A DNA stretch of 64,000 bases, taken from the NCBI GenBank assembly GCA_022827785.1, contig JAJEIM010000031.1:32549-96548 (forward strand), given 5' to 3'. Shown here piece by piece: positions 1 to 64,000 of the stretch (positions within the stretch are counted from its first letter, which is position 1; every line of letters starts with the position of its first letter). Source of the stretch: Acidimicrobiia bacterium (GTDB lineage: Bacteria > Actinomycetota > Acidimicrobiia > Spongiisociales > Spongiisociaceae). A program made the position numbers and the translations under genes. The notes beneath the pieces were generated by a model. The model saw nothing but the letters and a program-made list of their open reading frames with translations. It made no database searches and had not been told where the DNA came from.

Positions 1-595
1 GGATCTGGAGTTCGGTGGCGAGGTCCACCTGTCTGAGATGGATGTCATCGGGTACCCGGAGGACGGTGGGGGCAAAGTTCAGGATGGAGCGCACCCCGGC
101 CTCGACCAGCATGGTCGCCACCTGCTGAGCCGCCCCTGCCGGGGTGGCGATGATCCCGACCGAGATGTGCGTGGTCCGGGCATCGTCGGGTAGCCGGGAG
201 ATGTCGCGGACCTCCACCCCGCCCAGGTAGGTCCCGATCTTGGTGGGAGCGGCGTCGTAGAGCCCCACGATGCGGAAGCCCCGGTTACCGAAACCGGTGT
301 AGTTGGCCAGTGCTGAACCCAGGTTGCCGATGCCCACGACCGCCACCGGCCGGTCGGCGGTCAGGCCGAGGGCATGGCGGATCTGGTCGTTGAGTTCCGT
401 GACCTGGTACCCGACACCGCGGATCCCGAAGGTCCCGAGATAGGAGATGTCCCGCCGGACCCCGGCGGCGGTCAGGTTGCTGAGGCGGGCCAACTCGCGA
501 GAGGAGATGGTCAGTTGCGACTCTGGTAGCCGCTCGATGCATCTCAGGTAGCGCGGCAAGCGCTCGACCGTGGCCGACGGAAGGTCCGACTTCAT
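1..595 (-). CDS. rex: Redox-sensing transcriptional repressor Rex, C-terminal end cut by the window edge
   Basis: The minus-strand translation from the ATG at 595 reads MKSDLPSATVERLPRYLRCIERLPESQLTISSRELA...VAVVGIGNLGSALANYTGFGNRGFRIVGLYDAAP. This carries the Rex winged-helix motif (ATVxRLPxYLR) and a Rossmann GxGxxG. The ORF track does not list it because it runs off the window. Confidence 0.85.
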   Translation of the reverse strand, partial: MKSDLPSATVERLPRYLRCIERLPESQLTISSRELARLSNLTAAGVRRDISYLGTFGIRGVGYQVTELNDQIRHALGLTADRPVAVVGIGNLGSALANYTGFGNRGFRIVGLYDAAPTKIGTYLGGVEVRDISRLPDDARTTHISVGIIATPAGAAQQVATMLVEAGVRSILNFAPTVLRVPDDIHLRQVDLATELQI

Positions 596-738
596 CGGCG
601 AGAGGTTAACGGCGTCAGGGAGGGCCGGATCCGCCCCGAAGTCATGCGTCCAGGGGACCGCTGCCGCTTGAGGGGTGTCGGTCAAGACGCCTGCGCGGAG
701 GACTATCGTCAGAGTATGTCGACCCGGCGCCATCGGCG

Positions 739-2934
739 ATGAAGCCGACCAGGATATCGGGGAAGGGGGCCGGGCCGGGCATGCGTCGCAATACTGTCCG
801 GGTCACGCCCCTCATTGCTGCCGTGCTCGTGCTGTCCTTGCTCATTCCCGCACCACCTGTCGCAGCCGCCGAGCCGGAGGAGCGCCTGCAGCGGACCGCC
901 CAGACCGATGGCGCAGACGGAGCTCAGGCGCTACCTACCGGCCGGGTGACCTGCGAGGAGGCGTCGGCGCCCTTCGAGGTGCTGTGCGTCGTATACCGCT
1001 TGATAATCGTCAATTATGTAGATGTGGTCGACGTCGAGGAGCTAGCCTCGGCGGCGGCCCAACGGGTGAGAGGCGCTGACCTCGCCGAGCGGACCGACGG
1101 GGAACCACCGCCGTGTCCGGTGCCCTCTCCCGGATTCGAGGAGGTGTGCGAGGCGATCGACGAGATGCAAGACACCGCCGAGGCGGTCGAGGAGGCGGTC
1201 CGGGGGATGGCCGGGTCACTCGATCCCAACTCTCGCTACTTGACCGCCCGGCAATACAGCCGCTTCCGGACGCTCCTCGAAAACCGGGGGACCAGCGGCC
1301 TGGGTGTCGCGTTCAGCCTGGTGGAGAACGGTATGCCCTGCCTCACCGTGACCGCCACCTGCCGGCCGGTGATATCCGAGGTCTATGCAGGAAGCCCGGC
1401 GGAGGAGGCCGGCCTCATGGTGGGCGACGAGCTCATCGAATTGGGGGACAAGTTCCCGGCCGAACTCGGTTGCGAGGATGTGGCCCGCCTGGACCGGTTC
1501 AGGGCCGGCGAGGTGGTGCCGATCAAGGTCCGGCGTGACGCCGTCCTGACGGGAAGGATCAGGGCGGCGGCGCTGGCCATACCGGTGGCGAGGGGAATGG
1601 TCGTGGATGGCAACATCGGCTATCTCAGCCTTGACGTCTTCAGCACGGTGGCGGACGATGCGGTGGCGGAGGTGCTCGGTCAGCTGACGGATCCCCCTAT
1701 CAGCAGTCTCGTGCTGGACCTTCGCGGCAACCCTGGCGGGTACATCGACTCGGCGGTGGGCACGGCCGGCGCCTTCCTACCTGACGTGTCGGCGGTCGTG
1801 CATCTGGTGAGCAGGGAAACGGTGGAGACCGTCCGGGCCCGAGGCAGGGCGGTCTCCTCCGATCCCACCCTCCTGCCGATGGTGGTCGCGGTGGACGGCG
1901 GCAGCGCCTCGGCTTCGGAGATGGTGACCGGCGCCCTCAGCGACCAGGGTCGTGCCACGGTGGTCGGCCAGACAACCTTCGGAAAGAACACCGGCCAGTC
2001 GTCCTATCACGTCGAGCCCGGAGGCATGCTGGCCGGCGTACTCCAGATCACCACCCTCAGGTGGTTCACTCCCCTCTCCCGGAGCGTCACCGGCGGACTC
2101 AGGCCAGAGGTGACCATGGACCTGCCGTCGTGCCTGCTGCCGGCCGAGGTGGCGAGGCGCGCCGTCTCGGCGATCCGCCCGCGCATCGCAGACGTGAGCA
2201 TCACTTCGGAACCCTCGGACGGCGCGGCATACGTGGCCGGCGAGACGGTGATGGTTACCGTGACCTTCGACTCCCCGGTGGTCGTGTTCCGCAACGGTGG
2301 GAGTCCGACCATGAACATCCAGGTGGGCGACAATCGCCGCGTCGCTCTCTACGAGTCGGGCTCGGGCTCGCCGGAGCTGGTGTTCGGGTACACGGTGAGG
2401 AACAGGGATGCCGACCCGGGCGGGATCAGCATCCGCTCCGATTCGCTGCAGCCCGGCTGGGCGAAGATCGGGCTGGTGGCCGGCCTGGAAGCCATCCTGG
2501 GCCACGATGCCGTGGCCGACGATCCGCAACAGCGGGTGGCCGGCGGCCCGGCTCCGCAGACCGGCCCTGAGGTGTTCATCGATATCCGGGAAAGCACCCA
2601 CCGGACCAGCATCGAGCGGATTGTCGCCGCCGGGATCATGAACGGATGCGGCGTGGCGGAGGGCGGTGATCTGTTCTGTCCGGATGTGGCGGTGAGTAGG
2701 GCTGAGATGGCCGCCATTCTCAGCCGGGCTTTGGAGTTGCCGGCTGCGGAGGGGGATTTCTTTGTTGATGATGAGGGGTCTGTGTATGAGGATGCGATCA
2801 ATCGTCTTGCGGGGGCCGGTATCACGCATGGGTGTGATCCTGGTGGTGGTTTGTTCTGTCCGGATGTGGCGGTGAGTAGGGCTCAGATGGCCGCCTTCCT
2901 GGTGAGAGCCCTCGGGCTGGAGCCGCCTGCCTAA
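739..2934 (+). CDS. Secreted S41 family C-terminal processing peptidase with two C-terminal SLH-like repeats
   Basis: There is an N-terminal signal/TM segment (LIAAVLVLSLLIPAPPVAAA), the S41 motif DLRGNPGGYIDSAVGTAGAFL, and a PDZ-like region. Two C-terminal repeats read GCGxxxGGDLFCPDVAVSRAEMAAILSRAL, resembling S-layer-homology domains. The start could instead be the Met at 781. Confidence 0.8.
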   Translation: MKPTRISGKGAGPGMRRNTVRVTPLIAAVLVLSLLIPAPPVAAAEPEERLQRTAQTDGADGAQALPTGRVTCEEASAPFEVLCVVYRLIIVNYVDVVDVEELASAAAQRVRGADLAERTDGEPPPCPVPSPGFEEVCEAIDEMQDTAEAVEEAVRGMAGSLDPNSRYLTARQYSRFRTLLENRGTSGLGVAFSLVENGMPCLTVTATCRPVISEVYAGSPAEEAGLMVGDELIELGDKFPAELGCEDVARLDRFRAGEVVPIKVRRDAVLTGRIRAAALAIPVARGMVVDGNIGYLSLDVFSTVADDAVAEVLGQLTDPPISSLVLDLRGNPGGYIDSAVGTAGAFLPDVSAVVHLVSRETVETVRARGRAVSSDPTLLPMVVAVDGGSASASEMVTGALSDQGRATVVGQTTFGKNTGQSSYHVEPGGMLAGVLQITTLRWFTPLSRSVTGGLRPEVTMDLPSCLLPAEVARRAVSAIRPRIADVSITSEPSDGAAYVAGETVMVTVTFDSPVVVFRNGGSPTMNIQVGDNRRVALYESGSGSPELVFGYTVRNRDADPGGISIRSDSLQPGWAKIGLVAGLEAILGHDAVADDPQQRVAGGPAPQTGPEVFIDIRESTHRTSIERIVAAGIMNGCGVAEGGDLFCPDVAVSRAEMAAILSRALELPAAEGDFFVDDEGSVYEDAINRLAGAGITHGCDPGGGLFCPDVAVSRAQMAAFLVRALGLEPPA

Positions 2935-3112
2935 TCCGGGGTTCGCCTCTCCTCGCCCCGACTCATGAGGCAAGGCGAATGTCCCGAATCCCGGGTTCGT
3001 TCAAGTTCCGCGAGGTCCTGCCCTCCCCGGTGCCACGCCTAAGACAACTCACGCCATTGCCATCCCAACAGCTTTCCCACCGGAGAGCGGCGAATCGCTG
3101 ACGCAGGTCACA

Positions 3113-3350
3113 ACGAAGGGCTCGAATGTGTCACACCCCTTCTATACGTTGTCTATCGCCAAGCACCTACACCGGACGCAAGCGTCTCACCGATCGGAGC
3201 GGCCCGGCCCGCAGGGAACATTCACAGGCTCCAAAGGGCGAACCCGCCGTGACCCGGCCCCAACCCGGGCATGGCCGAACACGCCCCGAGCCAAGGACAG
3301 GTGGTGGCGGGGGAGGGCCCGGCGCGGAGCACCGATTTTCGCGACTTCAC
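3113..3350 (+). repeat. Dispersed conserved intergenic element, copy 1 of 4 (candidate structured ncRNA or MITE-like repeat)
   Basis: Core blocks are shared with the three other copies: gtcacac..tacgttg..cgccaagcacctacaccg..ccgatcgg..ggcccgcagggaaca..cccgggcatggccgaacacgc.ccga.ccaaggacaggtggtggcggggg.gggcccgg.gcgg.gcaccg.ttttcgcg. It lies between the convergent S41 and HpcH genes. Confidence 0.7.
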
Positions 3351-3454
3351 GAACTTTGGGCAGAGGACACCGCTAGCGGTGCCGTGAACCTGAGGTTCCC
3401 CGATTGCCGGTTCGCCGGCGGGCGATGCCCGTGTGCTTTCGGAGGCTTGGGGAG

Positions 3455-4255
3455 CTAGTAGAGGGCCGGGTGGGGACGTTGCTCGTCGGTGAAGGCGGCG
3501 TCGGCGATGCCCCGGGCCAGGGCGGCTCGGAAGGCGGGCAGGTCCACCACCATCGTCACCATCTGGTACCCGCGCGCCACCCGGTCCGCCGCCGTGCCGG
3601 GCGTGGCCTGGATGCCGGGGCGAACGCCGTGGCGGTTACAGGCTTCCACGACATGATCGAGCATGTCGAGGAATGGCTGGGCGCTGGTACCCGGCTTGTA
3701 TCCCATCGCCACTGCGAGGTCCGAGGGCCCGACATATGCCACATCGATTCCCGGAACCGAGAGGATGTTGTCCAGGTCATCGATGGCTTCCATGGTCTCG
3801 ATCATCGGGATGCAGGCGACATCCTCGTTGGCGCGCTCGTAATAGTCGGCGCCCTCCGTGATCAACGCTCGGCCGGCGCCGATGCTGCGGACGCCCACCG
3901 GAGGGAAGCGGGTGTACGACACCGCCGCGGCCGCCTCCTCGGCCGAGTTGACCATCGGGATGATGACTCCCATCGCCCCGGCGTCGAGGACGCGGGAGAT
4001 GTTGGCCGTGGACAGTTCCGGCACCCGCACGATCGGGGTGACATCTCCCGTGTTCAGCGCCGCCAGCATCCGCACCGTATCGTCGAAGCCGATGAAGCCG
4101 TGCTGGCAGTCGATGACTACATAATCGAGGTCGTTGGCGGCTACAGCCTCTGCCACCAGCTGGCTGGGAATCGATACCCAGCTACCCAGCGCAGGCCGGC
4201 CCGCCGCCCATTTGGAACGAAGTGGATTGGGTCGCATGGCGCCAGATATTGGCAC
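3455..4255 (-). CDS. HpcH/HpaI family 2-keto-3-deoxy-acid aldolase
   Basis: NPLRSKWAAGRPALGSWVSIPSQLVAEAVAANDLDYVVIDCQH...VRVP...IPMVNSAEEA is typical of HpcH/HpaI/GarL class II aldolases. Confidence 0.8.
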   Translation of the reverse strand: MPISGAMRPNPLRSKWAAGRPALGSWVSIPSQLVAEAVAANDLDYVVIDCQHGFIGFDDTVRMLAALNTGDVTPIVRVPELSTANISRVLDAGAMGVIIPMVNSAEEAAAAVSYTRFPPVGVRSIGAGRALITEGADYYERANEDVACIPMIETMEAIDDLDNILSVPGIDVAYVGPSDLAVAMGYKPGTSAQPFLDMLDHVVEACNRHGVRPGIQATPGTAADRVARGYQMVTMVVDLPAFRAALARGIADAAFTDEQRPHPALY

Positions 4256-4345
4256 GCGTACTCCGCGTTACCTAATCCCCGTCACGGTCCAGACCGCGTG
4301 CGGCACAGCCGGCGGGAGCCGGTAACGTGAACGCATCTTCGAGGA

Positions 4346-5152
4346 GTGCGCCTTGCATCTGCCGTATCCCATAGGTCGACCGAGTCGAGCCGGTGCGCCG
4401 GTGGCGGGGCCGGGCGCGCACGGCTGATGGAAGCCCCTCGATCCCCTAGGCGCGTGGCCATCGCGGTAGTGGTCATGCTCGTGCTGCTCGCCGGAGCGAT
4501 CGGGGTGTCCCGGCTGGTATCTGGCGACCGTGAAACGGTTGCGACCAGTGGTCCTACCGATACGTCTCCTCCAAGCGTCGACCCGGCCTCGGTCGGCACC
4601 ACCACGGCAGCAGGGGCGACCACGACCGCTCCGCCCGTCACTGAGGCCTCCGCGACTTCGACCGCGCCGGCCACCACCGCGCCGATCGATCCACCCCCCG
4701 TGCTCAAGGAGACGCATCCGCCTCTCAAGGAGATCGACGGCTGGCTCCAGGCGGACGTCACCTCGCTGGAGGAGTTGCGGGGCAAGGTGGTGATCGTGGA
4801 GTTCTGGACCTTCGGCTGTTACAACTGCAAGAACCGCCTCCCCTACACGCAGGACATCTACGCCGGCTACCGGGATCAGGGCCTCGAGATCGTCGGCATC
4901 CATTCCCCGGAGTTCGCCTACGAGAAGGAGGTGGACGCCATAGTCGAGGCTCTGGACCGGCTGGGGGTCACCTGGCCCGTCGTGCTGGACACCGATCGGC
5001 GCACCTTCCGGGAGTGGCAGGGGTCACCGGCCTACTGGCCCCGCACCTACGTGCTGGACCATCTGGGCCGGGTGCGCTTCGATCACATAGGCGAGGGGGC
5101 CTACAAGGCGCTGGAGGACACCGTGGTGGCGCTGCTGGCCGAAGTCCCGTGA
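4346..5152 (+). CDS. Membrane-anchored TlpA/ResA-like thiol-disulfide oxidoreductase (thioredoxin fold, CxxC = CYNC)
   Basis: A TM segment and a Pro/Thr/Ala-rich linker precede VVIVEFWTFGCYNCKNRLPY...VVLDTDRRTF...TYVLDHLGRV. The start is GTG at 4346 or ATG at 4427. It is translationally coupled to ccdA downstream. Confidence 0.8.
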   Translation: MRLASAVSHRSTESSRCAGGGAGRARLMEAPRSPRRVAIAVVVMLVLLAGAIGVSRLVSGDRETVATSGPTDTSPPSVDPASVGTTTAAGATTTAPPVTEASATSTAPATTAPIDPPPVLKETHPPLKEIDGWLQADVTSLEELRGKVVIVEFWTFGCYNCKNRLPYTQDIYAGYRDQGLEIVGIHSPEFAYEKEVDAIVEALDRLGVTWPVVLDTDRRTFREWQGSPAYWPRTYVLDHLGRVRFDHIGEGAYKALEDTVVALLAEVP

Positions 5153-5727
5153 GCCTCCTGGTCGAGGCGTTCCGCTCCGGACTCCTACCCTGTTCCTGGT
5201 CCATCCTGCTGCTTGCCCTACTGCTCCTCGGCCTGCGGAAACAGGGCGAGCGAGGCGAGGTGCTGGGACTCTTCTATCTGGCGACCGTACTCCTGGCCTG
5301 GCTTCCGCTGGCAGGCGTCAACCTGATGCTCGACCACCGGCTGGGAGGGGCCGCGGTCCTGGCCGCCGGTCTGGCCCTGACCGCAGGACGGTTCCGGGCC
5401 GGGGTAGGCGGCGCCGCCCTGGTGGGCGCTTTCGCCGGCGCCACCTGGGTGCCATGCGTGGGTCCCGAGTTGGGTTCGGTCCTGACCAGAGGCCTGGCCG
5501 AGCCTTCCACCGCCGTTCTTCCGCTGGCCCTCTACCTGGCCGGGGTGATGGTTCCATCGGCCCTGATCTACCTGCTGGCGGCGAAGGATGCCGGCTTCCG
5601 GAGGCTCCTGGAACGCCCCCGGGTCAGGATCGGCTTCAAGGTGGCGGCGGCACTGCTGCCCGTCGCGGTGGCTACGGGCGTCCACGACCGGCTGGTGGGA
5701 GAGCTGGCCCGCCTCTCCAACCTGTAG
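5149..5727 (+). CDS. ccdA: Cytochrome c biogenesis / disulfide-reductant transporter CcdA (DsbD family)
   Basis: The GTG at 5149 overlaps the upstream stop (GTGA). CcdA has two Cys motifs: LPCSWSIL and TWVPCVGPELGS. The protein is polytopic. Confidence 0.75.
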   Translation: MSLLVEAFRSGLLPCSWSILLLALLLLGLRKQGERGEVLGLFYLATVLLAWLPLAGVNLMLDHRLGGAAVLAAGLALTAGRFRAGVGGAALVGAFAGATWVPCVGPELGSVLTRGLAEPSTAVLPLALYLAGVMVPSALIYLLAAKDAGFRRLLERPRVRIGFKVAAALLPVAVATGVHDRLVGELARLSNL

Positions 5728-5877
5728 CAGTGGACCGGAATCGGTCGTACACCGACGCTCCGGCCGCAACGAAGCGCTTCCGGGACTTCCACAAGCAATA
5801 ACTGCCTGAGCTACCCAATCCCCACGGATGGGCCAACCCAAAGGTAGGACCGCGGCCGTCTAGCATTCTTGTTTCTC

Positions 5878-7152
5878 ATGGGCATTTCTCCATCCGATAC
5901 TCCTGTGGCCGGCGCGATGCGGGGCACCCCGCATGGCGGGAACGCGCTGGGGGTCGTGGTCGGGGAGGTGGCGTTTCCCCCCGGGTTCGGGCTGCATACC
6001 GGCAACATCGGGATCAAGGACCGGACCGAGGACGTGATGATCCTCTCCGCCCCACCGGGAACGACGGCCGCCGGGGTCTTCACCAAGAGCCGTTTCTCGG
6101 GGCCGAGCATCACGCTGAGTCGAGCCCATGTCGCCGATGGTCGGGCCCGCGCGGTGGTGATCATCTCGAAGAACGCCAACGTGGCCACCGGAGCGGTGGG
6201 GGATGAGAACGCGGCGGAGGTGGCCGAGCTCACCGCCCGAGTGGTGGGTTGTGACACGCCCGAGGTGATCGTCGCCTCCACCGGCGTGATCGGCGTTCGC
6301 TATCCGATGGACCGGATCCGCGCCTACATGACCCGCCTCGGAACCACCGGTGACGATGCGTTCGATGAGCCCGGTTCGGCCACCACGGCGGCCACCGCCA
6401 TCATGACCACCGACACCCACGCCAAGGTGGCGACCGCCCGCGCCGGCCCGGCTCGGGTGGTGGGTATCGCCAAGGGGGTGGGGATGATCGAGCCCGACAT
6501 GGCGACGATGCTGGCTGTCATCACCACCGACGCGGCCGCCGAACCGGCCTCCCTCGATGCCATGTTCCGGCGGGTGGTGGACCGCACGTTCAACGCCGTG
6601 AGCATCGACACCGACACCTCCACCAGCGACATGGCGGTCGTGCTCGCCTCGGGCCGGGCCGGGCGCGTGGAGCGGACCGCGCTGGAGGACGCCCTGGGCG
6701 AGGTGTGCCTGGACCTGACCAGGCAGTTGGCGGCCGACGGTGAGGGCGCCGAGACTCTCATCGTGGTGACGGTGGAAGGCGCCGGGGACGATGCCCAGGC
6801 CAAGCGGGTGGCCAAGTCGATCGTCAACTCACCTCTGGTGAAGACGGCGGTCCACGGCCGTGATCCCAACTGGGGCCGGGTCGCGATGGCGGTGGGGAAG
6901 TGCTACGAGGATGACATCCTGGCGGATCGGATCACTATCCGCTTCGGGGGGACGGAGGTCTATCCGGCGCCGATCACGCCCGAGGTGCTGGAGGAGCTGG
7001 AGCGGTACCTGGCGTCTCCGGAAGTGCTCATCCATGTCGACCTGGGTGTGCCGGGGGACGGTCCGGGCTCCCAGGGGACGGGCGCCTTCACCGTGTACGG
7101 GTGCGACCTGACCGACGGTTACGTGCGCATCAACGCCGACTACACGACTTAG
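5878..7152 (+). CDS. argJ: Bifunctional ornithine acetyltransferase / N-acetylglutamate synthase ArgJ
   Basis: PPGFGLHTGNIGIK, the autoproteolytic site PDMATMLAVITTDA (cleaved at A|TML), and the C-terminus YVRINADYTT all fit ArgJ. An AT-rich patch just upstream looks like a promoter. The start could also be 5869 (TTG) or 5917. Confidence 0.8.
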   Translation: MGISPSDTPVAGAMRGTPHGGNALGVVVGEVAFPPGFGLHTGNIGIKDRTEDVMILSAPPGTTAAGVFTKSRFSGPSITLSRAHVADGRARAVVIISKNANVATGAVGDENAAEVAELTARVVGCDTPEVIVASTGVIGVRYPMDRIRAYMTRLGTTGDDAFDEPGSATTAATAIMTTDTHAKVATARAGPARVVGIAKGVGMIEPDMATMLAVITTDAAAEPASLDAMFRRVVDRTFNAVSIDTDTSTSDMAVVLASGRAGRVERTALEDALGEVCLDLTRQLAADGEGAETLIVVTVEGAGDDAQAKRVAKSIVNSPLVKTAVHGRDPNWGRVAMAVGKCYEDDILADRITIRFGGTEVYPAPITPEVLEELERYLASPEVLIHVDLGVPGDGPGSQGTGAFTVYGCDLTDGYVRINADYTT

Positions 7153-7184
7153 GAACGCGGCCGCGTCCCCGTCACTCCGCCTAG

Positions 7185-7676
7185 CTAGCTGTCCGCCTGG
7201 GCGGGTTCGGGGATCAGCAGCACCGGCAGGCTGGACCTGGCGGTAACGGTCATCGACACGCTGGTCCAGGACATCTCGTTGAACAGGCGTCGGGTGGCGC
7301 CCATCACGATGGCGTCGGCGCCCACCCGATCGGCGGTGTCGATGATGGCCTGCGCCACGTCCTCAGCCTCCACGAAGAGCGTCGCGGGCGCGACGTCTCG
7401 AAGCTTCAGCGCCGCCACCACCGGAGCCACGATCTTCGAGCCCCGCTCCTGTATGTACCGGTCGGCCTGCCGTGCGGCGCGGTCGGGGTCGCTCCGGCCC
7501 GCCGGAGCATCGAAGGGCCGCCAAGGGCCGTCCTCGAATTCATCGAGAAAATCGGCTGGAGCCTGGGTCACGTTCATGACGATGACCTTCCCCCGGGGAC
7601 CCGCCAGCAACTCCACGAAGTCGGCGACCGGCCCCGGCGGTAGCACCCCGGCCGTGGCGACCAGCACGTTCATCAA
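7185..7676 (-). CDS. Universal stress protein (UspA family)
   Basis: MMNVLVATAG...ADAIVMGATRRLFNEMSWTSVSMTVTARSSLPVLLIP has the USP fold and a G-rich ATP loop. Confidence 0.75.
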   Translation of the reverse strand: MMNVLVATAGVLPPGPVADFVELLAGPRGKVIVMNVTQAPADFLDEFEDGPWRPFDAPAGRSDPDRAARQADRYIQERGSKIVAPVVAALKLRDVAPATLFVEAEDVAQAIIDTADRVGADAIVMGATRRLFNEMSWTSVSMTVTARSSLPVLLIPEPAQADS

Positions 7677-7766
7677 GCTGAATCTAGTGGCAGATCACTA
7701 CCCAGGGCCTGCCGGATACGCCTGTCAGACGGCGTTTCGGCCTCTCCGCGGCTGTGCGCTCGGCAT

Positions 7767-8669
7767 TCAGGGTGGCGGAGCGTCGGCCAGACGGGTCATC
7801 CTGACGTCCACATCCAGGCCGGAGTTGGCGCCTCCTTCCACCACCCCGCGGGTCGGCGGGACATCCCGATAGTCCCGGCCGACCGCTGTTCGCACGTAGC
7901 GGTGGTCGACCAGCGTGCGGTTGGTGGGGTCGAACTCCACCCATCCCAGTTCGGGGAGCCGGCATTCGACCCAGGCATGGGTTGCGGTGCTGGCCGGCCC
8001 GTGCACCCCGTCCGGAGCGTCGTCCACATGTAGGTAGCCGGACACGTAGCGCGCGGGGACGCCCCATGAACGGGCGATCGCGATCATGACGTGGGCATAG
8101 TCCTGGCACACGCCCCTCCGGGTCGAAAGGATCTCGTCGATCGGCGAATCCACCGATGTCGAGCCCGACACGTAGTCGAAGTTGTCGTTCAAGGCTAGGG
8201 CGAGTCCCACCAGATCGGTCAGCGGATCGGACCCCGGCTCGATTCCTGTCTCGGCGACGAAGCCGGTGAGGGCCGGAGTGGGACCGGCGCCGGGACTCGG
8301 GTTAGTGAATTGCCAGGAGGCCAGGTCGGTGGCCCACGATCGCACCACTTCCCACGCTTCTGGCCCGAGGCGTTGCGGCAGTGCCGGCGAGGGGGACACC
8401 TCGACGGTGGAGACGGAGACCACCTCAAGGGTGTCGTGCGTCTCGTTCACGGTGAGGACGTGCCTGGTGTTGCCGAACGGGTCGGTCTCGGCGGTCAGCC
8501 GCCCCGTAGGGGAGGTGGTGATCGCGAACTCCAGTACCCGCTGGCGGTCGCCGTCGAGGGGCCGGAGGCAGAGCGACATGGCGCATCTCCGCACGGAAGA
8601 GATATAGCCGAATCTGGTGAGGTGCTCGATCCGGTAGCGTGTCGCACGAGCCGGACCCGCACTGCTCAC
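7767..8669 (-). CDS. Transglutaminase-like cysteine protease family protein with Bact_transglu_N domain
   Basis: RYRIEHLTRFGYISSVRRCAMSLCLRP matches the bacterial transglutaminase N-terminal domain. The core RRGVCQDYAHVMIAIARSWGVPARYVSGY...H...D gives the Cys-His-Asp triad context. Confidence 0.8.
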   Translation of the reverse strand: MSSAGPARATRYRIEHLTRFGYISSVRRCAMSLCLRPLDGDRQRVLEFAITTSPTGRLTAETDPFGNTRHVLTVNETHDTLEVVSVSTVEVSPSPALPQRLGPEAWEVVRSWATDLASWQFTNPSPGAGPTPALTGFVAETGIEPGSDPLTDLVGLALALNDNFDYVSGSTSVDSPIDEILSTRRGVCQDYAHVMIAIARSWGVPARYVSGYLHVDDAPDGVHGPASTATHAWVECRLPELGWVEFDPTNRTLVDHRYVRTAVGRDYRDVPPTRGVVEGGANSGLDVDVRMTRLADAPPP

Positions 8670-9652
8670 TGGTCGAACTCTCCGATGCGAGCCGACCGGG
8701 TTACCACCGGATAGTCGAAGTAGGTTTCGGTCACCAGGTCGTGGAGCCGGCGGCCGGCGATCCTGAACTCGGCGAACAGGCCTTCGGCGTCGGATGTCCT
8801 GGGCCAGACGAAGCGAAGCAGGTCCGACATGTGGTCCACCTGGGACCGGGCCTGGGAGGTGGCGGTCCGGTCGGGACCGTCCCCGATCGCCGACAACTCC
8901 CGATGCAGTCCGAGAACCGACATGCTCAGCGAGTCGGGGAGGTGCGGGTCGGATACGAGCAGGTCCAGCACCCGGCCGGCGTCGATCGCCAGGCCGTCGC
9001 CCTGCTGGTACGCCTCGAAGGCATGAAACAGGCGGAGCAGGCTGGTCCAGTAGGCGTCCGCGGGCACAGCGAACAGCCGCACCGCGGCGATCTGGGCGCC
9101 CAGCACCGAGGCCACCAACTCGGCTCGTTCCAGGAGGCTACCCATGCGGATGAAGTGCCAGCCCTGATCCCGATACATGGTGGAGGAGCTGACGCCCCGG
9201 AACGTATCGATGTCCGCCTCGACGTTCGCGTAGAACTGCTCCGGCGTCGACGCCCAGATGTCCTGGATCTCCATGTCGCGGAGGCGGAGATACGGCCGGT
9301 TGAGGGATGCCCACATCTCCGCGGAGATGCGGTGGCGCACCTGCCGGGCGTTCTCCCGAGCCAGGGAGAAACAGTTCCGGATGGAGTCGGGCATCGTGGC
9401 CTCAAAGGTGAGATCATCGGCGAGGGTGAAAGAGTCGGCCAGCGTGTAGTACTCGTCTCCTTCCGTGTCTAGGGGCCCCGTATGCGGTCGCCTTCCCAGC
9501 GTGCCGTAGATCCGGTGCCATCCGAAGTAGATGTCACGAACCGGGCTGTCCACCAGCGACTCCGTCTGCTGGCGCATCAGCCGGGCGAGATGGCTGGCCC
9601 TCTCGAGGTACCGGCCGATCCAGTAGAGGCTCTCGGCGCTACGTGCCAGCAT
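8666..9652 (-). CDS. Alpha-E domain protein (DUF403)
   Basis: MLARSAESLYWIGRYLERASHLARLMRQQ... is the typical alpha-E start. It overlaps the downstream transglutaminase gene by 4 bp. Confidence 0.8.
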   Translation of the reverse strand: MLARSAESLYWIGRYLERASHLARLMRQQTESLVDSPVRDIYFGWHRIYGTLGRRPHTGPLDTEGDEYYTLADSFTLADDLTFEATMPDSIRNCFSLARENARQVRHRISAEMWASLNRPYLRLRDMEIQDIWASTPEQFYANVEADIDTFRGVSSSTMYRDQGWHFIRMGSLLERAELVASVLGAQIAAVRLFAVPADAYWTSLLRLFHAFEAYQQGDGLAIDAGRVLDLLVSDPHLPDSLSMSVLGLHRELSAIGDGPDRTATSQARSQVDHMSDLLRFVWPRTSDAEGLFAEFRIAGRRLHDLVTETYFDYPVVTRSARIGEFDQ

Positions 9653-9736
9653 CTCTAGACCACTACCGCGTCCGTCTGGGGAGTTGCTGTGCGGGATGAC
9701 CGCCGGGGCGTACCGAGTCGTCTCGCAGGCGGATCA

Positions 9737-11173
9737 CTACCCCTCCTCCAGTACCCAGAAGTCCTTGGCGCCTCCCCCCTGGCTGGAGTTAACGACCAGG
9801 CTCCCTCGGCGCATGGCGATCCGGCAGAACGCCCCCGGCACGATGCGGGTCTCGCCCCCCGACAGAATGAAGGGCCGCAGGTCCACGTGGCGGGGCTCGA
9901 GGCGGCCGTCGATCAGGCAGGGCGCCCGGGACAGGGCCAGGGTGGGTTGGGCAACGAAGTCGGCCGGATCCTGGCGCAGGAGGGATGCGAACCGGTTCCG
10001 TTCCTCGGCGCTCGCATGGGGACCGACCAGCATCCCGTAGCCGCCGGACTCGCCCACTCGCTTGACCACGAGATGCTCCAGGTTGTCCAGGGTGTACTCC
10101 AGATCCTCGGGGCGGCGGCAGAGGTAAGTTTCCACGTTAGGGATGAGCGGTTCCTCCGCCAGGTAGTAGCGGATCATGTCGGGGACGAAGGCGTAGACGC
10201 TCTTGTCGTCGGCTACGCCCGTGCCCGGGGCGTTGACCACCGATACGTTGCTCAGCCGGGCGGCATGCAACAGGCCGGGGGCGCCGAGCAGAGAGTCCGG
10301 ACGGAACACGAGGGGGTCGAGGAAGTCGTCGTCGATCCGGCGGTAGATGACGTCCACCCGCCGCAGACCCGCCGTGGTGCGCATGTACACGTAACCGTCC
10401 TCGACCACCAGGTCCCGGCCCTCCACCAGTTCGGCGCCGATCTGGCGCGCCAGGAACATGTGCTCGTAGAAGGCCGAGTTGTATACCCCGGGGGTGAGGA
10501 GGACGACCGTCGGGTCGTCGCAACCCTCGGGCGCCATCTCGTGGAGGGTCCGGCGGAGGACCAGCCCGTAGTCCTCCACGGCTCCCACCCGGGAACGCCG
10601 GTAGAGGAGGCGCATGGCCGACTTGGTGGCCTTGCGGATGGCGATCATGTAGGAGACGCCTGAGGGAACTCGCAGGTTGTCCTCGAGAACCCGGAAGCCG
10701 TCCACGGTCCGGACCAGGTCGGTGCCGCAGATGGCCACCCAGATCCCCCTGGGGGCCTCGAATCCCTGCATCTCGATGCGATACTGGGGGCAGCCGAAGA
10801 CCATGTCCGGCGGGATTACCCCATCGGAGACGATCCGGGCCGAGTCGTATATGTCCCGTAGAAAGGCGTTGAGAGCGGCCAGGCGCTGCTCGAGTCCCCT
10901 CGCCAGGCCTCGCCATTCCGCACCCGCCATCACCCGCGGGATGCAGTCGATCGGGATGATGCGCTCGTCGGCCTCGTCGTCGCCGTACACGGTGAAGGTG
11001 ATGCCTTCGTGGGTGAAAGACCGGGTGACCCATTCGCCGATGGCGTTCATGTCGTCGTCGGAAGCCTCCAGGAGGGTCTCGTAGAGGTCCCGACCGTGGG
11101 AACGGGGGGTTCCGTCGCTCCGGAACAACTCGTCGTAGACGCCCGCGTCGAGGTCGTAGCCGTCGAACTTCAT
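9737..11173 (-). CDS. Circularly permuted type-2 ATP-grasp protein (DUF404/DUF407)
   Basis: Starting at the internal Met (MKFDGYDLDAGVYDELF...), at 11173 by codon arithmetic, the protein matches the circularly permuted ATP-grasp family that always partners with alpha-E and transglutaminase. The ORF track's extended N-terminus (to 11362) is low-complexity. Confidence 0.75.
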   Translation of the reverse strand: MKFDGYDLDAGVYDELFRSDGTPRSHGRDLYETLLEASDDDMNAIGEWVTRSFTHEGITFTVYGDDEADERIIPIDCIPRVMAGAEWRGLARGLEQRLAALNAFLRDIYDSARIVSDGVIPPDMVFGCPQYRIEMQGFEAPRGIWVAICGTDLVRTVDGFRVLEDNLRVPSGVSYMIAIRKATKSAMRLLYRRSRVGAVEDYGLVLRRTLHEMAPEGCDDPTVVLLTPGVYNSAFYEHMFLARQIGAELVEGRDLVVEDGYVYMRTTAGLRRVDVIYRRIDDDFLDPLVFRPDSLLGAPGLLHAARLSNVSVVNAPGTGVADDKSVYAFVPDMIRYYLAEEPLIPNVETYLCRRPEDLEYTLDNLEHLVVKRVGESGGYGMLVGPHASAEERNRFASLLRQDPADFVAQPTLALSRAPCLIDGRLEPRHVDLRPFILSGGETRIVPGAFCRIAMRRGSLVVNSSQGGGAKDFWVLEEG

Positions 11174-11334
11174 GCCGCTGATCCCGTCACCCGCACCGGA
11201 GCGACCACCCTTCTCCAAAGGTTTGTTCGCTGCCCGCCGACCACCCTCTCGTCCTGTTCGACCAACCGGTGCCGGAAGCATACCGACACCGGACCGAGCC
11301 GGGCGCCCGGGTGTAACGTGGGCTCCGAGGCCGG

Positions 11335-11847
11335 ATGAGGAGGGACCCGATGGACGCGGCATTGATCAACCGGGTCACTTGGATGATCCCCAATGCTCTG
11401 GCTCTGGTGGGCTCCCGGGCCGGCGACCGATGGAACGGGATGACCACCTCCTGGATCACCCAGCTGTCGATGGAGCCGGTGATGATCGGGATCGGGGTTG
11501 ATAACAAGGCGGTTACCCATCGGCTGATCTCGGACGGAGGTTCTTTCAGCGTCAACCTCTGGTCGCCGGACGATCGGAGGGTGTTCGTGAAATTCTCGAA
11601 GCCCGCCGCCAAGGAGGGCATGTCCCTCAACGGCCGGGCCATCCGGGAAGGTGTAACGGGAGTTCCGATCTTCGAGGATGCCATCGCCTGGATGGAGTGC
11701 GAGGTGAGGCGAGCCATCGACTTCGGGACGCACACGTTGTTCGCCGGCGAACTGGTGTCCGCGGGCGTGATGGACCAACCGGGGCGGGCGGCCTGGATGG
11801 GTGACACCCGTATGAAGTACGGCGGCGTGAAGCGGGGCGGCCACTGA
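11335..11847 (+). CDS. Flavin reductase-like (NAD(P)H:FMN oxidoreductase, HpaC family)
   Basis: LALVGSRAGDRWNGMTTSWITQLSMEPVMIGIGV...SFSVNLWSPDD...LFAGELVS. The gene diverges from the ATP-grasp operon. Confidence 0.7.
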   Translation: MRRDPMDAALINRVTWMIPNALALVGSRAGDRWNGMTTSWITQLSMEPVMIGIGVDNKAVTHRLISDGGSFSVNLWSPDDRRVFVKFSKPAAKEGMSLNGRAIREGVTGVPIFEDAIAWMECEVRRAIDFGTHTLFAGELVSAGVMDQPGRAAWMGDTRMKYGGVKRGGH

Positions 11848-11875
11848 TGAGCCGGCCCGGGCCGGGCGGCTGAGC

Positions 11876-12634
11876 ATGGAGGCGCGCCTCGACGGTCGGG
11901 TGGCGGTGATCACCGGCGCCTCGCGGGGGATCGGCGAGGCTACCGCGGCCGCCGCGCTGGCGGCCGGAGCTCGCGGCGTGGTGATCACCAGCCGCAAGCC
12001 GGAGAACCTCGCCGGGGCGGCCGACCGGCTGGGCGAGCCGGACCGGGTGGCGCCGGTGGCGGCCCGCTCGGACACCGAGGATGGCGCTGCGGAGGCGATC
12101 GGTACCGCCATCGATCGCTTCGGGTCCTGTGACGTACTGGTCAACAACGCCGCGACCAACCCTGCCTACGGGCCGCTCACGGATGTAGACCTGGGCGCCG
12201 TGAAGCGGACCTGGGAGATCAATCTGCTGGGCCCGCTCCTCTACGCACGGGCTGCCTGGGCCGCCGGGATGCGCGATCGCGGCGGGGTGATCTGCAACAT
12301 CGCCTCCGTGGGCGGTCGGTTGCCGGGTCGGGGCATGGGGGCCTACAACATTTCCAAGGCCGGGCTGATCTACATGACCCGGCATCTGGCCTACGAGATG
12401 GCGCCCACCGTCCGCGTGGTCGGGGTGGCGCCCGGCGTGGTCAGGACCCGCCTGTCGAGGGTCCTATGGGAGGACGAGGAACGAGGTGCGGCGATGCACC
12501 CGCTGGGACGCATCGGCGAGCCCGTCGACGTGGCATCGGCGGTGGTGTTCCTGTGCTCCGACCAGGCGTCCTGGGTGACCGGCGTGACCCTCGACGTGGA
12601 CGGGGGGATCGCCCACTCCTCACCCTACGTGTAG
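11876..12634 (+). CDS. SDR family oxidoreductase
   Basis: VAVITGASRGIGEA carries TGxxxGxG, and NISKAGL carries YxxxK. Confidence 0.8.
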   Translation: MEARLDGRVAVITGASRGIGEATAAAALAAGARGVVITSRKPENLAGAADRLGEPDRVAPVAARSDTEDGAAEAIGTAIDRFGSCDVLVNNAATNPAYGPLTDVDLGAVKRTWEINLLGPLLYARAAWAAGMRDRGGVICNIASVGGRLPGRGMGAYNISKAGLIYMTRHLAYEMAPTVRVVGVAPGVVRTRLSRVLWEDEERGAAMHPLGRIGEPVDVASAVVFLCSDQASWVTGVTLDVDGGIAHSSPYV

Positions 12635-12649
12635 CGACCATCTCACCTG

Positions 12650-12930
12650 GTCGGGACCGGGCGGGAAACTCACCGCGGTCGCCCGCCCAGAATCCCGGTT
12701 GTCTCGCACCGGGCCCGGCCCCCGCCACCACCTGTCCTTGGCTTGGAGCGTGTTCGGCCATGCCCGGGTTGGGGCCGGCGTTGGCAGAGTGCTCCTTTTG
12801 AAGCCTGTCTGTTCCCTGCGGGCCGGCCGGTCCGATCGGGGTTGCGTCTTCGGCCGGTGTAGGTGCTTGGCGATAGGCAACGTATAGCGGGCGTGTGACG
12901 GTTTCAAGCCCTTTCTCCGAGAACGCGAAA
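12650..12930 (-). repeat. Dispersed conserved intergenic element, copy 2 of 4 (reverse orientation)
   Basis: The reverse complement aligns with copies 1, 3 and 4 over about 220 nt: gtcacacgcccgctatacgttgcctatcgccaagcacctacaccg...cccgggcatggccgaacacgctccaagccaaggacaggtggtggcgggggccgggcccggtgcg. It lies between the convergent SDR and lhr genes and abuts the SDR stop codon. Confidence 0.7.
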
Positions 12931-12947
12931 AGTCGGGGCTCGGGCGG

Positions 12948-15900
12948 TTACCTCCGGGCCCGGCTGGGAGAGCCTCGATAGGCGAGGCCTTTCGGGCTCA
13001 CTGCGAAACCGCCCTCCAGCAGGATGGCGCCGAGCGGGTGGTCGCCGGCCGGGAGGCCGTTGATGGTCTCCACGGTCAGCCGCCGGTGGCGGACTCCGAT
13101 CTCGGTCAGGGCGTCGGCTGCGGGGTTGTGGAGCTCGTCCGAGTCGGTGAGGAGGGTGGCGGTCTTGCCGCCCCGTTCCAGGAACAGCAGGGGCCGGCCG
13201 TCGTGGAGGATCACGTATGCGCCGGCCGAGCGGGAAGCCCGGCCCCGGGCCTCTTCGGGCCATGGCAGCAGGGTCCCGTACGGGTTGGCGGGATCGGCGG
13301 CGGCGAGGATCACGGTCCCTTCCTCGTTCTCTGCGGTCCGGAGCCGGTCAACGGCGCCCGGCAGCGCGAATTGAAGTCCCCCGAGACCCTCCACGAAGTA
13401 GCCACGGCGGATGCGTCCCGTCTCCTCCATGTGGTTGAGGATGGGGTAGAGGGTGGTCAGGCCGCCGGGGACGCTCTCCGCCCTGGCGCCGGCCCGGGTC
13501 ACCACCCCGTGGCGTTCCAGCAGGAGTTCCGTCCAGGCCGCACCCCACTCGGCATCGGCCACCTCGGTCGCACACAGATCGGCGACCAGGGACCACCTTC
13601 CCGACGATGAGGGAGGCATGGCGGAGGGCAGGCGGCGCCGGGAACGCCCGGAGCGGGACCGGGCCAGGCGGCGGATCCCTACGGCGCGCACAGGGGCGAG
13701 GGTGTCGTTGGTGACCTCTCCCGACCACACCAGGTCCCAGAGCGCATCGAGCGTGTCATCAAGGCGCTTGCCCCGGACTGCGAGGTGGATGTCCCGGAAG
13801 AAGCTGGCGCCCCGCTGCGAGAGGTGGGACCGGATGGCATGGTGCAGGTCCGTGTCGGGCAAGTCGTCCGCGGCGGGTCGATGGAGGACCGGTAGCTGCT
13901 CGCGCAGGTAGAGGGCCACCCTCCCGTCCCGGGGGCCGATGGCGCCCCGGCCCACCCACACCACCTCGCCAGACGCCATGAGCTGGTCGAGCATGGCGGG
14001 CGCGTAGTCGAGCCTCGCCGCCAGGACATCCCGTTCGAGGATCGAGGCGGGAACGGGAAGGCCCTGGAGGGTGCGGATGGTCTCGACCAGGGCCGACAGG
14101 TGGTTACGCCCGGTGCGGCCCACGCCCTGCCAGGCGGGCAGGAACCGCCCCAGGGTGGCGGCCTCGACCGCTTCGATCTCCCGGCGGAGCGCCGCCAGGC
14201 TCCGCCGCTTCAGCCGTCGCAGCACCCCGGTGTCCACCCATTCCTGGCCGGCCTCGCCCGGCCGGAAGGCGCCCCGGGCCACCGTTCCGGCCTGCTCGAG
14301 TGCCACCAGGGCCGCGCGGATGGCCGCCGGGGGCAGGCCCAGGGCCGAGCCGGCCTCCTCGGCGGTGAACGGCGCGTGGGTGCGCGCGTACCGTCCCACC
14401 ACCTCACCGAGCGGGTCCGGGCCGGTCTCCAGGTAGGCATGAGGAACCCCGGCCGGCGGTTGGACCCCCAGAGCGTCCCGGAGCCGTCCGGCATCCTCGA
14501 TGGCCGCCCAGCTCTGCGCGCCGGCCACTTGAACCCGGACGGCTCGGCGGCGCTTCTCCAGCTCGCGAAGCAAGCCGGATGCGGAGCCATCGGCGAGCCG
14601 GTCGGCCGCCGCCCGGCTGGTGAGCGGCCCGAGCGCCCGCAGCAGGTCGTGCAGCCCGTCCAGCCCCCTGGCCCGGCGTTCCGGGGTCAGGTACTGGAGC
14701 TCCAACTCGACGGTGGCGATCACGTCTTCGTCGAGCAGGTCGCGGAGTTCTCCCTCTCCCAGCAACTCGCGGAGCAGCTCCCGGTCGAGCGTGAGGGCCG
14801 TGGCCCGCCGTTCCGACGGGGCGGCGTCTCCCTCGTACAGGTAGGAGGCCACGAACTCGAAGAGGAGCGACGAGGCGAACGGTCCGGCCGAGGTGGTGTC
14901 CACCTCCACCACCCGCACCCGGCGGGCCGCGATGTCTCCGAGGAGCTCCCTCGCCGAGGGAAGGTCGAACACGTCCGAGAGGATCTCGCGGTAGGTCTCG
15001 AGCAGGATCGGGAACGAGCCGAAACGGGTGACGATGGCCATCAGGTCGGCAGCCCGGCGCCGCTGGAGCCATAGGGGGGTGCGACCGCCGGGGCGGCGGC
15101 GGGGCAGCAACAGGGCTCGGGCGGCGGCCTCCCGGAAGCGGGCAGCGAACATGGCCGTGCCGGAAAGTTCCTCGATGAGGATCGACTCCAGCTCGTCCGG
15201 GTCGAGGAGCAGGTCGTCGAGGGAGGGCAGGTCGTCGGTGTCGATGAAGCGGAACGAGATGCCGTCGTCGCTCCAGATGACGTCCAGATTGCGGCCGTAG
15301 CGGTTCCGTAGCCTCTGACTGATGGCCATTGCCCACGGCGCGTGGACCCGGCCGCCCAGAGGCGAGAGGATGGCAATCCGCCAGTCCCCGATCTCGTCAC
15401 GGAAACGTTCCACAACCACCGTCCGGTCGGTGGGAAGCACCCCGGTGGCGTCACGCTGCTCGCCGAGGTAGGCGACGAGGTTGCGGGCCGCCCACTCGTC
15501 CAGGTGGTACCGGTGCCGGAGCGTTTCCACCGCCCGGTCGGGCTCCATCGCCCCGACGGTGCGGATGAAGCGGCCGATCGCCCGCCCGGTCTCGACGGGA
15601 CGGCCCACCCGGTCGCCCTTCCAGAACGGCATCCGGCCCGACTCGGCGGGGGCGGGGATCACCTCCACCCGGTCGGCGGTGATGTCGCTGATCCTCCACG
15701 CCGACGTGCCGAGGACGAACACGTCGCCGGGACGGGACTCGTAAACCATCTCCTCGTCGAGCTCTCCCACCCGGCTGCCGTCAGGGAGGTTGACGGAATA
15801 CAGCCCGCGGTCGGGAATGGTTCCGGCGTTGGTCACCGCCAGGCGCTGGGCCCCCGAACGCGGGGTCAGCGTGTGCGTGACCCGGTCCCAGACCAGGCGG

Positions 15901-17354
15901 GGGCGCAACTCCCCGAACAGCTCGGACGGGTAGCGGCCGGCCAGCATGTCGAGGACCGCCTCGAACGGTCCGGGCGCCAGGTCGCGATAGGGGGCGGCCC
16001 GCCTGACCAGTGAGAGCAGGTCGTCCGCCTTCCATTCGTCCATCGCCACCGCCGCCACCACCTGCTGCGCCAGCACGTCGAGCGGACTCTGGGGAACGGC
16101 GGTGGGCTCCACCGACCGTGCCAGCATCAGGTCGGCCACCACGGTGGCCTCGAGGAGGTCCCCGCGGAACTTGGGGAAGATCTTGGCCACGCTGGTCGCT
16201 CCCACCTGATGGCCCGCCCTCCCCACCCGCTGCAGGCCGGAGGCCACGCTGGTGGGGGATTCGACGTGGATCACGAGGTCGACCGCCCCCATGTCGATGC
16301 CCAGCTCCAGCGTCGAGGTCGCCACCACCGCCGGCAACTCGCCTCGCTTGAGCAGGTCTTCGATGACGATCCGCTGCTCGCGCGACACCGACCCGTGATG
16401 GGCGCGGGCGATCTCATCTCCCGCCAGGTTGTTCAGTTCGGCGCAGAGCCGCTCGGACAGCCTGCGGGAGTTGGCGAACACGATGGTGGACCGGTGCGCA
16501 TTGACCAGGTCCAGCAGCGCCGGATACACGGAGGGCCAGATGGACCGGTAGCCCGGGTCGGCGGGTTCGGAGTTGAGCGGATCGGGCGGCGTCGGCGCGG
16601 CCATGTCTTCGACCGGGACGATGATCTCCACCTCCAGACCGCGCTTTCCGGGGGCATCGACGACGGTCACCGGTCGCGGCGTCCAGGTGTCGCCATCCAT
16701 GGTTCCGCCGCCCATGAACTCGGCAATCGTCGAGAGGGGTTGCTGGGTGGCGGAGAGCCCGATGCGGAGGGGAGGGACGGCGGCTATCTCCTCGAGCCTC
16801 TCCAGCGACAGGGCCAGGTGCGATCCCCGCTTGGTCCCGGCCACGGCGTGGATCTCGTCGAGGATAACCCACCGGACGGAGGCCAGCATCTCGCGGGCGG
16901 CGCTGGTGAGGATCAGGAACAGGGATTCAGGGGTGGTGATGAGGATGTCCGGGGGGTGGCGCCGCATGCGCTGGCGGTCGGCGGGCGGGGTGTCCCCGGT
17001 GCGGATGGCGGCGACAACCTCCGGAGGGGGCGATATGCCGTGGCGGTCGGCGGCGTGGGCGATTCCGGTCAGCGGCGCCCGGAGGTTGCGCTCCACGTCA
17101 TGGGCCAGAGCCTTCATCGGGGAGATGTAGAGGACGCGGCAGCGCCGGGACTTGGCGGGAACCGGTTCGGTGAGGAGGCGGTCGAGCGTGTAGAGGAACG
17201 CGGCCAGCGTCTTGCCCGATCCGGTGGGGGCGTGGATCAGGGTGTGACGCCCGGCGGCGATGGCCGGCCAGCCGCCGGCCTGGGCCTCGGTGGGGCCGGG
17301 GAAGGCCTCCTCGAACCAGGTGGCGGTGGCGGGGGAGAACAGGTCTTTCAGCAC
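12948..17354 (-). CDS. lhr: Lhr-like large ATP-dependent helicase (DEAD/DEAH superfamily 2)
   Basis: At 1468 aa, with Walker A HAPTGSGKT, LDEIHAVAGTKRG (DExH), and a long C-terminal extension typical of Lhr. Confidence 0.85.
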   Translation of the reverse strand: MLKDLFSPATATWFEEAFPGPTEAQAGGWPAIAAGRHTLIHAPTGSGKTLAAFLYTLDRLLTEPVPAKSRRCRVLYISPMKALAHDVERNLRAPLTGIAHAADRHGISPPPEVVAAIRTGDTPPADRQRMRRHPPDILITTPESLFLILTSAAREMLASVRWVILDEIHAVAGTKRGSHLALSLERLEEIAAVPPLRIGLSATQQPLSTIAEFMGGGTMDGDTWTPRPVTVVDAPGKRGLEVEIIVPVEDMAAPTPPDPLNSEPADPGYRSIWPSVYPALLDLVNAHRSTIVFANSRRLSERLCAELNNLAGDEIARAHHGSVSREQRIVIEDLLKRGELPAVVATSTLELGIDMGAVDLVIHVESPTSVASGLQRVGRAGHQVGATSVAKIFPKFRGDLLEATVVADLMLARSVEPTAVPQSPLDVLAQQVVAAVAMDEWKADDLLSLVRRAAPYRDLAPGPFEAVLDMLAGRYPSELFGELRPRLVWDRVTHTLTPRSGAQRLAVTNAGTIPDRGLYSVNLPDGSRVGELDEEMVYESRPGDVFVLGTSAWRISDITADRVEVIPAPAESGRMPFWKGDRVGRPVETGRAIGRFIRTVGAMEPDRAVETLRHRYHLDEWAARNLVAYLGEQRDATGVLPTDRTVVVERFRDEIGDWRIAILSPLGGRVHAPWAMAISQRLRNRYGRNLDVIWSDDGISFRFIDTDDLPSLDDLLLDPDELESILIEELSGTAMFAARFREAAARALLLPRRRPGGRTPLWLQRRRAADLMAIVTRFGSFPILLETYREILSDVFDLPSARELLGDIAARRVRVVEVDTTSAGPFASSLLFEFVASYLYEGDAAPSERRATALTLDRELLRELLGEGELRDLLDEDVIATVELELQYLTPERRARGLDGLHDLLRALGPLTSRAAADRLADGSASGLLRELEKRRRAVRVQVAGAQSWAAIEDAGRLRDALGVQPPAGVPHAYLETGPDPLGEVVGRYARTHAPFTAEEAGSALGLPPAAIRAALVALEQAGTVARGAFRPGEAGQEWVDTGVLRRLKRRSLAALRREIEAVEAATLGRFLPAWQGVGRTGRNHLSALVETIRTLQGLPVPASILERDVLAARLDYAPAMLDQLMASGEVVWVGRGAIGPRDGRVALYLREQLPVLHRPAADDLPDTDLHHAIRSHLSQRGASFFRDIHLAVRGKRLDDTLDALWDLVWSGEVTNDTLAPVRAVGIRRLARSRSGRSRRRLPSAMPPSSSGRWSLVADLCATEVADAEWGAAWTELLLERHGVVTRAGARAESVPGGLTTLYPILNHMEETGRIRRGYFVEGLGGLQFALPGAVDRLRTAENEEGTVILAAADPANPYGTLLPWPEEARGRASRSAGAYVILHDGRPLLFLERGGKTATLLTDSDELHNPAADALTEIGVRHRRLTVETINGLPAGDHPLGAILLEGGFAVSPKGLAYRGSPSRARR

Positions 17355-17417
17355 TTTGATGGCAGGCTATCGCGTGCCTGTGACAGAGCGACCTGCGAGG
17401 GCCGGTTGCGGGAGCTG

Positions 17418-18194
17418 TCAGGCCCGGCGAGCGGCCTGGACGAGCGCCCGGGCTCGGGCCGGGTCCACGGGGCGGCGGACATCGCCCTCCTCCTTGATGT
17501 CGGTGCCCACGATCACGCCGTCGGCGGTCCCGAGCAGGGAGGCGACGGTTTCCCCGGTGACGCCGGATCCCACCAGCAACCGGGCGTCGGGGACCGCCTG
17601 CCGGACCTGGCGGATCATCTCCCGGTCCGCCGGGAGGCCGGTCCCGCGCCCGGAGAGGATGATGCCGTCCGCCATCCCGCGGTTCCGCAGGTCGGCTGCC
17701 GCGTCCTCTATGCGGAGGCCGGGCGGGGGAGTGGCGTGCTTCACGAACAGGTCGGCCAGCACCTCGATCTCGGGGTTCAGCGCCGCCCGCAGCCGGGACA
17801 GCCGCGCGGCCTGGCCGACTATCGGACCCTGGTCGGTGTACATCATGGACGAGAGGACGTTCACCCGGATGAACCGGGCATCGCAGGCGGCGGCGATCGA
17901 GAGGGCGGCGACGGCGTCGTTGCGCAGCACGTTCACCCCGACGGGAACGTCCACCGAAGCGCGGACGGCGGCCACGACCCGGGCCAGGGATGCCACGGTG
18001 ATCGGAGGCACCTGATCGGCGAAGAACGGGGCGTCCCCGAAGTTCTCGACCAGGACCGCATCGAAGCCGCTCTCCTCGAGGAGGACCGCGTCGTTGACGG
18101 CGCGCTCCACGATGGGCCCGGTGGGCGGGTGGTAGGAAGGCGAGCCGGGGAGCGGCAGGGCGTGCACCATCCCGATGAGTTGGCGGGAGGCCAT
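17418..18194 (-). CDS. BtpA/SgcQ family TIM-barrel protein
   Basis: MVHALPLPGSPSYHPP...AVLVENFGDAPF matches the BtpA family signature. Confidence 0.7.
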   Translation of the reverse strand: MASRQLIGMVHALPLPGSPSYHPPTGPIVERAVNDAVLLEESGFDAVLVENFGDAPFFADQVPPITVASLARVVAAVRASVDVPVGVNVLRNDAVAALSIAAACDARFIRVNVLSSMMYTDQGPIVGQAARLSRLRAALNPEIEVLADLFVKHATPPPGLRIEDAAADLRNRGMADGIILSGRGTGLPADREMIRQVRQAVPDARLLVGSGVTGETVASLLGTADGVIVGTDIKEEGDVRRPVDPARARALVQAARRA

Positions 18195-18931
18195 CAGAAG
18201 ATGCGCATCTCCTGGAAGGCTATCTCGGCGGCGTCGCCCTTCAGGATCACGTTCTCGGCGTCATCCGGGTGGAGTCGTCCGACTGCTACCCGGCAGATCT
18301 CACCGGCAGGTCCGCGGATGAGTTGTTCAGCGTCGTCGGGGCCGGCCACGTACTTGGCATACATGGGCCCGATCCCCTCGATCCGGACCGGCTCCGTGTA
18401 GTCGTACCCGGCCAGGTCGAAAGCCCACGGGAGGGTCATGTGGGCGAACCAGATGACGTGGCGCAGGCGATCCGTGTCCTCCAGATCTTCTTCCATCGCC
18501 TCGTAGATGTCGAGGCCGTGGGCCCACACCTCCGCCAGCTGGAGGGTGGCAAAGGTCTTGGCGGACATGTCCGAATAGACCCATGGGACGCGGTCGGCGG
18601 CCGAGGTCCGGCTCAAGGCGTCCACCACCTGTGCGCGGCCGAGCCGCCACCACTCGATCACGTCCTGGGGGCGCATCTGCCGGCCTCGCTCGACGCCGAT
18701 CTCGGCGAGGTCGTCGACGCTCTCGTACTCGTCGAGATCGTCGAGCATGGTGCCGTCCTCTGCGATGGCGTTGTAGGCGTACTCCTGAAAGTGGGCCAGG
18801 TGGGAGATCGTGTCGCGGATGGTCCACTCGTCGTGGGGGAGGCGGATGCCCCACTTGCTGACGGTGATCCTCTGGAGAAACTGGTCGAGCTGCTGCTGTT
18901 CGGCAACGAGGTCAGACAATACTTCCCGCAT
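18194..18931 (-). CDS. Maleylpyruvate isomerase N-terminal domain / DinB-like (mycothiol-dependent enzyme family, TIGR03083-like) protein
   Basis: TISHLAHFQEYAY...WAHGLDIYEA resembles the His-rich DinB_2/MDMPI_N fold. It overlaps the upstream stop by 1 nt. Confidence 0.55.
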   Translation of the reverse strand: MREVLSDLVAEQQQLDQFLQRITVSKWGIRLPHDEWTIRDTISHLAHFQEYAYNAIAEDGTMLDDLDEYESVDDLAEIGVERGRQMRPQDVIEWWRLGRAQVVDALSRTSAADRVPWVYSDMSAKTFATLQLAEVWAHGLDIYEAMEEDLEDTDRLRHVIWFAHMTLPWAFDLAGYDYTEPVRIEGIGPMYAKYVAGPDDAEQLIRGPAGEICRVAVGRLHPDDAENVILKGDAAEIAFQEMRIF

Positions 18932-19039
18932 GGTGGCAAGTTTACCACCGCCGCACCCCCTAATCGCCGTGGATCACCCCGCCCGATCAGGCCGGAGCGG
19001 ACCCCGGTGCAGGTCGCCCGAGGCGGATTCCGGGAGGGC

Positions 19040-20137
19040 TCAGGCTGTGTGCGGTCTGGGTAACGGACCCTCGAAACCGGGAGTCTCGTACACGTAGCTG
19101 TTGAGCCGGTCGACCAGCAGGCGCAGGCGTCCCAGGCTCCGCCGGTCGAACCACATCGCCAGCCGGGCACAGTCGAGAGCGTCTCCGTCGCTGATCTCGG
19201 CCTGGAGGGGGCCGACTGCCTCGATCCGGCCTCCGGCGAGGATGTCTGCGAACTCGTCGTTGAGCTGCTCTACCTGCCGCTCGGTGGGGGCGTGTCGCAG
19301 CCGGAGCACCAGCCGCCCGTCCACGTAGCGCTGGGAGTGGTAGTTGGCGTAGAACCGGCAGATCTCGTCAGCGGCGGTCACCGCGTCGCCGGCTCGCACG
19401 AACAGGTTGGTGTCCGCCGGGCTGATCATCCCGCCCCGTTCGAGGCGGTCGTCGACGAAGGCCTGCCATGAGGACCAGTAGGACGTGCCTGCCTCCATCA
19501 GGACGACGGGCTGGATGGGCGCCTTCCCGGTCTGGATCAGCGTGAGAAGCTCGAATGCCTCATCCATGGTGCCGAAGCCGCCCGGGAAGATGGCGAAGGC
19601 GTGGGACTCCTTGACGAAGCCGAGCTTGCGGGTGAAGAAGTACTTGAAGTTGATCAGCCGGGATTCGGCGACATAGGGGTTGGGCGCGGCCTCGAACGGC
19701 AGCCGGATGTTGACGCCGAAGGAACCCTCCCGGCCGGCGCCCCGGTTCCCGGCCTCCATGATCCCCGGTCCGGCGCCCGTCACCACCATCCATCCCCGCT
19801 CCTGCCACATCAGGCGGGCGAAGTCGCTGGCCAACCGGTAGTCGGGATGGTCCGGCGGCGTGCGCGCCGACCCGAAGATGGTCACCTTCGGCGTGCAGTC
19901 ATGCGCCCTGAATACCTTGGAGGAATACCTCATCTCCTTGAGGGCACTATTGAAGAGCTTGATCTCCCAGCGGTCCGCCCGGTCCCGGTGGAGCTTGAGT
20001 GCGGTGGTCATGAGCTCGGCGATAAGGTCCTGGTTCTCACCGTTCCCGGCCCGAGCGACAAGATCGCGGATCATCCTGTCGAGTTGCGGGTTTCCCATGC
20101 TGTATCGAGCCATCGCCCCTCCCGTGTCCGCTCCCAA
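19040..20137 (-). CDS. LOG family protein (TIGR00730 Rossmann-fold nucleotide-binding, long form)
   Basis: IFGSARTPPDHPDY...VVTGAGPGIMEAGNRGA...FAIFPGGFGTMDEAFELLTLIQTGK carries the PGGxGTxxE LOG motif. An extra C-terminal domain of about 130 aa follows. Confidence 0.8.
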   Translation of the reverse strand: MGADTGGAMARYSMGNPQLDRMIRDLVARAGNGENQDLIAELMTTALKLHRDRADRWEIKLFNSALKEMRYSSKVFRAHDCTPKVTIFGSARTPPDHPDYRLASDFARLMWQERGWMVVTGAGPGIMEAGNRGAGREGSFGVNIRLPFEAAPNPYVAESRLINFKYFFTRKLGFVKESHAFAIFPGGFGTMDEAFELLTLIQTGKAPIQPVVLMEAGTSYWSSWQAFVDDRLERGGMISPADTNLFVRAGDAVTAADEICRFYANYHSQRYVDGRLVLRLRHAPTERQVEQLNDEFADILAGGRIEAVGPLQAEISDGDALDCARLAMWFDRRSLGRLRLLVDRLNSYVYETPGFEGPLPRPHTA

Positions 20138-20231
20138 GCTAGTTAATCGTGGTCATTCTGAGTGACCGACCACGGGGACCCGCGATAATGAGCAAGCGCG
20201 CATAGCGTGAACACGTCCTAGTTGTCGAGGC

Positions 20232-21128
20232 TCAGTTGGCGCTGTCCGCCAATGCCAGGCATACCCCGTCGAGGATGTCGTAGCCGGTGACCGTGATCGT
20301 TTCCAGGCCGAGAACGCGTAGGGCGGTCTCGGCTACGACCGCGCCGCCGAGGATGATCGGAGCCCTCCTCGGATCGAGGGAGGGAATGGCCTCCTTCTCC
20401 TCCAGGCTGAGCGAACCCAGCCATGCGACCATCCGCTCCAGGTCCGCCAGGCCGAGGGTGGCCCCCTCCACCTCTCGGGAGTCGTGGGTGTCCAGGCGCA
20501 GATGCATGGCCGCCAGGCTGGTCCAGGTGCCTGCTGTTGCCATCGCTCGGGATCGCCGCGGCGGATCGGCGGTGCCCATGGCGTGAGCAGCCTCACGGCG
20601 GGCCGAAGCGAGGTGTCCGGGAGCGGCTGGGTGGGTGGGCAGGCACCGTTCGGTCAGCCGGATCGACCCGATGTTCACCGAGACGCCGCCCTGATCGGTG
20701 ACGATCTCGGTGCTCCCTCCCCCGATGTCCAGCACCAGTATCCGGCCGGGGTCGCCATCGCGGGCGGTGGCGCCCCGGAAGCAGAGCTCGGCCTCCTCCT
20801 CGCCGCTGATGACATCGGGCCGGAAACCCAGCGCCTGCCGGGCCGCCTCCAGGAACTCCTCGCGGTTGACCGCGTCACGGGTGGCGGCCGTGGCGACCGC
20901 CCTCGCCCGGGTGACGTCCGCCGACCCGATTCGCCGCCCGTACCCGGCCAGCACCCGGGCGGTCCGCTCGATGGACTCCGGCGCCAACCGTCCCGATCGG
21001 GTCGAGCCGCGCCCCAACCCGGTCACCTGCTCGATCCGCTCCACATCGGCCATCCCGTGGCGCGCGATATCGGCGATCAGCAACCGGGTGGAGTTGGTGC
21101 CGATATCGACCGCCGCGAACCGTGGCAC
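20232..21128 (-). CDS. Ppx/GppA family exopolyphosphatase / guanosine pentaphosphate phosphohydrolase
   Basis: AAVDIGTNSTRLLIAD...LVLDIGGGSTEI is the ASKHA fold of Ppx/GppA. Confidence 0.8.
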   Translation of the reverse strand: MPRFAAVDIGTNSTRLLIADIARHGMADVERIEQVTGLGRGSTRSGRLAPESIERTARVLAGYGRRIGSADVTRARAVATAATRDAVNREEFLEAARQALGFRPDVISGEEEAELCFRGATARDGDPGRILVLDIGGGSTEIVTDQGGVSVNIGSIRLTERCLPTHPAAPGHLASARREAAHAMGTADPPRRSRAMATAGTWTSLAAMHLRLDTHDSREVEGATLGLADLERMVAWLGSLSLEEKEAIPSLDPRRAPIILGGAVVAETALRVLGLETITVTGYDILDGVCLALADSAN

Positions 21129-21137
21129 CGCCGCCGG

Positions 21138-22145
21138 CTACGACCCGAACGGAGGCTCGGCCGGTCCCTTGCGCACGCAGGCCGCCCACACCGTCTCGTA
21201 GTGGTCGATGTCGTAGGGATCGATGTGGTGGAGCACCATGGCCTCCCACGCCGTGCGGAGCGGGTCCTCCCACTCCCTGTACACCATCAGGCCCACCGGG
21301 AGGCGGTCGAGAACCGTCCGCAGGCTGATCGGGGTCTCCACCCTGGTGCCGGGGTCGGTCGAGAGGAACGACCGGTTGATCTCGGTGGCCAGCCTGCTGA
21401 TGTGGCGCACGTACACGTCGCGCATCGACGGGTAGCGGCGGTCCAGCATGGCCTCGATCTCGGTGATGTCGGGAAAGTCCTTCTCCCAGATCACCCACCG
21501 GTCGGCGAAGGCCTTGTTGAGGGTCTGGGTGCCGGCGTAGTCGCGCAGGTCGGTCGGGTTCATCGTCCCGAACAGGCGGACATCCTCCCGGAGGGGCACC
21601 GTCTCGCCGGTCGGCAGGTCCAGCGCCGCGTAACGGTCGAGCAGGCCGTGCAGGGCGAAGAGGGTCTCGGCGCCGGCGGCGTTCAGCTCGGACAGGTTCA
21701 CGAGGGCGGTTCCTCGCAGCGCCCTCGTGATATCACCGTCCTCCCAGCGGCTCTCCGTGCCGCCGAGGCCGTCTCCGTAGAGTTTCACCGAACCGATGAG
21801 GGTGATGTCGCGCACCTCGCCGGTCAGCGGTATCCGGTAGTAGGGCAGGCGCAGCAGGGCGGCGAACTGCTCGATGTCGTGGTCCTTGCCGGTCCCCATG
21901 TGGCCCCGCACCGCCAGGTGGAGCGGCACCGTCCCCTCGGGCTGCTCCCGCCGGATCTTCTCCACCTGCGCGAAGCGGTAGAGCATGCCTACGTCGACGT
22001 AGTGGGGGTCCGGTTCGGGAATCTTGTTGATGCGCTGCTCGTAGTCCCGCACGCCGCTCGTGGGAACCGCGACCGTGTCCAAGGTGATGGGCCGGCCCGT
22101 TCCGGTCGGGTCGGTGAACGTGACCTTGGTGGGTTGTTCAGGCAC
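21138..22145 (-). CDS. CobS-like AAA+ ATPase
   Basis: LHLAVRGHMGTGKDHDIEQFAALLRLPYYRIPLTGEVRDITLIGS...DRWVIW aligns closely with aerobic cobaltochelatase CobS (YHGTGKSTHIEQVAARLNWPCVRVNL...DRWSIV). It overlaps the upstream VWA gene by 8 nt. Confidence 0.65.
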   Translation of the reverse strand: MPEQPTKVTFTDPTGTGRPITLDTVAVPTSGVRDYEQRINKIPEPDPHYVDVGMLYRFAQVEKIRREQPEGTVPLHLAVRGHMGTGKDHDIEQFAALLRLPYYRIPLTGEVRDITLIGSVKLYGDGLGGTESRWEDGDITRALRGTALVNLSELNAAGAETLFALHGLLDRYAALDLPTGETVPLREDVRLFGTMNPTDLRDYAGTQTLNKAFADRWVIWEKDFPDITEIEAMLDRRYPSMRDVYVRHISRLATEINRSFLSTDPGTRVETPISLRTVLDRLPVGLMVYREWEDPLRTAWEAMVLHHIDPYDIDHYETVWAACVRKGPAEPPFGS

Positions 22146-24282
22146 TGCGTAGCTCCGGCATGAGAGGGCTGTTCCCGGTCTGCTGGCGGCCGGCCCGGAT
22201 CCACCAGGTGTCCTCCCCGTCCAGGGCCAGGCCTCGGCGGAGCGCCATCCTCACCCCGGCCACCATTGAGTTGGCCAGCTCGTCCGGACGCGAGATCACC
22301 TGGTGGTGACGGTAGGCGGAGACCACTGTATCGTCCCCCACGCCGATACCCAGAACCGTGGTGCCCCGGCCGTCCACCTCCTCGACCGACCGGGCCAGAG
22401 CCTCCACCGACCCCCTGGTCATCCCGTCGGCCAGCACCACCATCACCCGAACCCGGGCGCCGTGGTTGGCCAGGCGCTCGGCAGCGTAGGTGACGTTCAA
22501 CTCGTCCACGTTGGCCCCCTTCTCGAACAGCGACACGGGCGGGGTCGAGCGCGGGTTGCGCCGCGCCTCGATTCCCGCCTCACCCGTGCGGGCTGCCGTC
22601 CAGAACAAGCCGGCGAGGAGGTCGTCGGACCGCCGCCAGGGTTCGTGGAAGGCCGACAGGACGTAGTGATTGACGGTGGAGGTGAGCCGGTCGGCCGCCG
22701 CTCCGTGGCTCTGGCGCAACTCGCTGATCGCGGCGGACCGCCGGCGGGAGTACGTCCATTCGGTGTCGTCCACCTGGGCGGCGAAGGCCCGGTTGAAGAG
22801 GGCCACCTCGAAGTCCACCCGGAGTTCGTTGCACATGGCCGCCAGGGTCCAGGCGCCGAGCATGGCGGCCGCCAGACCCCAGGGGCGGCGGTCGCGGGGC
22901 GCCGACAGGCGCCTCGGCTGGAGCATGGAGGCCGATCCGTCGACCAGGACGCTGACCGCGTAGGACCGCCGGGTCGAGACGGACCGGCGCTCGAACATCC
23001 GCTGGTACAGGCCGCCTCCCAAAAACAGCGCGGCGTGGGGTGACAGGTCGCCGGCATCGAAGCCCGATCTCAACCCGCGGCGCTGGTTGGCGATGAACAG
23101 GGGATGCAGCTCGCCCCCCACCCGCCGCTGATCGACGTTCCACTCCCGGGCTGCATCCACGAGGGCGGTCCTCCCGCGGTGGGAGAAGCTGCGGAAGGAG
23201 TCGGGGACGCCCGCCACGGCCAGCTTGCCGCTCTGGCCGTTGGGGAGGTAGATGACCGGGGCCTGGCTGACCATCAGCAACTGGTCGGTTCCCTCGCCGG
23301 AGGTCCGGTCCATCCGGGCGGCTCTCAGTTCGAGGCCGGTGGGATCCTCGGCACCCCGCCGGATCTCGTTGTAATGATCGGCGTCCTGGACGGCGGGGGA
23401 GAAAAGCCTGACCCGGTCGAGACCGTCGGTCATGGCGTCCTTCTCGGCCTGCTCCCGTTCCCGGCGAGCCTGGGGCTGGTCGTCCGGCCGGGCCTCCTGT
23501 ACCAGGCTGTGCGCCCTCGCGATGGCGAGGAGTTGCATCGCGAGGTCGCCGGTGTCCCACGGTCGGGCGGCGACCGCTGCCTCGTCGAGAACGGCGCGGG
23601 AGTCCGCCCACGCGGCCCCGGACCGGGAGTCGAGGAGCCGTTCCAGACTGTGGGCGGGCACGTAGCCGCCCACGGACATGAAGCAGGCGATGGTGAACCG
23701 GATGAGCGGGCCGCGGCCCGCCAGCGCTCCCCGGAGGGAGGACCGGTACAGGTCTTCGAGAACGGAGCGGGCGCCCGGGTAGTCGGCCAGGCCCTGGCGT
23801 TCCTGGCGGGCGTCCTCGATCGCGAAGAAGAGGGCCTCGGCCGGGGGACCGCCGGTCCGGTCGAGAGCCTCCAGCAGGGTGAAGTCCTCCCCGTCATTCG
23901 GGCCGGGCTGGTCGTCCAGGAGCCAGTGGTCGGGTATGGGACGGCGCTCGTCGAAGTCGGAGGAGACCAGGTGGATCACCTCGTGGAGCGCCGAGGCGAG
24001 TGCGGTCTCCTCGGCGGTCACGGGAGCTCTGCGCCCGTAGGCCGCCTGGAAGAGTCCGGGGTCGATGACCACCTCGTCCCCGGACGCCCGGCTGGAGGCG
24101 CCGAGCATCACCCGCAGTTCCTCCCTACCGGTCAGGGTGCGGGCGACACGGGTGACGGCGCCCGCCACCCGCTGGTACCGGCCGACCACCGACTCGATGG
24201 CGCGTTCTTCCGGGGGAAGGATCTCGGCCAGCAGCGAGCGATCTCGAGGTGTCACAAAGCTCCATTGTCGCAGGTGTCGCAC
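22138..24282 (-). CDS. VWA domain protein, CobT-like, with N-terminal HExxH motif
   Basis: The MIDAS-type VWA motif SVLVDGSASM sits in the C-terminal third. The N-terminal region has ALHEVIHLVSSDFDE, an HExxH...D pattern. At 714 aa it is directly upstream of, and overlapping, the CobS-like ATPase. Confidence 0.6.
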   Translation of the reverse strand: MRHLRQWSFVTPRDRSLLAEILPPEERAIESVVGRYQRVAGAVTRVARTLTGREELRVMLGASSRASGDEVVIDPGLFQAAYGRRAPVTAEETALASALHEVIHLVSSDFDERRPIPDHWLLDDQPGPNDGEDFTLLEALDRTGGPPAEALFFAIEDARQERQGLADYPGARSVLEDLYRSSLRGALAGRGPLIRFTIACFMSVGGYVPAHSLERLLDSRSGAAWADSRAVLDEAAVAARPWDTGDLAMQLLAIARAHSLVQEARPDDQPQARREREQAEKDAMTDGLDRVRLFSPAVQDADHYNEIRRGAEDPTGLELRAARMDRTSGEGTDQLLMVSQAPVIYLPNGQSGKLAVAGVPDSFRSFSHRGRTALVDAAREWNVDQRRVGGELHPLFIANQRRGLRSGFDAGDLSPHAALFLGGGLYQRMFERRSVSTRRSYAVSVLVDGSASMLQPRRLSAPRDRRPWGLAAAMLGAWTLAAMCNELRVDFEVALFNRAFAAQVDDTEWTYSRRRSAAISELRQSHGAAADRLTSTVNHYVLSAFHEPWRRSDDLLAGLFWTAARTGEAGIEARRNPRSTPPVSLFEKGANVDELNVTYAAERLANHGARVRVMVVLADGMTRGSVEALARSVEEVDGRGTTVLGIGVGDDTVVSAYRHHQVISRPDELANSMVAGVRMALRRGLALDGEDTWWIRAGRQQTGNSPLMPELRSA

Positions 24283-24313
24283 CCGTGCGGACCGGAAAAA
24301 CGCCGGTCGTGTC

Positions 24314-25132
24314 TCACGCCACGAATACGGCCAGCAATCCCGCCAGGAGGACTATGGAGGGCACGAGGGTCCGCGCCAGATCGGCGCCGGGGCCCGGCGG
24401 GATCCTCTGCCAGGCCCCCACGATGAGCATCCCGGCCAGGAGACCGCCCACGTGGGCTTCCCATGCGATCCCCGGAACCAGGAGGGGCATCGCGAGGTTG
24501 ATCGCCAGTAGGAGGAGGAGCTGGCGGAACCGGGCGGCGCCGGCCGCGGTGTGGCGGAGGGGGTAGGTCCCCACCAGAACGGCGCCGAAGAGCCCGAAGA
24601 TGGCGCCCGAGGCCCCCACGGCGCCGCCGTCCGACAGGTACTGGAAGAGCACCCCTCCCGCCACCGCGCACGCGAGGTAGAGCGCCACGAAGCGGACAGT
24701 CCCGGCCTGCCGCTCGATGTACGGCCCGAACAGGTAGAGGGCGTACATGTTGAAGAGGATGTGGACGATGCTGCCGGTGGAGTGCAGGAAGGTGGCGGTG
24801 ACGACCCGCCACCACTCGCCGGCGCTGACCGCCACGGTTATGTGGGCGTAGTCGATGGTGAACCGGGCGTTCACGCGCTGGGCGAGGTAAGCAGCCACGG
24901 ACACCAGGATGATGGTGAGGACCGCCGGGGTGATGCCGGAGCGGATGCTGCGGGCGGGCACCACCCGCGTCGTGGCGCCGGCGCACTCCGGGCATCGCTG
25001 GCCCACGGGTGAGTCCCGGGAACATTCCCCACAGATGTGACGGTCGCACCGCGAGCACCGCAGGTAGGTGGTCCGCTCCGGGTGCCGGTGGCAGGTGGCC
25101 GGGCCGCCGGCGCCGGAAGTTCCGTTGTCCAT
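24314..25132 (-). CDS. Rhomboid family intramembrane serine protease with N-terminal zinc-ribbon
   Basis: The Cys-rich N-terminus is CHRHPERTTYLRCSRCDRHICGECS...CPEC. Rhomboid motifs GASGAIFG (GxSG) and AHVGG are present. The start is the Met at 25132; the ORF track extends to 25213. Confidence 0.8.
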   Translation of the reverse strand: MDNGTSGAGGPATCHRHPERTTYLRCSRCDRHICGECSRDSPVGQRCPECAGATTRVVPARSIRSGITPAVLTIILVSVAAYLAQRVNARFTIDYAHITVAVSAGEWWRVVTATFLHSTGSIVHILFNMYALYLFGPYIERQAGTVRFVALYLACAVAGGVLFQYLSDGGAVGASGAIFGLFGAVLVGTYPLRHTAAGAARFRQLLLLLAINLAMPLLVPGIAWEAHVGGLLAGMLIVGAWQRIPPGPGADLARTLVPSIVLLAGLLAVFVA

Positions 25133-25268
25133 GCGGCCATTGTACGGGCGGAACGGCGAGCACCCGGCGGGGTTGCGCCGGGGTGAGGGAAGGCGAACCT
25201 CCTCGGGAGGCATGCCATTCCCGGCGGCCGGTCAACCTGCAACCGCCGAGCCTGTACCATGCCCGCCC

Positions 25269-26519
25269 ATGCAGGTTGAGATCTCCCGGACGTCCACGGG
25301 GCTGACGGTCGTGACCGAACCGGTGCCGGGGGTCCGGTCGGTGGCGGTCGGGTGCTGGATAGACACCGGTAGCAGGGATGAGCGGCCCGGCGAGGCGGGC
25401 GCCGCCCACTTCCTCGAGCACCTCCTCTTCAAGGGGACCGAGGAGTTGTCGGCCCGCTACATCTCCGAGACGTTCGACGCCATCGGCGCCCAGAGCAATG
25501 CCTTCACCTCCAAGGAGTACACCTGCTTCTGGGCCCGCATGCTCGACAGCGAGCTGGATACCGGCATGGATCTGCTGGCGGAGATGCTCCAGCGTCCCGC
25601 GTTCCGGCCGGATGAGATCGACTCCGAACGCAACGTGGTGATCGAAGAGATAAACATGAACGAGGATGACCCTTCGGATGTCGCGGGGGAGACCTTCATG
25701 CGGACTCTCTTCGAGGGACATCCGCTGGGCCTGCCGGTGCTGGGGACCCGGGAGTCGATCGGTGGCATGACCCCGGAGGATCTGAGAGGCTACTGGCGGA
25801 GGCGCTACGGCGCGGGAACAGCGCTGGTGGCCGTGGCAGGCAATGTGGAACACGAGAAGGTGGTGGAGATGGTGGAGTGCCGGTTCGACGCCTGGGAGGC
25901 GGAGGACGGCGCCCATGACCTGGCCGCACCCCGGGTCGGCCCCGCCGCGAGCGTGGTGGAGCGGGACACGGAGCAGGTCCACCTGGTCTACGGGGGCGAG
26001 TCGATCCACCGCACCGACGGGGGCAGGATCGCCGACGGCGTGATGCATCACATCCTGGGCGGCGGGATGTCATCCCGCCTGTTCCAGAAGATCCGCGAGG
26101 AACGCGGCCTGGCCTACGCGGTCCACAGCTTCACGATGCGCTTCGCCGAGACGGGCGGGTGGGGCGTGTACGTGGGCACCACGCCGGCCAATTCCCACAC
26201 GGTCATGGAGATCCTCGCCGAGGAGATCGGGCGGATGGTCTCGGAGGGAGTGACGGAAGCCGAACTGGACAGGGCCAAGGGACACATGCGGGGCGCCGTG
26301 GCCCTCTCGATGGAGGACACCAACGCCCGGATGATCCGCCTGGGGCGCAACCAGATGTTCGGACTGCCCCATCTCTCCCTCGACGAGCGCCTGGCCCGGG
26401 TCGAGGCCGTCACCAGGGCGGACATCGCGGGCATGGCCGCCCGCAATCTGACCGGTCCCCGGGTGGTCGGCGCCGTGGGTCCGCTGCCCGCCGGCGAGTT
26501 CGAGCGATACCTGTCGTGA
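25269..26519 (+). CDS. pepR: M16 family zinc peptidase (PepR-like, insulinase family)
   Basis: The inverted zinc motif HFLEHLLFKGT (HxxEH), starting from MQVEISRTSTGLTVVTE. The Met at 25269 comes from codon arithmetic. Confidence 0.8.
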   Translation: MQVEISRTSTGLTVVTEPVPGVRSVAVGCWIDTGSRDERPGEAGAAHFLEHLLFKGTEELSARYISETFDAIGAQSNAFTSKEYTCFWARMLDSELDTGMDLLAEMLQRPAFRPDEIDSERNVVIEEINMNEDDPSDVAGETFMRTLFEGHPLGLPVLGTRESIGGMTPEDLRGYWRRRYGAGTALVAVAGNVEHEKVVEMVECRFDAWEAEDGAHDLAAPRVGPAASVVERDTEQVHLVYGGESIHRTDGGRIADGVMHHILGGGMSSRLFQKIREERGLAYAVHSFTMRFAETGGWGVYVGTTPANSHTVMEILAEEIGRMVSEGVTEAELDRAKGHMRGAVALSMEDTNARMIRLGRNQMFGLPHLSLDERLARVEAVTRADIAGMAARNLTGPRVVGAVGPLPAGEFERYLS

Positions 26520-27286
26520 TCTCGGTAGGGATCTCGGGCGCCCCCGGACGGATGGGGCTCCTCTCGCAGGCGGCGATCGAGCCGCTCGACGATCTGGTCA
26601 TAGGCGGCCTGTACGCACCCGGCCATGACGGAGAGCCGCTCGCCGGGGGTACCTGCTCGGGCGATCCCGAGGCCTTGCGCCGGTGCGATGTGATCCTGGA
26701 GCTCACCCACCCGGAGGCGGCGCCGTCCAACGTGAGCCGCTGGAAGTCCTTCGGCGCCCATGTGGTGATCGGAACTTCGGGGTACGACTCCTCCCGCATC
26801 GCCAGGCTCCGGGACGAGTGGGCGGGGAGCGGCCGGCGGTGCCTGGTGGTCCCCAACTTCTCCCTGGGCGCGGTGCTGATGATGCGGTTCTCGGAGATGG
26901 CGGCGCCGTTCTTCGCGGCGGCGGAGATCATCGAGATGCATCACGACCGCAAGCGCGACGCACCCTCCGGAACCGCTCTCAACACCGCCGCCCGGATGGG
27001 ACGGATCCGCCGCGAGGCGGGCATTCGCCCGACCGATCGGGGTCGGGAGTTGGAAGCCGGCGCTCTGGGCGCCGAGGTCGAGGGTGTTCCCGTCCATTCG
27101 GTCCGCTCGGCGGGCTTGCTGGCCCACCAGGAGGTGATCCTGGGTGGGGTGGGCGAGTACCTGACCATCCGCCATGACACCACAGACCTCGCTTCCTTCG
27201 CCGCCGGAATCGTCCTGGCACTGCGGTCGGTGGCCTCCCTGGAGGAGCCGGTTACGGTGGGCCTCGACGACTTGCTGGGTCTCTGA
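26516..27286 (+). CDS. dapB: 4-hydroxy-tetrahydrodipicolinate reductase DapB
   Basis: The GTG start overlaps the pepR stop (GTGA). VISVGISGAPGRMG, and EIIEMHHDRKRDAPSGTA is the DapB signature. Confidence 0.85.
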   Translation: MISVGISGAPGRMGLLSQAAIEPLDDLVIGGLYAPGHDGEPLAGGTCSGDPEALRRCDVILELTHPEAAPSNVSRWKSFGAHVVIGTSGYDSSRIARLRDEWAGSGRRCLVVPNFSLGAVLMMRFSEMAAPFFAAAEIIEMHHDRKRDAPSGTALNTAARMGRIRREAGIRPTDRGRELEAGALGAEVEGVPVHSVRSAGLLAHQEVILGGVGEYLTIRHDTTDLASFAAGIVLALRSVASLEEPVTVGLDDLLGL

Positions 27287-27406
27287 TCACGACCCGGACA
27301 CGACCGTTCCGGATGTCCCGGCGGGCGGGGCAATGCTCCTATGATTGAGCCGGAGCGGTAAACGATTGGCCGGCTCCCAGGCAGGCCACCCGCGAGAGGA
27401 ACGAAC

Positions 27407-28288
27407 TTGGCCCTGACTGCCGGCTTGACCACCGCCATGATCACCCCTTTTTCGGGCGACGGTTCGGTCGACTACGGCCGGATGGCCCGTCTGGCTATCC
27501 ACCTGGTCGAGAACGGGCACGACGGTCTGCTGGTCACCGGAACCACCGGTGAGTCGCCCACCCTGACCGATGCGGAAAAGCTGGCCCTCTACTCCACCGT
27601 GGTGGAGGCTGTGGGGGGCAAGGCAGTGGTGATCGCCGGAACCGGTACCTACGACACCCGGCACTCGGTCGAGATGTCCAAGAAGGCGGCCGAGCTCGGA
27701 GTCGACGGCCTGATGGCGGTCACGCCCTACTACTCGAGGCCCAGCCAGGCCGGCCTCCTGGCCCACTTCCTCGCCATCGCCGACGCGACCGACCTTCCCC
27801 TCATGATCTACAACATTCCCAGCCGCACCGCCAGGTTGATCGAGGTGGAGACCCTCGCCGAGATGGCGCAGCATCCCAACATCGCCGCCACCAAGGACGC
27901 GGTGGGCGACCTCGAGTTCACCAAGGCCAGCATGGAGTTGCTGCCGGATGATTTCATGGTGCTCTCGGGGGATGACTCGGCCACCCTGCCGATGATGGAG
28001 TTGGGTGGTCAGGGCGTGGTCTCGGTGGCGGGACATCTGGCCGGCCGCCAGATCAAGCGGATGATCGAGGCCCACCGGGCCGGGGACGCCGCCGAGGCGT
28101 GGCGCCTCCATCACGGGCTGATGCCCCTCTTCGACGCCTGTTTCGTGGAGCCCAACCCGATGCCCACCAAGGCGGGCCTCAACGCCCTCTGGGAGCCGGT
28201 CGGGGACCCGAGGCTTCCGCTGATCCCGGCTTCGCCCGAGACCCGCGACATGGTGGTTGCCGCGGTAGGTCGAGCGCAGAGGTTGTGA
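27407..28288 (+). CDS. dapA: 4-hydroxy-tetrahydrodipicolinate synthase DapA
   Basis: ITPFSGDGSVDYGRMARLAIHLVENGHDGLLVTGTTGESPTLTDAEK with the Schiff-base lysine region. A TTG start is preceded by a gaggaa Shine-Dalgarno-like sequence. Confidence 0.85.
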   Translation: MALTAGLTTAMITPFSGDGSVDYGRMARLAIHLVENGHDGLLVTGTTGESPTLTDAEKLALYSTVVEAVGGKAVVIAGTGTYDTRHSVEMSKKAAELGVDGLMAVTPYYSRPSQAGLLAHFLAIADATDLPLMIYNIPSRTARLIEVETLAEMAQHPNIAATKDAVGDLEFTKASMELLPDDFMVLSGDDSATLPMMELGGQGVVSVAGHLAGRQIKRMIEAHRAGDAAEAWRLHHGLMPLFDACFVEPNPMPTKAGLNALWEPVGDPRLPLIPASPETRDMVVAAVGRAQRL

Positions 28289-29916
28289 GCGTCCGGGTTA
28301 CGTTCCTGGGGGGTCTTGGCGAGATCGGCCGCAACTGCGCCGCGGTCGAGATAGACGGCCAGATCGCGCTGGTCGACTGCGGCCTGATGTTCCCCGAAGA
28401 GCACATGCGGGGTGTGGATCTCGTCCTCCCGGACTGGCGCTGGCTGGTCGAACGGCACGAGGACGTCCGGTGCGTGGTGCTGACCCACGGCCACGAGGAC
28501 CATATGGGTGGCCTCGGCTACTTCCTGGCGGAGTTGCCGGTCCCGGTCTTCGGCACCGAGCTGTCGCTGGCCATTGCGGCCGGGCGGGTGGACGAGATGC
28601 GAATCAAGAGGGACTTCCGGCCCACGCCGGACGGTCGATGGGTCAGGGAGGGCCCGTTCCGGTTCCAGTTGATCCCGGTCTCCCATTCAGTCCCGCAGGG
28701 GAGCGGGGTGGTGTTCGACACGCCGGAGGGTCTCATCCTCCACACAGGGGACTTCAAGCTGGATCCGACGCCGATCGACGGGCGCCGCGCCGACCTGCCC
28801 GCCTTCGGACGGTTCGGGAACCAGGGCGTGCGCCTCCTGCTGTCGGACTCCACCAACGCCGAGCGGGCCGGATTCGTGCCTTCCGAGAAGTCGCTCGAGT
28901 CGCCCATCCTCACCATCGTCCAGCAGGCACCGGGCCGGATCATCAGCACCTGCTTCTCCAGCCACCTGCACCGGGTTCAACAGCTGTCCGACGCCGGCCT
29001 CGCCGCCGGTCGCTACCTGAGCTTCATCGGCAGGTCCATGGAACGCAACGTGGCGATCGGGATGGATTTGGGCGTTCTCCACATCCCCGAGGATCGGGTG
29101 ATCAGCATCACCGATGCCATGGACCTGCCCGCCGACGAGGTGATGATCATCACGACCGGTTCGCAGGGGGAGCCGTTCGCCGCGCTGTCGCTGATGGCGG
29201 TGGGACGGCATCGCTTCGTGACCCTGAACGAGACCGACACGGTCCTCATCTCGGCCACGCCGGTGCCGGGCAACGAGACCGCCGTTTCCAGGGTCATCTC
29301 CGACATGATCCGGCGGGGCGCCGAGGTCTTCCACGGGGGGAACGCCAACGTGCACGTGTCGGGCCATGCTTCGTCGGAGGAGCTGAAGACCTTCATCAAC
29401 CTGGTCCGTCCCGATGCCTTCGTGCCGGTCCATGGCGAGTACCGCCACCTGCGAGCGCACGCCGACCTCGCCATCGACATGGGCGTCCCGGACGTGCTGG
29501 TCCTGGAGGACGGGGACGCGGTGGTCCTGGACGGCGAGACCACCCGGGTCGAACGTGATGCGGTGGACGCGGGCTACGTGTACGTGGACGGCTCGGGGGT
29601 GGGGGATATCCGGCCGGGTCTCCTGCGGGAGCGGGCCCGGCTCAGTGATGACGGGGTGCTGGTGGTCGCGCTCCTCCTTGACGGCGAGGGGGAGGAGCTG
29701 GTGAGGTTCCCGCAAGTGATGAGCTACGGGCTGATGGCCGAGCCGACGCGTGTGATGGACGATGTCGCCGAGGCGGTGATGGACGCGGCCGAGAGGGACC
29801 CTGCCCGGTTCTTCCGGGACGTGGACACCGCTGTGCGCCACGCCGCGCGCCGGGTGATCAGGAACGAGATCCGCCGCAAGCCCGTGGTCATGCCCGTGAT
29901 CTCCTACCTCGATTAG
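28285..29916 (+). CDS. rnj: Ribonuclease J (beta-CASP metallo-beta-lactamase RNase)
   Basis: The GTG start overlaps the dapA stop. VLTHGHEDHMGG has the HxHxDH motif, with beta-CASP and C-terminal domains. The dapA-rnj adjacency is conserved in actinobacteria. Confidence 0.85.
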   Translation: MSVRVTFLGGLGEIGRNCAAVEIDGQIALVDCGLMFPEEHMRGVDLVLPDWRWLVERHEDVRCVVLTHGHEDHMGGLGYFLAELPVPVFGTELSLAIAAGRVDEMRIKRDFRPTPDGRWVREGPFRFQLIPVSHSVPQGSGVVFDTPEGLILHTGDFKLDPTPIDGRRADLPAFGRFGNQGVRLLLSDSTNAERAGFVPSEKSLESPILTIVQQAPGRIISTCFSSHLHRVQQLSDAGLAAGRYLSFIGRSMERNVAIGMDLGVLHIPEDRVISITDAMDLPADEVMIITTGSQGEPFAALSLMAVGRHRFVTLNETDTVLISATPVPGNETAVSRVISDMIRRGAEVFHGGNANVHVSGHASSEELKTFINLVRPDAFVPVHGEYRHLRAHADLAIDMGVPDVLVLEDGDAVVLDGETTRVERDAVDAGYVYVDGSGVGDIRPGLLRERARLSDDGVLVVALLLDGEGEELVRFPQVMSYGLMAEPTRVMDDVAEAVMDAAERDPARFFRDVDTAVRHAARRVIRNEIRRKPVVMPVISYLD

Positions 29917-30030
29917 TCCGACCACGGGACGACGGGACCCGCGACAACTAGCTGGTCACGCGGGGGATTCACCCGCCCGCATCCGATAGCCGCCGGCTCG
30001 ACCTCAGGTTGGTGTAGTCTGGTCGGCTAC

Positions 30031-32529
30031 ATGGCCAAGGCGACATCCACCCGTGGGGACACGGGGCGGAGACGGGTGTCACAGGTACATGCGAATCGCA
30101 GGAGGGAGCGGCCCGGGTCGCGCTCCGGAGCGCGTGGTGGCACCGCTGCCCGCCATAGCTCCGCTTCCAAGCCGGCCAAACCGCAGGCGTCCGGGCGCGC
30201 AGCGCGGCAGGGTCGGCAGACCGCACGTTCCAAGCAGGCTCCGCGGGACCGGCGCGGTGAGCGTCGTGAGTCGCTCCCCGCTCTGCTCTACGAGCGCCTC
30301 CGCTTCGGGATCGGCCGCCAATCCCACCACCTGATCGGGCTGGCGCTGGCTCTCGCCGGCGTGGTGGTGGCCCTCGCCTTCTTCCAGGCCGCCGGCCCGC
30401 TGGGCCAGCACATGCTGGATGGCCTGCGGCTGCTGCTGGGCATGTGGGTCTACCTCTCGCCGCCGGTCCTGCTGGGGCTGGGAGGCGTTCTCCTGCTCGG
30501 CCGTTCCACCGAGGGCTACCGCAGGATCCTCTTCGGGACGCTGGTATGGCTGGTCGGGTTGGTGGGTCTTTTCCATCTCATGACCGGCAATCCTGCCCTG
30601 GCCGCCGGTACCGACGGGGTGAAGCAGTCCGGAGGGGTGGTCGGGTCGCTGGTCGCCTTCCCGCTGGAGCGGACGATCGGCTTCTGGGGCGCGTTCGTGG
30701 TGCTGGTGGCGGTGGCGTCCGGCGGGGTGATGATCGCCATGCGGGCCTCGATAGGTGAGGTCCTGATCGCGTCGGGTGAGCTGAGCGTCTATACGGTGAG
30801 GCTGGTTCGAGCCCGGCTCGGCAACGCTCGGGCCCGTTTCGCCGGCATCGCAGGCGGGTGGGAGGAGCGCCGCAGGGCCGTCCCCACCGAGGTGTCGAGA
30901 CCTCGCCGGCCGGACCGTCCACCGCAGCCCGCCCCGGTGACCGCCTCCGGGTCGGACGGTGTCGTCACGGCTCCCAAGCGTCCCGATCCGGCCGCCTCCA
31001 ACGCCCCCAAGGCGAAGGCCGCCGCGCAGGGGAGAGCGCGGCGGAAGGCGTCCCCGGCCGCGACTCCACCCGATGCGGGCGGCTACCGGCTGCCGCCTCT
31101 CGACCTGCTGGACACACCCAAGGCCGAGCGCCGGAGCGGGAGGATGGTCCAGGAGACCGCCCGCCAGCTCGAAGCCACGCTCAAGGATCATGAGGTCAAC
31201 GCCCGGCTTACCAACGTGGTGTCCGGACCGACCGTCACCCGCTATGAGATCGAACTAGCCGCCGGGGTCAAGGTGGCCCGGGTCACCAACCTGGCCGGTG
31301 ACATCGCCTACGCCCTGGCGACCCCTGACGTGCGGCTCCTGGCGCCCATACCCGGCCGGTCGGCGATCGGGGTGGAGGTTCCGAACCGGCGCCGCCGGCT
31401 GGTCACGCTCGGCCATGTGCTCGCTTCGGAGGAAGCGGCCGGCAACAGCCATCCGCTTGCGGTCGGTCTGGGAGAGGACATCTCGGGGCGGCCCGTCCTG
31501 GTCAACCTGGCCGAGTTGCCGCACCTGCTCATCGCCGGCGCGACCGGTGCCGGCAAGTCCTCGTGCATCAACTCGATCGTCACGTCCATCCTGATGAGGG
31601 CCAAGCCGGAGGATGTCCGGTTGATCATGGTCGACCCCAAGCGGGTGGAGCTCGGCCAGTACAACGGGGTTCCCCACCTGCTCACCCGGGTGATCACCAA
31701 GCCGAAGAAGGCCTTGGAGGCTCTGCAGTGGGCGGTCGGGGAGATGGACCGGCGCTACGAACTGCTCGCGGAGAGCGGGGTGCGGGACATCACGGGTTAC
31801 CGGGAGAAATACGACGCCGGAGGTCTGGAGACGGCCAAGTTCGATCGCTTCCCGTACGTGGTGGTGGTTGTCGACGAGCTCAACGATCTGATGATGGTGG
31901 CGGGGCGCGATGTCGAGTCGGCCATCGTCCGCATCGCTCAGATGGCCCGGGCGGTCGGGATCCACCTGGTGATCGCCACCCAGCGGCCCTCGGTCAACGT
32001 GATCACCGGCGTGATCAAGGCCAACATTCCGAGCCGGTTCGCGTTCTCCGTGGCGTCCCAGGCCGATTCCCGCGTGATCATCGACGTGGTGGGCGCCGAG
32101 AAGCTGGTGGGAGTGGGGGACATGCTGGTCATCACCGCCCGCGAACCGCGCCCCCAACGGGTGCAGGGCTCCTGGGTGAGCGAGGGTGAGGTGGCGGCGG
32201 TGGTCAAGTGGGTGCGGGATCAGAAGAAGGTGGAGTACCGGAAGATCGAGGAGGAGGTCCGCGAGTCCAAGCGCCAGGACGCCACCGATGAGGACGAGGG
32301 CGAGGACGCCGACCTGATCCGGCGGGCCTCCGAGCTCGTGGTTCGCTCGCAACTGGGATCGACATCCATGTTGCAGAGAAAGCTCCGGATCGGGTTCGCC
32401 CGGGCAGGGCGGATCATGGACATCCTCGAGACCAGGGGGATCGTCGGGCCTTCCGAGGGCTCCAAAGCCCGCGAAGTGCTGGTCACCATGGAGGAGCTGG
32501 AACAGGAACGCCCGAAGGTGCCCGTCTGA
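30031..32529 (+). CDS. ftsK: DNA translocase FtsK
   Basis: A polytopic N-terminus is followed by a Pro/Ala-rich linker, the motor with Walker A GATGAGKSS and Walker B VVVVDELNDL, and a C-terminal gamma winged helix (MLQRKLRIGFARAGRIMDILE). Confidence 0.85.
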   Translation: MAKATSTRGDTGRRRVSQVHANRRRERPGSRSGARGGTAARHSSASKPAKPQASGRAARQGRQTARSKQAPRDRRGERRESLPALLYERLRFGIGRQSHHLIGLALALAGVVVALAFFQAAGPLGQHMLDGLRLLLGMWVYLSPPVLLGLGGVLLLGRSTEGYRRILFGTLVWLVGLVGLFHLMTGNPALAAGTDGVKQSGGVVGSLVAFPLERTIGFWGAFVVLVAVASGGVMIAMRASIGEVLIASGELSVYTVRLVRARLGNARARFAGIAGGWEERRRAVPTEVSRPRRPDRPPQPAPVTASGSDGVVTAPKRPDPAASNAPKAKAAAQGRARRKASPAATPPDAGGYRLPPLDLLDTPKAERRSGRMVQETARQLEATLKDHEVNARLTNVVSGPTVTRYEIELAAGVKVARVTNLAGDIAYALATPDVRLLAPIPGRSAIGVEVPNRRRRLVTLGHVLASEEAAGNSHPLAVGLGEDISGRPVLVNLAELPHLLIAGATGAGKSSCINSIVTSILMRAKPEDVRLIMVDPKRVELGQYNGVPHLLTRVITKPKKALEALQWAVGEMDRRYELLAESGVRDITGYREKYDAGGLETAKFDRFPYVVVVVDELNDLMMVAGRDVESAIVRIAQMARAVGIHLVIATQRPSVNVITGVIKANIPSRFAFSVASQADSRVIIDVVGAEKLVGVGDMLVITAREPRPQRVQGSWVSEGEVAAVVKWVRDQKKVEYRKIEEEVRESKRQDATDEDEGEDADLIRRASELVVRSQLGSTSMLQRKLRIGFARAGRIMDILETRGIVGPSEGSKAREVLVTMEELEQERPKVPV

Positions 32530-32594
32530 TCCGTCCCGGCGGCGGGTGACGTTACGCGGTCGATGGGCGAGCGGGTGGCCCGGCTCGCGTACTA

Positions 32595-33788
32595 TTGGAC
32601 CCGATGCCCTACGTGTTCGAACTACCCGACATAGGTGACGGCCTCACCGAGGCCGACATCGTCCGGTGGCATGTTGATGTGGGCGGGCCCGTGGAGGCCG
32701 ATCAGGTTCTGGTCGATGTCGAGACGGCCAAAGCGGTGGTGGAGATCCCCGCGCCCGCCGGAGGGACGGTCCTGCACCACGGCGCTCGAGAGGGTGAGAC
32801 CCTGGCGGTGGGAGCTGTGCTGGCGGTCATCGGCCGGGCCGGGGAGGTCTGGCCCGATGGCGACCCACCCCGTGACGCAGCGACCGGTTCGCCGCGGTCC
32901 ACCGGGCCGGGAGGCCGGGACACCGGCGGCGCGAAGCCGGCAGGGGAGGGCTCCGTCAAGGCACTGCCTGTAGTGCGGCGGCTCGCCCGGGAACACGGCA
33001 TCGACCTGTCCTCCGTCCGGGGGACCGGACCCGGCGGGAAGATCACGAGGGATGACGTGATGGCGGCTGTCGACGGCGGCCCGCCGGACAGTGCCGTGGC
33101 ACCGATCGCGGGCGAGCGGGTACGCCTCTCGATGCTCCGCCGCACCATCGCCGGCCACATGACGGCCTCATGGCGGGAGATACCCCATGTGACCGTTTTT
33201 CATGACGCCGATGCCACCCGCCTGCTGGCGGGTCGGCGGGCGCTGGCTGCCCGCCACGGGCGGAGCATCCCGATGGAGGCCTTGGTGATCAAGGCCCTAG
33301 TTCCGGTCCTGGAGGAGTTCCGGGTCTTCAACGCAACGCTGGAGGGTGACGAGCTGGTGTTCCACCCCTCCATGGATATGGGGATCGCCGTGGACACCGA
33401 TGAAGGCCTGCTGGTGCCGGTGATCCGCCAATCGGAGAAGCTGGGCCTCATGGAGCTGGCGGCGACCATCGCCGACCTCGGAGTCAAGGGCAAGGCCCGG
33501 TCGCTCGGCCCTGACGACCTGACCGGCGCCACCTTCACGGTCTCCAACATCGGAGCCCTGGGAGGCGGGAGGGGTACCCCCATCATCCCCTCGGGGACCA
33601 CGGCCATTCTCGTCATCGGCAGGGCCGCCGACACCCCGGTGGTCCGGGACGGCGCGGTGACCGTGGCGCCCATGATGCCGCTGTCGCTCGGTTTCGACCA
33701 CCGGGCGATCGACGGGGGCCTCGGGCAGCGGTTCCTGAACAGGCTGGTCGAGAACCTGGAGGAACCGGCCCTGTTCATGGCCGGCTAG
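32595..33788 (+). CDS. 2-oxoacid dehydrogenase E2 component (dihydrolipoamide acyltransferase)
   Basis: A lipoyl domain (VETAKAVVEIPAP), a peripheral subunit-binding domain (PVVRRLAREHGIDLSSVRGTGPGGKITRDDV), and a catalytic domain with DHRAIDG. Confidence 0.8.
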   Translation: MDPMPYVFELPDIGDGLTEADIVRWHVDVGGPVEADQVLVDVETAKAVVEIPAPAGGTVLHHGAREGETLAVGAVLAVIGRAGEVWPDGDPPRDAATGSPRSTGPGGRDTGGAKPAGEGSVKALPVVRRLAREHGIDLSSVRGTGPGGKITRDDVMAAVDGGPPDSAVAPIAGERVRLSMLRRTIAGHMTASWREIPHVTVFHDADATRLLAGRRALAARHGRSIPMEALVIKALVPVLEEFRVFNATLEGDELVFHPSMDMGIAVDTDEGLLVPVIRQSEKLGLMELAATIADLGVKGKARSLGPDDLTGATFTVSNIGALGGGRGTPIIPSGTTAILVIGRAADTPVVRDGAVTVAPMMPLSLGFDHRAIDGGLGQRFLNRLVENLEEPALFMAG

Positions 33789-33932
33789 CCCGGCATCCTC
33801 CCGGGTTTCTCAGCGGGCAGGAGGCGGTCCGATCCGTACCCGGCCAGCCGGTCTGTCTCGGTAGCATTGTCGGGTGACCGGGGATCGAAGGCCTAAGGCA
33901 CCGGCGCGCACCTACCCGGGGGGATTCCGGCG

Positions 33933-34751
33933 GTGGTGAGCGCAGCCTCGCGTGACCCGGCGCTGGTGGACCGCCGCCACCGGTCGCTGGCGCCCGTTCG
34001 CGAATCCGATTTGCCGAGCCGGGTCATGACCATCCCGGGATGCGAGGGCCGGATCGAGGCCCGGACCCTCTCGAAGGACATGTCGGGGCCGGCGACCCGT
34101 CTCGTCATGCTGAGTTCGGGATGGGGGTCGGGCGTGGCGGGGGCGTTCACCGCCGACGTCGAGCTGTTCGTCATACGCGGCGACCTGATGGTGGCGGGAG
34201 AGCGAGTCGGCCAGTACGACTACGCAGCCGTCCGATCGGGCGAGGTGATCCCCGGAATACGGGCACTCTCATCCACGCTGGCGCTCCTGATGACCTCGGC
34301 GCCGGTCCGGTACGACAGCTCCGCGGGCGGGATGCTCGCCAGGGCCCTGATCGGCTCGGCGAGCGGGTCTCCGTGGGTGCCTGTCAGCGAACTGCCGGGC
34401 CGGTTCATCCGCCCCCTCGCGGACGGTCTCCACGGTCAGGTGTGGCTGGCGGGGGGTCGCGGCTGGACCAACGAGGACGGTCCGTGGCATTCCCACCCCG
34501 GCGCGGAGGAGGTCTTCGTGCTCGACGGGGAGTTCACCGTCGCCGAGCGCCTGTCAGACCATGACCCGGATACCCCCGGCGGTGGGGCACGCGATCAGAT
34601 CCACCGATGGGAAGCGGGGACGTACACCTACCGCCTCCCGGGGCAACTCCACGCCGGCCCCGGCTCGAGCTCATCGGAACTGGCCCTCGCCTTCCACCGC
34701 ATGCACGGTCCGCGGGACTGTCTGTGGACGGACGGCATACCGGCCACCTGA
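33933..34751 (+). CDS. Cupin domain-containing protein
   Basis: WHSHPGAEEVFVLDGEF fits the cupin fold with His-rich motifs. Its function is unknown. Confidence 0.45.
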   Translation: MVSAASRDPALVDRRHRSLAPVRESDLPSRVMTIPGCEGRIEARTLSKDMSGPATRLVMLSSGWGSGVAGAFTADVELFVIRGDLMVAGERVGQYDYAAVRSGEVIPGIRALSSTLALLMTSAPVRYDSSAGGMLARALIGSASGSPWVPVSELPGRFIRPLADGLHGQVWLAGGRGWTNEDGPWHSHPGAEEVFVLDGEFTVAERLSDHDPDTPGGGARDQIHRWEAGTYTYRLPGQLHAGPGSSSSELALAFHRMHGPRDCLWTDGIPAT

Positions 34752-35729
34752 TCAGATCAGGCCCATGACCTCCCGGGCGGCGGCCACGATCTCATCCGCT
34801 CCCGGAACGACCGCTCCTTCCAGCGGCGGGCTGAACGGGATGGGTGCTTGGGCGGCGCCCACCCGCACCGGGGCGGCTCGTAACCGGTCGAAGACCTCGA
34901 CGGTGATGGCGGCCACCAGCTCGGCGCCGAACCCACCGAACTCCCAGGCCTCGTGGGCCACCACCACCCGACCGGTCCTGGCCACGGAGGACAGCACAGT
35001 GTCGAGGTCGAGCGGGACCAGCGACCGGAGGTCGATCAGTTCGGCCTCGATACCCATCCCGGTCAGCTCGGAACAGGCCTTCTCGGCATGGAGGGCCATC
35101 ACCGAGTAGGTGACGATGGTCAGATCCGTGCCCCTGCGGCGAACCGCGGCCGAACCGAGCGGAACCACATGGTCGCCGACCGGTACCGGCCCTCGTTTGG
35201 CGGTGATCCGCTTGTTCTCCAGGTAGACCACCGGGTCGTCGTCCGCGATGGCCGCCCGCAGCAGGCCCTTGGCGTCGGCCGGGTTGGAAGGGGCCACCAC
35301 CTTCAGGCCGGGCAGGTGGGTGAAAAGGCCTTCCAGGCTGGACGAATGCTGGCCGGCCGATGAGCGGAGCACCCCGTCGGAGGCGCGGAGCACCAGCGGG
35401 ACCGACACCTGCCCGCCGAACATGTAGCGGAACTTGGCCGCCTGGTTGACGATCTCGTCCATGGCGCCGAGGGTGAACTCGACGAAGCTCATCGACGCCA
35501 CAGGACGCAGTCCGGTTACCGCCGCCCCGACGCCGACCGCCATGATGATCGCCTCGGAGATGGGCATGTCTATGACCCGGTCGTGTCCGAACTCGTCCAC
35601 CAAGCCCCGGAACTGCCCGAAGTTGCCGCCCCAGCTGATGTCCTCCCCGAGCACCACCACCCGGTCGTCCTCTCGCATGGCGAACCTCGTGGCGTCCACG
35701 GTCGCCTGGCCGAAGCTCATCCTCCGCAT
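34752..35729 (-). CDS. 2-oxoacid (pyruvate/acetoin/branched-chain) dehydrogenase E1 beta subunit
   Basis: The transketolase-like region reads FAMREDDRVVVLGEDISWGGNFGQFRGLVDEFGHDRVIDMPISEAIIMAVGVGAA. The start at 35729 is the Met at position 74 of the track ORF, preceded by a GGAGGG Shine-Dalgarno. Confidence 0.8.
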   Translation of the reverse strand: MRRMSFGQATVDATRFAMREDDRVVVLGEDISWGGNFGQFRGLVDEFGHDRVIDMPISEAIIMAVGVGAAVTGLRPVASMSFVEFTLGAMDEIVNQAAKFRYMFGGQVSVPLVLRASDGVLRSSAGQHSSSLEGLFTHLPGLKVVAPSNPADAKGLLRAAIADDDPVVYLENKRITAKRGPVPVGDHVVPLGSAAVRRRGTDLTIVTYSVMALHAEKACSELTGMGIEAELIDLRSLVPLDLDTVLSSVARTGRVVVAHEAWEFGGFGAELVAAITVEVFDRLRAAPVRVGAAQAPIPFSPPLEGAVVPGADEIVAAAREVMGLI

Positions 35730-35796
35730 CGTCCCGTCCCTCCGAGCCATCTCTAGCGGGAATGGACCGGGCAGCGACCGGATGGCATACCGGTGG

Positions 35797-36801
35797 TCAT
35801 GCGCGTCCAGTCGCAGGTACAGCGGTCGCCCCGGTGAACACGTCCTCGAGGGCGGTGCCGCCCTCCGGATACGGACTCGTCTCGGCGAAGCGCACTGCGG
35901 CGGACACTTCCTCTGCGGCCTCGGCCCATACCGCCTCACGCGGTCCATCCTTCATGAGCCCCTCGTCGGTAAGCGTCCGTTCCCACCGGACGATCGGATC
36001 CGCCCAGCGGCGGGCCTCCACTTCGGCGGACTCCCGGTAGACCTCGGCATCCCCCACGTAATGGCCTCCGAAGCGGTAGGTCTCCATGTTCAGCAGGGTC
36101 GGCCCCCCTCCCTCGCGGGCGCGGGCTACGGCTTCGAGCGCCTCGTGGTAGGTCGCCGAAGGGTCGTTGCCGTCCACCGTGACGCCGGGGATCCCGTAAG
36201 CAGAGGCCCGGACGGAGAGGTCTTCCACCGCGGTGGTGCGGAGTCGGGAGGTGAACTGGGCGTACTGGTTGTTCTCGCACACGAACACCACCCCCAGGCG
36301 ATGGGTGGCGGCGAAGTTGAGCGCCTCGTGGAAGGTTCCCTTGTTGATGCCCCCGTCCCCGAAGAATCCCACCGCCACCTGGCGGGTGCCCCGGTAGCGG
36401 GCGGAGAGGGCGGCCCCGGCGGCGATGCCCAGGCCGCCGGCCACGATCCCGTTTGCCCCCAGCATCCCGACCGAGAAGTCGGCCACATGCATCGAACCGC
36501 CCCGTCCGCGGCACGCGCCGGTCTCCTTGCCGTACAGCTCAGCCATGATCGGACCGAGCTCCATGCCCTTGGCGATGGCGTGGCCGTGACCGCGATGGGT
36601 CGAGGTGATGTAGTCGTCACGGTTCAGGGCGGAGCACACGCCTGCGGCGATGGCCTCCTGGCCGATGTACGTATGGACGAAACCGGGTAGCTCGCCGGCC
36701 TTGAACAGCTGCTCGACCCGGGACTCGAACACCCGGATCCGCACCATGGTCCGGTGGATGCTGAGGGCCAGGCCGGGAGACATCGTCTCGGTAAGGCTCA
36801 T
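35797..36801 (-). CDS. 2-oxoacid dehydrogenase E1 alpha subunit (TPP-dependent)
   Basis: YIGQEAIAAGV...HRGHGHAIAKG...GDGGINKGTFHEALNFA carries the TPP-binding GDG...N motif. Confidence 0.8.
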   Translation of the reverse strand: MSLTETMSPGLALSIHRTMVRIRVFESRVEQLFKAGELPGFVHTYIGQEAIAAGVCSALNRDDYITSTHRGHGHAIAKGMELGPIMAELYGKETGACRGRGGSMHVADFSVGMLGANGIVAGGLGIAAGAALSARYRGTRQVAVGFFGDGGINKGTFHEALNFAATHRLGVVFVCENNQYAQFTSRLRTTAVEDLSVRASAYGIPGVTVDGNDPSATYHEALEAVARAREGGGPTLLNMETYRFGGHYVGDAEVYRESAEVEARRWADPIVRWERTLTDEGLMKDGPREAVWAEAAEEVSAAVRFAETSPYPEGGTALEDVFTGATAVPATGRA

Positions 36802-37550
36802 TGGGCGGTGTATCCCCCGTCGACGGCGATGATCTGGCCGGTGATCATCGCAGCGGCGTCACCGGCCAGGAACACCACCGGTCCGGCGACATCGGCCGGG
36901 GTTCCCAGCCTCCCTATCGGGGTGCGGGTGAGGAAGAACTCCTTGAGGTGTGGCTCCACCTCCCATTGCCTCCGCACGAGGGCGGTGCCTATGTGTCCGG
37001 GGGCGATCGCATTGACCCGGACCCCCGACGGCGCCCACTCCACGGCCAGGGTCCTGGTCATCTGGACCACCCCGCCCTTGCTGGTCTGGTACCCGACGCT
37101 GCCGGGGAAGGCCACCAGCCCGCCGATGGACGCGATGTTGATGATCGAGCCGCCGCCCTGTTCGATCATTCGACGTCCCACCGCCTGGCACATGTAGAGG
37201 CTGCCCTTGACGTTCACGTCTATGACCCGCGCCAGCAGGTCAGGTGAATAGTCGGTTGCGGCGCCGCGGCCACCGATGCCGGCGCTGTTGACCAGCACGT
37301 CGATCGGACCCAGGTGGGTGCTGATGTGGTCGACCGCCGCCTCGACGCCCTGCTGATCGGAGACGTCCAGGGTCACGGCGGTTCCCGCGACAGAACTCGC
37401 CACCTGCCGGTTGGCCGCGCTCGCGATGTCCGCACCCACCACCTCGGCGCCGGCCGCCGCGAGGGCCAGGGCGATGGCCTTGCCCAGGCCGCCGGCCGAT
37501 CCGGTAACCAGCGCCCTCCGACCCTCGAGGCCGAATCCGGGAGGGTTCAC
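36798..37550 (-). CDS. SDR family oxidoreductase (acetoin reductase/2,3-butanediol dehydrogenase-like by context)
   Basis: ALVTGSAGGLGKA, NASAG, and YQTSKGG (YxxxK). It overlaps E1 alpha by 4 nt. Confidence 0.7.
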   Translation of the reverse strand: MNPPGFGLEGRRALVTGSAGGLGKAIALALAAAGAEVVGADIASAANRQVASSVAGTAVTLDVSDQQGVEAAVDHISTHLGPIDVLVNSAGIGGRGAATDYSPDLLARVIDVNVKGSLYMCQAVGRRMIEQGGGSIINIASIGGLVAFPGSVGYQTSKGGVVQMTRTLAVEWAPSGVRVNAIAPGHIGTALVRRQWEVEPHLKEFFLTRTPIGRLGTPADVAGPVVFLAGDAAAMITGQIIAVDGGYTAQ

Positions 37551-37801
37551 GGGTCGATGTAGGCGAGGGTCGCGCCCACCGGCACCTCGTCATCGGAGGC
37601 GGGCGCCACGATCTCGATGGTGCCGCTCGCCGGTGACTCCAACGCGACCTCGGCTTTCTCGGTCTCCACGACGACCACCTCCTGGCCCTCGACCACGGCG
37701 GAGCCCGGGTCGACCAGCCATTCGATCACCACCACCTCCTCGACCACTCCCATCTGCGGGACGGTCAGGGGCAGGCGATGGGAAGGGTCAGATGCGCTCA
37801 T
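37547..37801 (-). CDS. Stand-alone biotin/lipoyl attachment domain protein
   Basis: GQEVVVVETEKAEVALESPASGTIEI has the lipoyl-lysine motif ETEKA. The start is taken at the internal Met at 37801 (GGAGG upstream); the track ORF extends to 37867 (GTG). Confidence 0.55.
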   Translation of the reverse strand: MSASDPSHRLPLTVPQMGVVEEVVVIEWLVDPGSAVVEGQEVVVVETEKAEVALESPASGTIEIVAPASDDEVPVGATLAYIDP

Positions 37802-37859
37802 CAGGACGGATGCCTCCGGGATCTTGGCTGTGGCAGGCCGATTCTCGCACGTCCGGGCT

Positions 37860-39221
37860 TCACTCACATGCTTCGGCCGAGCGAGCGCGGAACCTCCAGA
37901 TCAGCATCATGGCCATGGCGGCCGCGAAGTTGAGAACTACACCTGCCCAGGGTAGGTCATAGGTCCCGAACGTGTCCACGCCCCATCCGAAGACCACCGG
38001 TCCTATGGTCAGGCCCACGGCGAACCCGAGCACGATCGACCCGGTGCTCTGTCCGGTCTGCTTGGGCCCGGACACCATGATGGCGGCCATCATGCCGACC
38101 GACATCCACGCGCCCGTGCTCGCCCCGACCAGCACCGCCCCGATCCAGATCAGGTAGGGGCTGGTGTAGGCGGCCACCCAGGTGGCGGCGAAAGCGCCCG
38201 CCGAGATGGCGCCGATCGCCAGCAGCGGGACGGAGGGATGCCCGGATCGTTCTGCGATCCATCCCCACACCACGCGGCACAAGGCGCCGGACCCGCCCGA
38301 TACGGCGATCACGGTGCCCGCCAAGGTGACACCCATGTCCAGGTTCTCCTGGGCGAAGAGAGGTACGAAGGCCGAGTACGTACCCACCCCGATCCCCATC
38401 GTGATGCCGTAGGCGGAGAGCCAGCGGACGGCCACGGGTAGACGGCTCCGGCGCATCCCGGCCTCCCTCGCCGGAGCCGGAGCGCGGGGTGCGGAGGGCA
38501 CGACGGCGAGAGTGGAGGCTATTCCCACCAGCGCCACCAGGGAGGCAAGCACCAGCGCCATCCGCCATCCCACCCGCTCCGCCGTCACCGGCAGGGTCAA
38601 CCCGGCGACCAGGATCCCGATCTGCACCCCCGACTGCTTGATCCCGGTTATCCAGCCGCGGGATCCGGCCGGAACGTTGTCGACGATGATGTTGTTGGTG
38701 GCCGAGTTGGCCCCGGCGGCCGGCAGCCCGGCTATCCCGCCGAACACCAGCAGGGACCAGAAGTCCCAGGAGAAGGACATGGTCATCAGGCCCAGGAAGA
38801 CGAACAACAGCATCAGGACCTGGGTGTAACGGCCGCTGAGCCGGTCGGCCAGTACCCCGAACGGGATGCTGGTGATCATGATCGCGAAAGCGTGGAAGGT
38901 GGCAATCGCTCCGATTTCGGTCCTGGTGAGGCCCAGGTCATCGATGAAGAACCGGGACAGTATCCCGATGACCGGGCCGGGTGTCATCGAGAGGGCCATC
39001 GCCCCGGCGAGGACGGCCGATAGTCCCACGAGGCCGACCCTGCGGGGTACTACGGGGTCCGGATCGAGAGGATGGTCGATGCTGTTGCTCTCCCTCGTTG
39101 GCAGGCGGGAGGGTACTCCCCGTCCGGGCCCGGTCGCTGCCGGCGAGCTGCTACCCGTCCCCGTCGACGCGTAGTCCCGACACCGAGCCGTCCGGCGCCA
39201 CTCCCAGTCCTGGGGCGTCAC
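37860..39221 (-). CDS. MFS transporter
   Basis: About 12 TM helices with the MFS motif GVLADRLSGRY. The N-terminal ~50 aa of the track ORF are low complexity, so the true start is probably further downstream. Confidence 0.7.
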   Translation of the reverse strand: MTPQDWEWRRTARCRDYASTGTGSSSPAATGPGRGVPSRLPTRESNSIDHPLDPDPVVPRRVGLVGLSAVLAGAMALSMTPGPVIGILSRFFIDDLGLTRTEIGAIATFHAFAIMITSIPFGVLADRLSGRYTQVLMLLFVFLGLMTMSFSWDFWSLLVFGGIAGLPAAGANSATNNIIVDNVPAGSRGWITGIKQSGVQIGILVAGLTLPVTAERVGWRMALVLASLVALVGIASTLAVVPSAPRAPAPAREAGMRRSRLPVAVRWLSAYGITMGIGVGTYSAFVPLFAQENLDMGVTLAGTVIAVSGGSGALCRVVWGWIAERSGHPSVPLLAIGAISAGAFAATWVAAYTSPYLIWIGAVLVGASTGAWMSVGMMAAIMVSGPKQTGQSTGSIVLGFAVGLTIGPVVFGWGVDTFGTYDLPWAGVVLNFAAAMAMMLIWRFRARSAEACE

Positions 39222-40320
39222 CCAGGACCAGTGCCCCGTTCACAAGCTGTGGGAAGGGCTGGGCCAGGCCTTCGCGGAGCGGGTTGGGATTGGAGTCGAC
39301 CTCGAGCATGCCGTCACCACCCGCTGCTGCCAGCAGGTGAGCGGAAGCCACGACCCCGATTCCCGCCCCGAGATGGTGGGGGCAGTAGCGGCGGCCGGCT
39401 GCCAGGATCCGCCTGGCGACCGGCAGGCATCCCGAGATGCCGCCCCACTTGGTGACGTCCGGCTGGATCACGGCCAGCGCCCCGGTGGCGATCGCCCTGC
39501 CGAAGGCCGCTTCGCCGTACAGGTTCTCGCCGCCCGCCAGGGGGATGGGAGAGTCGTCGGCCAGGCTCCTCCAGTCGGCGCCGGGCCGGTCGGCGGGGAT
39601 CGGTTCCTCCAGCCAGGCCGGCGCGTAGGGCGCAAGCGAGCGGATCATCGACCTGGCCACGTCGGGGGACCAAGCCTGGTTGGCATCCAAGGCGACGGTG
39701 GTTTCCCGGCCCAACTCGCTCCGCATCCGGTCGAGGTTGGCGAGGTCGCGCCGCTCCCCGAAGCCGACCTTCAGCTTGAAGGCGCGGTGGCCCTCCGCCC
39801 GGGCCGAAGCGGCCTGTCCGGCTGGATCCTCCGGTCCTATCCCGCTGGCGTAGGCCGGCACCCGCCCGCTTCCCGAATCGCCGAGGAGCCGCCAGAGCGG
39901 CAGGCCGGCCCGCCGCGCCACCATGTCCCAGAGTGAGATGTCGATGCCGGCGATGCACTGGGCGAACGGTCCCGGTTCCCCCGCCTGGATGCCGAGCAGT
40001 CTGGAGCTTTCCGTCAGGTGATCGAACACGGCCTCGGGCCCGGACCACTGCCTGCCGACGATGGCCGGTGCCAGCACCCGGGAGATCAGGTCGGCCCGGT
40101 AACCGGCGGCGGGTTCGGGAAAGTTGCACCACACCTCCCCGTATCCCGTGGTTCCGTCGTCGGATCGGGTGGTGACCACCACCGCCGGACGGTCTTCCAT
40201 GGTCCCGAAGGAGGTCCTTACCGGGCGGGCGACGGGGGCGCGGTAGACCTGGACCGCCAGCGACTCGATGGTGAACGGGTCGGTGGCGGGGCCGCCGCAA
40301 GTGGTGTCGATAGCGCTCAT
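39151..40320 (-). CDS. Enolase-superfamily enzyme, mandelate racemase/muconate lactonizing enzyme family
   Basis: KLKVGFGERRDLANLDRMRSELG...VALDANQAW...LEEP...DVTKWGG are the MR/MLE metal-ligand and KxK motifs. It diverges from the sulfatase gene. Confidence 0.75.
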   Translation of the reverse strand: MSAIDTTCGGPATDPFTIESLAVQVYRAPVARPVRTSFGTMEDRPAVVVTTRSDDGTTGYGEVWCNFPEPAAGYRADLISRVLAPAIVGRQWSGPEAVFDHLTESSRLLGIQAGEPGPFAQCIAGIDISLWDMVARRAGLPLWRLLGDSGSGRVPAYASGIGPEDPAGQAASARAEGHRAFKLKVGFGERRDLANLDRMRSELGRETTVALDANQAWSPDVARSMIRSLAPYAPAWLEEPIPADRPGADWRSLADDSPIPLAGGENLYGEAAFGRAIATGALAVIQPDVTKWGGISGCLPVARRILAAGRRYCPHHLGAGIGVVASAHLLAAAGGDGMLEVDSNPNPLREGLAQPFPQLVNGALVLGDAPGLGVAPDGSVSGLRVDGDG

Positions 40321-40365
40321 GGTCGCGAGTATGGTTACCGCCGTCGGCAAAGGCCAGGAAGGTCG

Positions 40366-42615
40366 ATGAGCCCCAGCACTGATCCGGGCGCAGCGCAGGA
40401 CGCTCCGAGCTACCCGGAGCCGGATTTCGAGGGTGTGATCGGGCCCGACTTCCGGGAGTCGGTTCCGTGGTGGCCGGCGATGGCGAACGATGCCCGCGGC
40501 AAGCCGGACGTCGTGCTGGTGGTGCTGGACGATGTCGGCTTCGCCGGTCTCGGGTGCTACGGGGCCGAGGTGGATACGCCCGTTATGGATGCGCTGGCGG
40601 AGCGGGGGCTGCGTTTCAACGACTTCAACGTCACCCCGCTGTGCTCACCGACCCGCGCCTGCGTGCTCACCGGGCGCAACCATCACAGCGTAGGGATGGC
40701 CTACCTGTCGAATGTCGACTCGGGGTTCCCCGGACACCGCGGCCGGGTGACGAAGTCGGCCGGCAACCTGGGAGAGGTGCTGGCGGGTGCCGGCTATGCA
40801 ACGATGGCGATCGGCAAGTGGCATCTGGCGCCCCTCGAGGAGACCACTGCCGCCGGTCCCTACGACGAGTGGCCGCTGGGACGCGGGTTCGGTCGCTACT
40901 ACGGCTTCCTCGACGCCCTCACCGATCATTTCTACCCTGACGTGGTGGAGGACAACCACCGGGTGGATCCGCCGGGCAGTCCCGAGGACGGCTACCACCT
41001 GACCGAGGACCTGATCGACCACGCCATCTCCTACGTGAGCGACCAGGTCTCGGTCAAGCCCGAGCAGCCCTTCTTCCTCTACGCGGCCTTCGGCACGGCT
41101 CACTGTCCCCACCAGGCCCCCCAGGAGTATCTGGACAAGTACCGCGGGCGTTACGACGAGGGTTGGGACGTGGTTCGCGAGCGCCGCTTCGCCCGCCAGA
41201 AGGAGATGGGGATCGTTCCCGAGGATGCGGTTCTGGCGCCGCTCAACCCGGGCGTGGAGGCTTGGGCCGACCTCACCCCTAACCAGCAGAAGCTCTTCGC
41301 CCGTTTCCAGGAGGCATACGCAGCCATGCTGGACCATACGGACGCCCAGTTGGGTCGGCTGGTGGACTTCCTGGAGTCGATCGGGCGGCTCGACAACACG
41401 GTCTTCGTGGTCCTTTCCGACAACGGGGCCAGCCAGGAGGGAGGGCCGGACGGCGGGGCCGACATCGTGACCTACGAGGAGGACCGCTTCTGCACCGTGG
41501 ACTTCAACATGGAGCGGTTCGACACCATCGGCGGCCCGCACTCCCAGACCAACATCCCGTGGGGATGGGCGCAGGCCGCCAACACCCCCCTGCGCTGGTA
41601 CAAGCAGAACACCTACGCGGGCGGGGTGCGGACCCCGATGATCGTCTCCTGGCCGGAAGGCCTGGCGGACACCGGCGGCGTGAGAACGCGGTTCGTCCAC
41701 GCCATCGACATCGCCCCCACCATCCTGGATCTCGTGGATGTGGCGCCCAAGTCCTCGTACGGCGGTGTGGACCAGATGCCCTACCACGGTGCCAGCATCC
41801 GCGATGTGCTGGACGACCCCGGCGCTCCCGCCCCTCGCGACCGGCAGTACTTCGAGATGATCGGCCACCGGGCCATGTGGCAGGACGGCTGGAAGGCCCT
41901 CACCCGGCACCGGCGGAACGAACCCTTCGAGGACGATCCTTGGGAGCTGTACCACATCGACTCCGATTTCTCCGAATGCAAAGATGTGGCCGCCGAACAC
42001 CCCGACAAGCTGGCCGATCTGGTTGGGCGGTGGTCGGAGGAGGCCTCCCGGTACTCGGTGTTCCCGCTCGACGACCGCTACCTGGCGGTGAGGGCTTCCA
42101 CTTTCCAGACTCCCGGTACGCCGAGGGCGAGGGACACGTTCTCATACCTCGGCGGTTCGAGCCGGGTGCCGGGCGCCGCCACCCCGCTGGTGTTCAACCG
42201 GGACTTCAGGATCACGGCCCGGATCGCCCCACTGGGCGCGGCTGACGAGGGGGTGCTGGTGGCAGTGGGCGATGTGAGCGGAGGCTACGTCCTGTACCTG
42301 GCCGGCGGGCACCTCGTGTTCGAGTACTGCTACCTCGGTGAACGCCAGACGCTTGCCTCGTCCGATCCGGTGATCCCAGGGGCGACCGAACTGTCGTTCC
42401 GGTTCGCGAGGACCGGGGACTACCGGGGCATCGGCCGGCTGGAAGCCGACGGCCGGACTCTCGGCGAGATGGAGATGGCCTCCATGGCCCGGGGCATGAT
42501 CTCCTGGGGGTCTCTCAGCGTCGGCGCCGACACGCTGTCCCCGGTGAGCAGTTCTTACGAGGGCGAGTTCCCCTACACAGGAAGCCTGGAGAGAGTCGAC
42601 TTCGACCTCGGCTGA
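40366..42615 (+). CDS. Arylsulfatase (formylglycine-dependent sulfatase family)
   Basis: VVLVVLDDVGFAGLGCYG...TPLCSPTRACVLTGR carries the C-x-P-x-R motif. The ATG at 40366 has a ggaagg Shine-Dalgarno; the track ORF's longer N-terminus overlaps the divergent gene. Confidence 0.8.
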   Translation: MSPSTDPGAAQDAPSYPEPDFEGVIGPDFRESVPWWPAMANDARGKPDVVLVVLDDVGFAGLGCYGAEVDTPVMDALAERGLRFNDFNVTPLCSPTRACVLTGRNHHSVGMAYLSNVDSGFPGHRGRVTKSAGNLGEVLAGAGYATMAIGKWHLAPLEETTAAGPYDEWPLGRGFGRYYGFLDALTDHFYPDVVEDNHRVDPPGSPEDGYHLTEDLIDHAISYVSDQVSVKPEQPFFLYAAFGTAHCPHQAPQEYLDKYRGRYDEGWDVVRERRFARQKEMGIVPEDAVLAPLNPGVEAWADLTPNQQKLFARFQEAYAAMLDHTDAQLGRLVDFLESIGRLDNTVFVVLSDNGASQEGGPDGGADIVTYEEDRFCTVDFNMERFDTIGGPHSQTNIPWGWAQAANTPLRWYKQNTYAGGVRTPMIVSWPEGLADTGGVRTRFVHAIDIAPTILDLVDVAPKSSYGGVDQMPYHGASIRDVLDDPGAPAPRDRQYFEMIGHRAMWQDGWKALTRHRRNEPFEDDPWELYHIDSDFSECKDVAAEHPDKLADLVGRWSEEASRYSVFPLDDRYLAVRASTFQTPGTPRARDTFSYLGGSSRVPGAATPLVFNRDFRITARIAPLGAADEGVLVAVGDVSGGYVLYLAGGHLVFEYCYLGERQTLASSDPVIPGATELSFRFARTGDYRGIGRLEADGRTLGEMEMASMARGMISWGSLSVGADTLSPVSSSYEGEFPYTGSLERVDFDLG

Positions 42616-42694
42616 GGCTCGCCAACCTCCTCCGCGAGGCCATGCTGAAGCGAGTCCTTCCGGCCTTCGGCTTGGCGGGAGTTGTTATCGTCGG

Positions 42695-46241
<3,547 letters not shown>

Positions 46242-46285
46242 GATCGCGTTCACATGCGGCCCGATTCGCCGGAACCGCTCGCCCC

Positions 46286-47485
46286 ATGAGCGACACCGTC
46301 CTGGTGGTCGGGGTTGGTATGACCCCGTTCGTGGGCTTCCGGGCGGATGCGAGCGTCCGCGACATAGTGGTCGAGGCGTCCCGGGAGGCTCTGATCGACG
46401 CAGGCACCCGGGCGGGGCCGGTCGACATGGGCGTTGCGGCTTACGAGAGCGACCACTTCAACCGCCAGATGAGCCTGGGCCATATCCTCCAGGATGCCGT
46501 CGGGCTCGCGGGCAAGCCCATTGTCCGTGTCGAAGGCGGCGGCGCTACGGGAGCGCTCGCCATACGGACCGCGGTCATGGCGCTCCGGGCCGGGGACGCC
46601 CGGGCCGTTCTGGTCTACGGAGGTGAGACCAACGGCCACTCGGTCGATCGGGCCACCGCGACGGAGCTTCTCGCGCTTTCGGCCGATTTCGAGTGGGAGA
46701 CCCCCGTGTTCGGGACCTTCGCCGCTCCCTACGCGCTGATGATCACCGAGCACATGCGGCGGTACGGGACCACGACCGAGCAGTTCGCCGAGATCGCGGT
46801 GAAGAACAGACGCATCGCCCTGGACAATCCCTGCGCCCACAAGGGCATGTCGATCACGGTGGCGGACGTGCGTGGCTCGTCGCCGCTGTCGGATCCCTAT
46901 CGACTGTTCGACGCCAGCCTGCTCAGCGACGGCGCTGCGGCCGTGCTGCTCGCCACGCGGGAGTGGGCCGAGCAGCACTCGTCCACGTTCTCCGAGCGTC
47001 CTCCGGTGGCGGTCCTCGGCTCCGGGTCCTCCACCGACCTTCCCCGTCTCTCCGACCGGTCGGATGAACTGTTCCCCCACTTCGCCGCCAAGCGGAGGGC
47101 GGCCCGGGACGCCTACCGGATGGCCGGTATCGAGGATCCGGCGCGGGAGATCGACGTGGCCGAGGTGTACGACTCCTTCAGCGGAGCGGAACTCCAGGCC
47201 TACGAGGATCTCGGTCTGTGCCTGGTGGGGGAGGGCGGTGTGGCCGCCGCCGAGGGTCGTTTCGACCTGGGCGGCCAGGTCTGGGTCAACACTTCGGGCG
47301 GGCTGCTGGGCAGGGGATCGGCGGTCGGGGCCACCGGAATCGCCCAGGCCGTGGAGGTGGTCCGCCAACTCAGGGGAGAGGTGGCGGGCTCCCGAGCCGT
47401 TCCGGATGCCCGCATCGGAATCACCGACACCCACGCCGGCGTCGGCTCGCTGGCAGTGGTCAACGTGTTCGGGCGCACCCGATGA
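46286..47485 (+). CDS. Thiolase-like protein (SCP-x/nsLTP-type thiolase family)
   Basis: LVVGVGMTPF...thiolase fold...GLLGRGSAVGATG. It partners with the downstream DUF35 OB-fold protein. Confidence 0.75.
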   Translation: MSDTVLVVGVGMTPFVGFRADASVRDIVVEASREALIDAGTRAGPVDMGVAAYESDHFNRQMSLGHILQDAVGLAGKPIVRVEGGGATGALAIRTAVMALRAGDARAVLVYGGETNGHSVDRATATELLALSADFEWETPVFGTFAAPYALMITEHMRRYGTTTEQFAEIAVKNRRIALDNPCAHKGMSITVADVRGSSPLSDPYRLFDASLLSDGAAAVLLATREWAEQHSSTFSERPPVAVLGSGSSTDLPRLSDRSDELFPHFAAKRRAARDAYRMAGIEDPAREIDVAEVYDSFSGAELQAYEDLGLCLVGEGGVAAAEGRFDLGGQVWVNTSGGLLGRGSAVGATGIAQAVEVVRQLRGEVAGSRAVPDARIGITDTHAGVGSLAVVNVFGRTR

Positions 47486-47537
47486 GCCTGATCGAGCGGC
47501 ACTTGAGACGCTCACCGCGCGAGTTCGCCAAGCGTAG

Positions 47538-47785
47538 ACGGCAGAATCTGTCACACCCTCGTTGTACGTTGGCAATTGCCAAGCACCTACACCGACCGCA
47601 AGCGTCTCACCGATCGGAGTGGTCGGCCCGCAGGGAACATCCAGAGGCTTCACAGGGAGCGACCCGCAGACACCCGGCACCAGCCCGGGCATGGCCGAAC
47701 ACGCTCCGAACCAAGGACAGGTGGTGGCGGGGGAGGGCCCGGCGCGGGGCACCGGTTCGGCGGGGTGGCGATTTTCGCGTTCTCG
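47538..47785 (+). repeat. Dispersed conserved intergenic element, copy 3 of 4
   Basis: tgtcacaccctcgttgtacgttggcaattgccaagcacctacaccgaccgcaagcgtctcaccgatcgg...cccgggcatggccgaacacgctccgaaccaaggacaggtggtggcgggggagggcccggcgcggggcaccgg...attttcgcg is nearly identical to copy 1 over the core. It is inserted between the thiolase and its usual DUF35 partner. Confidence 0.7.
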
Positions 47786-47960
47786 GCTCGTTCCTTCTTG
47801 CCGCACGCCATGTAATGGCCCTCGTTTTCGCACCTCGGAGAAGGAGGCCCACGCGGTACTTGCGGCTCGGTCTCCGCGGGGCTGGCGCCTGATGCGGGTG
47901 ACGGGTGCCGAGCGGGGGGCCACTCCATCAGGGGATCGGTACTCCTTGATCCACATCGAG

Positions 47961-48368
47961 ATGGCCCAGCGGTACCGCCATGCGGTCGGATCGGCCGATC
48001 CTTTCTACCAGGGCCTCGAGAACGGAGTGCTGCGGGCCACCGAGTGTCCGGAGTGCGGGTCGACCTGGTTCCCCCCGCGACGGTTCTGCGATGCCGACCT
48101 GTCCGAGACCGACTGGTACGACCTGCCGGGCACGGGCAGGATCGTGGCCGCCACGCGTGTCCATATCCCGCCACCCTTCGGCGGCATCGAGGTTCCCTAC
48201 ATTCTCGCCTCGATCCGGCTCGACGGGGTGGCAGGGGGTATCACCCACCGGGTGGTTGGCAACGAAATACCGGAGCAGGGTACGGTGGTGGCGGTGACGT
48301 TCAGCAACCGCCAACCCGCCCATCCACTTTTGCGAACGGCCTTCACAGTCAAGGAGGAGACCGCGTGA
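47961..48368 (+). CDS. DUF35 family Zn-ribbon/OB-fold protein (thiolase partner)
   Basis: LRATECPECGSTWFPPRRFCDADL is the Zn ribbon, followed by an OB-fold. The start could alternatively be 47892. Confidence 0.6.
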   Translation: MAQRYRHAVGSADPFYQGLENGVLRATECPECGSTWFPPRRFCDADLSETDWYDLPGTGRIVAATRVHIPPPFGGIEVPYILASIRLDGVAGGITHRVVGNEIPEQGTVVAVTFSNRQPAHPLLRTAFTVKEETA

Positions 48369-49207
48369 CCCGACCGGTAGGCATCGAGATTTTCTACTGG
48401 CTCGACAGCTGGTCGGACGACCAGTCTGCGGCCTTCGCCAAGGCCGCCGAAGCCGGCTACGACGGGGTGGAGATCTCCCTCGTGGCCGGCCTCGATGTCG
48501 GCGTCGAGCGGATGGCGCGCACCGCCCGGTCGCTGGGCCTCGACGTGCTATGCAGCACCGGGCTGAGCCCGGCCATGGACATCTCCAGCCCCGATGCCGC
48601 GGTCCGCAGGGCCGGTGTCGATCATCTGCGACGGTGCCTCGACGACTCGGCCCGGCTGGGCAGCCCGATCCTGGGGGGAGTCACCTACGCCACCTGGATG
48701 GGTTTCTTCGACGGTGATCCGGACGGCTACCGAGAGCGATCGGCCGCAGCCATGCACGAGGTGGCCGAGTACGCATCGACCCTGGGCATTGATGTTTGTC
48801 TCGAGGTTCTCAACCGTTTCGAGACCTTCATGTTCAACACCGTGGCCGGGTGCCTGGAATACATGGAAATGGTGGGCCATCCTTCCGTGAAGGTGGAGCT
48901 GGACACGTTCCACATGAACATGGAGGAGGACGACCTCGCCGACGCCGTTCGCCTGGCCGGGAGCCGCATCGGCCATGTCCAGGTGGCCGCCAACAACCGG
49001 CGGGCGCCCCAGTACGGCCACATCGACTGGGCCTCTTTCCGCCGGGCGCTGGATGAGGCCGGTTACGAGGGTTGGGTGGTGTTCGAGACCTTTCCCAATT
49101 CGAGGGTCGAGACCGGCCGGTCCACCTATGCCTGGCGGGATCTGACCGACCGCCCCGATCAGGATGCGGCCGAGGCGGCCCGCTTCATCCGGGAGAACAT
49201 CGCATGA
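48365..49207 (+). CDS. Sugar phosphate isomerase/epimerase (xylose isomerase-like TIM barrel)
   Basis: The GTG start overlaps the upstream stop. IEIFYWLDSWSDD...AGYDGVEISL...VELDTFHMNMEE has the metal-binding His/Glu/Asp pattern of the AP endonuclease-2/xylose-isomerase fold. Confidence 0.7.
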   Translation: MTRPVGIEIFYWLDSWSDDQSAAFAKAAEAGYDGVEISLVAGLDVGVERMARTARSLGLDVLCSTGLSPAMDISSPDAAVRRAGVDHLRRCLDDSARLGSPILGGVTYATWMGFFDGDPDGYRERSAAAMHEVAEYASTLGIDVCLEVLNRFETFMFNTVAGCLEYMEMVGHPSVKVELDTFHMNMEEDDLADAVRLAGSRIGHVQVAANNRRAPQYGHIDWASFRRALDEAGYEGWVVFETFPNSRVETGRSTYAWRDLTDRPDQDAAEAARFIRENIA

Positions 49208-50217
49208 GTATCCGCACCCGGCGCTTCCTCAACGACCCCAGCCGTGCGGTGGCGGAGATGCTGGAAGGGTATGTCGCGGCCCATGCCGGCATCATCTCGC
49301 TGAGGGACGGCATGGTGGTCCGCACCGCTCCCAAGGCCGAGGGCAAGGTGGGCCTGGTGATCGGCAATGGCTCCGGCCATGAGCCGGCCATGATCGGCTG
49401 GGTGGGGGTGGGTCTGTTCGACGTCAACGTTGCGGGTCCGATCTTCTCATCGCCCGGACCCGCGGCGATCCTCCGCGGCATCGAGGCGGCAGACCGGGGC
49501 GGTGGGGTCCTCCTGCTGGTCTCCAGCCATGCCGGAGACATCATGAACGCCGAGTTGGCCATTGACGAGGCGGAGGACGGAGGCATCGAGGATGTCGAGA
49601 TGGTGGTCCTGTACGACGATGTAGCCTCGGCGCCCAAGGACCGGATCACCGAGCGCAGGGGCGGGGCCGGGCTCTTCTTCGTCTGGAAGATGGTGGGAGC
49701 GGCGGCCGACCGCGGCGACTCTCTGGAGACGTGCGCCGCGGTCGCCCGCAAGGTCCGGGATCGCACCCGCTCGCTGTCGGCGGCGACCGGCACGGTGGCC
49801 CACCCGGTGAGCGGGCAGCCCCTCGGGGACCCCGAGGACACCACCCTGTCGGTGGGTATGGGAGTCCATGGCGAGCCGGGCCACCGTCTCGGCGAGGATG
49901 TTCGGGCGGACGAGATCGCGAGCCTGATGATCGACCGGCTGGCGGACGATGCCGACCTGCCGTCCGGCGCGCAGGTGGGGCTGCTCCTCAACAACGCCGG
50001 CTCTCTCACCCTGATGGAGCTATCGGTCCTGTACCGGGGGGCTCGCGCCGCCCTGGAGCGAAAAGGCCTCGAAGTGGTCCGTTCCTGGATGGGTCCCTAT
50101 GCCACCACCCTCGACATGGCGGGATTCTCTTTCGCCATCTGCCACATGGACGGCGAACTGATCGAGCTCTACGACCGGCCCGCCAGGGGAGCGGGCTTCA
50201 CGATGGCCGGCCGGTAG
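49204..50217 (+). CDS. dhaK: Dihydroxyacetone (or related ketose) kinase subunit DhaK
   Basis: LVIGNGSGHEP...HAGDIMNAELA; ATGA overlap with the upstream gene. Confidence 0.85.
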   Translation: MSIRTRRFLNDPSRAVAEMLEGYVAAHAGIISLRDGMVVRTAPKAEGKVGLVIGNGSGHEPAMIGWVGVGLFDVNVAGPIFSSPGPAAILRGIEAADRGGGVLLLVSSHAGDIMNAELAIDEAEDGGIEDVEMVVLYDDVASAPKDRITERRGGAGLFFVWKMVGAAADRGDSLETCAAVARKVRDRTRSLSAATGTVAHPVSGQPLGDPEDTTLSVGMGVHGEPGHRLGEDVRADEIASLMIDRLADDADLPSGAQVGLLLNNAGSLTLMELSVLYRGARAALERKGLEVVRSWMGPYATTLDMAGFSFAICHMDGELIELYDRPARGAGFTMAGR

Positions 50218-50222
50218 CGGCG

Positions 50223-50864
50223 ATGATCGACCGGGACCTGGCGGTCCGGCTGGTGGTTGCGGCCAGCCGGAGGGTGGACGACCACCGGGAGGAGTTGTCC
50301 CGGCTCGACTCGGTGGCCGGTGACGGTGACCACGGGGTCAACATGGCGGCCGCCCTGGCGGAAGCGGCCCGCCGCGCCGGGGAAGACGACCACGGTAGTG
50401 CTGCCGAGGTGATGCGAGCTACCGGATCCGCCTTTCACGAGACCGTGGGCGGTGCCGCCGGCGCGCTGTTCGGCGCCTTCTTCGGAGCCCTCGCGGGTGG
50501 CCTATCCCGGTCATCGGCGCCCGACGAGAGTGGGCTCGTAGCCGGGATGGAGAAGGGTCTGGCCCGGGTGGCGCGGATCGGCAAGGCCGGACCGGGAGAC
50601 AAGACGATGATCGATGCCCTGGCCCCCGCCGTGAGCGAGGCCAGGGAGGCGATGGAGGGGGATGGCGACCTGGCGTCCGTATTGGCCGCGGCGGCCCGAG
50701 CCGCGCGAGAAGGCGCCCGGGCGACCGCGGGCATGCGGCCCTCTGCGGGGCGGGCCCGGTTCGCCCCCGATCACAGCATGGGGACCGAGGATCCCGGCGC
50801 CAATACGGTTGCCCTGATCCTCGAGTCCTGGGACGAACAGTTGAGCAGCGAGGTGACGGCATGA
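50223..50864 (+). CDS. dhaL: Dihydroxyacetone kinase subunit DhaL
   Basis: DSVAGDGDHGVNM is the DhaL ADP-binding motif. Confidence 0.85.
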   Translation: MIDRDLAVRLVVAASRRVDDHREELSRLDSVAGDGDHGVNMAAALAEAARRAGEDDHGSAAEVMRATGSAFHETVGGAAGALFGAFFGALAGGLSRSSAPDESGLVAGMEKGLARVARIGKAGPGDKTMIDALAPAVSEAREAMEGDGDLASVLAAAARAAREGARATAGMRPSAGRARFAPDHSMGTEDPGANTVALILESWDEQLSSEVTA

Positions 50865-52300
50865 GTGGCCAGCGACTCCGGGTCGGATACGTGGGGGTGG
50901 CGTTCGAGAGTTACTACGCCGACGAGCACGACCAGTACCGGCGGGCCACCACCGGCCTCCGCCGCCTCGCCGACGAACTGGACTTCGACCTGGTGGCCAT
51001 CGACCACGGGATCGGTGATCTGGAGGCCGCACGCGAGGCAGCCGGCCACCTGTCGTCCCAGCAACTCGACTTCCTGGTCCTCCAGGCCGCGGCCTGCGCG
51101 TCGGGCGAGTTGCTCGAACCGCTGGCGGCGGTTGCTCCCCGGCTCGGCCTCTGGGCCACTCCCGAGCCGGTCCTGGAGGGATCGATCCAGCTCCACTCCC
51201 TGGTCTCGACCAACCACTTCGCCTCGATAATCCGCCGCTACCTGCGAGATCGGGGGACACCCTACAAGTGGTTCCTCGGCCACATCGACGAGCCGGACAC
51301 GGAACGGCGCTTCCGCGTCACCTTCCGCGCCCTGAAGGGGATCAAGGCGATGGCCTCGGCGCGGATCGGCTGGATAGGCGGCATCTCTCCCGGTTTCTAC
51401 AACATGCTGTTCGACGAGGAGAGCCTGGAAAGCCGGTTCGGAACCACGGTCGGCACGCACACCATCGAAGACGTAGTCCAATCGGCTCGGGCCGTCGAGA
51501 CCGGCCCGGCCGCATCCGTGGTGCGGAAGGCCACCGACCTGGCCACCGAGGTGACCGCTCCCTCACTCGGCATGGACCGCAATGCCCGCCTCTACCTGGC
51601 CCTCCGCCGGATCATCGAGACGGAGGGGTACGACGCCCTGGCAGTCCAGTGCTGGCCCAGCTTCCAGGAGGACTTCGACATGGCCCCGTGCATGGCCTAC
51701 AGCCTGCTGGGCTCGGAGGACGGTGTGGCGGTGTCCTGCGAGGGGGACGTGCCCGGGGCGGTGACGATGCTCCTGATGAACTCGATGTCGCCCCATCATG
51801 GTTCCGCCACTCTGCTGGACCTGACCACCCTCGACCTGGAAACCGACGCCGCCCTGCTCTGGCATTGTGGGGTCACGCCCCGCCATTTCGGCGCAGGCAA
51901 CGGGATCCGCTGGGTGGATCATGTGACGCTGGGACGCAAGTCGGACATCCGCTACGGCGTGTCGGGCGACCTGTTGTTCGCTCCCCAGCAGACGACCATC
52001 TCCTATGCGGGGGACGATTTCCGCGAGCTGTTCATCGCCACGGCCGAGGTGGTGGACACGGGCAAGGCCGGGTTCGACGGCACCCGCGGCTGGTTCACCC
52101 GGTTCCGGCTCAACGGGGAGCCGATCGAGTTGATGGACCTGGTCAACACCGTGATGGTCCAGGGCCGCGAGCACCACTACGCGGTGGCGCAGGGAGACCT
52201 GTCCTCGGAGCTGGCGGAAGTGGCCGCCTGGCTCGGGATGCGCACCACTAGGCCCATCCCGATGCGGGACTACCTACAGATCGATGACCTGAGCGGATGA
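50861..52300 (+). CDS. L-fucose/L-arabinose isomerase family protein
   Basis: A ~480 aa protein with RVGYVGVAFESYYAD...IGWIGGISPGFYNM...GSATLLDL...WHCG, resembling the FucI/AraA C-terminal domain family. ATGA overlap with dhaL. Confidence 0.6.
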   Translation: MSGQRLRVGYVGVAFESYYADEHDQYRRATTGLRRLADELDFDLVAIDHGIGDLEAAREAAGHLSSQQLDFLVLQAAACASGELLEPLAAVAPRLGLWATPEPVLEGSIQLHSLVSTNHFASIIRRYLRDRGTPYKWFLGHIDEPDTERRFRVTFRALKGIKAMASARIGWIGGISPGFYNMLFDEESLESRFGTTVGTHTIEDVVQSARAVETGPAASVVRKATDLATEVTAPSLGMDRNARLYLALRRIIETEGYDALAVQCWPSFQEDFDMAPCMAYSLLGSEDGVAVSCEGDVPGAVTMLLMNSMSPHHGSATLLDLTTLDLETDAALLWHCGVTPRHFGAGNGIRWVDHVTLGRKSDIRYGVSGDLLFAPQQTTISYAGDDFRELFIATAEVVDTGKAGFDGTRGWFTRFRLNGEPIELMDLVNTVMVQGREHHYAVAQGDLSSELAEVAAWLGMRTTRPIPMRDYLQIDDLSG

Positions 52301-53214
52301 CGGGACTCCCCGAAGGCCGGTCGGAGGTGGGCTCGCGTCGTCTCGGGCGGGTCGCAACGACGACCGGTCTCTTCACGGTCCTGGCGATCGACCATGTGGG
52401 CTCATTCGCCCAGACCGTGAGCCCGGCCCGCCCGGAGAACATGACGGCCGACGACATCAACGCGGCCAAGCAACCGATCATCGAGGCGCTCGGGCCGATA
52501 AGCCGGGCCGTCCTGATCGACCCCGGCTATCTCGTGGCCACGGGGTCCGCGGTTGGTGGCCGCCCGGAGGGTCTGGGCCTGATCCTCGGTATCGAGGACG
52601 GGGACTACGCTGACGTTCGAACCTCCCCTCGCCTCCTTCCCGGCTGGAACGTGGAGCGGGCGGCCGAGATGGGAGCGGACGCCGTCAAGATCTCCGTCTA
52701 CTACGACCCGGACGGGGATATGTCAGCGGCGGAACGGTTCGTGACGGCTGTGGTGAGGCAGTGCCGGGAGGTCGGGTTGCCGCTCTTCTGCGAGCCTCTG
52801 GCGCTCTACGAGGATCCCGCTGACAGGAAGCGCGCCGTGATGGAAGGAGTTAGACGGCTCGGCCCGCTGGGGGCGGAAGTGCTGAAGCTGCAGTTTCCCG
52901 TCATGCCGGAGGCCGGCCGGCACGCTCCCGAGGAATGGGCCGAAGCATGCGCCGAGGTCGACCGCTCGAGTCCGGTTCCCTGGGTCATCCTGTCCGAGGG
53001 CAGTGACTTCGGGCTCTTCCGTGACCAGGTGCGGGTGGCCTGCGCGGCGGGGGCGTCGGGGTTTCTCGGAGGCCGGGCCATCTGGCGCGAGCTTGCCACG
53101 GGCCGACGCGACGCGCACCATGCCGCCCAGCGGATGACCGAGCTGCGTGCCGTCGCCGAGGCTGAAGGGACGCCCTGGTCGACCTCGATGGCGCGGCGCA
53201 ACACGATCCGATAG
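52297..53214 (+). CDS. Class I aldolase family protein (tagatose/fructose-bisphosphate aldolase LacD-like)
   Basis: FTVLAIDHVGSF...AVKISVYYDPDGD...LKLQFPV resembles the LacD/DeoC-type TIM-barrel aldolase pattern. ATGA overlap with the upstream gene. Confidence 0.5.
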   Translation: MTGLPEGRSEVGSRRLGRVATTTGLFTVLAIDHVGSFAQTVSPARPENMTADDINAAKQPIIEALGPISRAVLIDPGYLVATGSAVGGRPEGLGLILGIEDGDYADVRTSPRLLPGWNVERAAEMGADAVKISVYYDPDGDMSAAERFVTAVVRQCREVGLPLFCEPLALYEDPADRKRAVMEGVRRLGPLGAEVLKLQFPVMPEAGRHAPEEWAEACAEVDRSSPVPWVILSEGSDFGLFRDQVRVACAAGASGFLGGRAIWRELATGRRDAHHAAQRMTELRAVAEAEGTPWSTSMARRNTIR

Positions 53215-53227
53215 CCCGGTAAGGCCC

Positions 53228-53980
53228 ATGGTGGGAAGCCTGCGCCTCTATTCCGACCTGGCCTACCTGTGGCCGCTGGTAAGCCCGCCGGAGGACTACG
53301 CGGAGGAGGCCGTTCACTGGAGGGAAGCCATCCGGGCCCGGCTGGGTGAGGGCCTCTATCGCATCCTCGAGCTCGGCGTGGGCGGTGGCCACAACCTGTC
53401 GCACCTCACCTCTGACTTCGAGGCCACCGGTGTTGACCTGTCTCCGGAGATGCTGGAGCATTCCCGGCGGTTGAACCCGGACGTGGAGCACCATCTGGGT
53501 GATATGCGGACGGTGCGCCTGGGGAAGGTGTTCGACGCGGTGCTCATCCACGATGCGGTCTCCTACATGCAGACCGAGGACGACCTGCGAGCGGCCTTCG
53601 CCACCGCCCGGGCCCACCTGCGAGCCGGCGGTCTGCTCCTGGTGGCGCCGGACCTGGTGGCGGAGTCGTTCGACGAGGGCCGGGTCTTGCGCTGGGATAT
53701 CCCACCACCCTCCCGGCCCGGCGACCCGGAGGTGGAGGTCGAAGAGCGGCTGACCGACCCCGATCCGACCGACACCACCATCGAGTCCTGGATCACCTAC
53801 ACGATCACCGAGGGAGGCGTTCGCCGGACGGAGACCGACCTCCATGTGACCGGCCTCTTCCCCCTGGCAACCTGGGTGTCGCTGATGGAGGAGGCCGGCT
53901 TCGAGACCCGGATACTCCCTCTCCCGGGTGACGGGGACGGATGCGGTGAGCACCTATTCTCCGGGATCCTCCGGGGGTGA
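53228..53980 (+). CDS. Class I SAM-dependent methyltransferase
   Basis: ILELGVGGGHNLSHL is motif I (GxGxG), and VFDAVLIHDAVSYM is motif II. Confidence 0.75.
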   Translation: MVGSLRLYSDLAYLWPLVSPPEDYAEEAVHWREAIRARLGEGLYRILELGVGGGHNLSHLTSDFEATGVDLSPEMLEHSRRLNPDVEHHLGDMRTVRLGKVFDAVLIHDAVSYMQTEDDLRAAFATARAHLRAGGLLLVAPDLVAESFDEGRVLRWDIPPPSRPGDPEVEVEERLTDPDPTDTTIESWITYTITEGGVRRTETDLHVTGLFPLATWVSLMEEAGFETRILPLPGDGDGCGEHLFSGILRG

Positions 53981-54054
53981 GTGCTTACATCCAGGTGGTC
54001 GATGCGGCTGCATCGCACTGCGATTAGCGACTCGCACGAAGGTCTCCGGAACCG

Positions 54055-54774
54055 TCACGCGGGGAGGGGCCGTCCTTCTCCCTGTCCGTCCAGGCCGGCG
54101 ATCCACGCATCGAACAGCCCGTAGGAACCCTCGTTCAACTCCGCCCGGGCGTCCTCCATGCCTGCAACGAACTCCTCAGGGGTGCTCCCCGCCCTCTCCA
54201 CCATCTCGCGGGCCCCGTGGTTGGCCCACCGGTTGGCCGTGGAGTTGTGCGTCTCGGGATGGAATTGGATGGCCAGCGCCGATCCCAGTGCGAAGGCTTG
54301 GGGGAACCGGTCGGAGCGTGCCAGCAGCACGCTGCCCGGGGGCAGATCGAACGTGTCCTGATGCATCTCGAACACCCTTCGTCCGGCCACCTTCGACACC
54401 ACCGGATGGCGGTGTCCGGCCTCGGTGAGCTCGACCGGTACGGCGCCGACCTCGGGACGGTCGGCCTTATAGACCCGGCCCCCCAGTGCTGCGGCGAGCA
54501 GCTGGGATCCGAGGCAGATCCCCAGCACGGGAACGTCCCGTTCCACCAGTTCCCGCGCCAGTTCCATCTCGTCGGCGAGATAGGGATAAGCGTCGGTCTC
54601 GTAGGCGCCCATGCGGCCGCCCGTCATCACCAGGATCCCCACCTCGTCGGCCGGCGGGATCGGTTCTCCGTCGATGGCCGTGATCTCGTCCCACTCCATC
54701 CCGGAGTGCTCGAGGCGCTCGACGAGCCTGTCCAAGGGCTCATGGGAGTGCTTGATCACCAACATCCTGCCCAT
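54055..54774 (-). CDS. Class I glutamine amidotransferase-like protein
   Basis: VPVLGICLGSQLLAAALGG has the nucleophile-elbow Cys, and ...FHPE... the catalytic His-Glu. The start is the internal Met at 54774. Confidence 0.75.
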   Translation of the reverse strand: MGRMLVIKHSHEPLDRLVERLEHSGMEWDEITAIDGEPIPPADEVGILVMTGGRMGAYETDAYPYLADEMELARELVERDVPVLGICLGSQLLAAALGGRVYKADRPEVGAVPVELTEAGHRHPVVSKVAGRRVFEMHQDTFDLPPGSVLLARSDRFPQAFALGSALAIQFHPETHNSTANRWANHGAREMVERAGSTPEEFVAGMEDARAELNEGSYGLFDAWIAGLDGQGEGRPLPA

Positions 54775-54889
54775 CGCCCGGGAGCCTACCGCGGACCGTG
54801 AGGTGTTCGGACCCGATGACGCACGGTCAGGAGCCGCGGTCGATGGTCGTGGAGAACCGGAGATGCCTGCCTCGTGACTCAACCCCTGG

Positions 54890-56077
54890 TTGGTCCCATG
54901 CCCGCCGATCATTGGGGCCGATCAGAACTATCATGTGGCGGGTCCCGACCGGAGGGCACTCTTGACAGTATCCGAGCGTTCAGCGGCCGCCCGGTGGCGC
55001 CGCGTCGCATGGGCGGGGTTGGTCACCGTCGCTCTGCTGGCGGCGGGGACCGTTCCGGGATCGGCCACCACCGGCGCGGACGGAGGGTTCTCCGACGTGG
55101 GCGAGGGCGGCACGCATACGCCCGCCATCGAGGCCCTCTCAGCCATGGGTGTGTTCTCGGGCACCGGATGTGGGGACGGCCTCTTCTGTCCCCGCGACCC
55201 GGTGGAGCGGTCGGTGATGGCCGTCTGGCTGATCCGGGTGCTCGGCCGTGAGGTCGACGCCACCGGAACATCCCGGTTCGCCGACGTCGACGCCGACCTG
55301 TGGTGGTCACCCTACGCGGAGGAACTCGCCGACCGGGAGATCACTACGGGATGCGGTACCGAACCACTCCGCTACTGCCCGGAAAAGACCGTCAACCGGG
55401 GGCAGATGGCCACCTTCCTGGTCCGCGCCTTCGATCTCGAACCCGCCGCCGCGGCCGGGTTCATCGATGTTGCCGAGGGCGGAACGCACAGCGCCAGCAT
55501 CGACGCCCTGTACGCGGCCGGCATCACCACCGGATGCGGTACCGATCCGCTCCGCTACTGCCCGCTCAAGGCCGTGAACCGGGGCCAGATGGCCACCTTC
55601 CTGCACCGGGCATTACACATGCAGGCAGAGGAGACCGGGTCCGCGCCTGTCGAGATAAGCGACGACGTCCCGGATGCCGACCTGACCGACGTGGCCACCG
55701 GCGACACCGTGAACCTCCGGTCGGTCTTCACCGGCGACAAGGCGGTCATGTTCTGGTTCTGGGCCGAGTGGTGACCGACTTGCCAGGGGCATGCCCCCGA
55801 GGTCGAGCAGTTTGCTCGAAAAAACGCCGGAAAGGTCACAGTCGTCGGCATCAACCCGCGAACATGGAACAATCTGACCGATGCCAGGAGCTTTGTGAGC
55901 AGGTACGGGTTAACTTTCACCAACCTCTGGGACAGCTCCGATACCGTGCGTAGGCACTATGGCAGCCCCTATACGTCTAGGGCGCTGCTGGTCGACAAGC
56001 AGGGCAACCGGGTGGAGCAGGCTCCGAGCCTCTTCTCCGCCGCCAGGTTCCAGGGGCTGGTCGACAACCTCGACTAG
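54890..56077 (+). CDS. Candidate selenoprotein: a cell-envelope protein with three SLH-like repeats fused to a TlpA/ResA-like thioredoxin-fold domain. An in-frame TGA (55772-55774) sits at the first Cys of the CxxC motif. The alternative reading is a pseudogene truncated at 55774
   Basis: The track ORF 54890..55774 ends ...KAVMFWFWAEW-TGA. The same frame continues without interruption as PTCQGHAPEVEQFARKNAGKVTVVGIN...YGLTFTNLWD...ALLVDKQGNRV... to a TAG at 56075-77; the track ORF 55895..56077 is in the same frame. Together this forms a textbook TlpA fold (FWAxW-C/U-xx-C) with TGA at the nucleophilic Cys position. Three upstream repeats read F[SAI]DV...TGCG...[LR][FY]CP...V.R..MA..L.R. Confidence 0.5.
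55777..55804 (+). promoter_or_regulatory. Candidate bacterial SECIS-like hairpin immediately 3' of the in-frame UGA
   Basis: GACUUGCCAGGGG-CAUG-CCCCCGAGGUC forms a 4 bp GC apical stem (GGGG/CCCC) with a 4-nt loop containing G, plus a lower stem GACUU/GAGGUC. The apical loop lies about 16 nt downstream of the UGA. Confidence 0.35.
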
Positions 56078-56121
56078 GCGGCCCGGCCCCGCTGGCCCGA
56101 CTCCATCATCCCGGGCCGCTG

Positions 56122-56883
56122 CTACTTGGGTCCCATCCTGATCCCGCCGTCCATGCGGATGGTCTCGCCGTTCATGTACTCGTGGGTGACCAGCAGCATC
56201 ACCAGCTCCGCATACTCGTCGGGACGGCCGAGACGCTTCGGGTGAAGAACCTGGCGGCCCAGCGACTCCTTGGCTGGCTCGGGCAGACCGGCCAGCAGCG
56301 GAGTGTCGATGATCCCCGGGGCGATGGTGCTGACCCGGATCCCCAGGACGGAAAGATCCCGGGCGATAGGCAGGGTCATCCCGACGATCCCGCCCTTGGA
56401 GGCCGAGTAGGCGGCCTGGCCGATCTGGCCGTCGTAGGCGGCCACCGAGGCAGTATTGATGATGGCGCCCCGGTCGTTGTTCGCATCGGGCTCGTTCCCC
56501 ATCATCGCGGAGGCGGCGACCCGGATCGTGTTGAACGTCCCCACCAGGTTGATGTCGATCACCTTGCGGAACAGGGCGAGGGAGTGGGGGGTTCCGTCCC
56601 GGGCGAGAGTGCGGCAGGGCGGCCCGATCCCGGCGCAGTTGACGACCACCCGTATCTCGCCCAGCCGGGCGGCCGCATCGACTCCGGCCACCACGTCATC
56701 CTCGCTGGTGACGTCACAATGGGCGAAGATGCCGCCCAGTTCGCCGGCGACCTCTCCGCCGAGGGTGTCATTGACGTCGAGAATCGCCACTCTCATGCCT
56801 TTAGCGGCCAGCGCCCGGGCGGCGGCCGCCCCAAGACCCGACGCGCCTCCGGTCACGACCGCCACAGCTCCGTTGAGGTCCAT
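56122..56883 (-). CDS. SDR family 3-hydroxyacyl-CoA dehydrogenase type-2-like oxidoreductase
   Basis: VAVVTGGASGLGAA, NCAG, and YSASKGG (YxxxK), in an HSD17B10/FadB2x-like pattern. Confidence 0.75.
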   Translation of the reverse strand: MDLNGAVAVVTGGASGLGAAAARALAAKGMRVAILDVNDTLGGEVAGELGGIFAHCDVTSEDDVVAGVDAAARLGEIRVVVNCAGIGPPCRTLARDGTPHSLALFRKVIDINLVGTFNTIRVAASAMMGNEPDANNDRGAIINTASVAAYDGQIGQAAYSASKGGIVGMTLPIARDLSVLGIRVSTIAPGIIDTPLLAGLPEPAKESLGRQVLHPKRLGRPDEYAELVMLLVTHEYMNGETIRMDGGIRMGPK

Positions 56884-57007
56884 ACCGTCCTAGCCTTTCT
56901 TCCGTTGTCAGCCGACGCTACCGGCCGCAAGACTAGACCCGAAACCGGTCCGGGATTCTTCCGGCGCCTCGCCTCCGAACCGGGAGCGAGGACGGGACGC
57001 AGCCGGA

Positions 57008-57622
57008 TTGGTGCCATTATGGTGCCTGCCCCGGACGCCGCCGGAGAGGAATCAAGGCGTGGCCAGACGCAGCACCGGACCCAGCCAGAGCAACCGGACC
57101 CGATCCTCGCGCGGAGCGGGCGAACGGTCGCCGGACCGCACGGTGGTGTACACCGACGGCGCCTGTTCCGGGAATCCCGGCCCGGGAGGATGGGCCTGGG
57201 TGATCCCCGGAGGCCGGTACCGGAGCGGCTCGGAAACACACAGCACCAACCAGCGGATGGAGCTGGCCGCCGCCCTTGACGCGGTGCGAAGTATCGGTGG
57301 CGCGGTGGAGGTCGTCAGCGATTCGGCGTATGTCGTGAACTGCTTCCGGCAGGGTTGGTGGAAGGGATGGCTAGCCCGCGGCTGGATCAACACGAAGAAG
57401 CAGCCGGTGGCGAACCGTGACCTCTGGGAACCACTTATCGACCTCTACCGGTCCAGGCCGGTCAGCTTCCGATGGGTGAAGGGACACGGCGGCAACAAAT
57501 GGAACGACCTAGCCGACCGCCTGGCCGTCCAGGCGTCGCTGGCGCAAGAAGGCGTCGAGGGCGAGGGTACTCCGCCTCCCGGCCATGTAGCCATCTCCGA
57601 CCGCGATGGATGGACGTTTTGA
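57008..57622 (+). CDS. rnhA: Ribonuclease HI
   Basis: VVYTDGACSGNPGPGGWAWVI...NQRMELAAAL...VKGHGGNKWNDLADRLA carries the DEDD catalytic residues. The low-complexity N-terminal ~45 aa of the track ORF may not be translated; an alternative GTG start lies near 57150. Confidence 0.8.
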   Translation: MVPLWCLPRTPPERNQGVARRSTGPSQSNRTRSSRGAGERSPDRTVVYTDGACSGNPGPGGWAWVIPGGRYRSGSETHSTNQRMELAAALDAVRSIGGAVEVVSDSAYVVNCFRQGWWKGWLARGWINTKKQPVANRDLWEPLIDLYRSRPVSFRWVKGHGGNKWNDLADRLAVQASLAQEGVEGEGTPPPGHVAISDRDGWTF

Positions 57623-57754
57623 GCCCCCAGGCTCGTTCCGTTCGTGATTCGCGAGGTCTTCCGGGATCCGGGTGACCCGACCCGGAGATCGTTCGGTCCT
57701 CCCAAGGAACGATTCCCCACCCCTCATATTCGGATCGGCGTGATAGGAGCGGAC

Positions 57755-57995
57755 GAGGGGGTTGAACTTGTCACACCCCCGCGATACGTTGCCTCTCGCC
57801 AAGCACCTACACCGGCCGATGATTCAAGACCGATTCGGCTCGGCCGGCCCGAGGGAACATCGATTGGCTCTGCGGAGCGAAGTGCCGTCCCCGGCATCGA
57901 CCGGGCATGGCCGAACACGCTCCGAGCCGGGGAAAGGTGGTGGCGGGGGCCGGGCCCGGTGCGGAGCACCGGTTTGGGCGGTTTTCGCGCTCTTT
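57755..57995 (+). repeat. Dispersed conserved intergenic element, copy 4 of 4
   Basis: gttgaacttgtcacacccccgcgatacgttgcctctcgccaagcacctacaccg...ccgattcgg...cccgagggaaca...ccgggcatggccgaacacgctccgagccggggaaaggtggtggcgggggccgggcccggtgcggagcaccggtttgggcggttttcgcg. It lies between the convergent rnhA gene and a membrane-protein gene. Confidence 0.7.
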
Positions 57996-58031
57996 CTGAC
58001 TCAGGATGCTGCGCGGATCCCGGTCTCGGCG

Positions 58032-58715
58032 CTAGCGCTCGGCGAAGGCCATCTCCCGGCGGAACTTCTTCCAATCGCCGACTCGCGTGGACCAGAGGAT
58101 GTCGGTGACGATCGACACCACGCCCACGGCTACCAGGAGGACGGTCGCCCACGCGGGGACGCCGGCGATCAGCCCGGCTGGGATGAGCGCGAAGGGCACG
58201 ATCTTCGACACCAGGGCACCCGAAGCATGCATCCAGGCCCGCCGCTCGGCTGCGGTGGTCAGGTAGGTGGCGTAGTCGGTCTTCACCCCCGGCTGCGGTC
58301 GGGTGACGGTGCCGACGAACCAATGCGTGAACCGTATGCCCACGAGTCGCCCCACCACCAGGTGGGCCAGGCCATGGGTGGTCACGAGCAGGACGCCGGT
58401 CCCGGCAAGCAGGAGTAGGCCATTCCACGGTTCGGGGGCGTTGTAGGCTAGGCCGACCAGCACCAGCCCCACCACGGTTCCGGCCGAGGCGGCCGCGGTG
58501 CCCGTTCCGAGGGGAACGGTAAGCAGAGCCCACCGTTCGAAGGCGGTGCGGTCGATCGCGGCGATCCGCTCGGCGAATGCCCCTACCAGGTCCGGAGCCT
58601 TCTTGGCGGCGCCGACGACCTTCCAGAAGCCGGATCCTTTCAGACCTGCGGCAGGGTCCGACGCCAACCGTTCCTCGACGGCGCTCAACACCCGTTCGGC
58701 CTCACTCCGCTCCAT
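58032..58715 (-). CDS. Hypothetical polytopic membrane protein
   Basis: Several hydrophobic helices (LLTVPLGTGTAAASAGTVVGLVLVGLAY, LLLAGTGVLLVTTHGLAHLVVG, IPAGLIAGVPAWATVLLVAVGVVSIV). No family was recognised. Confidence 0.4.
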   Translation of the reverse strand: MERSEAERVLSAVEERLASDPAAGLKGSGFWKVVGAAKKAPDLVGAFAERIAAIDRTAFERWALLTVPLGTGTAAASAGTVVGLVLVGLAYNAPEPWNGLLLLAGTGVLLVTTHGLAHLVVGRLVGIRFTHWFVGTVTRPQPGVKTDYATYLTTAAERRAWMHASGALVSKIVPFALIPAGLIAGVPAWATVLLVAVGVVSIVTDILWSTRVGDWKKFRREMAFAER

Positions 58716-58814
58716 GTCCGATCTCCCCGCTACGGCCGTCCCGATGCTAATTAGACGCGCCCGCTAGCTGTCTCTGGTCGAAGGTCACTGTGCCCAGCTG
58801 GGGGACGCTCCCCA

Positions 58815-59699
58815 TCAATCCAGGCCGGTGAGGAACGCCGGGTTTTCCTTGGTCATCTTCTCGAGGGCGCCGTAGTCCACACCCTCGTCGAGAAGCGAGT
58901 GGAGCAGCATCCGCATCCCTTCCGGATGGGGTGGCCCCGAGGCCTGGCCCAGATCGGAGCTGAGGATCAGCCGCTCTCCGGCATGGGCATCGATGATCGG
59001 CGCCAACTCCGCCGGGGTCTGCTCCTGGAACAGAGGCGACACGCAGGTGGCGGCGACGATCTCGAGGTAGGCGCCGCTTGCCACCAACTCGCGCTGGACG
59101 TCGAGATCGTACTTGGTCAAGCTCAGGTTCACGTGGGTGACGAGCAGTTTCTCGAGCCCCACCCGGTTGGCCTCCGCGATCACCAAGCGGGTCTCCTCGA
59201 GGCTGAGATGGCCCGTGCACAGGCACGCGTCTGCATCGGCCACCAGCCTGATCGCTGCCTTAGCCTCCCCGGTCAGGCGGCCGTCCCCGTCGAGCACGGT
59301 GACACCAGGGCCCGGGAGTTGCGACTGGCGGCGGCCCAGTTGCGGGTAGTCCGGGGTCCCGTAGTAGTCGTCGTGATGCTTCGAGTGGTTGGTGGGCATC
59401 CAGACCACCCTGGCCCCGTATTGGAGGGCGGCCTCCACGACGTACGGGTCGATGCCGCCGACCGAGCGGTTCAGCACGATGGCGCCGATGGGGTCGAGCT
59501 CGGGCATGGAGCGTTTGAGGCTGGCGGCGCGGTGGAATGTGGCGCTGTCATGGTCCTTGAGGACGAAACCGCGCAAGCCGTAGTCGAGTGCGAAGCGGCC
59601 GAGGTCCTGGTCAGTGACGGGGCGGGGAAACAGGGAGGGGGCGCTGTGGGCATGCATGTCGACCGCACCGCGCACCAACTCCAGATCCCGTCGCCGCAT
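58815..59699 (-). CDS. Amidohydrolase-family TIM-barrel metal-dependent hydrolase
   Basis: The N-terminus has VDMHAHS (an HxH metal motif), and later ...HVN...ILSSDLGQ with a conserved Asp, an amidohydrolase_2-like arrangement. Confidence 0.5.
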   Translation of the reverse strand: MRRRDLELVRGAVDMHAHSAPSLFPRPVTDQDLGRFALDYGLRGFVLKDHDSATFHRAASLKRSMPELDPIGAIVLNRSVGGIDPYVVEAALQYGARVVWMPTNHSKHHDDYYGTPDYPQLGRRQSQLPGPGVTVLDGDGRLTGEAKAAIRLVADADACLCTGHLSLEETRLVIAEANRVGLEKLLVTHVNLSLTKYDLDVQRELVASGAYLEIVAATCVSPLFQEQTPAELAPIIDAHAGERLILSSDLGQASGPPHPEGMRMLLHSLLDEGVDYGALEKMTKENPAFLTGLD

Positions 59700-59881
59700 C
59701 AGGCGCCTCCCAAGTGCTCGTGTCCTACCGGTTCCGGCGGGCTGCCGGCCTTCCCAAGGGGTCTCAGAGCGTCCGGTAGCCGTCGGCGGAATGCTACAAA
59801 GGAGGCATGGACCGGCTCAACCGGGAAAGAGTCCACTCCGGGGTACGGGAGGGCAGTCAGATGTATCCGGCCAGCTCGAAG

Positions 59882-61291
59882 TCAACCGCCGAGCAGATCG
59901 CTCAACCACTGGGCCGGGTGCGGCGACAGGCCGGGCACTGGCCGAACCTCGGTGCCGAGGGCGGCGAGCGCCTCGGCGGTGTCCGAGGCCGATCGGGCCA
60001 TCTCTGCGGGGTTGTGCCCATCCCTCGGGTAGAGGGCGTCGACGATCTCGAAGGTCGCCCGGTTCACCCTGGTCGGGGTGTGCGAGATCGAGGTCACCGA
60101 CCAGCGGCCGGTGGCCGGGTCCTCCGTGACGGTCAGCCGGAGGATCACGCCGTCCTGGGTTCCGGGTTTGCGGGCCCCCCACTGGGGGGATTGGTTGGAG
60201 AGGAAGTTGCCCAGCCCGTAGGCGACGTATTCACCACCGATCCGGTCCACGGGCTGTACCACGTGGGCATGGTGGCCGATGATCAGGTCCACGTCGGGGG
60301 AGGACAGCAGGCGGGGTCCGAGATCGGTCTGGTAGCGGTCGGGCATGCGGCGGAACTCGGTTCCCCAGTGCAGGGATAGGAGGATGAAGTCGGCTCCGGC
60401 GGCCCGCGCCCGTCCGGCCTCCGCCAGGATGGTCTCCTCGTCGATGATATTGGCCAGGTAGGTGTCTTCGGCGCGGAGCGCCCCGGTGTTCAGCCCGTAG
60501 GTGTAGGAGAGGTGGGCCACGGTCGCCCCGTTCACCTCCAGCAGGTTGAGCGTGGCGCGCTGTTCCGGGGATCGGGCCATGCCGGTGTGGGCGACTCCGG
60601 CCCGATCGAGCGCCTCGACGGTCCCGGTCACCCCTCTCATTCCGGAGTCGAGGGAGTGGTTGGAGGCCAGCGAGCATGTGTCGTATCCCGCGTAGGCGAT
60701 GGCGTCGGCCAGCTGGTTCGGCACGCTGAAGAGAGGAAAGGTGGATAGGTCCTGGTTGTCCAGGGACATCGGTGTCTCGACATGACACACGGCAAGATCG
60801 GCCGCCCGCAGGATCGGCGCCACACTGGAGAACATCGGCGTGAAGTCCCACCCGTCGGGGGTGCGCGCCCGGCGGACTATCGGGCTGTGGATCAGAAGAT
60901 CCCCGGTGGCGGCGATAGTGAACGAGCGGGGCTTGTGGACCACTGGCGCGGTGGCTGGCAGCAATGTCGGATCGGCCTCCGCGGGCGCGGCGGGGCCGGG
61001 GGGCGCCAGGTACGGCTCGGGCGGTGGCGGGGGATTTGCTCCCGCACCCGGCCCCGTGACCATCACAGCCAGAGCAAGGATGCCGGCCAGAACCGTGCCT
61101 GCCGGCCGCCGGTCCCCGGCGGGGCGAGGACCGCGGTCCTCTGCAAGGATTCGCATCGCCCTCAAGGACAGCATGGCCGCCCGGGGGCTTGGAGACCACC
61201 GCCGGCTCCAAGATCCTGGCCGGTTATGACCCTCCTCTCGAGGCCACCGCGATCGCCCGCCTCTGTGACGCGTGGCGCTGGTCACCGGCAA
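59882..61291 (-). CDS. CapA family protein (poly-gamma-glutamate capsule biosynthesis / metallophosphatase-like)
   Basis: FTIAATGDLLIHSPI...ADLAVCHVETP...SLASNHSLDSG...IIGHHAHVVQP...GLGNFLS match the PGA_cap motifs. It has an N-terminal signal/TM segment. Confidence 0.75.
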   Translation of the reverse strand: MPVTSATRHRGGRSRWPREEGHNRPGSWSRRWSPSPRAAMLSLRAMRILAEDRGPRPAGDRRPAGTVLAGILALAVMVTGPGAGANPPPPPEPYLAPPGPAAPAEADPTLLPATAPVVHKPRSFTIAATGDLLIHSPIVRRARTPDGWDFTPMFSSVAPILRAADLAVCHVETPMSLDNQDLSTFPLFSVPNQLADAIAYAGYDTCSLASNHSLDSGMRGVTGTVEALDRAGVAHTGMARSPEQRATLNLLEVNGATVAHLSYTYGLNTGALRAEDTYLANIIDEETILAEAGRARAAGADFILLSLHWGTEFRRMPDRYQTDLGPRLLSSPDVDLIIGHHAHVVQPVDRIGGEYVAYGLGNFLSNQSPQWGARKPGTQDGVILRLTVTEDPATGRWSVTSISHTPTRVNRATFEIVDALYPRDGHNPAEMARSASDTAEALAALGTEVRPVPGLSPHPAQWLSDLLGG

Positions 61292-61524
61292 GCCGACCTG
61301 GATGAGTTAGCCATGGCATCGTCGGCCGATACGTCGGCACACGGGCCTGCCCGCAACCCTTCCATCGTTCCCGATCCTGCGTCCGCTCCCCGCAATCGCT
61401 GGAGGATCAGCCGCAACCGAACCACGAAGCGAAAAGTCTGGCCATCCAGGCGAGGGTAGTTCGATTAGAAGTCACGATTAAGGGCGGAGTGAGGTACAGC
61501 CCCGGACGGCTACCCTCGCAGGTC

Positions 61525-63444
61525 ATGGAGCCTTCCGATCTCGCCCGCATCACCTCGGTATCCGATCCACAGATCCACCCGGACGGCCGGCGTGTTGCCT
61601 TCGTGGTGACCACCATCGACCTCGAGAAGGACCGGTACAGGTCGGCCATATGGCTCTGGGACGATGAGGCGCGCCAGTTCACCTTTGGGTCCAATGACTC
61701 GTCTCCGCGGTGGTCGCCCGACGGCGGGACCCTCGCCTTCGTGAGGAAAGGCAAGGAACGGAAGGACCCTACCCAGTTGGCGGTCATGCCCTCCGACGGC
61801 GGGGAAGCACGCGTGATCACCGACTTCGAACTCGGCGCCGGCCCGCCGGCATGGTCGCCCGACGGCAACTCCATACTCGTCCCGGGAACCCAGTGGTACG
61901 GGGAGTGGGCCGGCTTGGACGAGGACGAACGGTCAAGGAGGCCCCGGAAGGTCACCGGTTTCGACGTTCGGCTGGACGACGAGGGATGGCTCCACGACCG
62001 CCGAACCTACGCCTACCTGGTCGATCCTCGCGGCGACACCCCTCCCCGCCGGGTGGGGTCCTCCGACGAGCACGAGTCCGGCCCGGCTTGGTCCCCGGAC
62101 GGAACCAAGGTGGCCATGGTCACCAGCCGCGACAACCCGCGGTCTCTGGAGAACGGTTCCGAGGTGGTCGAAGTGGAGGTGGATGGCGGCGCGGAGACGG
62201 TGCGGGCCCGGCGGTCCGGATACTTCTCGGTCGACTACGACCCGTCAGGCAACCTGTACGTCATAGGCGACCCCACGCCTGACTATCCCTATCTCTGTTC
62301 CCTGTGGAGGCTCGACGAACCTCCTACCGATATCACCGGACACCTGGACCGGAGTTTCAACGACCTGCTCACGTCCGGCGCCTTGGAGAAACCGATCTGG
62401 CTGGAGGACGGCTTCCTGGCCGGGTTGACGGACCGCGGCCGGGCCTCGGTGGTCGCCTTCGGCCCGGACGGCGAGGCGCGGACGGTGCTGGGCGGCGACC
62501 GATACATCACCGGGCTCTCGAGGGCGGCATCCGGAAGGCTGGCCTTCACAGCTACCGATCCCACCTGTCCGGGCGAGCTCTATGAACTGACCCCCGACGG
62601 GGAGGAACGGCGCCTGACCGACTTCAACCGGGAGATACGTTCCTCAGGTGGACTGGTCGGTCCGGACACCTTCGCGGTCGAGAGCGCTCCGGGCGTCGAG
62701 GTGGATGCGTGGCTCTACATGCCCGAGGGCGACGGTCCGTTCCCCGTGCTGCTCAACATCCACGGAGGCCCGGCTTCGGAGTACGGGTTCTACTTCTTCG
62801 ACGAGTTCCAGGTCTATGTCTCGGCCGGCTACGCGGTGGTGGCCAGCAACCCGCGCGGTTCGGAGGGACGCGGCCACGAGTGGCTCAGAGCCGTCACCGG
62901 AGACGGCTGGGGCAGGGTGGATGTGGAGGACATCACCGCGGTGGTCGACGAAGCCCTGCGCCGTGACACGCGCCTCGATCCCGCCCGCGTCGGGATCATG
63001 GGGGGTTCCTATGGGGGTTTCCTGACGGCATGGACCATCGCCCGCGACCGGCGGTACCGCTCGGCGGTAGTCGAGCGGGCCCTGATCGACTGGGAATCGT
63101 TCGGCGGCACATCCGACATCAATCGTGACTTCGCAGGCCTGTACCTGGACCCCGCCACCGCCGCGGACCACGAAGCGCTTTGGTCGGCCAGCCCGCTCGC
63201 CTCCGCCGGCCGGATCACCACGCCGACCCTCATCATCCACTCGGAGAACGACCTCCGCTGCCCGATCGGCCAAGCCGAGCAGCTGTTCACAGCGCTCCTT
63301 CGCAAGGGGGTCGACGTGGAGATGGTCCGCTTTCCCGACGAGGGACACGAGTTGAGCCGCAGCGGGGCGCCCCGCCACCGGGTGGAGCGCTTCGAGCACA
63401 TCCTCGCCTGGCACCGCCGGTACCTCGGCCCAAGTCCTCGCTAG
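61525..63444 (+). CDS. S9 family serine peptidase (acylaminoacyl-peptidase/prolyl oligopeptidase-like) with N-terminal beta-propeller
   Basis: TolB-like WD/propeller repeats (WSPDG x3), a catalytic GGSYGGFLTAW (GxSxGG), and ...D...H. The start is taken at the Met at 61525 (MEPSDLARITS). Confidence 0.8.
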   Translation: MEPSDLARITSVSDPQIHPDGRRVAFVVTTIDLEKDRYRSAIWLWDDEARQFTFGSNDSSPRWSPDGGTLAFVRKGKERKDPTQLAVMPSDGGEARVITDFELGAGPPAWSPDGNSILVPGTQWYGEWAGLDEDERSRRPRKVTGFDVRLDDEGWLHDRRTYAYLVDPRGDTPPRRVGSSDEHESGPAWSPDGTKVAMVTSRDNPRSLENGSEVVEVEVDGGAETVRARRSGYFSVDYDPSGNLYVIGDPTPDYPYLCSLWRLDEPPTDITGHLDRSFNDLLTSGALEKPIWLEDGFLAGLTDRGRASVVAFGPDGEARTVLGGDRYITGLSRAASGRLAFTATDPTCPGELYELTPDGEERRLTDFNREIRSSGGLVGPDTFAVESAPGVEVDAWLYMPEGDGPFPVLLNIHGGPASEYGFYFFDEFQVYVSAGYAVVASNPRGSEGRGHEWLRAVTGDGWGRVDVEDITAVVDEALRRDTRLDPARVGIMGGSYGGFLTAWTIARDRRYRSAVVERALIDWESFGGTSDINRDFAGLYLDPATAADHEALWSASPLASAGRITTPTLIIHSENDLRCPIGQAEQLFTALLRKGVDVEMVRFPDEGHELSRSGAPRHRVERFEHILAWHRRYLGPSPR

Positions 63445-63709
63445 AGATCACTACCTGAACGGCGGATCGACGCTCGTGGATGAGGGTCTGCCCATTCATA
63501 AGAGCGAAGTACCGTGTTGCTCAAGACGTTTCCCAATACCTGGCTCATGCGAAGCCGGTCCATGTCCGATGCGAAGGGGGACCCGGCCGGGCGCCTGTGT
63601 TGCGCGACCTCCGGTCCCCTCGAGTTGTCAGAGACCGTTAGTCATGGCGATGGGAGTATCCCCGGGGTCGAGCATCATATGATCCGGCGGCACCGACTAC
63701 GGAGGCGGT

Positions 63710-64000
63710 GTGACCGGTAACAAAGCTGATCCCCAGGAGTTCGGTGGCCTGTCCCGTACACAGTTCGGGTTGATGATCACAGTGATCGGCGTCCTGGTAC
63801 TGAGCTTCGAAGGCGTTCTGATCCGGTGGATCGAAGTCGATTCGTGGACGCTGCTGTTCCTGCGGGGAGTTCTCGCGGCCCCCGGGCTGTTCCTGTTCTT
63901 CCTGGTGGTGGAGAGGCGCGGGTGGCGGTATCAGATACGGTCGATGGGTCTGGCGGGTCTCCTCGCAGCAGTGCTGTTCGCGATCGACAACGTCGGCTTC
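63710..64000 (+). CDS. DMT/EamA family transporter, 3' end cut by the window edge
   Basis: The GTG at 63710 is preceded by ggagg. The hydrophobic N-terminus LMITVIGVLVLSFEGVLIRW...FLFFLVV fits EamA. Confidence 0.55.
   Translation, partial: MTGNKADPQEFGGLSRTQFGLMITVIGVLVLSFEGVLIRWIEVDSWTLLFLRGVLAAPGLFLFFLVVERRGWRYQIRSMGLAGLLAAVLFAIDNVGF

Follow-up and report, generated by a model that had tools for sequence, protein, structure and literature searches.

A candidate family of DNA-damage-inducible structured small RNAs in uncultured Acidimicrobiia

An intergenic repeat is present four times in a 64,000-nucleotide stretch of DNA from an Acidimicrobiia bacterium (referred to here as the window), and its copies are probably paralogous genes of a new family of structured small RNAs, approximately 185-210 nt in length, which would be inducible by DNA damage. 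The family is previously undescribed, is absent from Rfam and is carried by uncultured Acidimicrobiia, some of them from a marine sponge metagenome. Its most informative feature, which was absent from the initial annotation of the window, is a promoter motif of the PafBC type held in common with the helicase gene lhr, and on the strength of this common motif the RNA may be part of the DNA damage response. The family also behaves in part like an insertion, and this is unexplained by a plain small RNA gene.

The four copies, their setting and the wider family

The window has a G+C content of 68.5% and, judged by its sequence, its lineage is Acidimicrobiia; its Lhr helicase is closest to Acidimicrobiia-labelled proteins (best match 93% identity), and its thiolase is 100% identical to one from an ENA metagenome scaffold. 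It is a core chromosomal stretch which, according to Pfam, carries genes for DapA, RNase J, FtsK, BCKDH, a sulfatase, KatG, Dak and Lhr, and no transposase was found among the ~30 of ~55 predicted genes taken in by the Pfam scan. Tandem repeats with a period of ~180 bp are also present inside the gene for an S41 peptidase (2662-2720 and 2842-2900) and that for a 298-aa protein (55340-55431 and 55523-55614); both genes encode SLH domains, and the repeats are repeated SLH modules.

An HMM of the element core had exactly four matches in the window (3123-3339 on the + strand, 12907-12689 on the - strand, and 47543-47758 and 57762-57975 on the + strand), with E-values of 1e-61 to 1e-65, and a covariance model found the same four copies and no extra one. 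Allowing up to three mismatches, the partial promoter pattern TGTCACAC-N7-ATACGTTG has four occurrences in the window, compared to 0.08 expected by chance. The initial annotation had described four dispersed copies, three pointing one way and one the other, and all are present in these orientations to within a few bases of where they had been placed. The conserved blocks that it had listed were likewise all found, and are invariant or nearly so when the four copies are aligned (gtcacac, tacgttg, gccaagcacctacaccg, ccgat and gggaaca, and in addition ccgggcatggccgaacacgc, ggtggtggcggggg, gggcccgg and ttttcgcg). The variation lies between these blocks in a few short stretches with 1-2-nt indels, as had also been observed.

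Every member of the family has the same oriented layout of promoter, RNA and terminator, in a unit of ~235-270 bp. The promoter region reads GGGG-TTGAAT-nn..., with GAA-nn-TGTCAC at about -33 to -23, then 10 bases and then the -10 sequence TA(C/T)GTT, and the predicted RNA start is ~7 nt past the -10, near AUCGCCAAGCACC. The 3' part of the RNA consists of a G-rich tail, a GC hairpin and a U-run, in which GGUGGUGGCGGGGG-(A)GGGCCC is followed by the hairpin (most commonly CCGGUGC-GGA-GCACCGG) and the U-run is embedded in TTTTCGCG. A terminator made up of a hairpin and a U-run is present in nearly all copies.

The first copy, c1, extends over 3122-3343 (+). Its promoter (3122-3150) comprises the -35-like TCGAAT at 3122-3127, the -26 element TGTCAC at 3129-3134 and the -10 TACGTT at 3145-3150, and its RNA body of ~190 nt (3154-3343) starts at UAUCGCCAAGCACC and finishes with the terminator hairpin plus the U-run motif TTTTCGCG (3336-3343), with a covariance-model score of 158 bits. 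Copy c2 (12907-12662, -) has a promoter region at 12879-12931 with TTGAAA as the -35 (12907-12902), CGTCAC (12900-12895) and the -10 TACGTT (12884-12879), ahead of which the 3'-end motif TTTTCGCGTTCT is repeated in direct orientation (12931-12920); its RNA body with an extended terminator region (12662-12875) is located directly after the Lhr stop codon, and the covariance model matched 12684-12875 with 139 bits. In copy c3 (47542-47783, +) the promoter at 47542-47570 contains CAGAAT (47542-47547), TGTCAC (47549-47554) and the -10 TACGTT (47565-47570), and the RNA body and terminator at 47574-47783, which include TTTTCGCGTTCT at 47772-47783, scored 164 bits. Copy c4 (57762-57993, +) has TTGAAC (57762-57767), TGTCAC (57769-57774) and the -10 TACGTT (57785-57790) in its promoter at 57762-57790, and an RNA body at 57794-57993 in which the terminator CCGGUGC-GGA-GCACCGG is followed by TTTTCGCGCTCT (57982-57993), scoring 173 bits.

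From these signals each copy appears to be an independent transcription unit, with its own promoter and terminator and no tie to a co-oriented downstream gene, and the copies are presumably transcribed. A scanner for consensus promoters and terminators found nothing, its rules (a TATAAT-like -10 and at least five T) being unfit for high-GC actinobacterial signals. A general shared promoter was considered and rejected, as the family promoter motif was found only at family members. No conserved ORF was found on either strand, and the frames that begin at the only conserved ATGs diverge after ~7 codons; because of this, and because 1-2-nt indels are scattered through the element, it is non-coding, in agreement with the initial annotation.

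The family has 37 members in total, of which 33 were found outside the window in related genomes and metagenomes, and it is therefore not a repeat restricted to this stretch of DNA. A pattern scan of a metagenome collection returned 32 loci, 28 with the element and four that were chance matches, and the remaining members are in loci fetched around homologues of the flanking proteins. The marine sponge Sarcotragus foetidus is the source of one of these assemblies, the metagenome LXNI01. A search for spurious ORFs that overlap the element gave only four proteins, one of which led to the orthologue of c1 in locus L161. Nothing similar to the element was found in plasmid, phage and viral collections, and when the 17-mer GGCATGGCCGAACACGC was used against a genome-contig collection the element was in none of the matches listed, which number at least 116. 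The initial annotation had recognised no known RNA in the repeats, and this was borne out by Rfam 15, which gave 0 matches over the whole window at gathering thresholds and, at E<=10 around c1 and c4, only chance matches to eukaryotic miRNA, lncRNA and snoRNA families. One family member, at L127 29-293, is broken off at GGUGGUGGUG by sequence of lower G+C content that resembles the end of an insertion sequence.

The promoter motif, PafBC and lhr

PafBC promoters carry the motif tGTCgg(N10)tA(N3)T, in which the sequence is read at the GTC triplet; a PafBC-specific -26 element replaces the -35 in these promoters while the canonical -10 is kept (PMC8635444). The family promoter, TGTCAC-N10-TAnnnT, has the geometry of this actinobacterial promoter of the RecA-independent DNA damage response. 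All 37 members have the GTC triplet without change, with a spacing to the -10 of N10 in 36 of them and N11 in the member at L160; the bases after GTC are AC, versus gg in the mycobacterial consensus. Approximately half of the members carry a -35-like TTGAAN at 17 bp from the TAnnnT -10; in the others it is degenerate, and the conserved part of this region is GAA, not TTG. The conserved TGTCAC sits where the spacer of a sigma-A promoter would be, and such a spacer is normally free to vary in sequence.

The exact pattern TGTC-N12-TANNNT occurs at four sites in the window, compared to 0.96 expected. Three of these are elements, c2 falling outside the exact set as it has CGTC, and the only site which is not an element is located 9 nt upstream of lhr. 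This motif, TGTCACAGGCACGCGATAGCCT (17364-17385, -), is not a family member; it has the form TGTCAC-N10-TAnnnT with no -35, and ends 9 nt before the GTG start of the Lhr helicase gene (12948-17354, -). It is conserved in two relatives, L117 and L118, at 9970-9991 in both, as TGTCA(C/T)-N10-TAGCCT, also with no -35. In mycobacteria, lhr is induced via the PafBC pathway after treatment with mitomycin C (PMC9841417). The motif implies that lhr in this lineage would be damage-inducible and leaderless or near-leaderless.

TGTCAC-N10-TAnnnT was also seen before a DISARM-like helicase/MZB(DUF1998)/PLD operon (L118 3815-3836, +), before the divergent neighbour of this operon (L118 3749-3770, -) and before a GmrSD-type restriction gene (L155 15829-15850, +). 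The lhr, helicase and GmrSD versions of the motif are all without a -35, and these defence genes may share the damage-response promoter.

Since the family promoter has PafBC geometry and the same motif is present at lhr, a PafBC-like activator is proposed for all copies. Membership of the RNA genes in a PafBC-like regulon is well motivated by the motif, though unproven, and the copies with a usable -35, approximately half, might fire without the activator. No gene for a WYL-domain protein was found among the loci fetched. To our knowledge the members of the PafBC regulon known so far are protein-coding, and here the motif fronts a multicopy non-coding RNA.

RNA fold, orthologues and sites of insertion

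RNAalifold gave unstable structures on raw MAFFT alignments because CCGG/GGCC motifs pair in many registers, and therefore the structure tested was assembled from recurrent single-sequence MFE folds. The resulting fold is branched, and its 5' and 3' parts pair. Helix P1 (CGCC/GGCG and CACC/GGUG) closes the molecule, and inside it are P2, a 7-bp hairpin with a variable tip, the single-stranded GGGAACA, and an arm formed by P4 (GGAGCG/CGCUCC), P5 (GCCG/UGGC) and P6 (CCCGG/CCGGG) with the near-invariant GGGCAUGGCCGA(A/C)CACGCUCC. P3 is weak, pairing in only 66-69% of cells, and the terminator hairpin is the last element of the structure.

Support for this fold was determined from two alignments. 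The first, made independently with MAFFT from 29 sequences, has 88% of its cells paired and 11 pairs with changes on both sides, compared to 4.7 ± 1.6 in shuffles and 4-7 in slid controls. The second, with 36 sequences, is model-fitted and biased in favour of the tested structure; here 91.9% of cells pair and 27 of 42 pairs are changed on both sides (8.9 ± 2.0 in shuffles and 6-13 in slid controls), with covariation at each of the seven P2 pairs. Clear cases come from the orthologues of c3. P2 is rewritten between genomes, from CCGACCG/TGGTCGG in the window to CTGGTC/GACCAG in L157, GCGGTCG/CGACCGC in L159 and CGGTCCGC/GCGGACCG in L160. Within P1, G-C is replaced by A-U in the c3 orthologues at L155-L157, and the CCCGG/CCGGG hairpin changes from CCCGGC/GCCGGG to CCCGAC/GUCGGG in L159. 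Compensatory changes maintain the pairing of P1, P2, P4-P6 and the terminator, P2 being the strongest helix and P3 a weak one. Most pairs are uninformative on pairing because long runs are invariant on both helix strands, and the folding energy is no better than that of shuffled sequence (z = -1.48 and +0.34).

The window paralogues are 72-88% identical to one another, and as they are no more similar than this they are old, with no recent burst. The positional orthologue of c4 is at L141, where blastn aligns 57012-58778 contiguously at 81.6%. Between these two loci the flanking coding DNA is 85% identical and the flanking intergenic DNA 47-57%; for the RNA, whose blocks are intact, the identity is 75% in a pairwise comparison (78% over the multi-sequence RNA alignment), and there is almost no change in the promoter core (TGTCAC plus the -10). 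Orthologues of c3 are present at the same site between the thiolase and DUF35 genes in L153 and L155-L158, and one of c1 at the same site between the S41 peptidase and HpcH genes in L161. This persistence amid decayed flanks is the pattern of a maintained gene and not that of decaying repeat DNA, and the orthologues are under purifying selection. Together with the promoter and terminator of each copy and the compensatory changes, it favours the family of paralogous non-coding RNAs that the initial annotation had offered as one of its two readings.

In two of the c3 orthologues, L155 11289-11483 and L156 7524-7717, the otherwise invariant GGGCAUGG has become GGUCCCGG, and the L155 copy is also without GGGCCCGG. 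These altered copies may be decaying, or the block may tolerate change.

The occupancy of individual sites differs between relatives. The site between the Lhr and SDR genes, which holds c2 in the window, is empty in L119, where the two stop codons overlap; in L118 it has only the TTTTCGCGAC motif followed by REP-like hairpin modules, with no RNA, and in L117 (14450-14600) the promoter and first ~40 nt are fused to a gene for a 941-aa SLH/RCC1-repeat protein. At the thiolase-DUF35 site, which holds c3, L160 has no copy and the two genes overlap at CTGATG; five genomes have a + copy there, and L159 a divergent one in the - orientation. An extra, divergent copy in L158 splits two genes that overlap in the window, L157 and L159. 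The family is found in both orientations, and a further empty site is at 52288-52300 of the window.

The whole c3 insertion is ~394 bp (47493-47886, +) and is located between the thiolase and DUF35/OB-fold genes, bracketed by GCCTGAT at 47486-47492 and 47887-47893. In the region 47483-47492 the thiolase gene terminates at a new TGA located two codons ahead of its ancestral GCC-TGA stop. The ancestral stop survives just downstream, consistent with an insertion that duplicated the old stop/start overlap. The extra L158 copy has a ~10-bp flanking duplication. Duplications of 7-12 bp flank both of the operon-splitting insertions, and these bases coincide exactly with the stop/start overlap, which selection would need to preserve. 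The inserts are 394-446 bp, more than 100 bp longer than the homologous core. Terminal inverted repeats, for which the initial annotation had suggested looking, are not common to the four window copies. A 10-nt inverted pair around c4 (57661-57670 and 58014-58023) was rejected as a candidate, as it is not kept in the orthologue at L141.

Every unit ends in TTTTCGCG(T/A)(T/C)CT, and motifs of the TTTTCGCG type occur in the window only at element boundaries (12920-12931, 47772-47783 and 57982-57993). Besides its occurrence at the 3' end, TTTTCGCGTTCT is found immediately before the promoter in ~12 of 30 copies. The upstream motif, ~10 nt from the promoter, is direct in L134, L137, L152, L127 and others, and inverted in L157, L159 and L160, which have CGCGAAAA and TTTTCGCG at the two ends. 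This boundary motif might mark a junction, serve as an insulating terminator or be a site of recombination. Following ~12 of 30 members there are REP-like modules (seen at L140 9850-10050, L142, L137, L135 and L125, and at L118 14500-14640 without the RNA), in which a 20-bp palindrome, GGGCGTCATATATGACGCCC, is followed by one to four CCTGAACCTCAGG units in tandem. The window version, found after c1 (3366-3395), keeps the hairpin with a different stem sequence, CACCGC-TA-GCGGTG (3368-3381), and then has GTGAACCTGAGG.

Alternative explanations, proposed mechanism and known systems

The other reading of the initial annotation was a MITE-like repeat, that is, a selfish non-autonomous mobile element in which the promoter, hairpins and terminator are passengers and conservation reflects common descent. 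Much of the site data fits such an element: the Lhr-SDR site is empty, reduced to REP-like modules or partly filled in relatives, the thiolase-DUF35 site is empty or filled in either orientation, the L158 copy splits overlapping genes, short duplications bracket both operon-splitting insertions, and many copies have TTTTCGCG-type motifs at both ends, direct or inverted. We nevertheless consider it unlikely, as common terminal inverted repeats are lacking, the divergence of the paralogues excludes a recent burst, orthologues persist while their flanks decay, with changes that are compensatory and not random, the inserts exceed the core by so much that no transposon ends are defined, and no transposase is associated with the family. 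The differences between relatives and the operon-splitting inserts with short duplications are thus what stands of the mobile element, and even as target-site duplications the latter are ambiguous, since the duplicated bases are ones that selection would keep. A second explanation at the level of DNA is a cluster of protein-binding sites (e.g. a PafBC decoy or landing site) with insulating terminators, whose transcript is incidental. In its favour are the location of copies between convergent genes or inside split operons, the T-run/CGCG motifs at both ends, the REP-like palindromes that often come after them and the lack of any variation in most of the conserved blocks, which is as expected for DNA-binding sites; substitutions that preserve pairing in P1, P2, P5 and the terminator instead mark selection on RNA or single strands and not on duplex sites, and family members keep a strict orientation with respect to their promoter and terminator, which makes this explanation very improbable.

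If the element is an RNA, it could be a constitutive, housekeeping-type RNA that binds protein, such as a 6S/Ms1-like binder of RNA polymerase or another sequestering RNA, and the likeness to PafBC promoters would then be coincidental. Its length of ~190 nt, the pairing of its 5' and 3' parts as in 6S RNA, the long invariant single-stranded blocks, which suit protein recognition, and the half or so of copies in which TTGAAN at 17 bp from TAnnnT makes a normal sigma-A promoter all agree with this. We find it rather doubtful, however, given that there is no Rfam 6S match even at E<=10, that the predicted fold is branched and not a rod with a central bubble, that at least four diverged copies per genome are unlike 6S or Ms1, and that all 37 members keep GTC in the spacer while the -35 is poorly conserved, lhr having the same motif with no -35. 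A cis-acting leader or riboswitch, a small protein or a type I toxin-antitoxin locus can be regarded as effectively refuted. Multicopy intergenic repeats of E. coli (Sib/QUAD and Ldr) are type I toxin-antitoxin loci, which counts for the last of these, and the gene that comes after c3 and after a few metagenomic copies is indeed co-oriented. By a crude GC3-based gene call, 25 of 32 rows (about three quarters) have their next downstream gene on the opposite strand, and in the window three of the four copies are between convergent genes. As the next gene is usually on the other strand the element is not a 5' leader, and a riboswitch was rejected on the same count and because the terminator closes the unit. 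A Sib/QUAD-like toxin-antitoxin locus and a small protein are opposed by the lack of an ORF conserved on either strand, frames differing after ~7 codons; the reverse-strand ORFs vary in frame and length (7-39 aa) and are non-hydrophobic.

A family of damage-inducible small RNAs remains the preferred reading. Following DNA damage, a PafBC-like WYL activator would switch on all copies, and the RNA would then act in trans. A protein or RNA partner may bind at the long invariant blocks, with the variable P2 tip possibly setting the paralogues apart. In a bolder form of this reading, which we put forward as a speculation that is unlikely to hold, the family is a hitherto unknown RNA arm of the actinobacterial RecA-independent (PafBC/WYL) response, a damage-inducible RNA cassette that also propagates to new intergenic sites. 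If the cassette were captured at DNA breaks as it propagates, this would account for insertions that split operons, have short duplications and lack transposon ends. The RNA might act on repair, on the defence genes which bear the motif (the DISARM-like helicase and GmrSD) or on the WYL regulator itself.

The PafBC regulon is the main DNA damage response of actinobacteria, and from a limited literature search we know of no small RNA within it. If the RNAs are damage-induced, a post-transcriptional or RNA-protein layer would be added to this response. The family is also a case of a small RNA gene that is partly insertion-like, as it splits operons and differs between relatives and is then kept by purifying selection, and it bears on how bacterial small RNA genes arise and spread. 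For annotators, the covariance model covers an abundant and unannotated feature of Acidimicrobiia genomes.

Among known systems the promoter is closest to those of PafBC (RecA-NDp) in mycobacteria and other actinobacteria, which have the same tGTC..-N10-tA(N3)T, with a -26 GTC and a -10 (PMC8635444), and lhr, a known member of the PafBC regulon (PMC9841417), has the same motif in this window. Compared to PafBC promoters, the family has AC in place of gg, an extra conserved GAA upstream and, in some copies, a -35-like hexamer. As a set of RNA genes it resembles Qrr1-5, LhrC1-5 and the Sib/QUAD RNAs of E. coli, which also have several diverged intergenic copies per genome, each having a promoter and an intrinsic terminator of its own as well as conserved blocks and variable segments. 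The family is unrelated to Qrr, LhrC or Sib by sequence or Rfam; at ~190 nt it is longer than Qrr or LhrC, it lacks the toxin ORF that Sib has on the opposite strand and, unlike all three, it has some copies inside operons and positions that differ between close relatives. It shares with 6S and Ms1 RNA a length of ~190 nt, paired ends, actinobacterial occurrence and plausible protein binding, and differs from them in having no Rfam 6S match, a branched and not rod-like fold, multiple copies (four in 64 kb) and a promoter of the damage-response type. Its likeness to Correia/CREE of Neisseria, BOX/RUP of Streptococcus, ERIC and REP/BIME lies in their being structured intergenic repeats of 100-300 bp, sometimes with promoter or terminator activity, and in its polymorphic sites and adjoining REP-like hairpins. 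Those repeats have terminal inverted repeats or simple palindromes and usually many near-identical copies, whereas the family described here has no terminal inverted repeats and consists of complete, oriented promoter-RNA-terminator units which are diverged from one another and evolve by compensatory change.

Follow-up and report, generated by a model that had tools for sequence, protein, structure and literature searches.

The window, by which we mean the whole 64,000-nucleotide stretch of DNA analyzed here, carries an intact, chromosomal, and ordinary copy of a widespread bacterial three-gene set, without the proteasome-like NTN hydrolase Anbu. The set encodes an ATP-grasp protein, an Alpha-E protein, and a transglutaminase-like protein, and the cassette at window positions 7767–11173 is confirmed as real, with three full-length proteins (Table 1). 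Comparison of related genomes ties it to nitrogen or ammonium handling, and we favor, with moderate confidence, a model in which an ATP-dependent carboxylate-amine ligase, an obligate helical partner, and a thiol amidase/transamidase would be used together under nitrogen limitation. The DNA comes from an uncultured Acidimicrobiia bacterium that lives in association with a sponge and whose closest relative is Candidatus Spongiisocius.

Table 1. Features of the cassette and its immediate flanks, in window coordinates
Feature	Positions	Strand	Size	Domains and remarks
Universal stress protein (USP) gene	7185..7676	-		PF00582 at 2.3e-11; 90 bp downstream of the cassette
Transglutaminase-like cysteine enzyme gene	7767..8669	-	300 aa	PF08379 and PF01841
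Alpha-E gene (all-helical protein)	8666..9652	-	328 aa	PF04168
Non-coding spacer, ATP-grasp to Alpha-E	9653..9736	-	84 bp	
ATP-grasp gene (circularly permuted)	9737..11173	-	478 aa	PF14403 and PF04174; predicted ATP-dependent carboxylate-amine ligase
Divergent intergenic region	11174..11334		161 bp	Presumed promoters of the cassette and the flavin reductase gene
Flavin reductase gene, divergent	11335..11847	+		PF01613 at 1.2e-32

All three cassette genes are encoded on the minus strand in Pfam-supported frames, and third-position GC of 0.82–0.89 in these frames provides a coding signal. The family assignments of the sequence-only reading were borne out by Pfam matches well over the curated thresholds for each protein, as were the divergent flavin reductase and downstream USP genes that it placed at the flanks. 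Its description of three overlapping genes was correct only in part. The Alpha-E and transglutaminase-like genes do overlap, by 4 bp (GTGA) at the Alpha-E stop codon, but 84 bp lie between the ATP-grasp stop codon (9737–9739) and the Alpha-E ATG (9652). The start of the ATP-grasp gene at the ATG at 11173 agrees with an N terminus in which M1, F3, and Y6 are invariant across 19 orthologs. For the transglutaminase-like gene, no start other than the GTG at 8669 is available upstream of Bact_transglu_N, a conserved domain that runs from residue 12 and takes in the invariant H16; the public call of this gene, at 270 amino acids, removes part of the domain. No paralogs of the cassette were found in the window.

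The ATP-grasp protein matches two circularly permuted ATP-grasp families along their entire profiles, CP_ATPgrasp_2 (PF14403, 1.3e-152, positions 1–374 of 374) and PF04174 (5.2e-135, positions 1–332 of 332), and nothing else in Pfam at E ≤ 0.01. A profile search of the PDB returned a single match, 3n6x, which aligns over the full length (E = 1.3e-155, query residues 13–476 against chain residues 10–473). NCBIfam gave no matches, and an exact-sequence look-up found no record of this protein. Conservation reaches at least 97% at 181 of the 478 residues (71 orthologs). Among the best 80 of at least 590 matches, identity to the window protein is 61%–92% across phyla, and the corresponding ranges are 39%–84% for Alpha-E and 39%–82% for the transglutaminase-like protein. 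Sequence comparison thus shows the ATP-grasp protein to be under very strong purifying selection.

Alpha-E matches PF04168 from end to end (5.2e-64, profile positions 1–294 of 294) and is made up of two related halves, each bearing one ER motif (E17-R18 and E175-R176). R18 and E175 are invariant, E17 and R176 are conserved at 90% or above, and hhalign aligns the N-terminal half to the C-terminal half at E = 2.4e-4 with the ER motifs in register. An AlphaFold2 model (pLDDT 85) contains 14 helices. A sequence search of the PDB found no relative of Alpha-E, comparison of the fold returned generic helical bundles only, and an exact look-up recovered only short metagenome contigs.

The transglutaminase-like protein combines a Bact_transglu_N domain (PF08379, 1.6e-19) with a Transglut_core domain (PF01841, 6.3e-24). 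Its residues Cys188, His231, and Asp247, invariant in 30 orthologs, form an intact Cys-His-Asp triad, predicted to be catalytic. Over the catalytic core, it matches TgpA of Pseudomonas aeruginosa (PDB 6g49), with its transglutaminase/papain-like core around Cys, His, and Asp, and a putative transglutaminase-like cysteine protease of Cytophaga hutchinsonii (PDB 3isr) with the same core. Both alignments are limited to the core of about 85–110 residues, however; the window's Bact_transglu_N domain lies outside them, and the genomic context also differs.

The regions around the genes contain few recognizable signals. The 84-bp spacer is partly common to the closest relative (L003), where it is longer, and is absent from two others (L006 and L007), in which the ATP-grasp and Alpha-E genes abut; it is a lineage-specific insertion, in which we saw no conserved small open reading frame and no obvious element. 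A scan of positions 7000–12000 revealed no terminator-like site, no sigma-70 consensus match, and no consensus promoter or regulator site, and a by-eye search of the 161-bp upstream region for an actinobacterial GlnR-type box found nothing convincing. In an alignment of this region with its relatives, L003 alone shares sequence with it, in two blocks. The USP gene is possibly co-transcribed with the cassette. Among the best 80 of at least 590 matches, only Acidimicrobiia relatives have such a gene beside the cassette, on the downstream side in L003 and L006 and on the upstream side in L007 and L008, and the association is specific to this lineage. Other Acidimicrobiia loci showed no conserved partners beyond USP, flavin reductase, a short-chain dehydrogenase, and Lhr, these in the closest genomes, and in L004 and L005 the cassette has unrelated neighbors. 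In the window, the genes nearby have a redox or stress flavor: USP, flavin reductase, an AhpC/TSA-like protein, a mycothiol-dependent isomerase-like protein, and KatG.

This redox/stress leaning of the neighbors could indicate that the cassette serves redox or stress protection by making a low-molecular-weight thiol or polyamine conjugate that resembles glutathione or glutathionylspermidine, and the homolog 3n6x was deposited as a “putative glutathionylspermidine synthase.” That name is the deposit label of a structural-genomics project, not a tested activity, and no match to a glutathionylspermidine synthase or glutathione synthetase family was obtained (Pfam at E ≤ 0.01, NCBIfam). The redox neighbors are retained in the closest Acidimicrobiia relatives alone and vary elsewhere, a distribution consistent with common descent rather than a functional tie. 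Rv2411c and Rv2567 of Mycobacterium tuberculosis are, we assume, members of the window's ATP-grasp family. E. coli lysates expressing either mycobacterial protein made no GABA-trehalose, a stress metabolite, which also argues against such a role, and both proteins are still uncharacterized (bioRxiv 10.64898/2026.04.15.718621). We therefore regard conjugate synthesis as quite improbable.

The arrangement of the three genes was compared across the best 80 of at least 590 matches, a set that spans about 10 phyla, is drawn mostly from sponge and marine MAGs, and includes many phylogenetically non-independent loci. In 79 of these 80, the ATP-grasp gene lies directly upstream of the Alpha-E gene or has only an Amt gene in between. 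The full triad, in the order ATP-grasp, Alpha-E, transglutaminase-like, is present in 38 of the 80, again from about 10 phyla. Recurrence of this order in related loci places the triad beyond chance and upholds the earlier description of it as conserved. In 42 of the same best 80, the transglutaminase-like gene is absent beside the pair and is therefore dispensable in cis.

A presumably comparable Anbu-less actinobacterial set, with the same family order and assumed orthology, is M. tuberculosis Rv2411c-Rv2410c-Rv2409c, and we take a second, partly fused set to lie around Rv2566-Rv2569c; these belong to the Actinomycetes, whereas the window set belongs to the Acidimicrobiia. The same three families also occur, in the same order and on one strand, in the Anbu operon known from Proteobacteria and Cyanobacteria, for example in Yersinia bercovieri, Pseudomonas aeruginosa, and P. 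putida (PP_2685–2688). The fourth gene of that operon, encoding Anbu, is absent from the window, where the USP gene comes next. The survey for NTN hydrolase or peptidase partners that the sequence-only reading had suggested was negative, with no Proteasome/Anbu-type domain in the ∼47 open reading frames of the window. Likewise, none of the 38 related loci with a transglutaminase-like gene (among the best 80 of at least 590 matches) carries Anbu or another NTN hydrolase downstream of it, and no conserved gene was found at that position in related loci.

The statement that the biochemical role of the cassette is not established agrees with the literature. The function of the Anbu operon has been described as unknown (PMC5666114, PMC6376114), our full-text searches found no reaction or function assigned to the cassette, and for none of its members is a reaction, substrate, or complex known from experiment. 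The ATP-grasp protein of a distant family member, from an Anbu operon, releases orthophosphate from ATP (PMC6376114). In pull-downs with Anbu as bait, none of the three other Y. bercovieri operon proteins was specifically recovered, an experiment that did not directly test for an ATP-grasp/Alpha-E complex (PMC6376114).

These observations bear on a role in pupylation-like protein tagging, in which the ATP-grasp enzyme would ligate an amino acid or peptide onto target side chains, Alpha-E would possibly serve as adaptor or target, and the transglutaminase-like enzyme would process or remove the tag. Tagging is what comparative genomics first suggested for the cassette (Iyer et al., 2009, as summarized in PMC5666114 and PMC6376114). 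The joining of a proteasome-like Anbu to the cassette in other clades is consistent with it, and an ATP-grasp protein this highly conserved would suit a conserved macromolecular substrate. However, no conserved tag or precursor open reading frame of 25–69 amino acids was found in the operon or within 1.5 kb of it in related loci; the conserved small frames in this range are all out-of-frame shadows of the large genes. A tag of fewer than 25 amino acids, or one with its gene elsewhere, would escape this search. Anbu is absent from the window and from the 38 related loci with a transglutaminase-like gene (best 80 of at least 590 matches), and experiments with Anbu itself detected neither interaction with the other operon proteins nor peptidase activity (PMC6376114). 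Considered together, these points leave tagging as a possible but unlikely function.

The same search for small frames (25–69 amino acids, operon ± 1.5 kb) argues against a specialized peptide natural product, such as a RiPP or some other small peptide built by a ligase, by yielding no precursor. There are precedents for such a pathway: ATP-grasp ligases of other families make macrocyclic RiPPs and dipeptides, and cysteine protease-like enzymes can serve as leader peptidases. Against it, the locus has no set of transporter, immunity, or tailoring genes, PADLOC defense models matched none of four proteins (E ≤ 0.01), and the conservation of the ATP-grasp protein is far above that usual for natural-product enzymes. 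The family is also very large: when public sequences are grouped at 50% identity, Alpha-E alone accounts for 3612 clusters (E ≤ 1e-3). We consider a natural-product pathway highly improbable.

Related loci suggest a link with ammonium. In 23 of the 80, from three phyla, a gene for an Amt ammonium transporter (PF00909, 2.1e-93) lies inside the operon or immediately next to it. This frequency may not generalize, since the 80 loci are the top-scoring part of at least 590 matches and come mainly from sponge and marine MAGs. Amt occurs in at least three arrangements, lying between the ATP-grasp and Alpha-E genes in 17 of the 23, and these operon-linked Amt genes are without their usual glnK partner. 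Genes for partner-switching proteins and sensor kinases often accompany the embedded Amt. The possibility that Amt and the transglutaminase-like gene are complementary was rejected, as there is no clean pattern (both in 9 loci, Amt alone in 14, and the transglutaminase-like gene alone in 29). In the window itself, a domain search and tblastn with E. coli GlnB turned up neither Amt nor PII nor any other nitrogen gene close to the cassette.

Published transcriptome data, all from Proteobacteria, show the cassette induced when nitrogen is limiting: the Burkholderia cenocepacia cassette is NtrC/sigma-54 dependent, with I35_5080-83 down 6.0- to 9.4-fold in an ntrC mutant (PMC5491218), and Pseudomonas putida PP_2685 and PP_2688 are induced on nitrate versus ammonium (PMC8050072). 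In marine metagenomes, the cassette domains co-vary with urea-metabolism domains (PMC3597751). The embedded Amt, the lack of a tag gene, and the Anbu-less clade together narrow the hypotheses toward nitrogen metabolism.

In the nitrogen-limitation model that we favor, the ATP-grasp enzyme would activate a carboxylate as an acyl-phosphate and then join it to an amine or ammonia. Alpha-E would be its obligate helical partner, acting as a substrate-binding or regulatory subunit, and the transglutaminase-like thiol enzyme would hydrolyze or transfer the resulting amide or γ-glutamyl-type bond. The cassette may then help the cell to scavenge, store, or turn over nitrogen under nitrogen limitation.

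A more specific and speculative proposal, to which we give a rather low probability, is that the ATP-grasp/Alpha-E pair forms the core of an unrecognized ammonium-linked pathway, of which the window copy would be a stand-alone version. The pair would amidate a carboxylate with ammonia delivered by Amt, providing a second route of assimilation or nitrogen storage with glutamine-synthetase-like chemistry, and the transglutaminase-like enzyme would free the nitrogen again. Alternatively, the pair might sense or regulate Amt.

The cassette is among the larger conserved bacterial gene sets without an assigned reaction. The window copy itself adds little, being a standard intact example from an uncultured sponge symbiont. 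The by-product of the comparison is more useful, in that it points to ammonium and to glutamate, glutamine, and their derivatives as candidate substrates for this family.

Three adjacent minus-strand genes encode a circularly permuted ATP-grasp protein, an Alpha-E protein and a transglutaminase-like protein (see table). A Pfam search matches every domain named in the sequence-only reading and identifies all three ORFs as full-length members of their families; that reading's finding of a triad at 7767–11173 is real and its interpretation correct. The frames are coding, because third-position GC is 0.82–0.89 (genome GC ∼68%). The genes had been described as overlapping, which is true of Alpha-E and the transglutaminase-like gene (4 bp), but the ATP-grasp and Alpha-E genes lie 84 bp apart (9653–9736). 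This spacer is ∼180 bp in the closest relative among the best 80 related loci (L003:9820–10000) and is missing from the other relatives compared, L006 and L007, in which the genes abut. The ATP-grasp start (ATG, 11173) opens an N terminus that is invariant in 19 orthologues. For the transglutaminase-like protein, GTG 8669 is the sole candidate start 5′ of the conserved N-terminal domain, the first 11 codons containing no other. The public gene call of 270 aa, starting 30 codons later (window 8580–8669; related locus L001:1471–2283), drops part of the Bact_transglu_N domain and is therefore probably too short, GTG 8669 probably being the better start.

Cassette genes, neighbours and other window features
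Feature	Window position	Strand	Details
Circularly permuted ATP-grasp	9737–11173	−	478 aa; PF14403 1.3e-152 (profile 1–374 of 374); PF04174 5.2e-135
Alpha-E	8666–9652	−	328 aa; PF04168 5.2e-64 (profile 1–294 of 294)
Transglutaminase-like	7767–8669	−	300 aa; PF08379 Bact_transglu_N 1.6e-19; PF01841 Transglut_core 6.3e-24
Flavin reductase	11335–11847		Divergent; PF01613 1.2e-32
Universal stress protein (USP)	7185–7676		Downstream; PF00582 2.3e-11
ArgJ	5869–7152	+	Ornithine acetyltransferase family; self-processing Thr enzyme
SLH-domain protein	739–2934	+	
SLH-domain protein	54890–55774	+	
AAA_5 ATPase gene, then 714-aa ORF	21138–24282	−	ATPase MoxR/dynein-type; ORF without Pfam match
ORF	5218–5841	−	No Pfam match at thresholds used
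ORF	26114–27175	−	No Pfam match at thresholds used
ORF	50861–52300	+	No Pfam match at thresholds used
ORF	58032–58715	−	No Pfam match at thresholds used

At the sequence level, conservation of the ATP-grasp protein is unusually high, with 181 of 478 positions at least 97% identical across 71 orthologues and 61–92% identity to the window protein in Chloroflexota, Acidobacteriota, Latescibacterota, Proteobacteria and others among the best 80 loci. A profile search of the PDB returned one match, the solved full-length homologue 3n6x (1.3e-155). The same family presumably includes Rv2411c and Rv2567 of Mycobacterium tuberculosis. Alpha-E is 39–84% identical to its relatives at the best 80 loci and keeps many invariant charged and aromatic residues. 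Its AlphaFold2 model comprises 14 helices (pLDDT 85), and hhalign (E = 2.4e-4) matches its N- and C-terminal halves along a G-x-x-x-E-R-A helix, which fits a tandem duplication with an ER motif in each half. The catalytic residues of the transglutaminase-like protein, Cys188, His231 and Asp247, are intact and invariant in 30 orthologues; PDB 3isr and TgpA (PDB 6g49) can be aligned with it over the catalytic core.

A pattern scan using one genome per species yielded at least 590 Alpha-E relatives, the best 80 of which were examined with 10-kb flanks by tblastn with the window proteins and by all-against-all ORF clustering. In this top-scoring subset, rich in sponge and marine MAGs, many of them related, so that counts are not of independent events, the ATP-grasp/Alpha-E pairing is constant, ATP-grasp lying upstream in 79 of 80 loci; a transglutaminase-like gene directly follows Alpha-E in 38. 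Ammonium transport is linked to the cassette: an Amt gene (PF00909, 2.1e-93) lies on or next to the operon in 23 of these 80 loci, from Chloroflexota, Latescibacterota and Acidobacteriota. It is inserted between ATP-grasp and Alpha-E in 17, as in locus L020 (7106–10969), where ATP-grasp (7106–8536) is followed by Amt (8593–9999), ending 1 nt before the Alpha-E start (10001). Elsewhere it is directly 3′ of Alpha-E (four loci: L058, L060, L065 and L071), upstream (one) or convergent (two), and these several distinct arrangements are a stronger argument than counts across the 80 loci. None of the 23 has the glnK/PII gene that usually adjoins Amt. At least one gene of a signalling set (STAS protein, anti-sigma-type kinase, response regulator–SpoIIE phosphatase fusion, Peripla_BP_6 binding protein, HAMP histidine kinase) occurs within ∼7 kb of Alpha-E in 34 of the best 80 loci, in five groups and several arrangements (e.g., L019:4300–8316 and L018:11040–12720; downstream of Alpha-E in L069 and L079).

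Published work connects the cassette to nitrogen-limitation regulons. A sigma-54 promoter has been predicted at the Bradyrhizobium cassette. That of Burkholderia cenocepacia is NtrC- and sigma-54-dependent (PMC5491218), that of Pseudomonas putida is induced on nitrate versus ammonium (PMC8050072), and in marine metagenomes the cassette domains co-vary with urea-metabolism domains (PMC3597751). Phosphate release from ATP has been shown for the ATP-grasp protein of Yersinia (PMC6376114). Expressed in E. coli, Rv2411c and Rv2567 made no GABA-trehalose and were assigned no activity (bioRxiv 10.64898/2026.04.15.718621). As the sequence-only reading held, the biochemical role is not established; the literature searched yielded no functional assignment, newer ones included.

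We lean, by a modest margin of belief, toward a package in which the ATP-grasp enzyme would form an acyl-phosphate and then ligate an amine or ammonia, Alpha-E would be its obligate helical partner, the transglutaminase-like thiol enzyme would cut or transfer the amide, and the cassette would serve nitrogen scavenging, storage or turnover. The four-gene operon that adds the proteasome-like hydrolase Anbu, its function being unknown, has been regarded as a putative system for peptide synthesis or tagging (PMC5666114, PMC6376114). In experiments, peptidase activity of Anbu could not be detected, and no other protein of the operon was pulled down specifically when Anbu was the bait (PMC6376114). 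The window cassette is the Anbu-less form, and protein tagging is unlikely, the lack of both Anbu and a tag gene counting against it: among the best 80 loci, no gene is conserved 3′ of the transglutaminase-like gene, Anbu is missing from all 38 that carry this gene, and no small ORF of 25–69 aa is conserved outside the large genes. In the 64-kb window, no gene for a proteasome-like protein or an NTN hydrolase, no Amt gene and no paralogue of any cassette gene was found, nor did a tblastn search with E. coli GlnB reveal a PII gene. A glutathionylspermidine-like thiol or polyamine conjugate is less probable again, its sole supports being the deposit label of 3n6x and neighbours that are not conserved. 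A peptide natural product seems very improbable. PADLOC matched no defence system to the cassette.

The window is ordinary chromosome. Near the cassette are genes for an S41 peptidase with SLH domains, HpcH aldolase, an AhpC/TSA-like protein, ArgJ, a short-chain dehydrogenase, Lhr helicase, BtpA and a mycothiol-type isomerase-like protein; farther away are DapA, RNase J, FtsK, 2-oxoacid dehydrogenase subunits, a sulfatase and KatG. The closest genome among the best 80, a sponge-associated Candidatus Spongiisocius MAG (Acidimicrobiia; Alpha-E 84%, ATP-grasp 92% identity), is completely syntenic from the short-chain dehydrogenase through the S41 peptidase. The flavin reductase and USP are located as first described. 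Among these loci they recur, as do the short-chain dehydrogenase and Lhr, in no genomes other than the nearest Acidimicrobiia; USP lies 3′ of the cassette in L003 and L006 and 5′ of it in L007 and L008. In L004 (an unclassified MAG) and L005 (Acidimicrobiia), also close relatives, the genes around the cassette are unrelated to these. Inherited synteny therefore seems to account for the redox and stress genes beside the cassette, perhaps with the exception of USP. The stand-alone argJ, convergent to the USP gene and outside any arg operon, has kept its place beside the cassette in just two of the 80, the nearest genomes L003 and L006. Of the window's two SLH-domain proteins, one is an S41 peptidase that also has a PDZ domain; the protein at 739–2934 has a C-terminal SLH region that recurs at ∼55076–55633. 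The AAA_5 ATPase and 714-aa ORF may form a two-gene system, and some of the four sizeable Pfam-less ORFs may be spurious, the sequence being high-GC. Among the matches listed, Alpha-E's nearest relatives outside Acidimicrobiia are mostly MAGs of sponge-associated lineages (Dehalococcoidia, Latescibacterota, Poriferihabitaceae), for which sampling bias or an exchange of genes in sponge microbiomes could be responsible.

The window holds a further example of a known, biochemically unsolved cassette, unsurprising to a specialist, and its copy makes the question no easier to test because the host is uncultured. The Amt gene embedded in the operon of related genomes offers a new, if modest, lead that merits a systematic census.

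Follow-up and report, generated by a model that had tools for sequence, protein, structure and literature searches.

Results

The window analysed here, a 64-kb (64,000-nucleotide) stretch of an Acidimicrobiia contig, contains three consecutive minus-strand genes coding for a 714-aa CobT-like protein (hereafter the adaptor), an AAA+ ATPase and a Ppx/GppA-family phosphatase. The open reading frames and direct reading of the DNA reproduced the layout described in the earlier note: the stop-codon end of the 714-aa gene and the beginning of the ATPase gene, a GTG, share an 8-nt overlap (GTGCCTGA), and 9 nt separate the TAG stop of the ATPase gene from the GTG of the Ppx gene. The ATPase gene is translationally coupled to the adaptor gene. 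Translation of the large gene probably begins at the GTG at 24255, which would yield a 705-aa protein: GGAG lies 4 nt upstream of this codon, and 705 aa is also the length of the nearest homologues. The GC content is uniform across the locus, and the pair is embedded in a core-gene neighbourhood comprising an M16 peptidase, dapB, dapA, RNase J, FtsK and Lhr. The three genes have a LOG/PpnN-like gene just downstream. The genes and their principal features are as follows.

20232–21128, minus strand: Ppx/GppA-family phosphatase gene, 298 aa
21138–22145, minus strand: CobS-like AAA+ ATPase gene (AAA_5/MoxR class), 335 aa
21687–21704, minus strand: deviant Walker B LVNLSE, with Ser152 in place of the canonical Asp and Glu153 kept
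21882–21905, minus strand: deviant Walker A GHMGTGKD, with Asp88 in place of the canonical Ser/Thr
22138–24282, minus strand: gene of the CobT-like adaptor, 714 aa in the ORF list, probably 705 aa from the GTG at 24255
22213–22968, minus strand: C-terminal VWA domain with MIDAS (D448, S450 and S452 at 22927–22941; T536/N538; D619)
22969–23130, minus strand: strongly conserved segment immediately before the VWA domain, PLFxANQRRGLRSGxDxGDxSP, residues 385–438, low model confidence
23488–24282, minus strand: CobT_N-like, zincin-like N-terminal domain, residues 1–265
23800–23817, minus strand: EDARQE motif with E156, D157 and E161 on the following long helix, a candidate for the third metal ligand
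23971–23985, minus strand: HExxH motif (H100 E101 V I H104; HEVIH, residues 100–104, checked by translation)

The absence of cobN and cob-pathway genes from the window, reported earlier from the sequence alone, was confirmed by a Pfam scan of 47 window ORFs (all 46 picked by GC3 and, in addition, DapB), none of which was a cobalamin gene. No CobN-sized gene was present in the 64-kb window, the sole ORF above 900 aa being the Lhr helicase, and no cob gene occurred among the Pfam-annotated genes of the five related loci whose gene tables were read.

The 714-aa protein had no match in Pfam, NCBIfam or PADLOC; the Pfam models CobT (PF06213) and CobT_C (PF11775) failed to match it directly even at E = 10, and the NCBIfam CobT model gave no match. 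It has 1107 database homologues; those with names derive from Acidimicrobiia MAGs and bear the label 'hypothetical'. Alignment of the family with CobT-like proteins by hhalign yielded a probability of 100% and an E value of 1.8e-41 over 549 aligned columns, spanning the full length and placing HExxH on HExxH. In this partner set 29 of the 60 proteins match Pfam CobT and 51 match CobT_C, which makes the 714-aa protein a member of the CobT superfamily by profile comparison with PF06213- and PF11775-matching proteins; PHROG CobT profiles also match it. Its earlier description as a CobT-like VWA protein was therefore correct, and the relationship was visible only by profile-profile comparison.

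The MIDAS residues of the VWA domain, including those in DGSAS (22927–22941, residues 448–452, checked by translation), are invariant in orthologs, in agreement with the MIDAS-type motif noticed before. Foldseek matched this domain to the VWA domain of NorD (9qhe_G, E = 2.1e-5) and also to the MIDAS domain of midasin, whereas the solved CobT_C (21vt) gave a weak match (E = 0.04). Residues 394–415 of the adaptor are invariant in orthologs, yet they have a pLDDT below 50 in the predicted model. The surrounding segment, residues 385–438, occupies the same position as Q373–R413 of CobT, the 'shaft' that inserts into the CobS ring (bioRxiv 10.64898/2026.07.21.739949), and we infer that it is the counterpart of this shaft.

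Conservation of the HExxH motif, on which the earlier note had asked for a check, turned out to be strict. H100, E101 and H104 were invariant in 27 orthologs, the motif was invariant in alignments of 83 and of 60 CobT-like sequences, and H100, E101, H104 and D157 remained unchanged across 83 sequences otherwise 12–23% identical. In the EDARQE motif, D157 was invariant and E156 and E161 were at least 90% conserved across the 83 sequences; this motif aligns with EDxRIE of non-canonical CobT and with E[Q/S/N]ARVE of canonical CobT. The marine sub-clade P0130 keeps HExxH and has VHSFEE in place of EDxRxE. In the adaptor model, strands at residues 57–73 precede the helix that bears HExxH (residues 90–107), and E156 and E161 lie on the helix formed by residues 136–164, so that HExxH sits on a helix after a small beta-sheet as in zincins (gluzincin/M48-like). 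Pfam peptidase models matched none of the 60 CobT-like members.

HExxH was absent from about 40 canonical-length sequences with a DNSGS MIDAS, several of them named cobaltochelatase CobT; the 11 of these canonical CobT sequences that were aligned showed D-[A/S]-x-x-[L/M/V/I] at the HExxH positions, with all three residues replaced. In contrast, nearly all non-canonical CobT-like proteins carry the motif, which is thus no special feature of the 714-aa gene: HExxH is genuine, but it is a trait of the superfamily already noticed in phages, where genes code for a metallopeptidase fused to vWA and adjoin a MoxR ATPase (PMC7824862; PMC8651126). In real CobT, the N domain has itself recently been reported to resemble an M48C peptidase (bioRxiv 10.64898/2026.07.21.739949). 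As canonical CobT lacks HExxH, the motif is dispensable for the fold and for ATPase binding, implying that its retention reflects a function of its own.

The ATPase matched Pfam AAA_5 (PF07728) at 2.4e-11, with 44.2 bits against a gathering score of 22. Its best profile match was phrog_249, a phage CobS-like family (6.2e-25), and its PDB matches were midasin, CobS (E = 1.9e-11), NorQ (2.8e-9) and CbbQ (6.5e-8). The CobS model TIGR01650 scored 44.7 bits, compared with a cut-off of 558.55 for CobS equivalogs. The previous statement that this protein aligns well to CobS thus holds for likeness at the level of motifs and fails for orthology; the ATPase is CobS-like but not a CobS ortholog. Invariant residues occupy 141 of its 335 positions.

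Walker A GHMGTGKD, which aligned to GxGKT of midasin, was invariant in 80/80 locus-derived orthologs, in 120/120 database cluster representatives and in a marine clade of 32% GC. Walker B LVNLSE, aligned to LDELNLA of midasin, was invariant in 80/80 orthologs and was found by motif search in 119 of the 120 representatives. The solved CobS has its Walker A at G71–S78 and its Walker B at D141–E142 (bioRxiv 10.64898/2026.07.21.739949); the canonical CobS combination of GxxGxGKS and DE is absent from the window ATPase. The pairing of a Walker A Asp with a Walker B Ser was unexpected, and it amounts to a charge swap that all examined orthologs share. A precedent for a residue other than Ser/Thr after the Walker A lysine exists in the AAA+ torsins, whose non-canonical Walker A reads GxxGxGKN (PMC3352338); torsins differ, however, in having Asn instead of Asp, a Walker B Ser is not reported in that paper, and they are otherwise unrelated. 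K87, E153, N196, R216 and R276 do not vary; with roles assigned through the midasin alignment and numbering offsets to CobS, they would represent the Walker A Lys, the catalytic Glu, sensor 1, the Arg finger and sensor 2, respectively. The AAA_5 score together with the Walker A Lys, Walker B Glu, sensor 1 and Arg finger places the protein in the AAA_5/MoxR class.

In 81 of 83 loci the CobT-like gene is immediately followed by the ATPase gene. Throughout the class, as seen in these 83 loci, the pair holds a fixed place between core genes, and it is also kept in the 32% GC marine lineage. The two-gene module is conserved across the class Acidimicrobiia. The third protein belongs to the Ppx/GppA family (PF02541 at 1.4e-46, 159.7 bits against a gathering score of 27), and it scored 212 bits with the exopolyphosphatase model TIGR03706, below the cut-off of 307. 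Ppx follows the pair in 10 of the 83 related loci, where the CobT-like protein is about 62–80% identical to that of the window; it was not found in the flanks (up to 10 kb) of the remaining loci, and in other lineages the junction after the ATPase gene carries variable insertions. The proposed linkage to Ppx therefore did not survive the co-occurrence check as a conserved feature: Ppx is a lineage-specific passenger, recently inserted in one sub-lineage, and not part of the core of the module.

Discussion

The pair resembles aerobic cobaltochelatase CobS/CobT (CobSTN; PDB 9ujv, 9uka, 21vt) in the adaptor-then-ATPase gene order, in an AAA_5-type ATPase of ~330 aa, and in the makeup of the adaptor, whose N domain carries E..R.E on its second helix and which further comprises a linker, a shaft and a VWA domain with the MIDAS signature DxSxS. 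It differs in falling far below the family cut-offs, in lacking CobN or any cob context in the window, in carrying HExxH where real CobT has D-[A/S]-x-x-[L/M/V/I], and in having GKD and SE instead of the GKS and DE of CobS. The 'CobS/CobT' pairs of phages and mobile elements (Iyer et al. 2021, PMC7824862; for example gp043/gp044 of Rhizobium phage RHEph10) show the same architecture with HExxH and EDxRIE intact, and the window pair fits their description as zincin-vWA plus MoxR, with an N-terminal HExxH, a C-terminal VWA/MIDAS and an adjacent AAA_5 ATPase. However, those pairs belong to viral or mobile replication modules, have a canonical GKT/DE ATPase (Walker B of the phage CobS-like protein is ADEYD), and share only about 15–20% sequence identity with the window pair, which is chromosomal and class-wide and, judged by its core-gene neighbourhood in 83 loci, its uniform GC and the lack of a PADLOC match, does not lie in a virus or mobile element. 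NorQ/NorD and CbbQ/CbbO, each consisting of a MoxR-class motor and a VWA adaptor, share the AAA_5-type ATPase and the motor-adaptor-client logic, and NorD is structurally closest to the VWA domain of the window adaptor. The genes for their clients, NorB and Rubisco, lie close by, whereas no such client gene was found at the window pair. To our knowledge, NorD and CbbO have no zincin-like N domain with HExxH.

We tentatively favour a housekeeping motor-adaptor that processes or matures a client protein, with the N domain acting as a peptidase, over a cobaltochelatase. By analogy with its family, the CobS-like AAA+ protein would assemble into a ring, and the adaptor would combine a zincin-type N domain, whose HExxH...ED.R.E site is intact, with a 'shaft' segment and a VWA domain whose MIDAS is complete. 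By analogy with the solved CobS-CobT and NorQ-NorD machines, the ring in its nucleotide-bound state would clasp the shaft, and ATP would be used to reposition the adaptor while it holds a client between the VWA/MIDAS face and the N domain. The N domain most likely would cleave or process this client in an ATP-assisted maturation or quality-control step, since HExxH, including its catalytic Glu, is kept outside cobalamin synthesis and lost in real CobT. [quoted passage not shown] Because both Mg2+-ligand positions are non-canonical, the ATPase could be slow or regulated rather than a motor. A bolder version, which we regard as rather unlikely, is a class-wide Acidimicrobiia machine in which a ring with a rewired Mg2+ site would power a zincin-VWA protein that is active as a protease or maturase on an essential client, the adaptor being an ancestral, catalytically live form of CobT.

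Related machines insert metals: NorQ/NorD non-haem iron, CoxD/CoxE the CODH cluster and CobST cobalt. A metal-insertion chaperone, in which the module would deliver a metal ion to a housekeeping metalloenzyme and HExxH...E would hold a transferable metal with no hydrolysis, is accordingly worth weighing, if on balance doubtful: the closest solved relatives (CobS, NorQ and the NorD VWA) are metal-insertion machines, and HExxH plus Glu makes a good metal-binding site. The Glu of HExxH serves as the general base in zincins; this non-ligand residue is invariant in 83 sequences, and a pure binding site needs no such Glu. Furthermore, real CobT inserts its metal without HExxH, and no candidate metalloenzyme consistently adjoins the pair, although the motor-adaptor-effector model (bioRxiv 10.64898/2026.07.21.739949) suits metal insertion as well.

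It is improbable that the two proteins are divergent but genuine cobaltochelatase subunits working with a CobN encoded elsewhere. Their homology to CobS and CobT is real though distant, and viral CobST has been proposed to hijack host CobN (Liu et al., PMC8651126); nevertheless, the TIGR01650 score (44.7 against 558.55 bits), the missing NCBIfam CobT match, the retention in the Acidimicrobiia family of an HExxH that the canonical CobT examined lack, the absence of cob genes from the 64-kb window and the annotated genes of five loci, and the persistence of the pair in the low-GC marine lineage all argue against it. It appears very improbable that the pair is a phage or mobile-element module that has been domesticated, or that it serves in anti-phage defence. 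Three of four other HExxH CobT-like genes examined do lie among phage or mobile-element replication genes, but the core-gene position fixed across the class, the 141 of 335 invariant ATPase positions, the uniform GC and the absence of any match of PADLOC models to the three proteins at E up to 1 speak against this reading; an ancient transfer from or to phages may have taken place. The fourth such gene has mostly unannotated neighbours. We give hardly any credence to a three-gene functional unit in which the motor-adaptor and Ppx/GppA would act together on the metabolism of polyphosphate or (p)ppGpp: the gap of 9 nt suggests that the genes are co-transcribed in this organism, and the LOG/PpnN-like gene nearby would fit, but Ppx adjacency in 10 of 83 loci, all of the sub-lineage closest to the window, and the variable insertions after the ATPase gene elsewhere largely refute it.

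Taken together, our analysis allows more than 1000 database sequences that carry no Pfam or NCBIfam label to be placed in the CobT superfamily, and the invariant Walker A Asp/Walker B Ser pair provides a natural experiment in P-loop chemistry. Almost all the relatives examined outside cobalamin synthesis keep HExxH, whereas real cobaltochelatase CobT has lost it. This contrast suggests that CobT may descend from an ATP-coupled metallopeptidase adaptor, and that 'CobS/CobT' labels outside cob operons, many phage genes counted as B12 auxiliary metabolic genes among them, should not be taken to mean cobalamin synthesis.

Organization of the adaptor-ATPase unit and its flanks

The minus-strand unit described in the earlier note was present as three ORFs:

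20232-21128, minus strand, Ppx/GppA-family phosphatase (Ppx), ORF of 298 aa
21138-22145, minus strand, CobS-like AAA+ ATPase, ORF of 335 aa
22138-24282, minus strand, CobT-like VWA adaptor, ORF of 714 aa

The adaptor and ATPase genes overlapped by 8 nt, reading GTGCCTGA, so that the former ended within the GTG start of the latter, and the GTG start of Ppx, read from the DNA, lay 9 nt past the ATPase stop. The presence of GGAG 4 nt upstream of the GTG at 24255, together with the 705-aa length of the closest homologues, indicated that the adaptor gene probably begins at this GTG. The previously reported HEVIH and DGSAS motifs were found at adaptor residues 100-104 and 448-452, respectively. The GC content was even throughout the window (66-72%), and a promoter and terminator scan of the DNA returned nothing informative.

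None of the 47 window ORFs scanned was a cob gene and none had the size of CobN, in agreement with the claimed absence of cobalamin genes near the unit; the adaptor-ATPase pair is most likely not a cobalamin system. Elsewhere in the window, an operon at 7767-11362 (minus strand) encoded a circularly permuted ATP-grasp protein, an Alpha-E domain protein and a transglutaminase-like protein, a trio recognised as a gene cluster that is not known to have been characterised functionally, and a 479-aa ORF at 50861-52300 (plus strand) combined high GC3 with the lack of any Pfam match.

A rhomboid protease gene at 24314-25213 (minus strand), whose product carried a weak N-terminal B-box-like zinc-finger match, lay 31 nt upstream of the listed adaptor start. 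It was found by tblastn (E 1e-8) in the closer relatives only, and is therefore not a conserved partner of the pair. Its 5′ end was overlapped on the opposite strand by the M16 peptidase ORF as listed (25068-26519, plus strand, 483 aa), the real start of which is probably downstream because the homologues are 416-429 aa long. In most loci, M16-dapB was divergent from the rhomboid and adaptor genes.

The adaptor is a divergent relative of CobT

The 714-aa protein gave no Pfam match even at E = 10 and none in NCBIfam or PADLOC, a PDB sequence search with this single protein returned nothing useful, and only weak matches to phage 'CobT' families were obtained in PHROG. Its 1107 database homologues were ~700 aa long; clustering at 50% left essentially two clusters of full-length proteins, a main cluster and the 650-aa marine cluster P0130. 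The named homologues were Acidimicrobiia MAGs labelled 'hypothetical', and our search for a cultured host returned only MAGs among the named matches in the best 120 for each protein. A PDB search with the adaptor family profile produced a marginal CobT_C match (E 0.04), and the profile reached 560-800-aa proteins matching Pfam CobT_C and CobT. Profile-profile comparison with an alignment of these CobT-like proteins gave a probability of 100% (E 1.8e-41) over 549 columns from the N to the C terminus, pairing HExxH with HExxH and the EDARQE of the adaptor with EDxRIE at the same sites. This full-length match bore out the CobT-like nature proposed earlier and places the adaptor within the CobT superfamily as a divergent protein.

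A fold search with the full-length model recovered only the C-terminal VWA domain, closest to NorD and to the midasin MIDAS domain. The first full-length model was poor over residues 1-110, and the N domain was remodelled with a deeper alignment. Residues 385-438 showed almost no variation among orthologs, but the confidence of the model was low there. In canonical CobT, a 'shaft' (Q373-R413) enters the CobS ring upon nucleotide binding (bioRxiv 10.64898/2026.07.21.739949), and from the exactly matching position we infer that residues 385-438 may be its counterpart.

The HExxH motif separates canonical CobT from its relatives

Across 27 orthologs with identities as low as 55%, adaptor residues H100, E101 and H104 were invariant, as were E156, D157, R159, Q160 and E161 and the MIDAS residues D448, S450, S452 and D619. 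In alignments of 83 and of 60 CobT-like sequences, the sole invariant N-domain positions were H100, E101, H104 and D157. HExxH was also present at residues 58-122 in 33 of the 38 distant CobT-like relatives of a first set. In a wider set, HExxH was missing from the ~40 sequences that combined canonical length (600-630 aa) with the MIDAS motif DNSGS, some of which bear the name cobaltochelatase CobT, whereas nearly all non-canonical relatives (640-1020 aa) possessed it, often followed by EDxRIE. In the N-domain alignment, the canonical CobT sequences read D-[A/S]-x-x-[L/M/V/I] in place of HExxH, with E..R.E kept on the next helix. Thus, the motif singled out in the earlier note is indeed conserved, but it is a trait of the superfamily that had already been noticed in phages.

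The N-terminal domain of CobT is reported to resemble an M48C peptidase domain in the recent CobSTN structure paper (bioRxiv 10.64898/2026.07.21.739949); in a Pfam scan, none of 60 HExxH-bearing relatives matched a peptidase family, M48 and DUF2201_N included. Since real CobT works without HExxH, while elsewhere the motif is kept strictly, including the non-ligand catalytic Glu, the pattern of conservation points to a putative catalytic role in the non-canonical proteins. The marine P0130 sub-clade (Acidimicrobiia, 32% GC; L085 1938-4876, and L084) kept the motif as HEAIH in its 650-aa adaptor and read VHSFEE where all other adaptors have EDxRxE, which could mean either that the third metal ligand differs there or that the alignment is shifted.

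Both Walker motifs of the ATPase are altered

The ATPase scored 44.2 bits against Pfam AAA_5 (cut-off 22) and 44.7 bits against the CobS equivalog (cut-off 558.55). Its best profile match was the phage CobS-like family phrog_249 (6.2e-25), and its matches among solved structures were midasin AAA modules, CobS (1.9e-11), NorQ and CbbQ. Alignment to the GxGKT and LDELNLA motifs of midasin assigned the Walker motifs as follows:

21882-21905, minus strand, deviant Walker A GHMGTGKD, with Asp in place of the near-universal Ser/Thr
21687-21704, minus strand, deviant Walker B h-h-N-L-S-E, with Ser in place of the canonical Asp

Both substitutions were found in all 80 locus-derived orthologs, the marine clade of 32% GC also had them, and a motif search of database cluster representatives recovered the deviant Walker A in 120/120 and the deviant Walker B in 119/120. 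Altogether 141 of the 335 positions were invariant, including the residues assigned to the Walker A Lys, the Walker B Glu, sensor 1 (N196), the Arg finger (R216) and a probable sensor 2 (R276). In contrast, solved CobS carries GKS and DE instead of GKD and SE (bioRxiv 10.64898/2026.07.21.739949), and a phage CobS-like protein adjoining an HExxH CobT-like protein has canonical GTGKT and ADEYD. Instead of decay, the changes suggest that the residues at the two Mg2+-ligand positions were exchanged and the exchange was conserved. The sole precedent for the Walker A Asp that we found in the literature was the GKN of torsins (PMC3352338).

Conserved neighbourhood of the pair

A genome scan, using one genome per species, identified at least 105 loci, of which 80 were kept; nearly all of these were labelled Acidimicrobiia or Actinomycetota, and a few other phyla. 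The closest belonged to Candidatus Spongiisociaceae, which we take to be sponge symbionts. The window also encoded an 865-aa sulfatase (40018-42615, plus strand); sponge symbionts are enriched for sulfatases, in keeping with the affinity of the window to Spongiisociaceae.

When 83 related loci were searched with the proteins of the window, the adaptor gene was followed immediately by the ATPase gene in 81, and in the remaining two (L014 and L075) the contig stopped at, or within ~50 nt of, the adaptor gene. The pair was surrounded by core genes in fixed order (M16 peptidase, dapB, dapA, RNase J, FtsK and Lhr) and occupied the same place in the 32% GC marine clade.

Ppx, a clear Ppx/GppA member (PF02541 at 1.4e-46) below the exopolyphosphatase cut-off (212 vs 307 bits), followed the pair in only 10 of the 83 loci (L003-L012), whose CobT-like proteins were ~62-80% identical to that of the window. 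Every more distant locus had LOG-like, MDMPI and BtpA genes after the pair at variable spacing. Ppx was therefore inserted in one sub-lineage, at a junction that is itself variable, outside the conserved module, and its linkage to the pair, flagged in the earlier note, turned out to be incidental; we rejected Ppx as a conserved partner.

A 365-aa LOG/Lysine_decarbox-family protein, weakly similar to the nucleosidase PpnN, was encoded next to Ppx (19040-20137, minus strand), and in Ppx-less lineages its gene was usually the next one downstream of the pair, at variable distance. The MDMPI_N/DinB-like and BtpA-family genes (17418-18931, minus strand), with a 1-nt common boundary at 18194, occurred together downstream of the pair class-wide, the marine clade included, in bacteria that are non-photosynthetic.

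Discussion

We tentatively favour, at slightly less than even confidence, a CobST/NorQD-type motor-adaptor, in which a client protein would be presented to an active zincin site of the adaptor and there be processed or matured. The peptidase part of this reading is far less secure than the motor-adaptor part. A metal-insertion chaperone, in which the HExxH site would carry the metal, is a distinctly less likely use of the same invariant residues, the catalytic Glu among them being a non-ligand. Liu et al. (PMC8651126) proposed that viral CobST hijacks the CobN of the host; that the pair described here works as a genuine cobaltochelatase with a CobN encoded elsewhere is improbable, with HExxH being absent from canonical CobT. 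A functional unit with Ppx is scarcely credible, considering its presence after the pair in so few loci.

Iyer et al. (PMC7824862) described a jumbo-phage MoxR ATPase whose partner, a vWA protein, has a metallopeptidase fused at its N terminus, and proposed that they function in virion assembly and processing, so this architecture was already known. Three of four non-canonical CobT relatives examined in context lay in phage or mobile-element replication modules and the fourth among mostly unannotated genes; tblastn of phages returned short C-terminal matches only. It is nonetheless very improbable that the pair is a phage module that became domesticated or a defence system, and the defence-island reading was rejected based on the uniform GC, the lack of a PADLOC match and the core-gene synteny of the related loci. 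What is new here is a chromosomal, class-wide form in core synteny that carries no annotation at all. The main points of interest are the sharp split between the relatives that keep HExxH and the CobT proteins that have lost it, and the apparent, invariant Walker swap.

Follow-up and report, generated by a model that had tools for sequence, protein, structure and literature searches.

Thioredoxin-fold selenoproteins of the TlpA type have been described previously. The UxxC thiol-disulfide isomerase-like/TlpA proteins (cd02966 / Thioredoxin_8) constitute a predicted selenoprotein family that was originally identified in Sargasso Sea metagenome data, and a related family, "Prx-like thiol:disulfide oxidoreductase" (PF00578, UxxC), has been catalogued along with other secreted thioredoxin-fold selenoproteins. 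The cd02966 family and the gene described here have in common a TlpA/ResA-type thioredoxin fold, selenocysteine (Sec) as the first residue of UxxC, a SECIS inside the coding sequence, a predicted extracytoplasmic site of action, and widespread Cys homologs. The published UxxC entries, however, are short and single-domain and come from unassigned marine reads or other phyla, whereas the present family, compared with them by description only, carries three SLH-like repeats, or RCC1 plus SLH, or a lipoprotein linker, and has several tandem paralogs per genome in Acidimicrobiia. UxxC TlpA-like selenoproteins are therefore already known, and the sequence-only reading overstated the case in calling an envelope Sec oxidoreductase unusual in kind; the new elements are the predicted SLH anchoring, the expansion in this lineage, and the uniform misannotation.

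Among proteins with Cys instead of Sec, the closest counterparts of solved structure are the secreted actinobacterial TlpA-like proteins DsbE (MPT53) and DsbF of Mycobacterium tuberculosis, which are reportedly oxidants rather than reductants. They share the active-site context of the present protein (LWFWAPW-C-PTCQGEAP in DsbF versus MFWFWAEW-U-PTCQGHAP here) but lack SLH repeats and belong to another class of Actinomycetota. The ResA-like family NCBIfam NF041054 (WAxxUGC) likewise combines a ResA/TlpA-like fold with an active-site Sec after W-A-x-x; membership in that family was rejected, with a score of 20.2 bits against a cutoff of 300 and a U-P-T-C (UxxC) motif here as opposed to U-G-C (UxC) there. 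Against this background, the locus is, with high probability, an intact selenoprotein gene whose UGA at 55772-55774 is recoded to Sec via SelB and a downstream stem-loop, termed hairpin 2 below.

The window, that is, the whole 64-kb stretch of DNA analyzed, contained the following protein-level features of the gene.

54962..56077, + strand: complete predicted selenoprotein CDS, with a TTG start, 371 codons including Sec residue 271, and a TAG stop
54962..55072, + strand: predicted N-terminal export signal MTVSERSAAARWRRVAWAGLVTVALLAAGTVPGSATT, with a charged n-region and a hydrophobic core, assigned by sequence inspection only and with approximate boundaries
55088..55615, + strand: three SLH-like repeats (residues 43-95, 105-159, and 166-218), each with a conserved Cys pair
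55658..56074, + strand: TlpA/ResA/DsbE-like thioredoxin-fold domain with active site W-U-P-T-C (Pfam Redoxin, AhpC-TSA)
55772..55774, + strand: UGA, candidate Sec residue 271, at the site of the N-terminal nucleophilic Cys in CxxC
55781..55783, + strand: TGC, resolving Cys of UxxC, which was Cys in 94/94 sequences
55895..56077, + strand: spurious 60-aa ORF, the post-TGA part of the gene, separate in the ORF list and a gene-caller product

The frame that opens at 54890 reads ...KAVMFWFWAEW up to the TGA and then spells PTCQGHAPEVEQFARKN... over exactly 100 codons to a TAG at 56075-56077, so that both the coordinates and the register given in the sequence-only reading were borne out. Its starting point was only partly right: the frame is indeed open from 54890, but that position is just the most upstream TTG, and gene callers and orthologs use the TTG at 54962, which yields a 270-aa protein (P0001) ahead of the TGA. 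Within 54962..56077, the TGA was the sole interruption of the frame. The extent of the CDS is supported by the start of P0001 and its orthologs, frame continuity, Pfam domains spanning the TGA, and similar dN/dS values on both sides. TGA was the ordinary stop in 25 of the 38 confident genes of the window, indicating that the genetic code has not been reassigned.

In the N-terminal part, Pfam SLH was detected at 5.8e-9, with a whole-protein score of 36.2 bits against a cutoff of 20.8; no single repeat passed alone, but three repeats were visible, in agreement with the SLH-like repeats first proposed ahead of the thioredoxin fold. In these repeats, (T/N)R(A/G)Q replaces TRAE, and the conserved Cys pair is an additional feature; among 51 homologs, C76, C131, C139, C192, and C200 were invariant and C70 nearly so. 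Other family members have lipoprotein-type signals (LAAAACGS). A metagenome scan keyed to SLH-repeat motifs recovered 79 loci, 76 of them unrelated SLH proteins, with L001 as the sole useful locus. When Cys was substituted for the stop, the Pfam models Redoxin (2e-14) and AhpC-TSA (4.5e-14), both above their cutoffs, spanned residues 256-373 and hence ran across the TGA. The nearest solved structures, which matched at about 1e-14, were M. tuberculosis MPT53/DsbE 1LU4 (4.6e-14) and DsbF 3IOS (3.5e-13), and alignment with them placed the stop on the first Cys of CxxC, as had been read from the motif. A cis-Pro loop, GSPY, was seen in the thioredoxin domain by eye only. No NCBIfam equivalog reached its cutoff for this domain, ResA scoring below its own, and an AlphaFold2 model of the Cys form P0006 had a mean pLDDT of 49.3. 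The second TlpA-like gene of the window (4346..5152) was confirmed to have a CYNC motif.

The TGA proved to be a property of the family rather than of this copy. About 100 of the 120 best protein matches (55-100% identity) stop one residue before the first Cys, and across 78 genome loci, representing about 65 species of Acidimicrobiia (94 distinct sequences), the stop was always TGA at the same position, never TAA or TAG, and was followed by 97-113 in-frame codons with the frame never shifted, a uniformity well outside what chance would give. The approximately 100 TGA genes are 50-100% identical, are spread over two orders of Acidimicrobiia, and occur as tandem paralogs, up to three per genome. 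Family genes occur in the MAG GCA_022821195.1 and, in numbers of 2-4, on complete chromosomes such as OZ244917.1 and OZ253564.1. The median dN/dS was 0.275 downstream of the TGA versus 0.248 upstream, and the codon of the resolving Cys varied synonymously (TGC in 73 and TGT in 21 of the 94 sequences). That the TGA arose by a recent nonsense mutation, marks a pseudogene, or reflects an error in sequencing or assembly was suggested by the single base that separates TGA from TGC and by the origin of the window in a metagenome-assembled genome. The sequence-only reading had offered a very recent TGC-to-TGA change as its alternative; the family-wide TGA and the downstream dN/dS, which shows purifying selection equal to that upstream, refute it. 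Four assemblies made independently, two of them from Logan and one each from NCBI (a MAG) and ENA, moreover agree on this TGA, and the RNA structure 3' of the TGA is under selection, leaving the probability of such a defect close to nil.

Genuine termination, giving a 270-residue SLH protein followed by a separate small gene or an internal-start product, matches the public records: every annotation has a protein of about 270 aa plus an ORF of 60-78 aa, and for this locus a 60-aa gene is called after the TGA in the NCBI, ENA, and Logan records alike. Even with recoding, release factor 2 competes with Sec insertion, so that a certain amount of terminated product is to be expected. Termination would, however, sever the thioredoxin fold after strand 1, ahead of the active-site helix. 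Protein-level conservation extends over the 22 codons that separate the TGA from the internal starts used by gene callers, among them the invariant Cys with its synonymous variation and the pattern xxC...P...EQFAR; neither a frameshift nor a TAA or TAG occurred in about 100 genes; and the Cys form P0006 exists as one full-length polypeptide. This explanation is accordingly regarded as highly improbable. In database searches, the only matches to the thioredoxin domain were orphan fragments of 71-86 aa.

Comparison of homologs at the TGA position, which set the 94 TGA sequences beside Cys forms, revealed Sec/Cys pairs: Cys occupies this position in P0006 (TGC), L115 (TGT), DsbE, and DsbF. P0006, a recent Cys form, retains both of the hairpins that follow the TGA, and L115, an older one, is without hairpin 2. 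The two elements in the window are as follows.

55779..55801, + strand: hairpin 1, a GC-rich stem-loop with the window core GGGG-CAUG-CCCC and a register that varies among homologs
55803..55819, + strand: hairpin 2, SECIS core and candidate SelB-binding element, UCGAGCA-GUU-UGCUCGA, from (V)EQFAR

Hairpin 2, which can also be written UCGAGC-AGUUC-GCUCGA and encodes E-Q-F-A-R, lies 32-48 nt 3' of the UGA and was the consensus structure returned by RNAalifold. Its cells were 97.5% paired, compared with 15-46% when the partners were slid; double-change cells numbered 21 versus 2.8 in shuffles, 0/500 shuffles reached the observed covariation, and counts of independent compensatory events were at least 5 and at least 2. 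G39, U40, and U41 of the loop were invariant. Rare codons are enforced at this site, with GCT in 86/94 sequences (91%) versus 6.6% genome-wide and CGA in 57% versus 6.7%, and against a synonymous-codon null the hairpin had z = -3.0. In 1.9 Mb of sequence, 114 of the 120 occurrences of the hairpin motif sat exactly 32 nt after an in-frame TGA, and no structure was found at the corresponding site in the ordinary CYNC TlpA gene at 4346..5152.

The published bacterial SECIS (bSECIS) model specifies a loop of 3-9 nt, a stem of 4-16 bp, a G within the first two loop positions, a UGA distance of 16-37 nt, and an MFE no higher than -7.5 kcal/mol. The test for a bacterial SECIS that had been proposed for this site came out positive, hairpin 2 satisfying all four criteria in 82/94 genes, including the window copy, which folds at -9.2 kcal/mol and places its GUU loop 35 nt downstream of the UGA. 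As in the E. coli fdhF-type and consensus bSECIS, it is a stem-loop located within the CDS, 3' of the UGA; its small apical loop has G and then U among the first positions, its upper stem has 6-7 bp, and its MFE does not exceed -7.5 kcal/mol. Unlike that type, its loop is located 34-35 nt 3' of the UGA, close to the upper limit of the 16-37 nt allowed (the distance in an AhpD-like gene of the clade is about 18 nt), and a second conserved hairpin stands between.

That second element, hairpin 1, was found in 94/94 sequences, 85 of which have a stem of 5 bp or more, and its 5' arm took 59 distinct forms; its sequence and register drift while the stem is always kept, and its mean z was -1.7 against the synonymous-codon null. 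As a SECIS it was rejected, since the bSECIS model was satisfied in only 5/94 sequences, the loop being 13-16 nt from the UGA. A single-sequence fold of 55765-55840 was not significant under dinucleotide shuffling (z = -1.3), and the signal emerges from comparative and synonymous-codon tests. Rfam gave no match at gathering thresholds over the window and only noise at E values up to 10 over 55700-55900; according to the literature, bacterial SECIS elements are poorly covered in Rfam.

Genes for the Sec machinery were sought by tblastn with the authentic E. coli SelA, SelB, and SelD as queries and by ARAGORN; the 64-kb window and the 1.9 Mb of retrieved flanking sequence, which make up part of the genomes concerned, contained no selA, selB, selD, or tRNA-Sec. 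A single SelB-like match near a family member (L106) was rejected as a TypA/BipA-type GTPase on inspection. No other selenoprotein gene was found within the window, the remaining clusters being antisense-frame artefacts of high G+C. Five related genomes, among them the complete chromosome of Ca. Spongiisocius on which the syntenic ortholog lies, contained an AhpD-like gene with C-H-Y-U (CxxU) (TIGR01926, 144.7 bits; cutoff, 81.8). The SECIS of this AhpD-like gene is canonical and fdhF-like, with its loop 18 nt from the UGA, and has the apical pattern GC-RGUYY-GC in common with hairpin 2. In the same class, SelD, SelA, and SelB have been recorded in Ilumatobacter (15 and 10 selenoproteins) and Ca. 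Microthrix (7), and the complete set of selA, selB, selC, and selD occurs in Actinomarina, so the expectation that Sec use would be unusual in an actinobacterium was exaggerated. A member of the present family was found in a Ca. Microthrix MAG (L160).

These data also bear on selenium-independent read-through, in which a near-cognate tRNA (Cys or Trp) or another suppressor would decode the UGA while the hairpins slow the ribosome, giving a full-length protein that bears Cys or Trp and no Sec. Consistent with it are the lack of Sec machinery in the window and the 1.9 Mb of flanks, the placement of hairpin 1 where a roadblock would act, the unusual distance of hairpin 2 from the UGA, and the C that follows the UGA in 70/94 genes. 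A UGA followed by C is a poor termination context. Read-through does not fit, on the other hand, with the invariant G-U-U loop of hairpin 2, which conforms to the SelB-type bSECIS pattern, or with the recurrence of GC-RGUYY-GC in the canonical SECIS of the AhpD-like genes, an established selenoprotein family that these genomes also contain. The recoded site is, in addition, that of the catalytic Cys, and Trp at this site would give an inactive enzyme; for Cys as the intended residue, TGC would be simpler, yet TGC rarely replaces TGA; and SelA, SelB, and SelD are all on record for the class Acidimicrobiia. Read-through of this kind was therefore considered very unlikely.

The assignment of a Sec codon to the nucleophilic Cys of an SLH-fused, TlpA-like CxxC is thus supported by the conserved TGA and the downstream purifying selection, and further by the covarying hairpin that fits the model, the Sec/Cys pairs, and the second selenoprotein family in sister genomes. 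Under Sec recoding, the UGA at 55772-55774 would be translated as selenocysteine, and hairpin 2, through its apical G-U-U loop, would be bound by SelB carrying Sec-tRNA(Sec). Hairpin 1, situated between the UGA and hairpin 2, probably provides spacing or a site at which the ribosome pauses. The predicted product would be an exported protein of 371 residues that is held at the cell wall by its SLH-like repeats, and the U-P-T-C selenenylsulfide/selenol-thiol couple of its TlpA/DsbE-like domain would exchange disulfides with extracytoplasmic substrates, with Sec as a more reactive nucleophile than Cys.

An extension of this scheme, in which a bipartite recoding signal and a subfamily-specific job are combined, is speculative and rather unlikely in its entirety. 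Hairpin 1 may be a dedicated element that either pauses the ribosome on the UGA or loops out about 20 nt, and the looping out could bring hairpin 2, in the E-Q-F-A-R helix 32 nt away, to a working distance. The selenoenzyme, anchored by its SLH repeats, may be responsible for forming or repairing the conserved Cys-pair disulfides in the SLH repeats of the many wall-anchored proteins of the sponge symbionts. If true, the bipartite signal would be a bacterial SECIS architecture absent from the consensus model.

The gene neighborhood comprised a class-I glutamine amidotransferase, an SDR, an RNase H, and a methyltransferase. No CcdA or ResB was conserved near family members, in disagreement with a cytochrome c maturation (ResA/CcmG) context, and the conserved neighbors of the family included no CcdA/DsbD, Msr, or VKOR redox partner. 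Lipoprotein-type members adjoin a phosphate-transport (pst-type) operon, an arrangement taken to be lineage synteny.

More than 100 public protein clusters are misannotated in the same way, as a cut-off "S-layer homology domain-containing protein" plus an orphan ORF of 60-80 residues, and no curated family model covers them. A family-based model would correct the annotation of Acidimicrobiia genomes of sponge, seawater, and wastewater origin, and more selenoproteins would then be counted in them. The approximately 100 natural variants of the two-hairpin signal also provide a test bed for the maximal SECIS-UGA distance in bacteria. A search of the literature on the genus names Spongiisocius and Poriferisodalis returned nothing. 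Uncultured sponge-symbiont Acidimicrobiia appear to spend selenium on several envelope thiol oxidoreductases per genome, and this use of selenium suggests that redox chemistry outside the cell, for instance the formation of disulfides or the repair of oxidative damage at the wall, is important to their lifestyle.

The reading frame that opens at 54890 meets a TGA at 55772-55774, directly after ...KAVMFWFWAEW, and then continues for 100 sense codons (PTCQGHAPEVEQFARKNAGKVTVVGINP...LVDNLD) to a TAG at 56075-56077. The in-frame TGA within a TlpA-like domain was as the sequence-only reading had described it; 54890 is where the frame opens, and the likely start is the TTG at 54962, which is used by gene callers and in all orthologs. 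When Cys was substituted for the stop, the Pfam Redoxin (2e-14) and AhpC-TSA (4.5e-14) alignments crossed it, and a Pfam SLH match covered the N-terminal part of the product. Taken with the evidence below, 54962..56077 is very probably a genuine selenoprotein gene.

Features within the window
54962-56077, + strand: SLH-TlpA gene, TGA at residue 271 (W-U-P-T-C)
residues 1-37: export signal, predicted by inspection
residues 43-218 (55088-55615): three SLH-like repeats
residues 233-371: thioredoxin domain
55779-55801: hairpin 1, GC-rich, between the UGA and hairpin 2
55803-55819: hairpin 2, candidate SECIS, UCGAGCA-GUU-UGCUCGA, -9.2 kcal/mol, loop 35 nt past the UGA
55895-56077: 60-residue ORF, a gene-caller product that is the tail of the putative selenoprotein gene
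55555-55923, - strand: 122-residue antisense ORF overlapping the Sec site
4346-5152: second TlpA-like gene, C-Y-N-C site

Contig JAJEEB010000042.1 of the NCBI MAG GCA_022821195.1 matches the window, and three further assemblies, one from ENA and two from Logan, share the identical TGA with identical flanks; an assembly error is therefore ruled out as its source. Databases uniformly split the gene into an "SLH domain protein" of ~270 residues and an orphan ORF of 60 to 86 residues, and database searches turned up no full-length Sec entry for the family. The antisense ORF, whose conservation in nine loci only reflects that of the coding strand opposite, was rejected as a gene, being a common high-G+C artefact.

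In a homology search, ~100 of the 120 best protein clusters (55-100% identity; from ENA, JGI, NCBI, and Logan) stopped exactly one residue before the first Cys, with varying residues preceding the stop (...WFWAEW, AHW, ADW, APW, SPF, SPY, SPG). Furthermore, a genome scan targeting the linker and thioredoxin part yielded 78 loci from ~65 species, as counted from record names, all of them Acidimicrobiia (Ca. Spongiisociaceae, Ca. Aldehydirespiratoraceae, Acidimicrobiales, and Ca. Microthrix). The stop was TGA throughout, never TAA or TAG, and was followed by 97 to 113 in-frame codons of the TlpA-like domain. The alternative first raised, a recent TGC-to-TGA nonsense mutation, is excluded by this family-wide conservation. 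A changed genetic code is also ruled out: TGA is the ordinary stop of 25 of the 38 confident window genes, and the recoding is therefore position specific. Many genomes carried two or three tandem copies, with three in 2.5 kb at one locus (L093:6844-10432; others include L090, L095-L102, L110, and L113). These paralogs differed N-terminally (low-complexity linker type or SLH type), each had its own TGA and hairpins, and chromosome OZ253564.1 held at least four family copies (L093 plus L106).

When 94 distinct sequences were aligned with the TGA as the anchor, RNAalifold returned a single consensus helix, columns 32-48 (UCGAGC-AGUUC-GCUCGA), which lies in the codons for the strongly conserved peptide E-Q-F-A-R and corresponds to hairpin 2. 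Loop positions G39, U40, and U41 were invariant. Pair 33-47 was broken in none (C-G 79, U-A 14, U-G 1), and pair 35-45 was A-U in 84, G-C in 8, and G-U in 1. Paired cells made up 97.5%, versus 15-46% when the 3' partners were slid by 1 to 3 columns, and two-sided changes occupied 21 cells, versus 2.8 ± 1.5 in shuffles, a count matched by 0 of 500 shuffles. When the hairpin residues were left out of the neighbour-joining tree, the covarying pairs required no fewer than 5-6 and 2-4 changes on it and were therefore not single inherited events. The stem also imposes rare codons: its Ala codon was GCT in 86/94 (versus 6.6% of Ala codons in window genes), all eight GCC cases paired with GGG, and its Arg codon was CGA in 54/94 (versus 6.7%). 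Against a synonymous-codon resampling null, the mean z was -3.0. The bacterial SECIS model (PMC13188914) specifies a loop of 3-9 nt on a stem of 4-16 bp, a G within the loop's first two positions (the next base usually being G or U), a UGA-to-loop distance of 16-37 nt, and an MFE no higher than -7.5 kcal/mol; hairpin 2 agreed with all four criteria in 82 of the 94 genes, and the window copy likewise. The motif occurred 120 times in 1.9 Mb, 114 times exactly 32 nt past an in-frame TGA and twice more in a TGC Cys form.

Hairpin 1 was found in 94/94 sequences, with at least 5 bp in 85, and its 59 distinct 5' arms and shifting register mean that no single consensus captures it (mean z, -1.7 versus the synonymous null). 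With its loop only 13-16 nt from the UGA, too near, it agreed with the SECIS model in just 5/94 sequences and was rejected as the SECIS. Given that hairpin 2 fits the model and hairpin 1 hardly does, we take hairpin 2 as the putative SelB-binding element; hairpin 1 may be accessory, as a spacer or pause site.

Among 13 orthologs, median dN/dS was 0.275 for codons 17-100 after the TGA and 0.248 for the 45 codons before it, and third-position changes predominated. In addition, the resolving Cys, three codons past the TGA, was Cys in 94/94 sequences (TGC 73, TGT 21). Constraint of this kind indicates that the downstream part is translated.

Homologues with Cys at the Sec position were also found. 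The cluster P0006, from two assemblies, is a full-length Cys form of 346 residues (...WFWSPYCPTC...) whose gene has TGC and both downstream hairpins intact, which suggests that Sec gave way to Cys recently and that the SECIS has not yet decayed. At locus L115, with TGT at 10118, EELAQ in place of EQFAR, and hairpin 2 lost, the pattern is that of an older conversion. The second window TlpA-like gene has an ordinary Cys motif, as first noted, and no RNA structure at the corresponding position (-2.7 kcal/mol); it is flanked by HpcH/HpaI aldolase and ArgJ genes, not by cytochrome-c biogenesis genes.

Features at other loci
L165:6001-7041 and L166:3739-4779: P0006 gene, TGA to TGC relative to Sec relatives
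L080:8567-9184: AhpD-like gene, TGA at 8813; also L086:5680, L087:5820, L089:5708, L092:4704

No selA, selD, or tRNA-Sec was found within the window and 1.9 Mb of family-locus flanks; three indirect lines support Sec decoding by these organisms. First, when conserved in-frame TGAs were sought without bias, another selenoprotein family emerged: a peroxidase-related enzyme of the AhpD type (TIGR01926, 144.7 bits versus a cutoff of 81.8; motif C-H-Y-U), encoded upstream of the SLH-TlpA ortholog, at a distance of 1.2-4.5 kb, in five related genomes, including the complete Ca. Spongiisocius chromosome OZ244917.1. Its fdhF-like SECIS (CCGGCGC-GGUCU-GCGCCGG, loop 18 nt past the UGA) has the apical pattern GC-RGUYY-GC in common with hairpin 2, and the NCBI gene call (205 residues) reads through the TGA. 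The window lacks this gene; its syntenic gap, 53980-54055, measures just 74 bp. Database entries of this family in Acidimicrobiales were mostly truncations of ~100 residues. Second, Sec use, thought unusual for an actinobacterium in the sequence-only reading, is already documented in the class: SelD, SelA, and SelB are present in the Acidimicrobiia Ca. Microthrix parvicella, Ilumatobacter coccineus, and I. nonamiensis, with 7, 15, and 10 selenoproteins, respectively (Peng et al. 2016). One member of the family, located in a Ca. Microthrix MAG (L160), has a compensated hairpin 2. Third, Actinomarina has selA, selB, selC, and selD in all 84 complete genomes.

The fusion of SLH-like repeats to a TlpA-like thioredoxin fold was borne out. 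Each repeat has a conserved Cys pair, G-C...(F/Y)-C-P (C70/C76, C131/C139, and C192/C200), that is absent from canonical SLH domains, and (T/N)R(A/G)Q replaces TRAE; the pairs suggest one disulfide per repeat, and the fused oxidoreductase might take these repeats as substrates. In metagenomes, the motif FCPx[DEN]P... matched >500 related stretches. The closest solved structures were the secreted M. tuberculosis proteins DsbE/MPT53 (1LU4, 4.6e-14) and DsbF (3IOS, 3.5e-13), and the DsbF active site, WFWAPW-C-PTCQGEAP, is almost the same as that of the window protein. Some members have a lipoprotein signal and low-complexity linker instead of the SLH part, and some carry added RCC1 repeats (Pfam labels), so that what members share is a UxxC TlpA-like domain predicted to be tethered outside the membrane. 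One RCC1 member (L103:7418-10465) reaches ~1015 residues from its most upstream start, with many RCC1-like repeats alongside SLH-like repeats and the UxxC domain, and related RCC1-SLH proteins of 500-640 residues (P0106, P0108, P0112, P0118) also end at the Sec position. The lipoprotein-type members (L127:1357-2409, L110:13963-14925, L119:14942-15844, and equivalents), from Ca. Aldehydirespiratoraceae and Acidimicrobiales, lie 1-5 kb from an apparent phosphate-transport operon (pstS, pstC, pstA, pstB, phoU; by eye, 14-15 loci), probably through lineage synteny. The SLH-TlpA gene lies outside any cytochrome-c maturation cluster, and the family neighbourhoods showed no conserved redox partner beside it.

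Thioredoxin-fold UxxC selenoproteins are well catalogued, so the kind of selenoprotein is already known and not the rarity first supposed. No curated model covers the family: the best NCBIfam match, ResA, scored 40 bits versus 170, and the selenoprotein model WAxxUGC 20 bits versus 300. In the literature we found no description of the SLH-anchored architecture (the S-layer is absent from a 2026 review), the tandem-paralog expansion, or the two-hairpin recoding signal. The protein is a new, predicted cell-wall-anchored form of a known selenoprotein kind. Its main relevance is to the annotation of SLH-TlpA family genes, to redox biology in Acidimicrobiia that live as sponge symbionts, and to UGA-to-SECIS spacing, for which the family offers a natural series.
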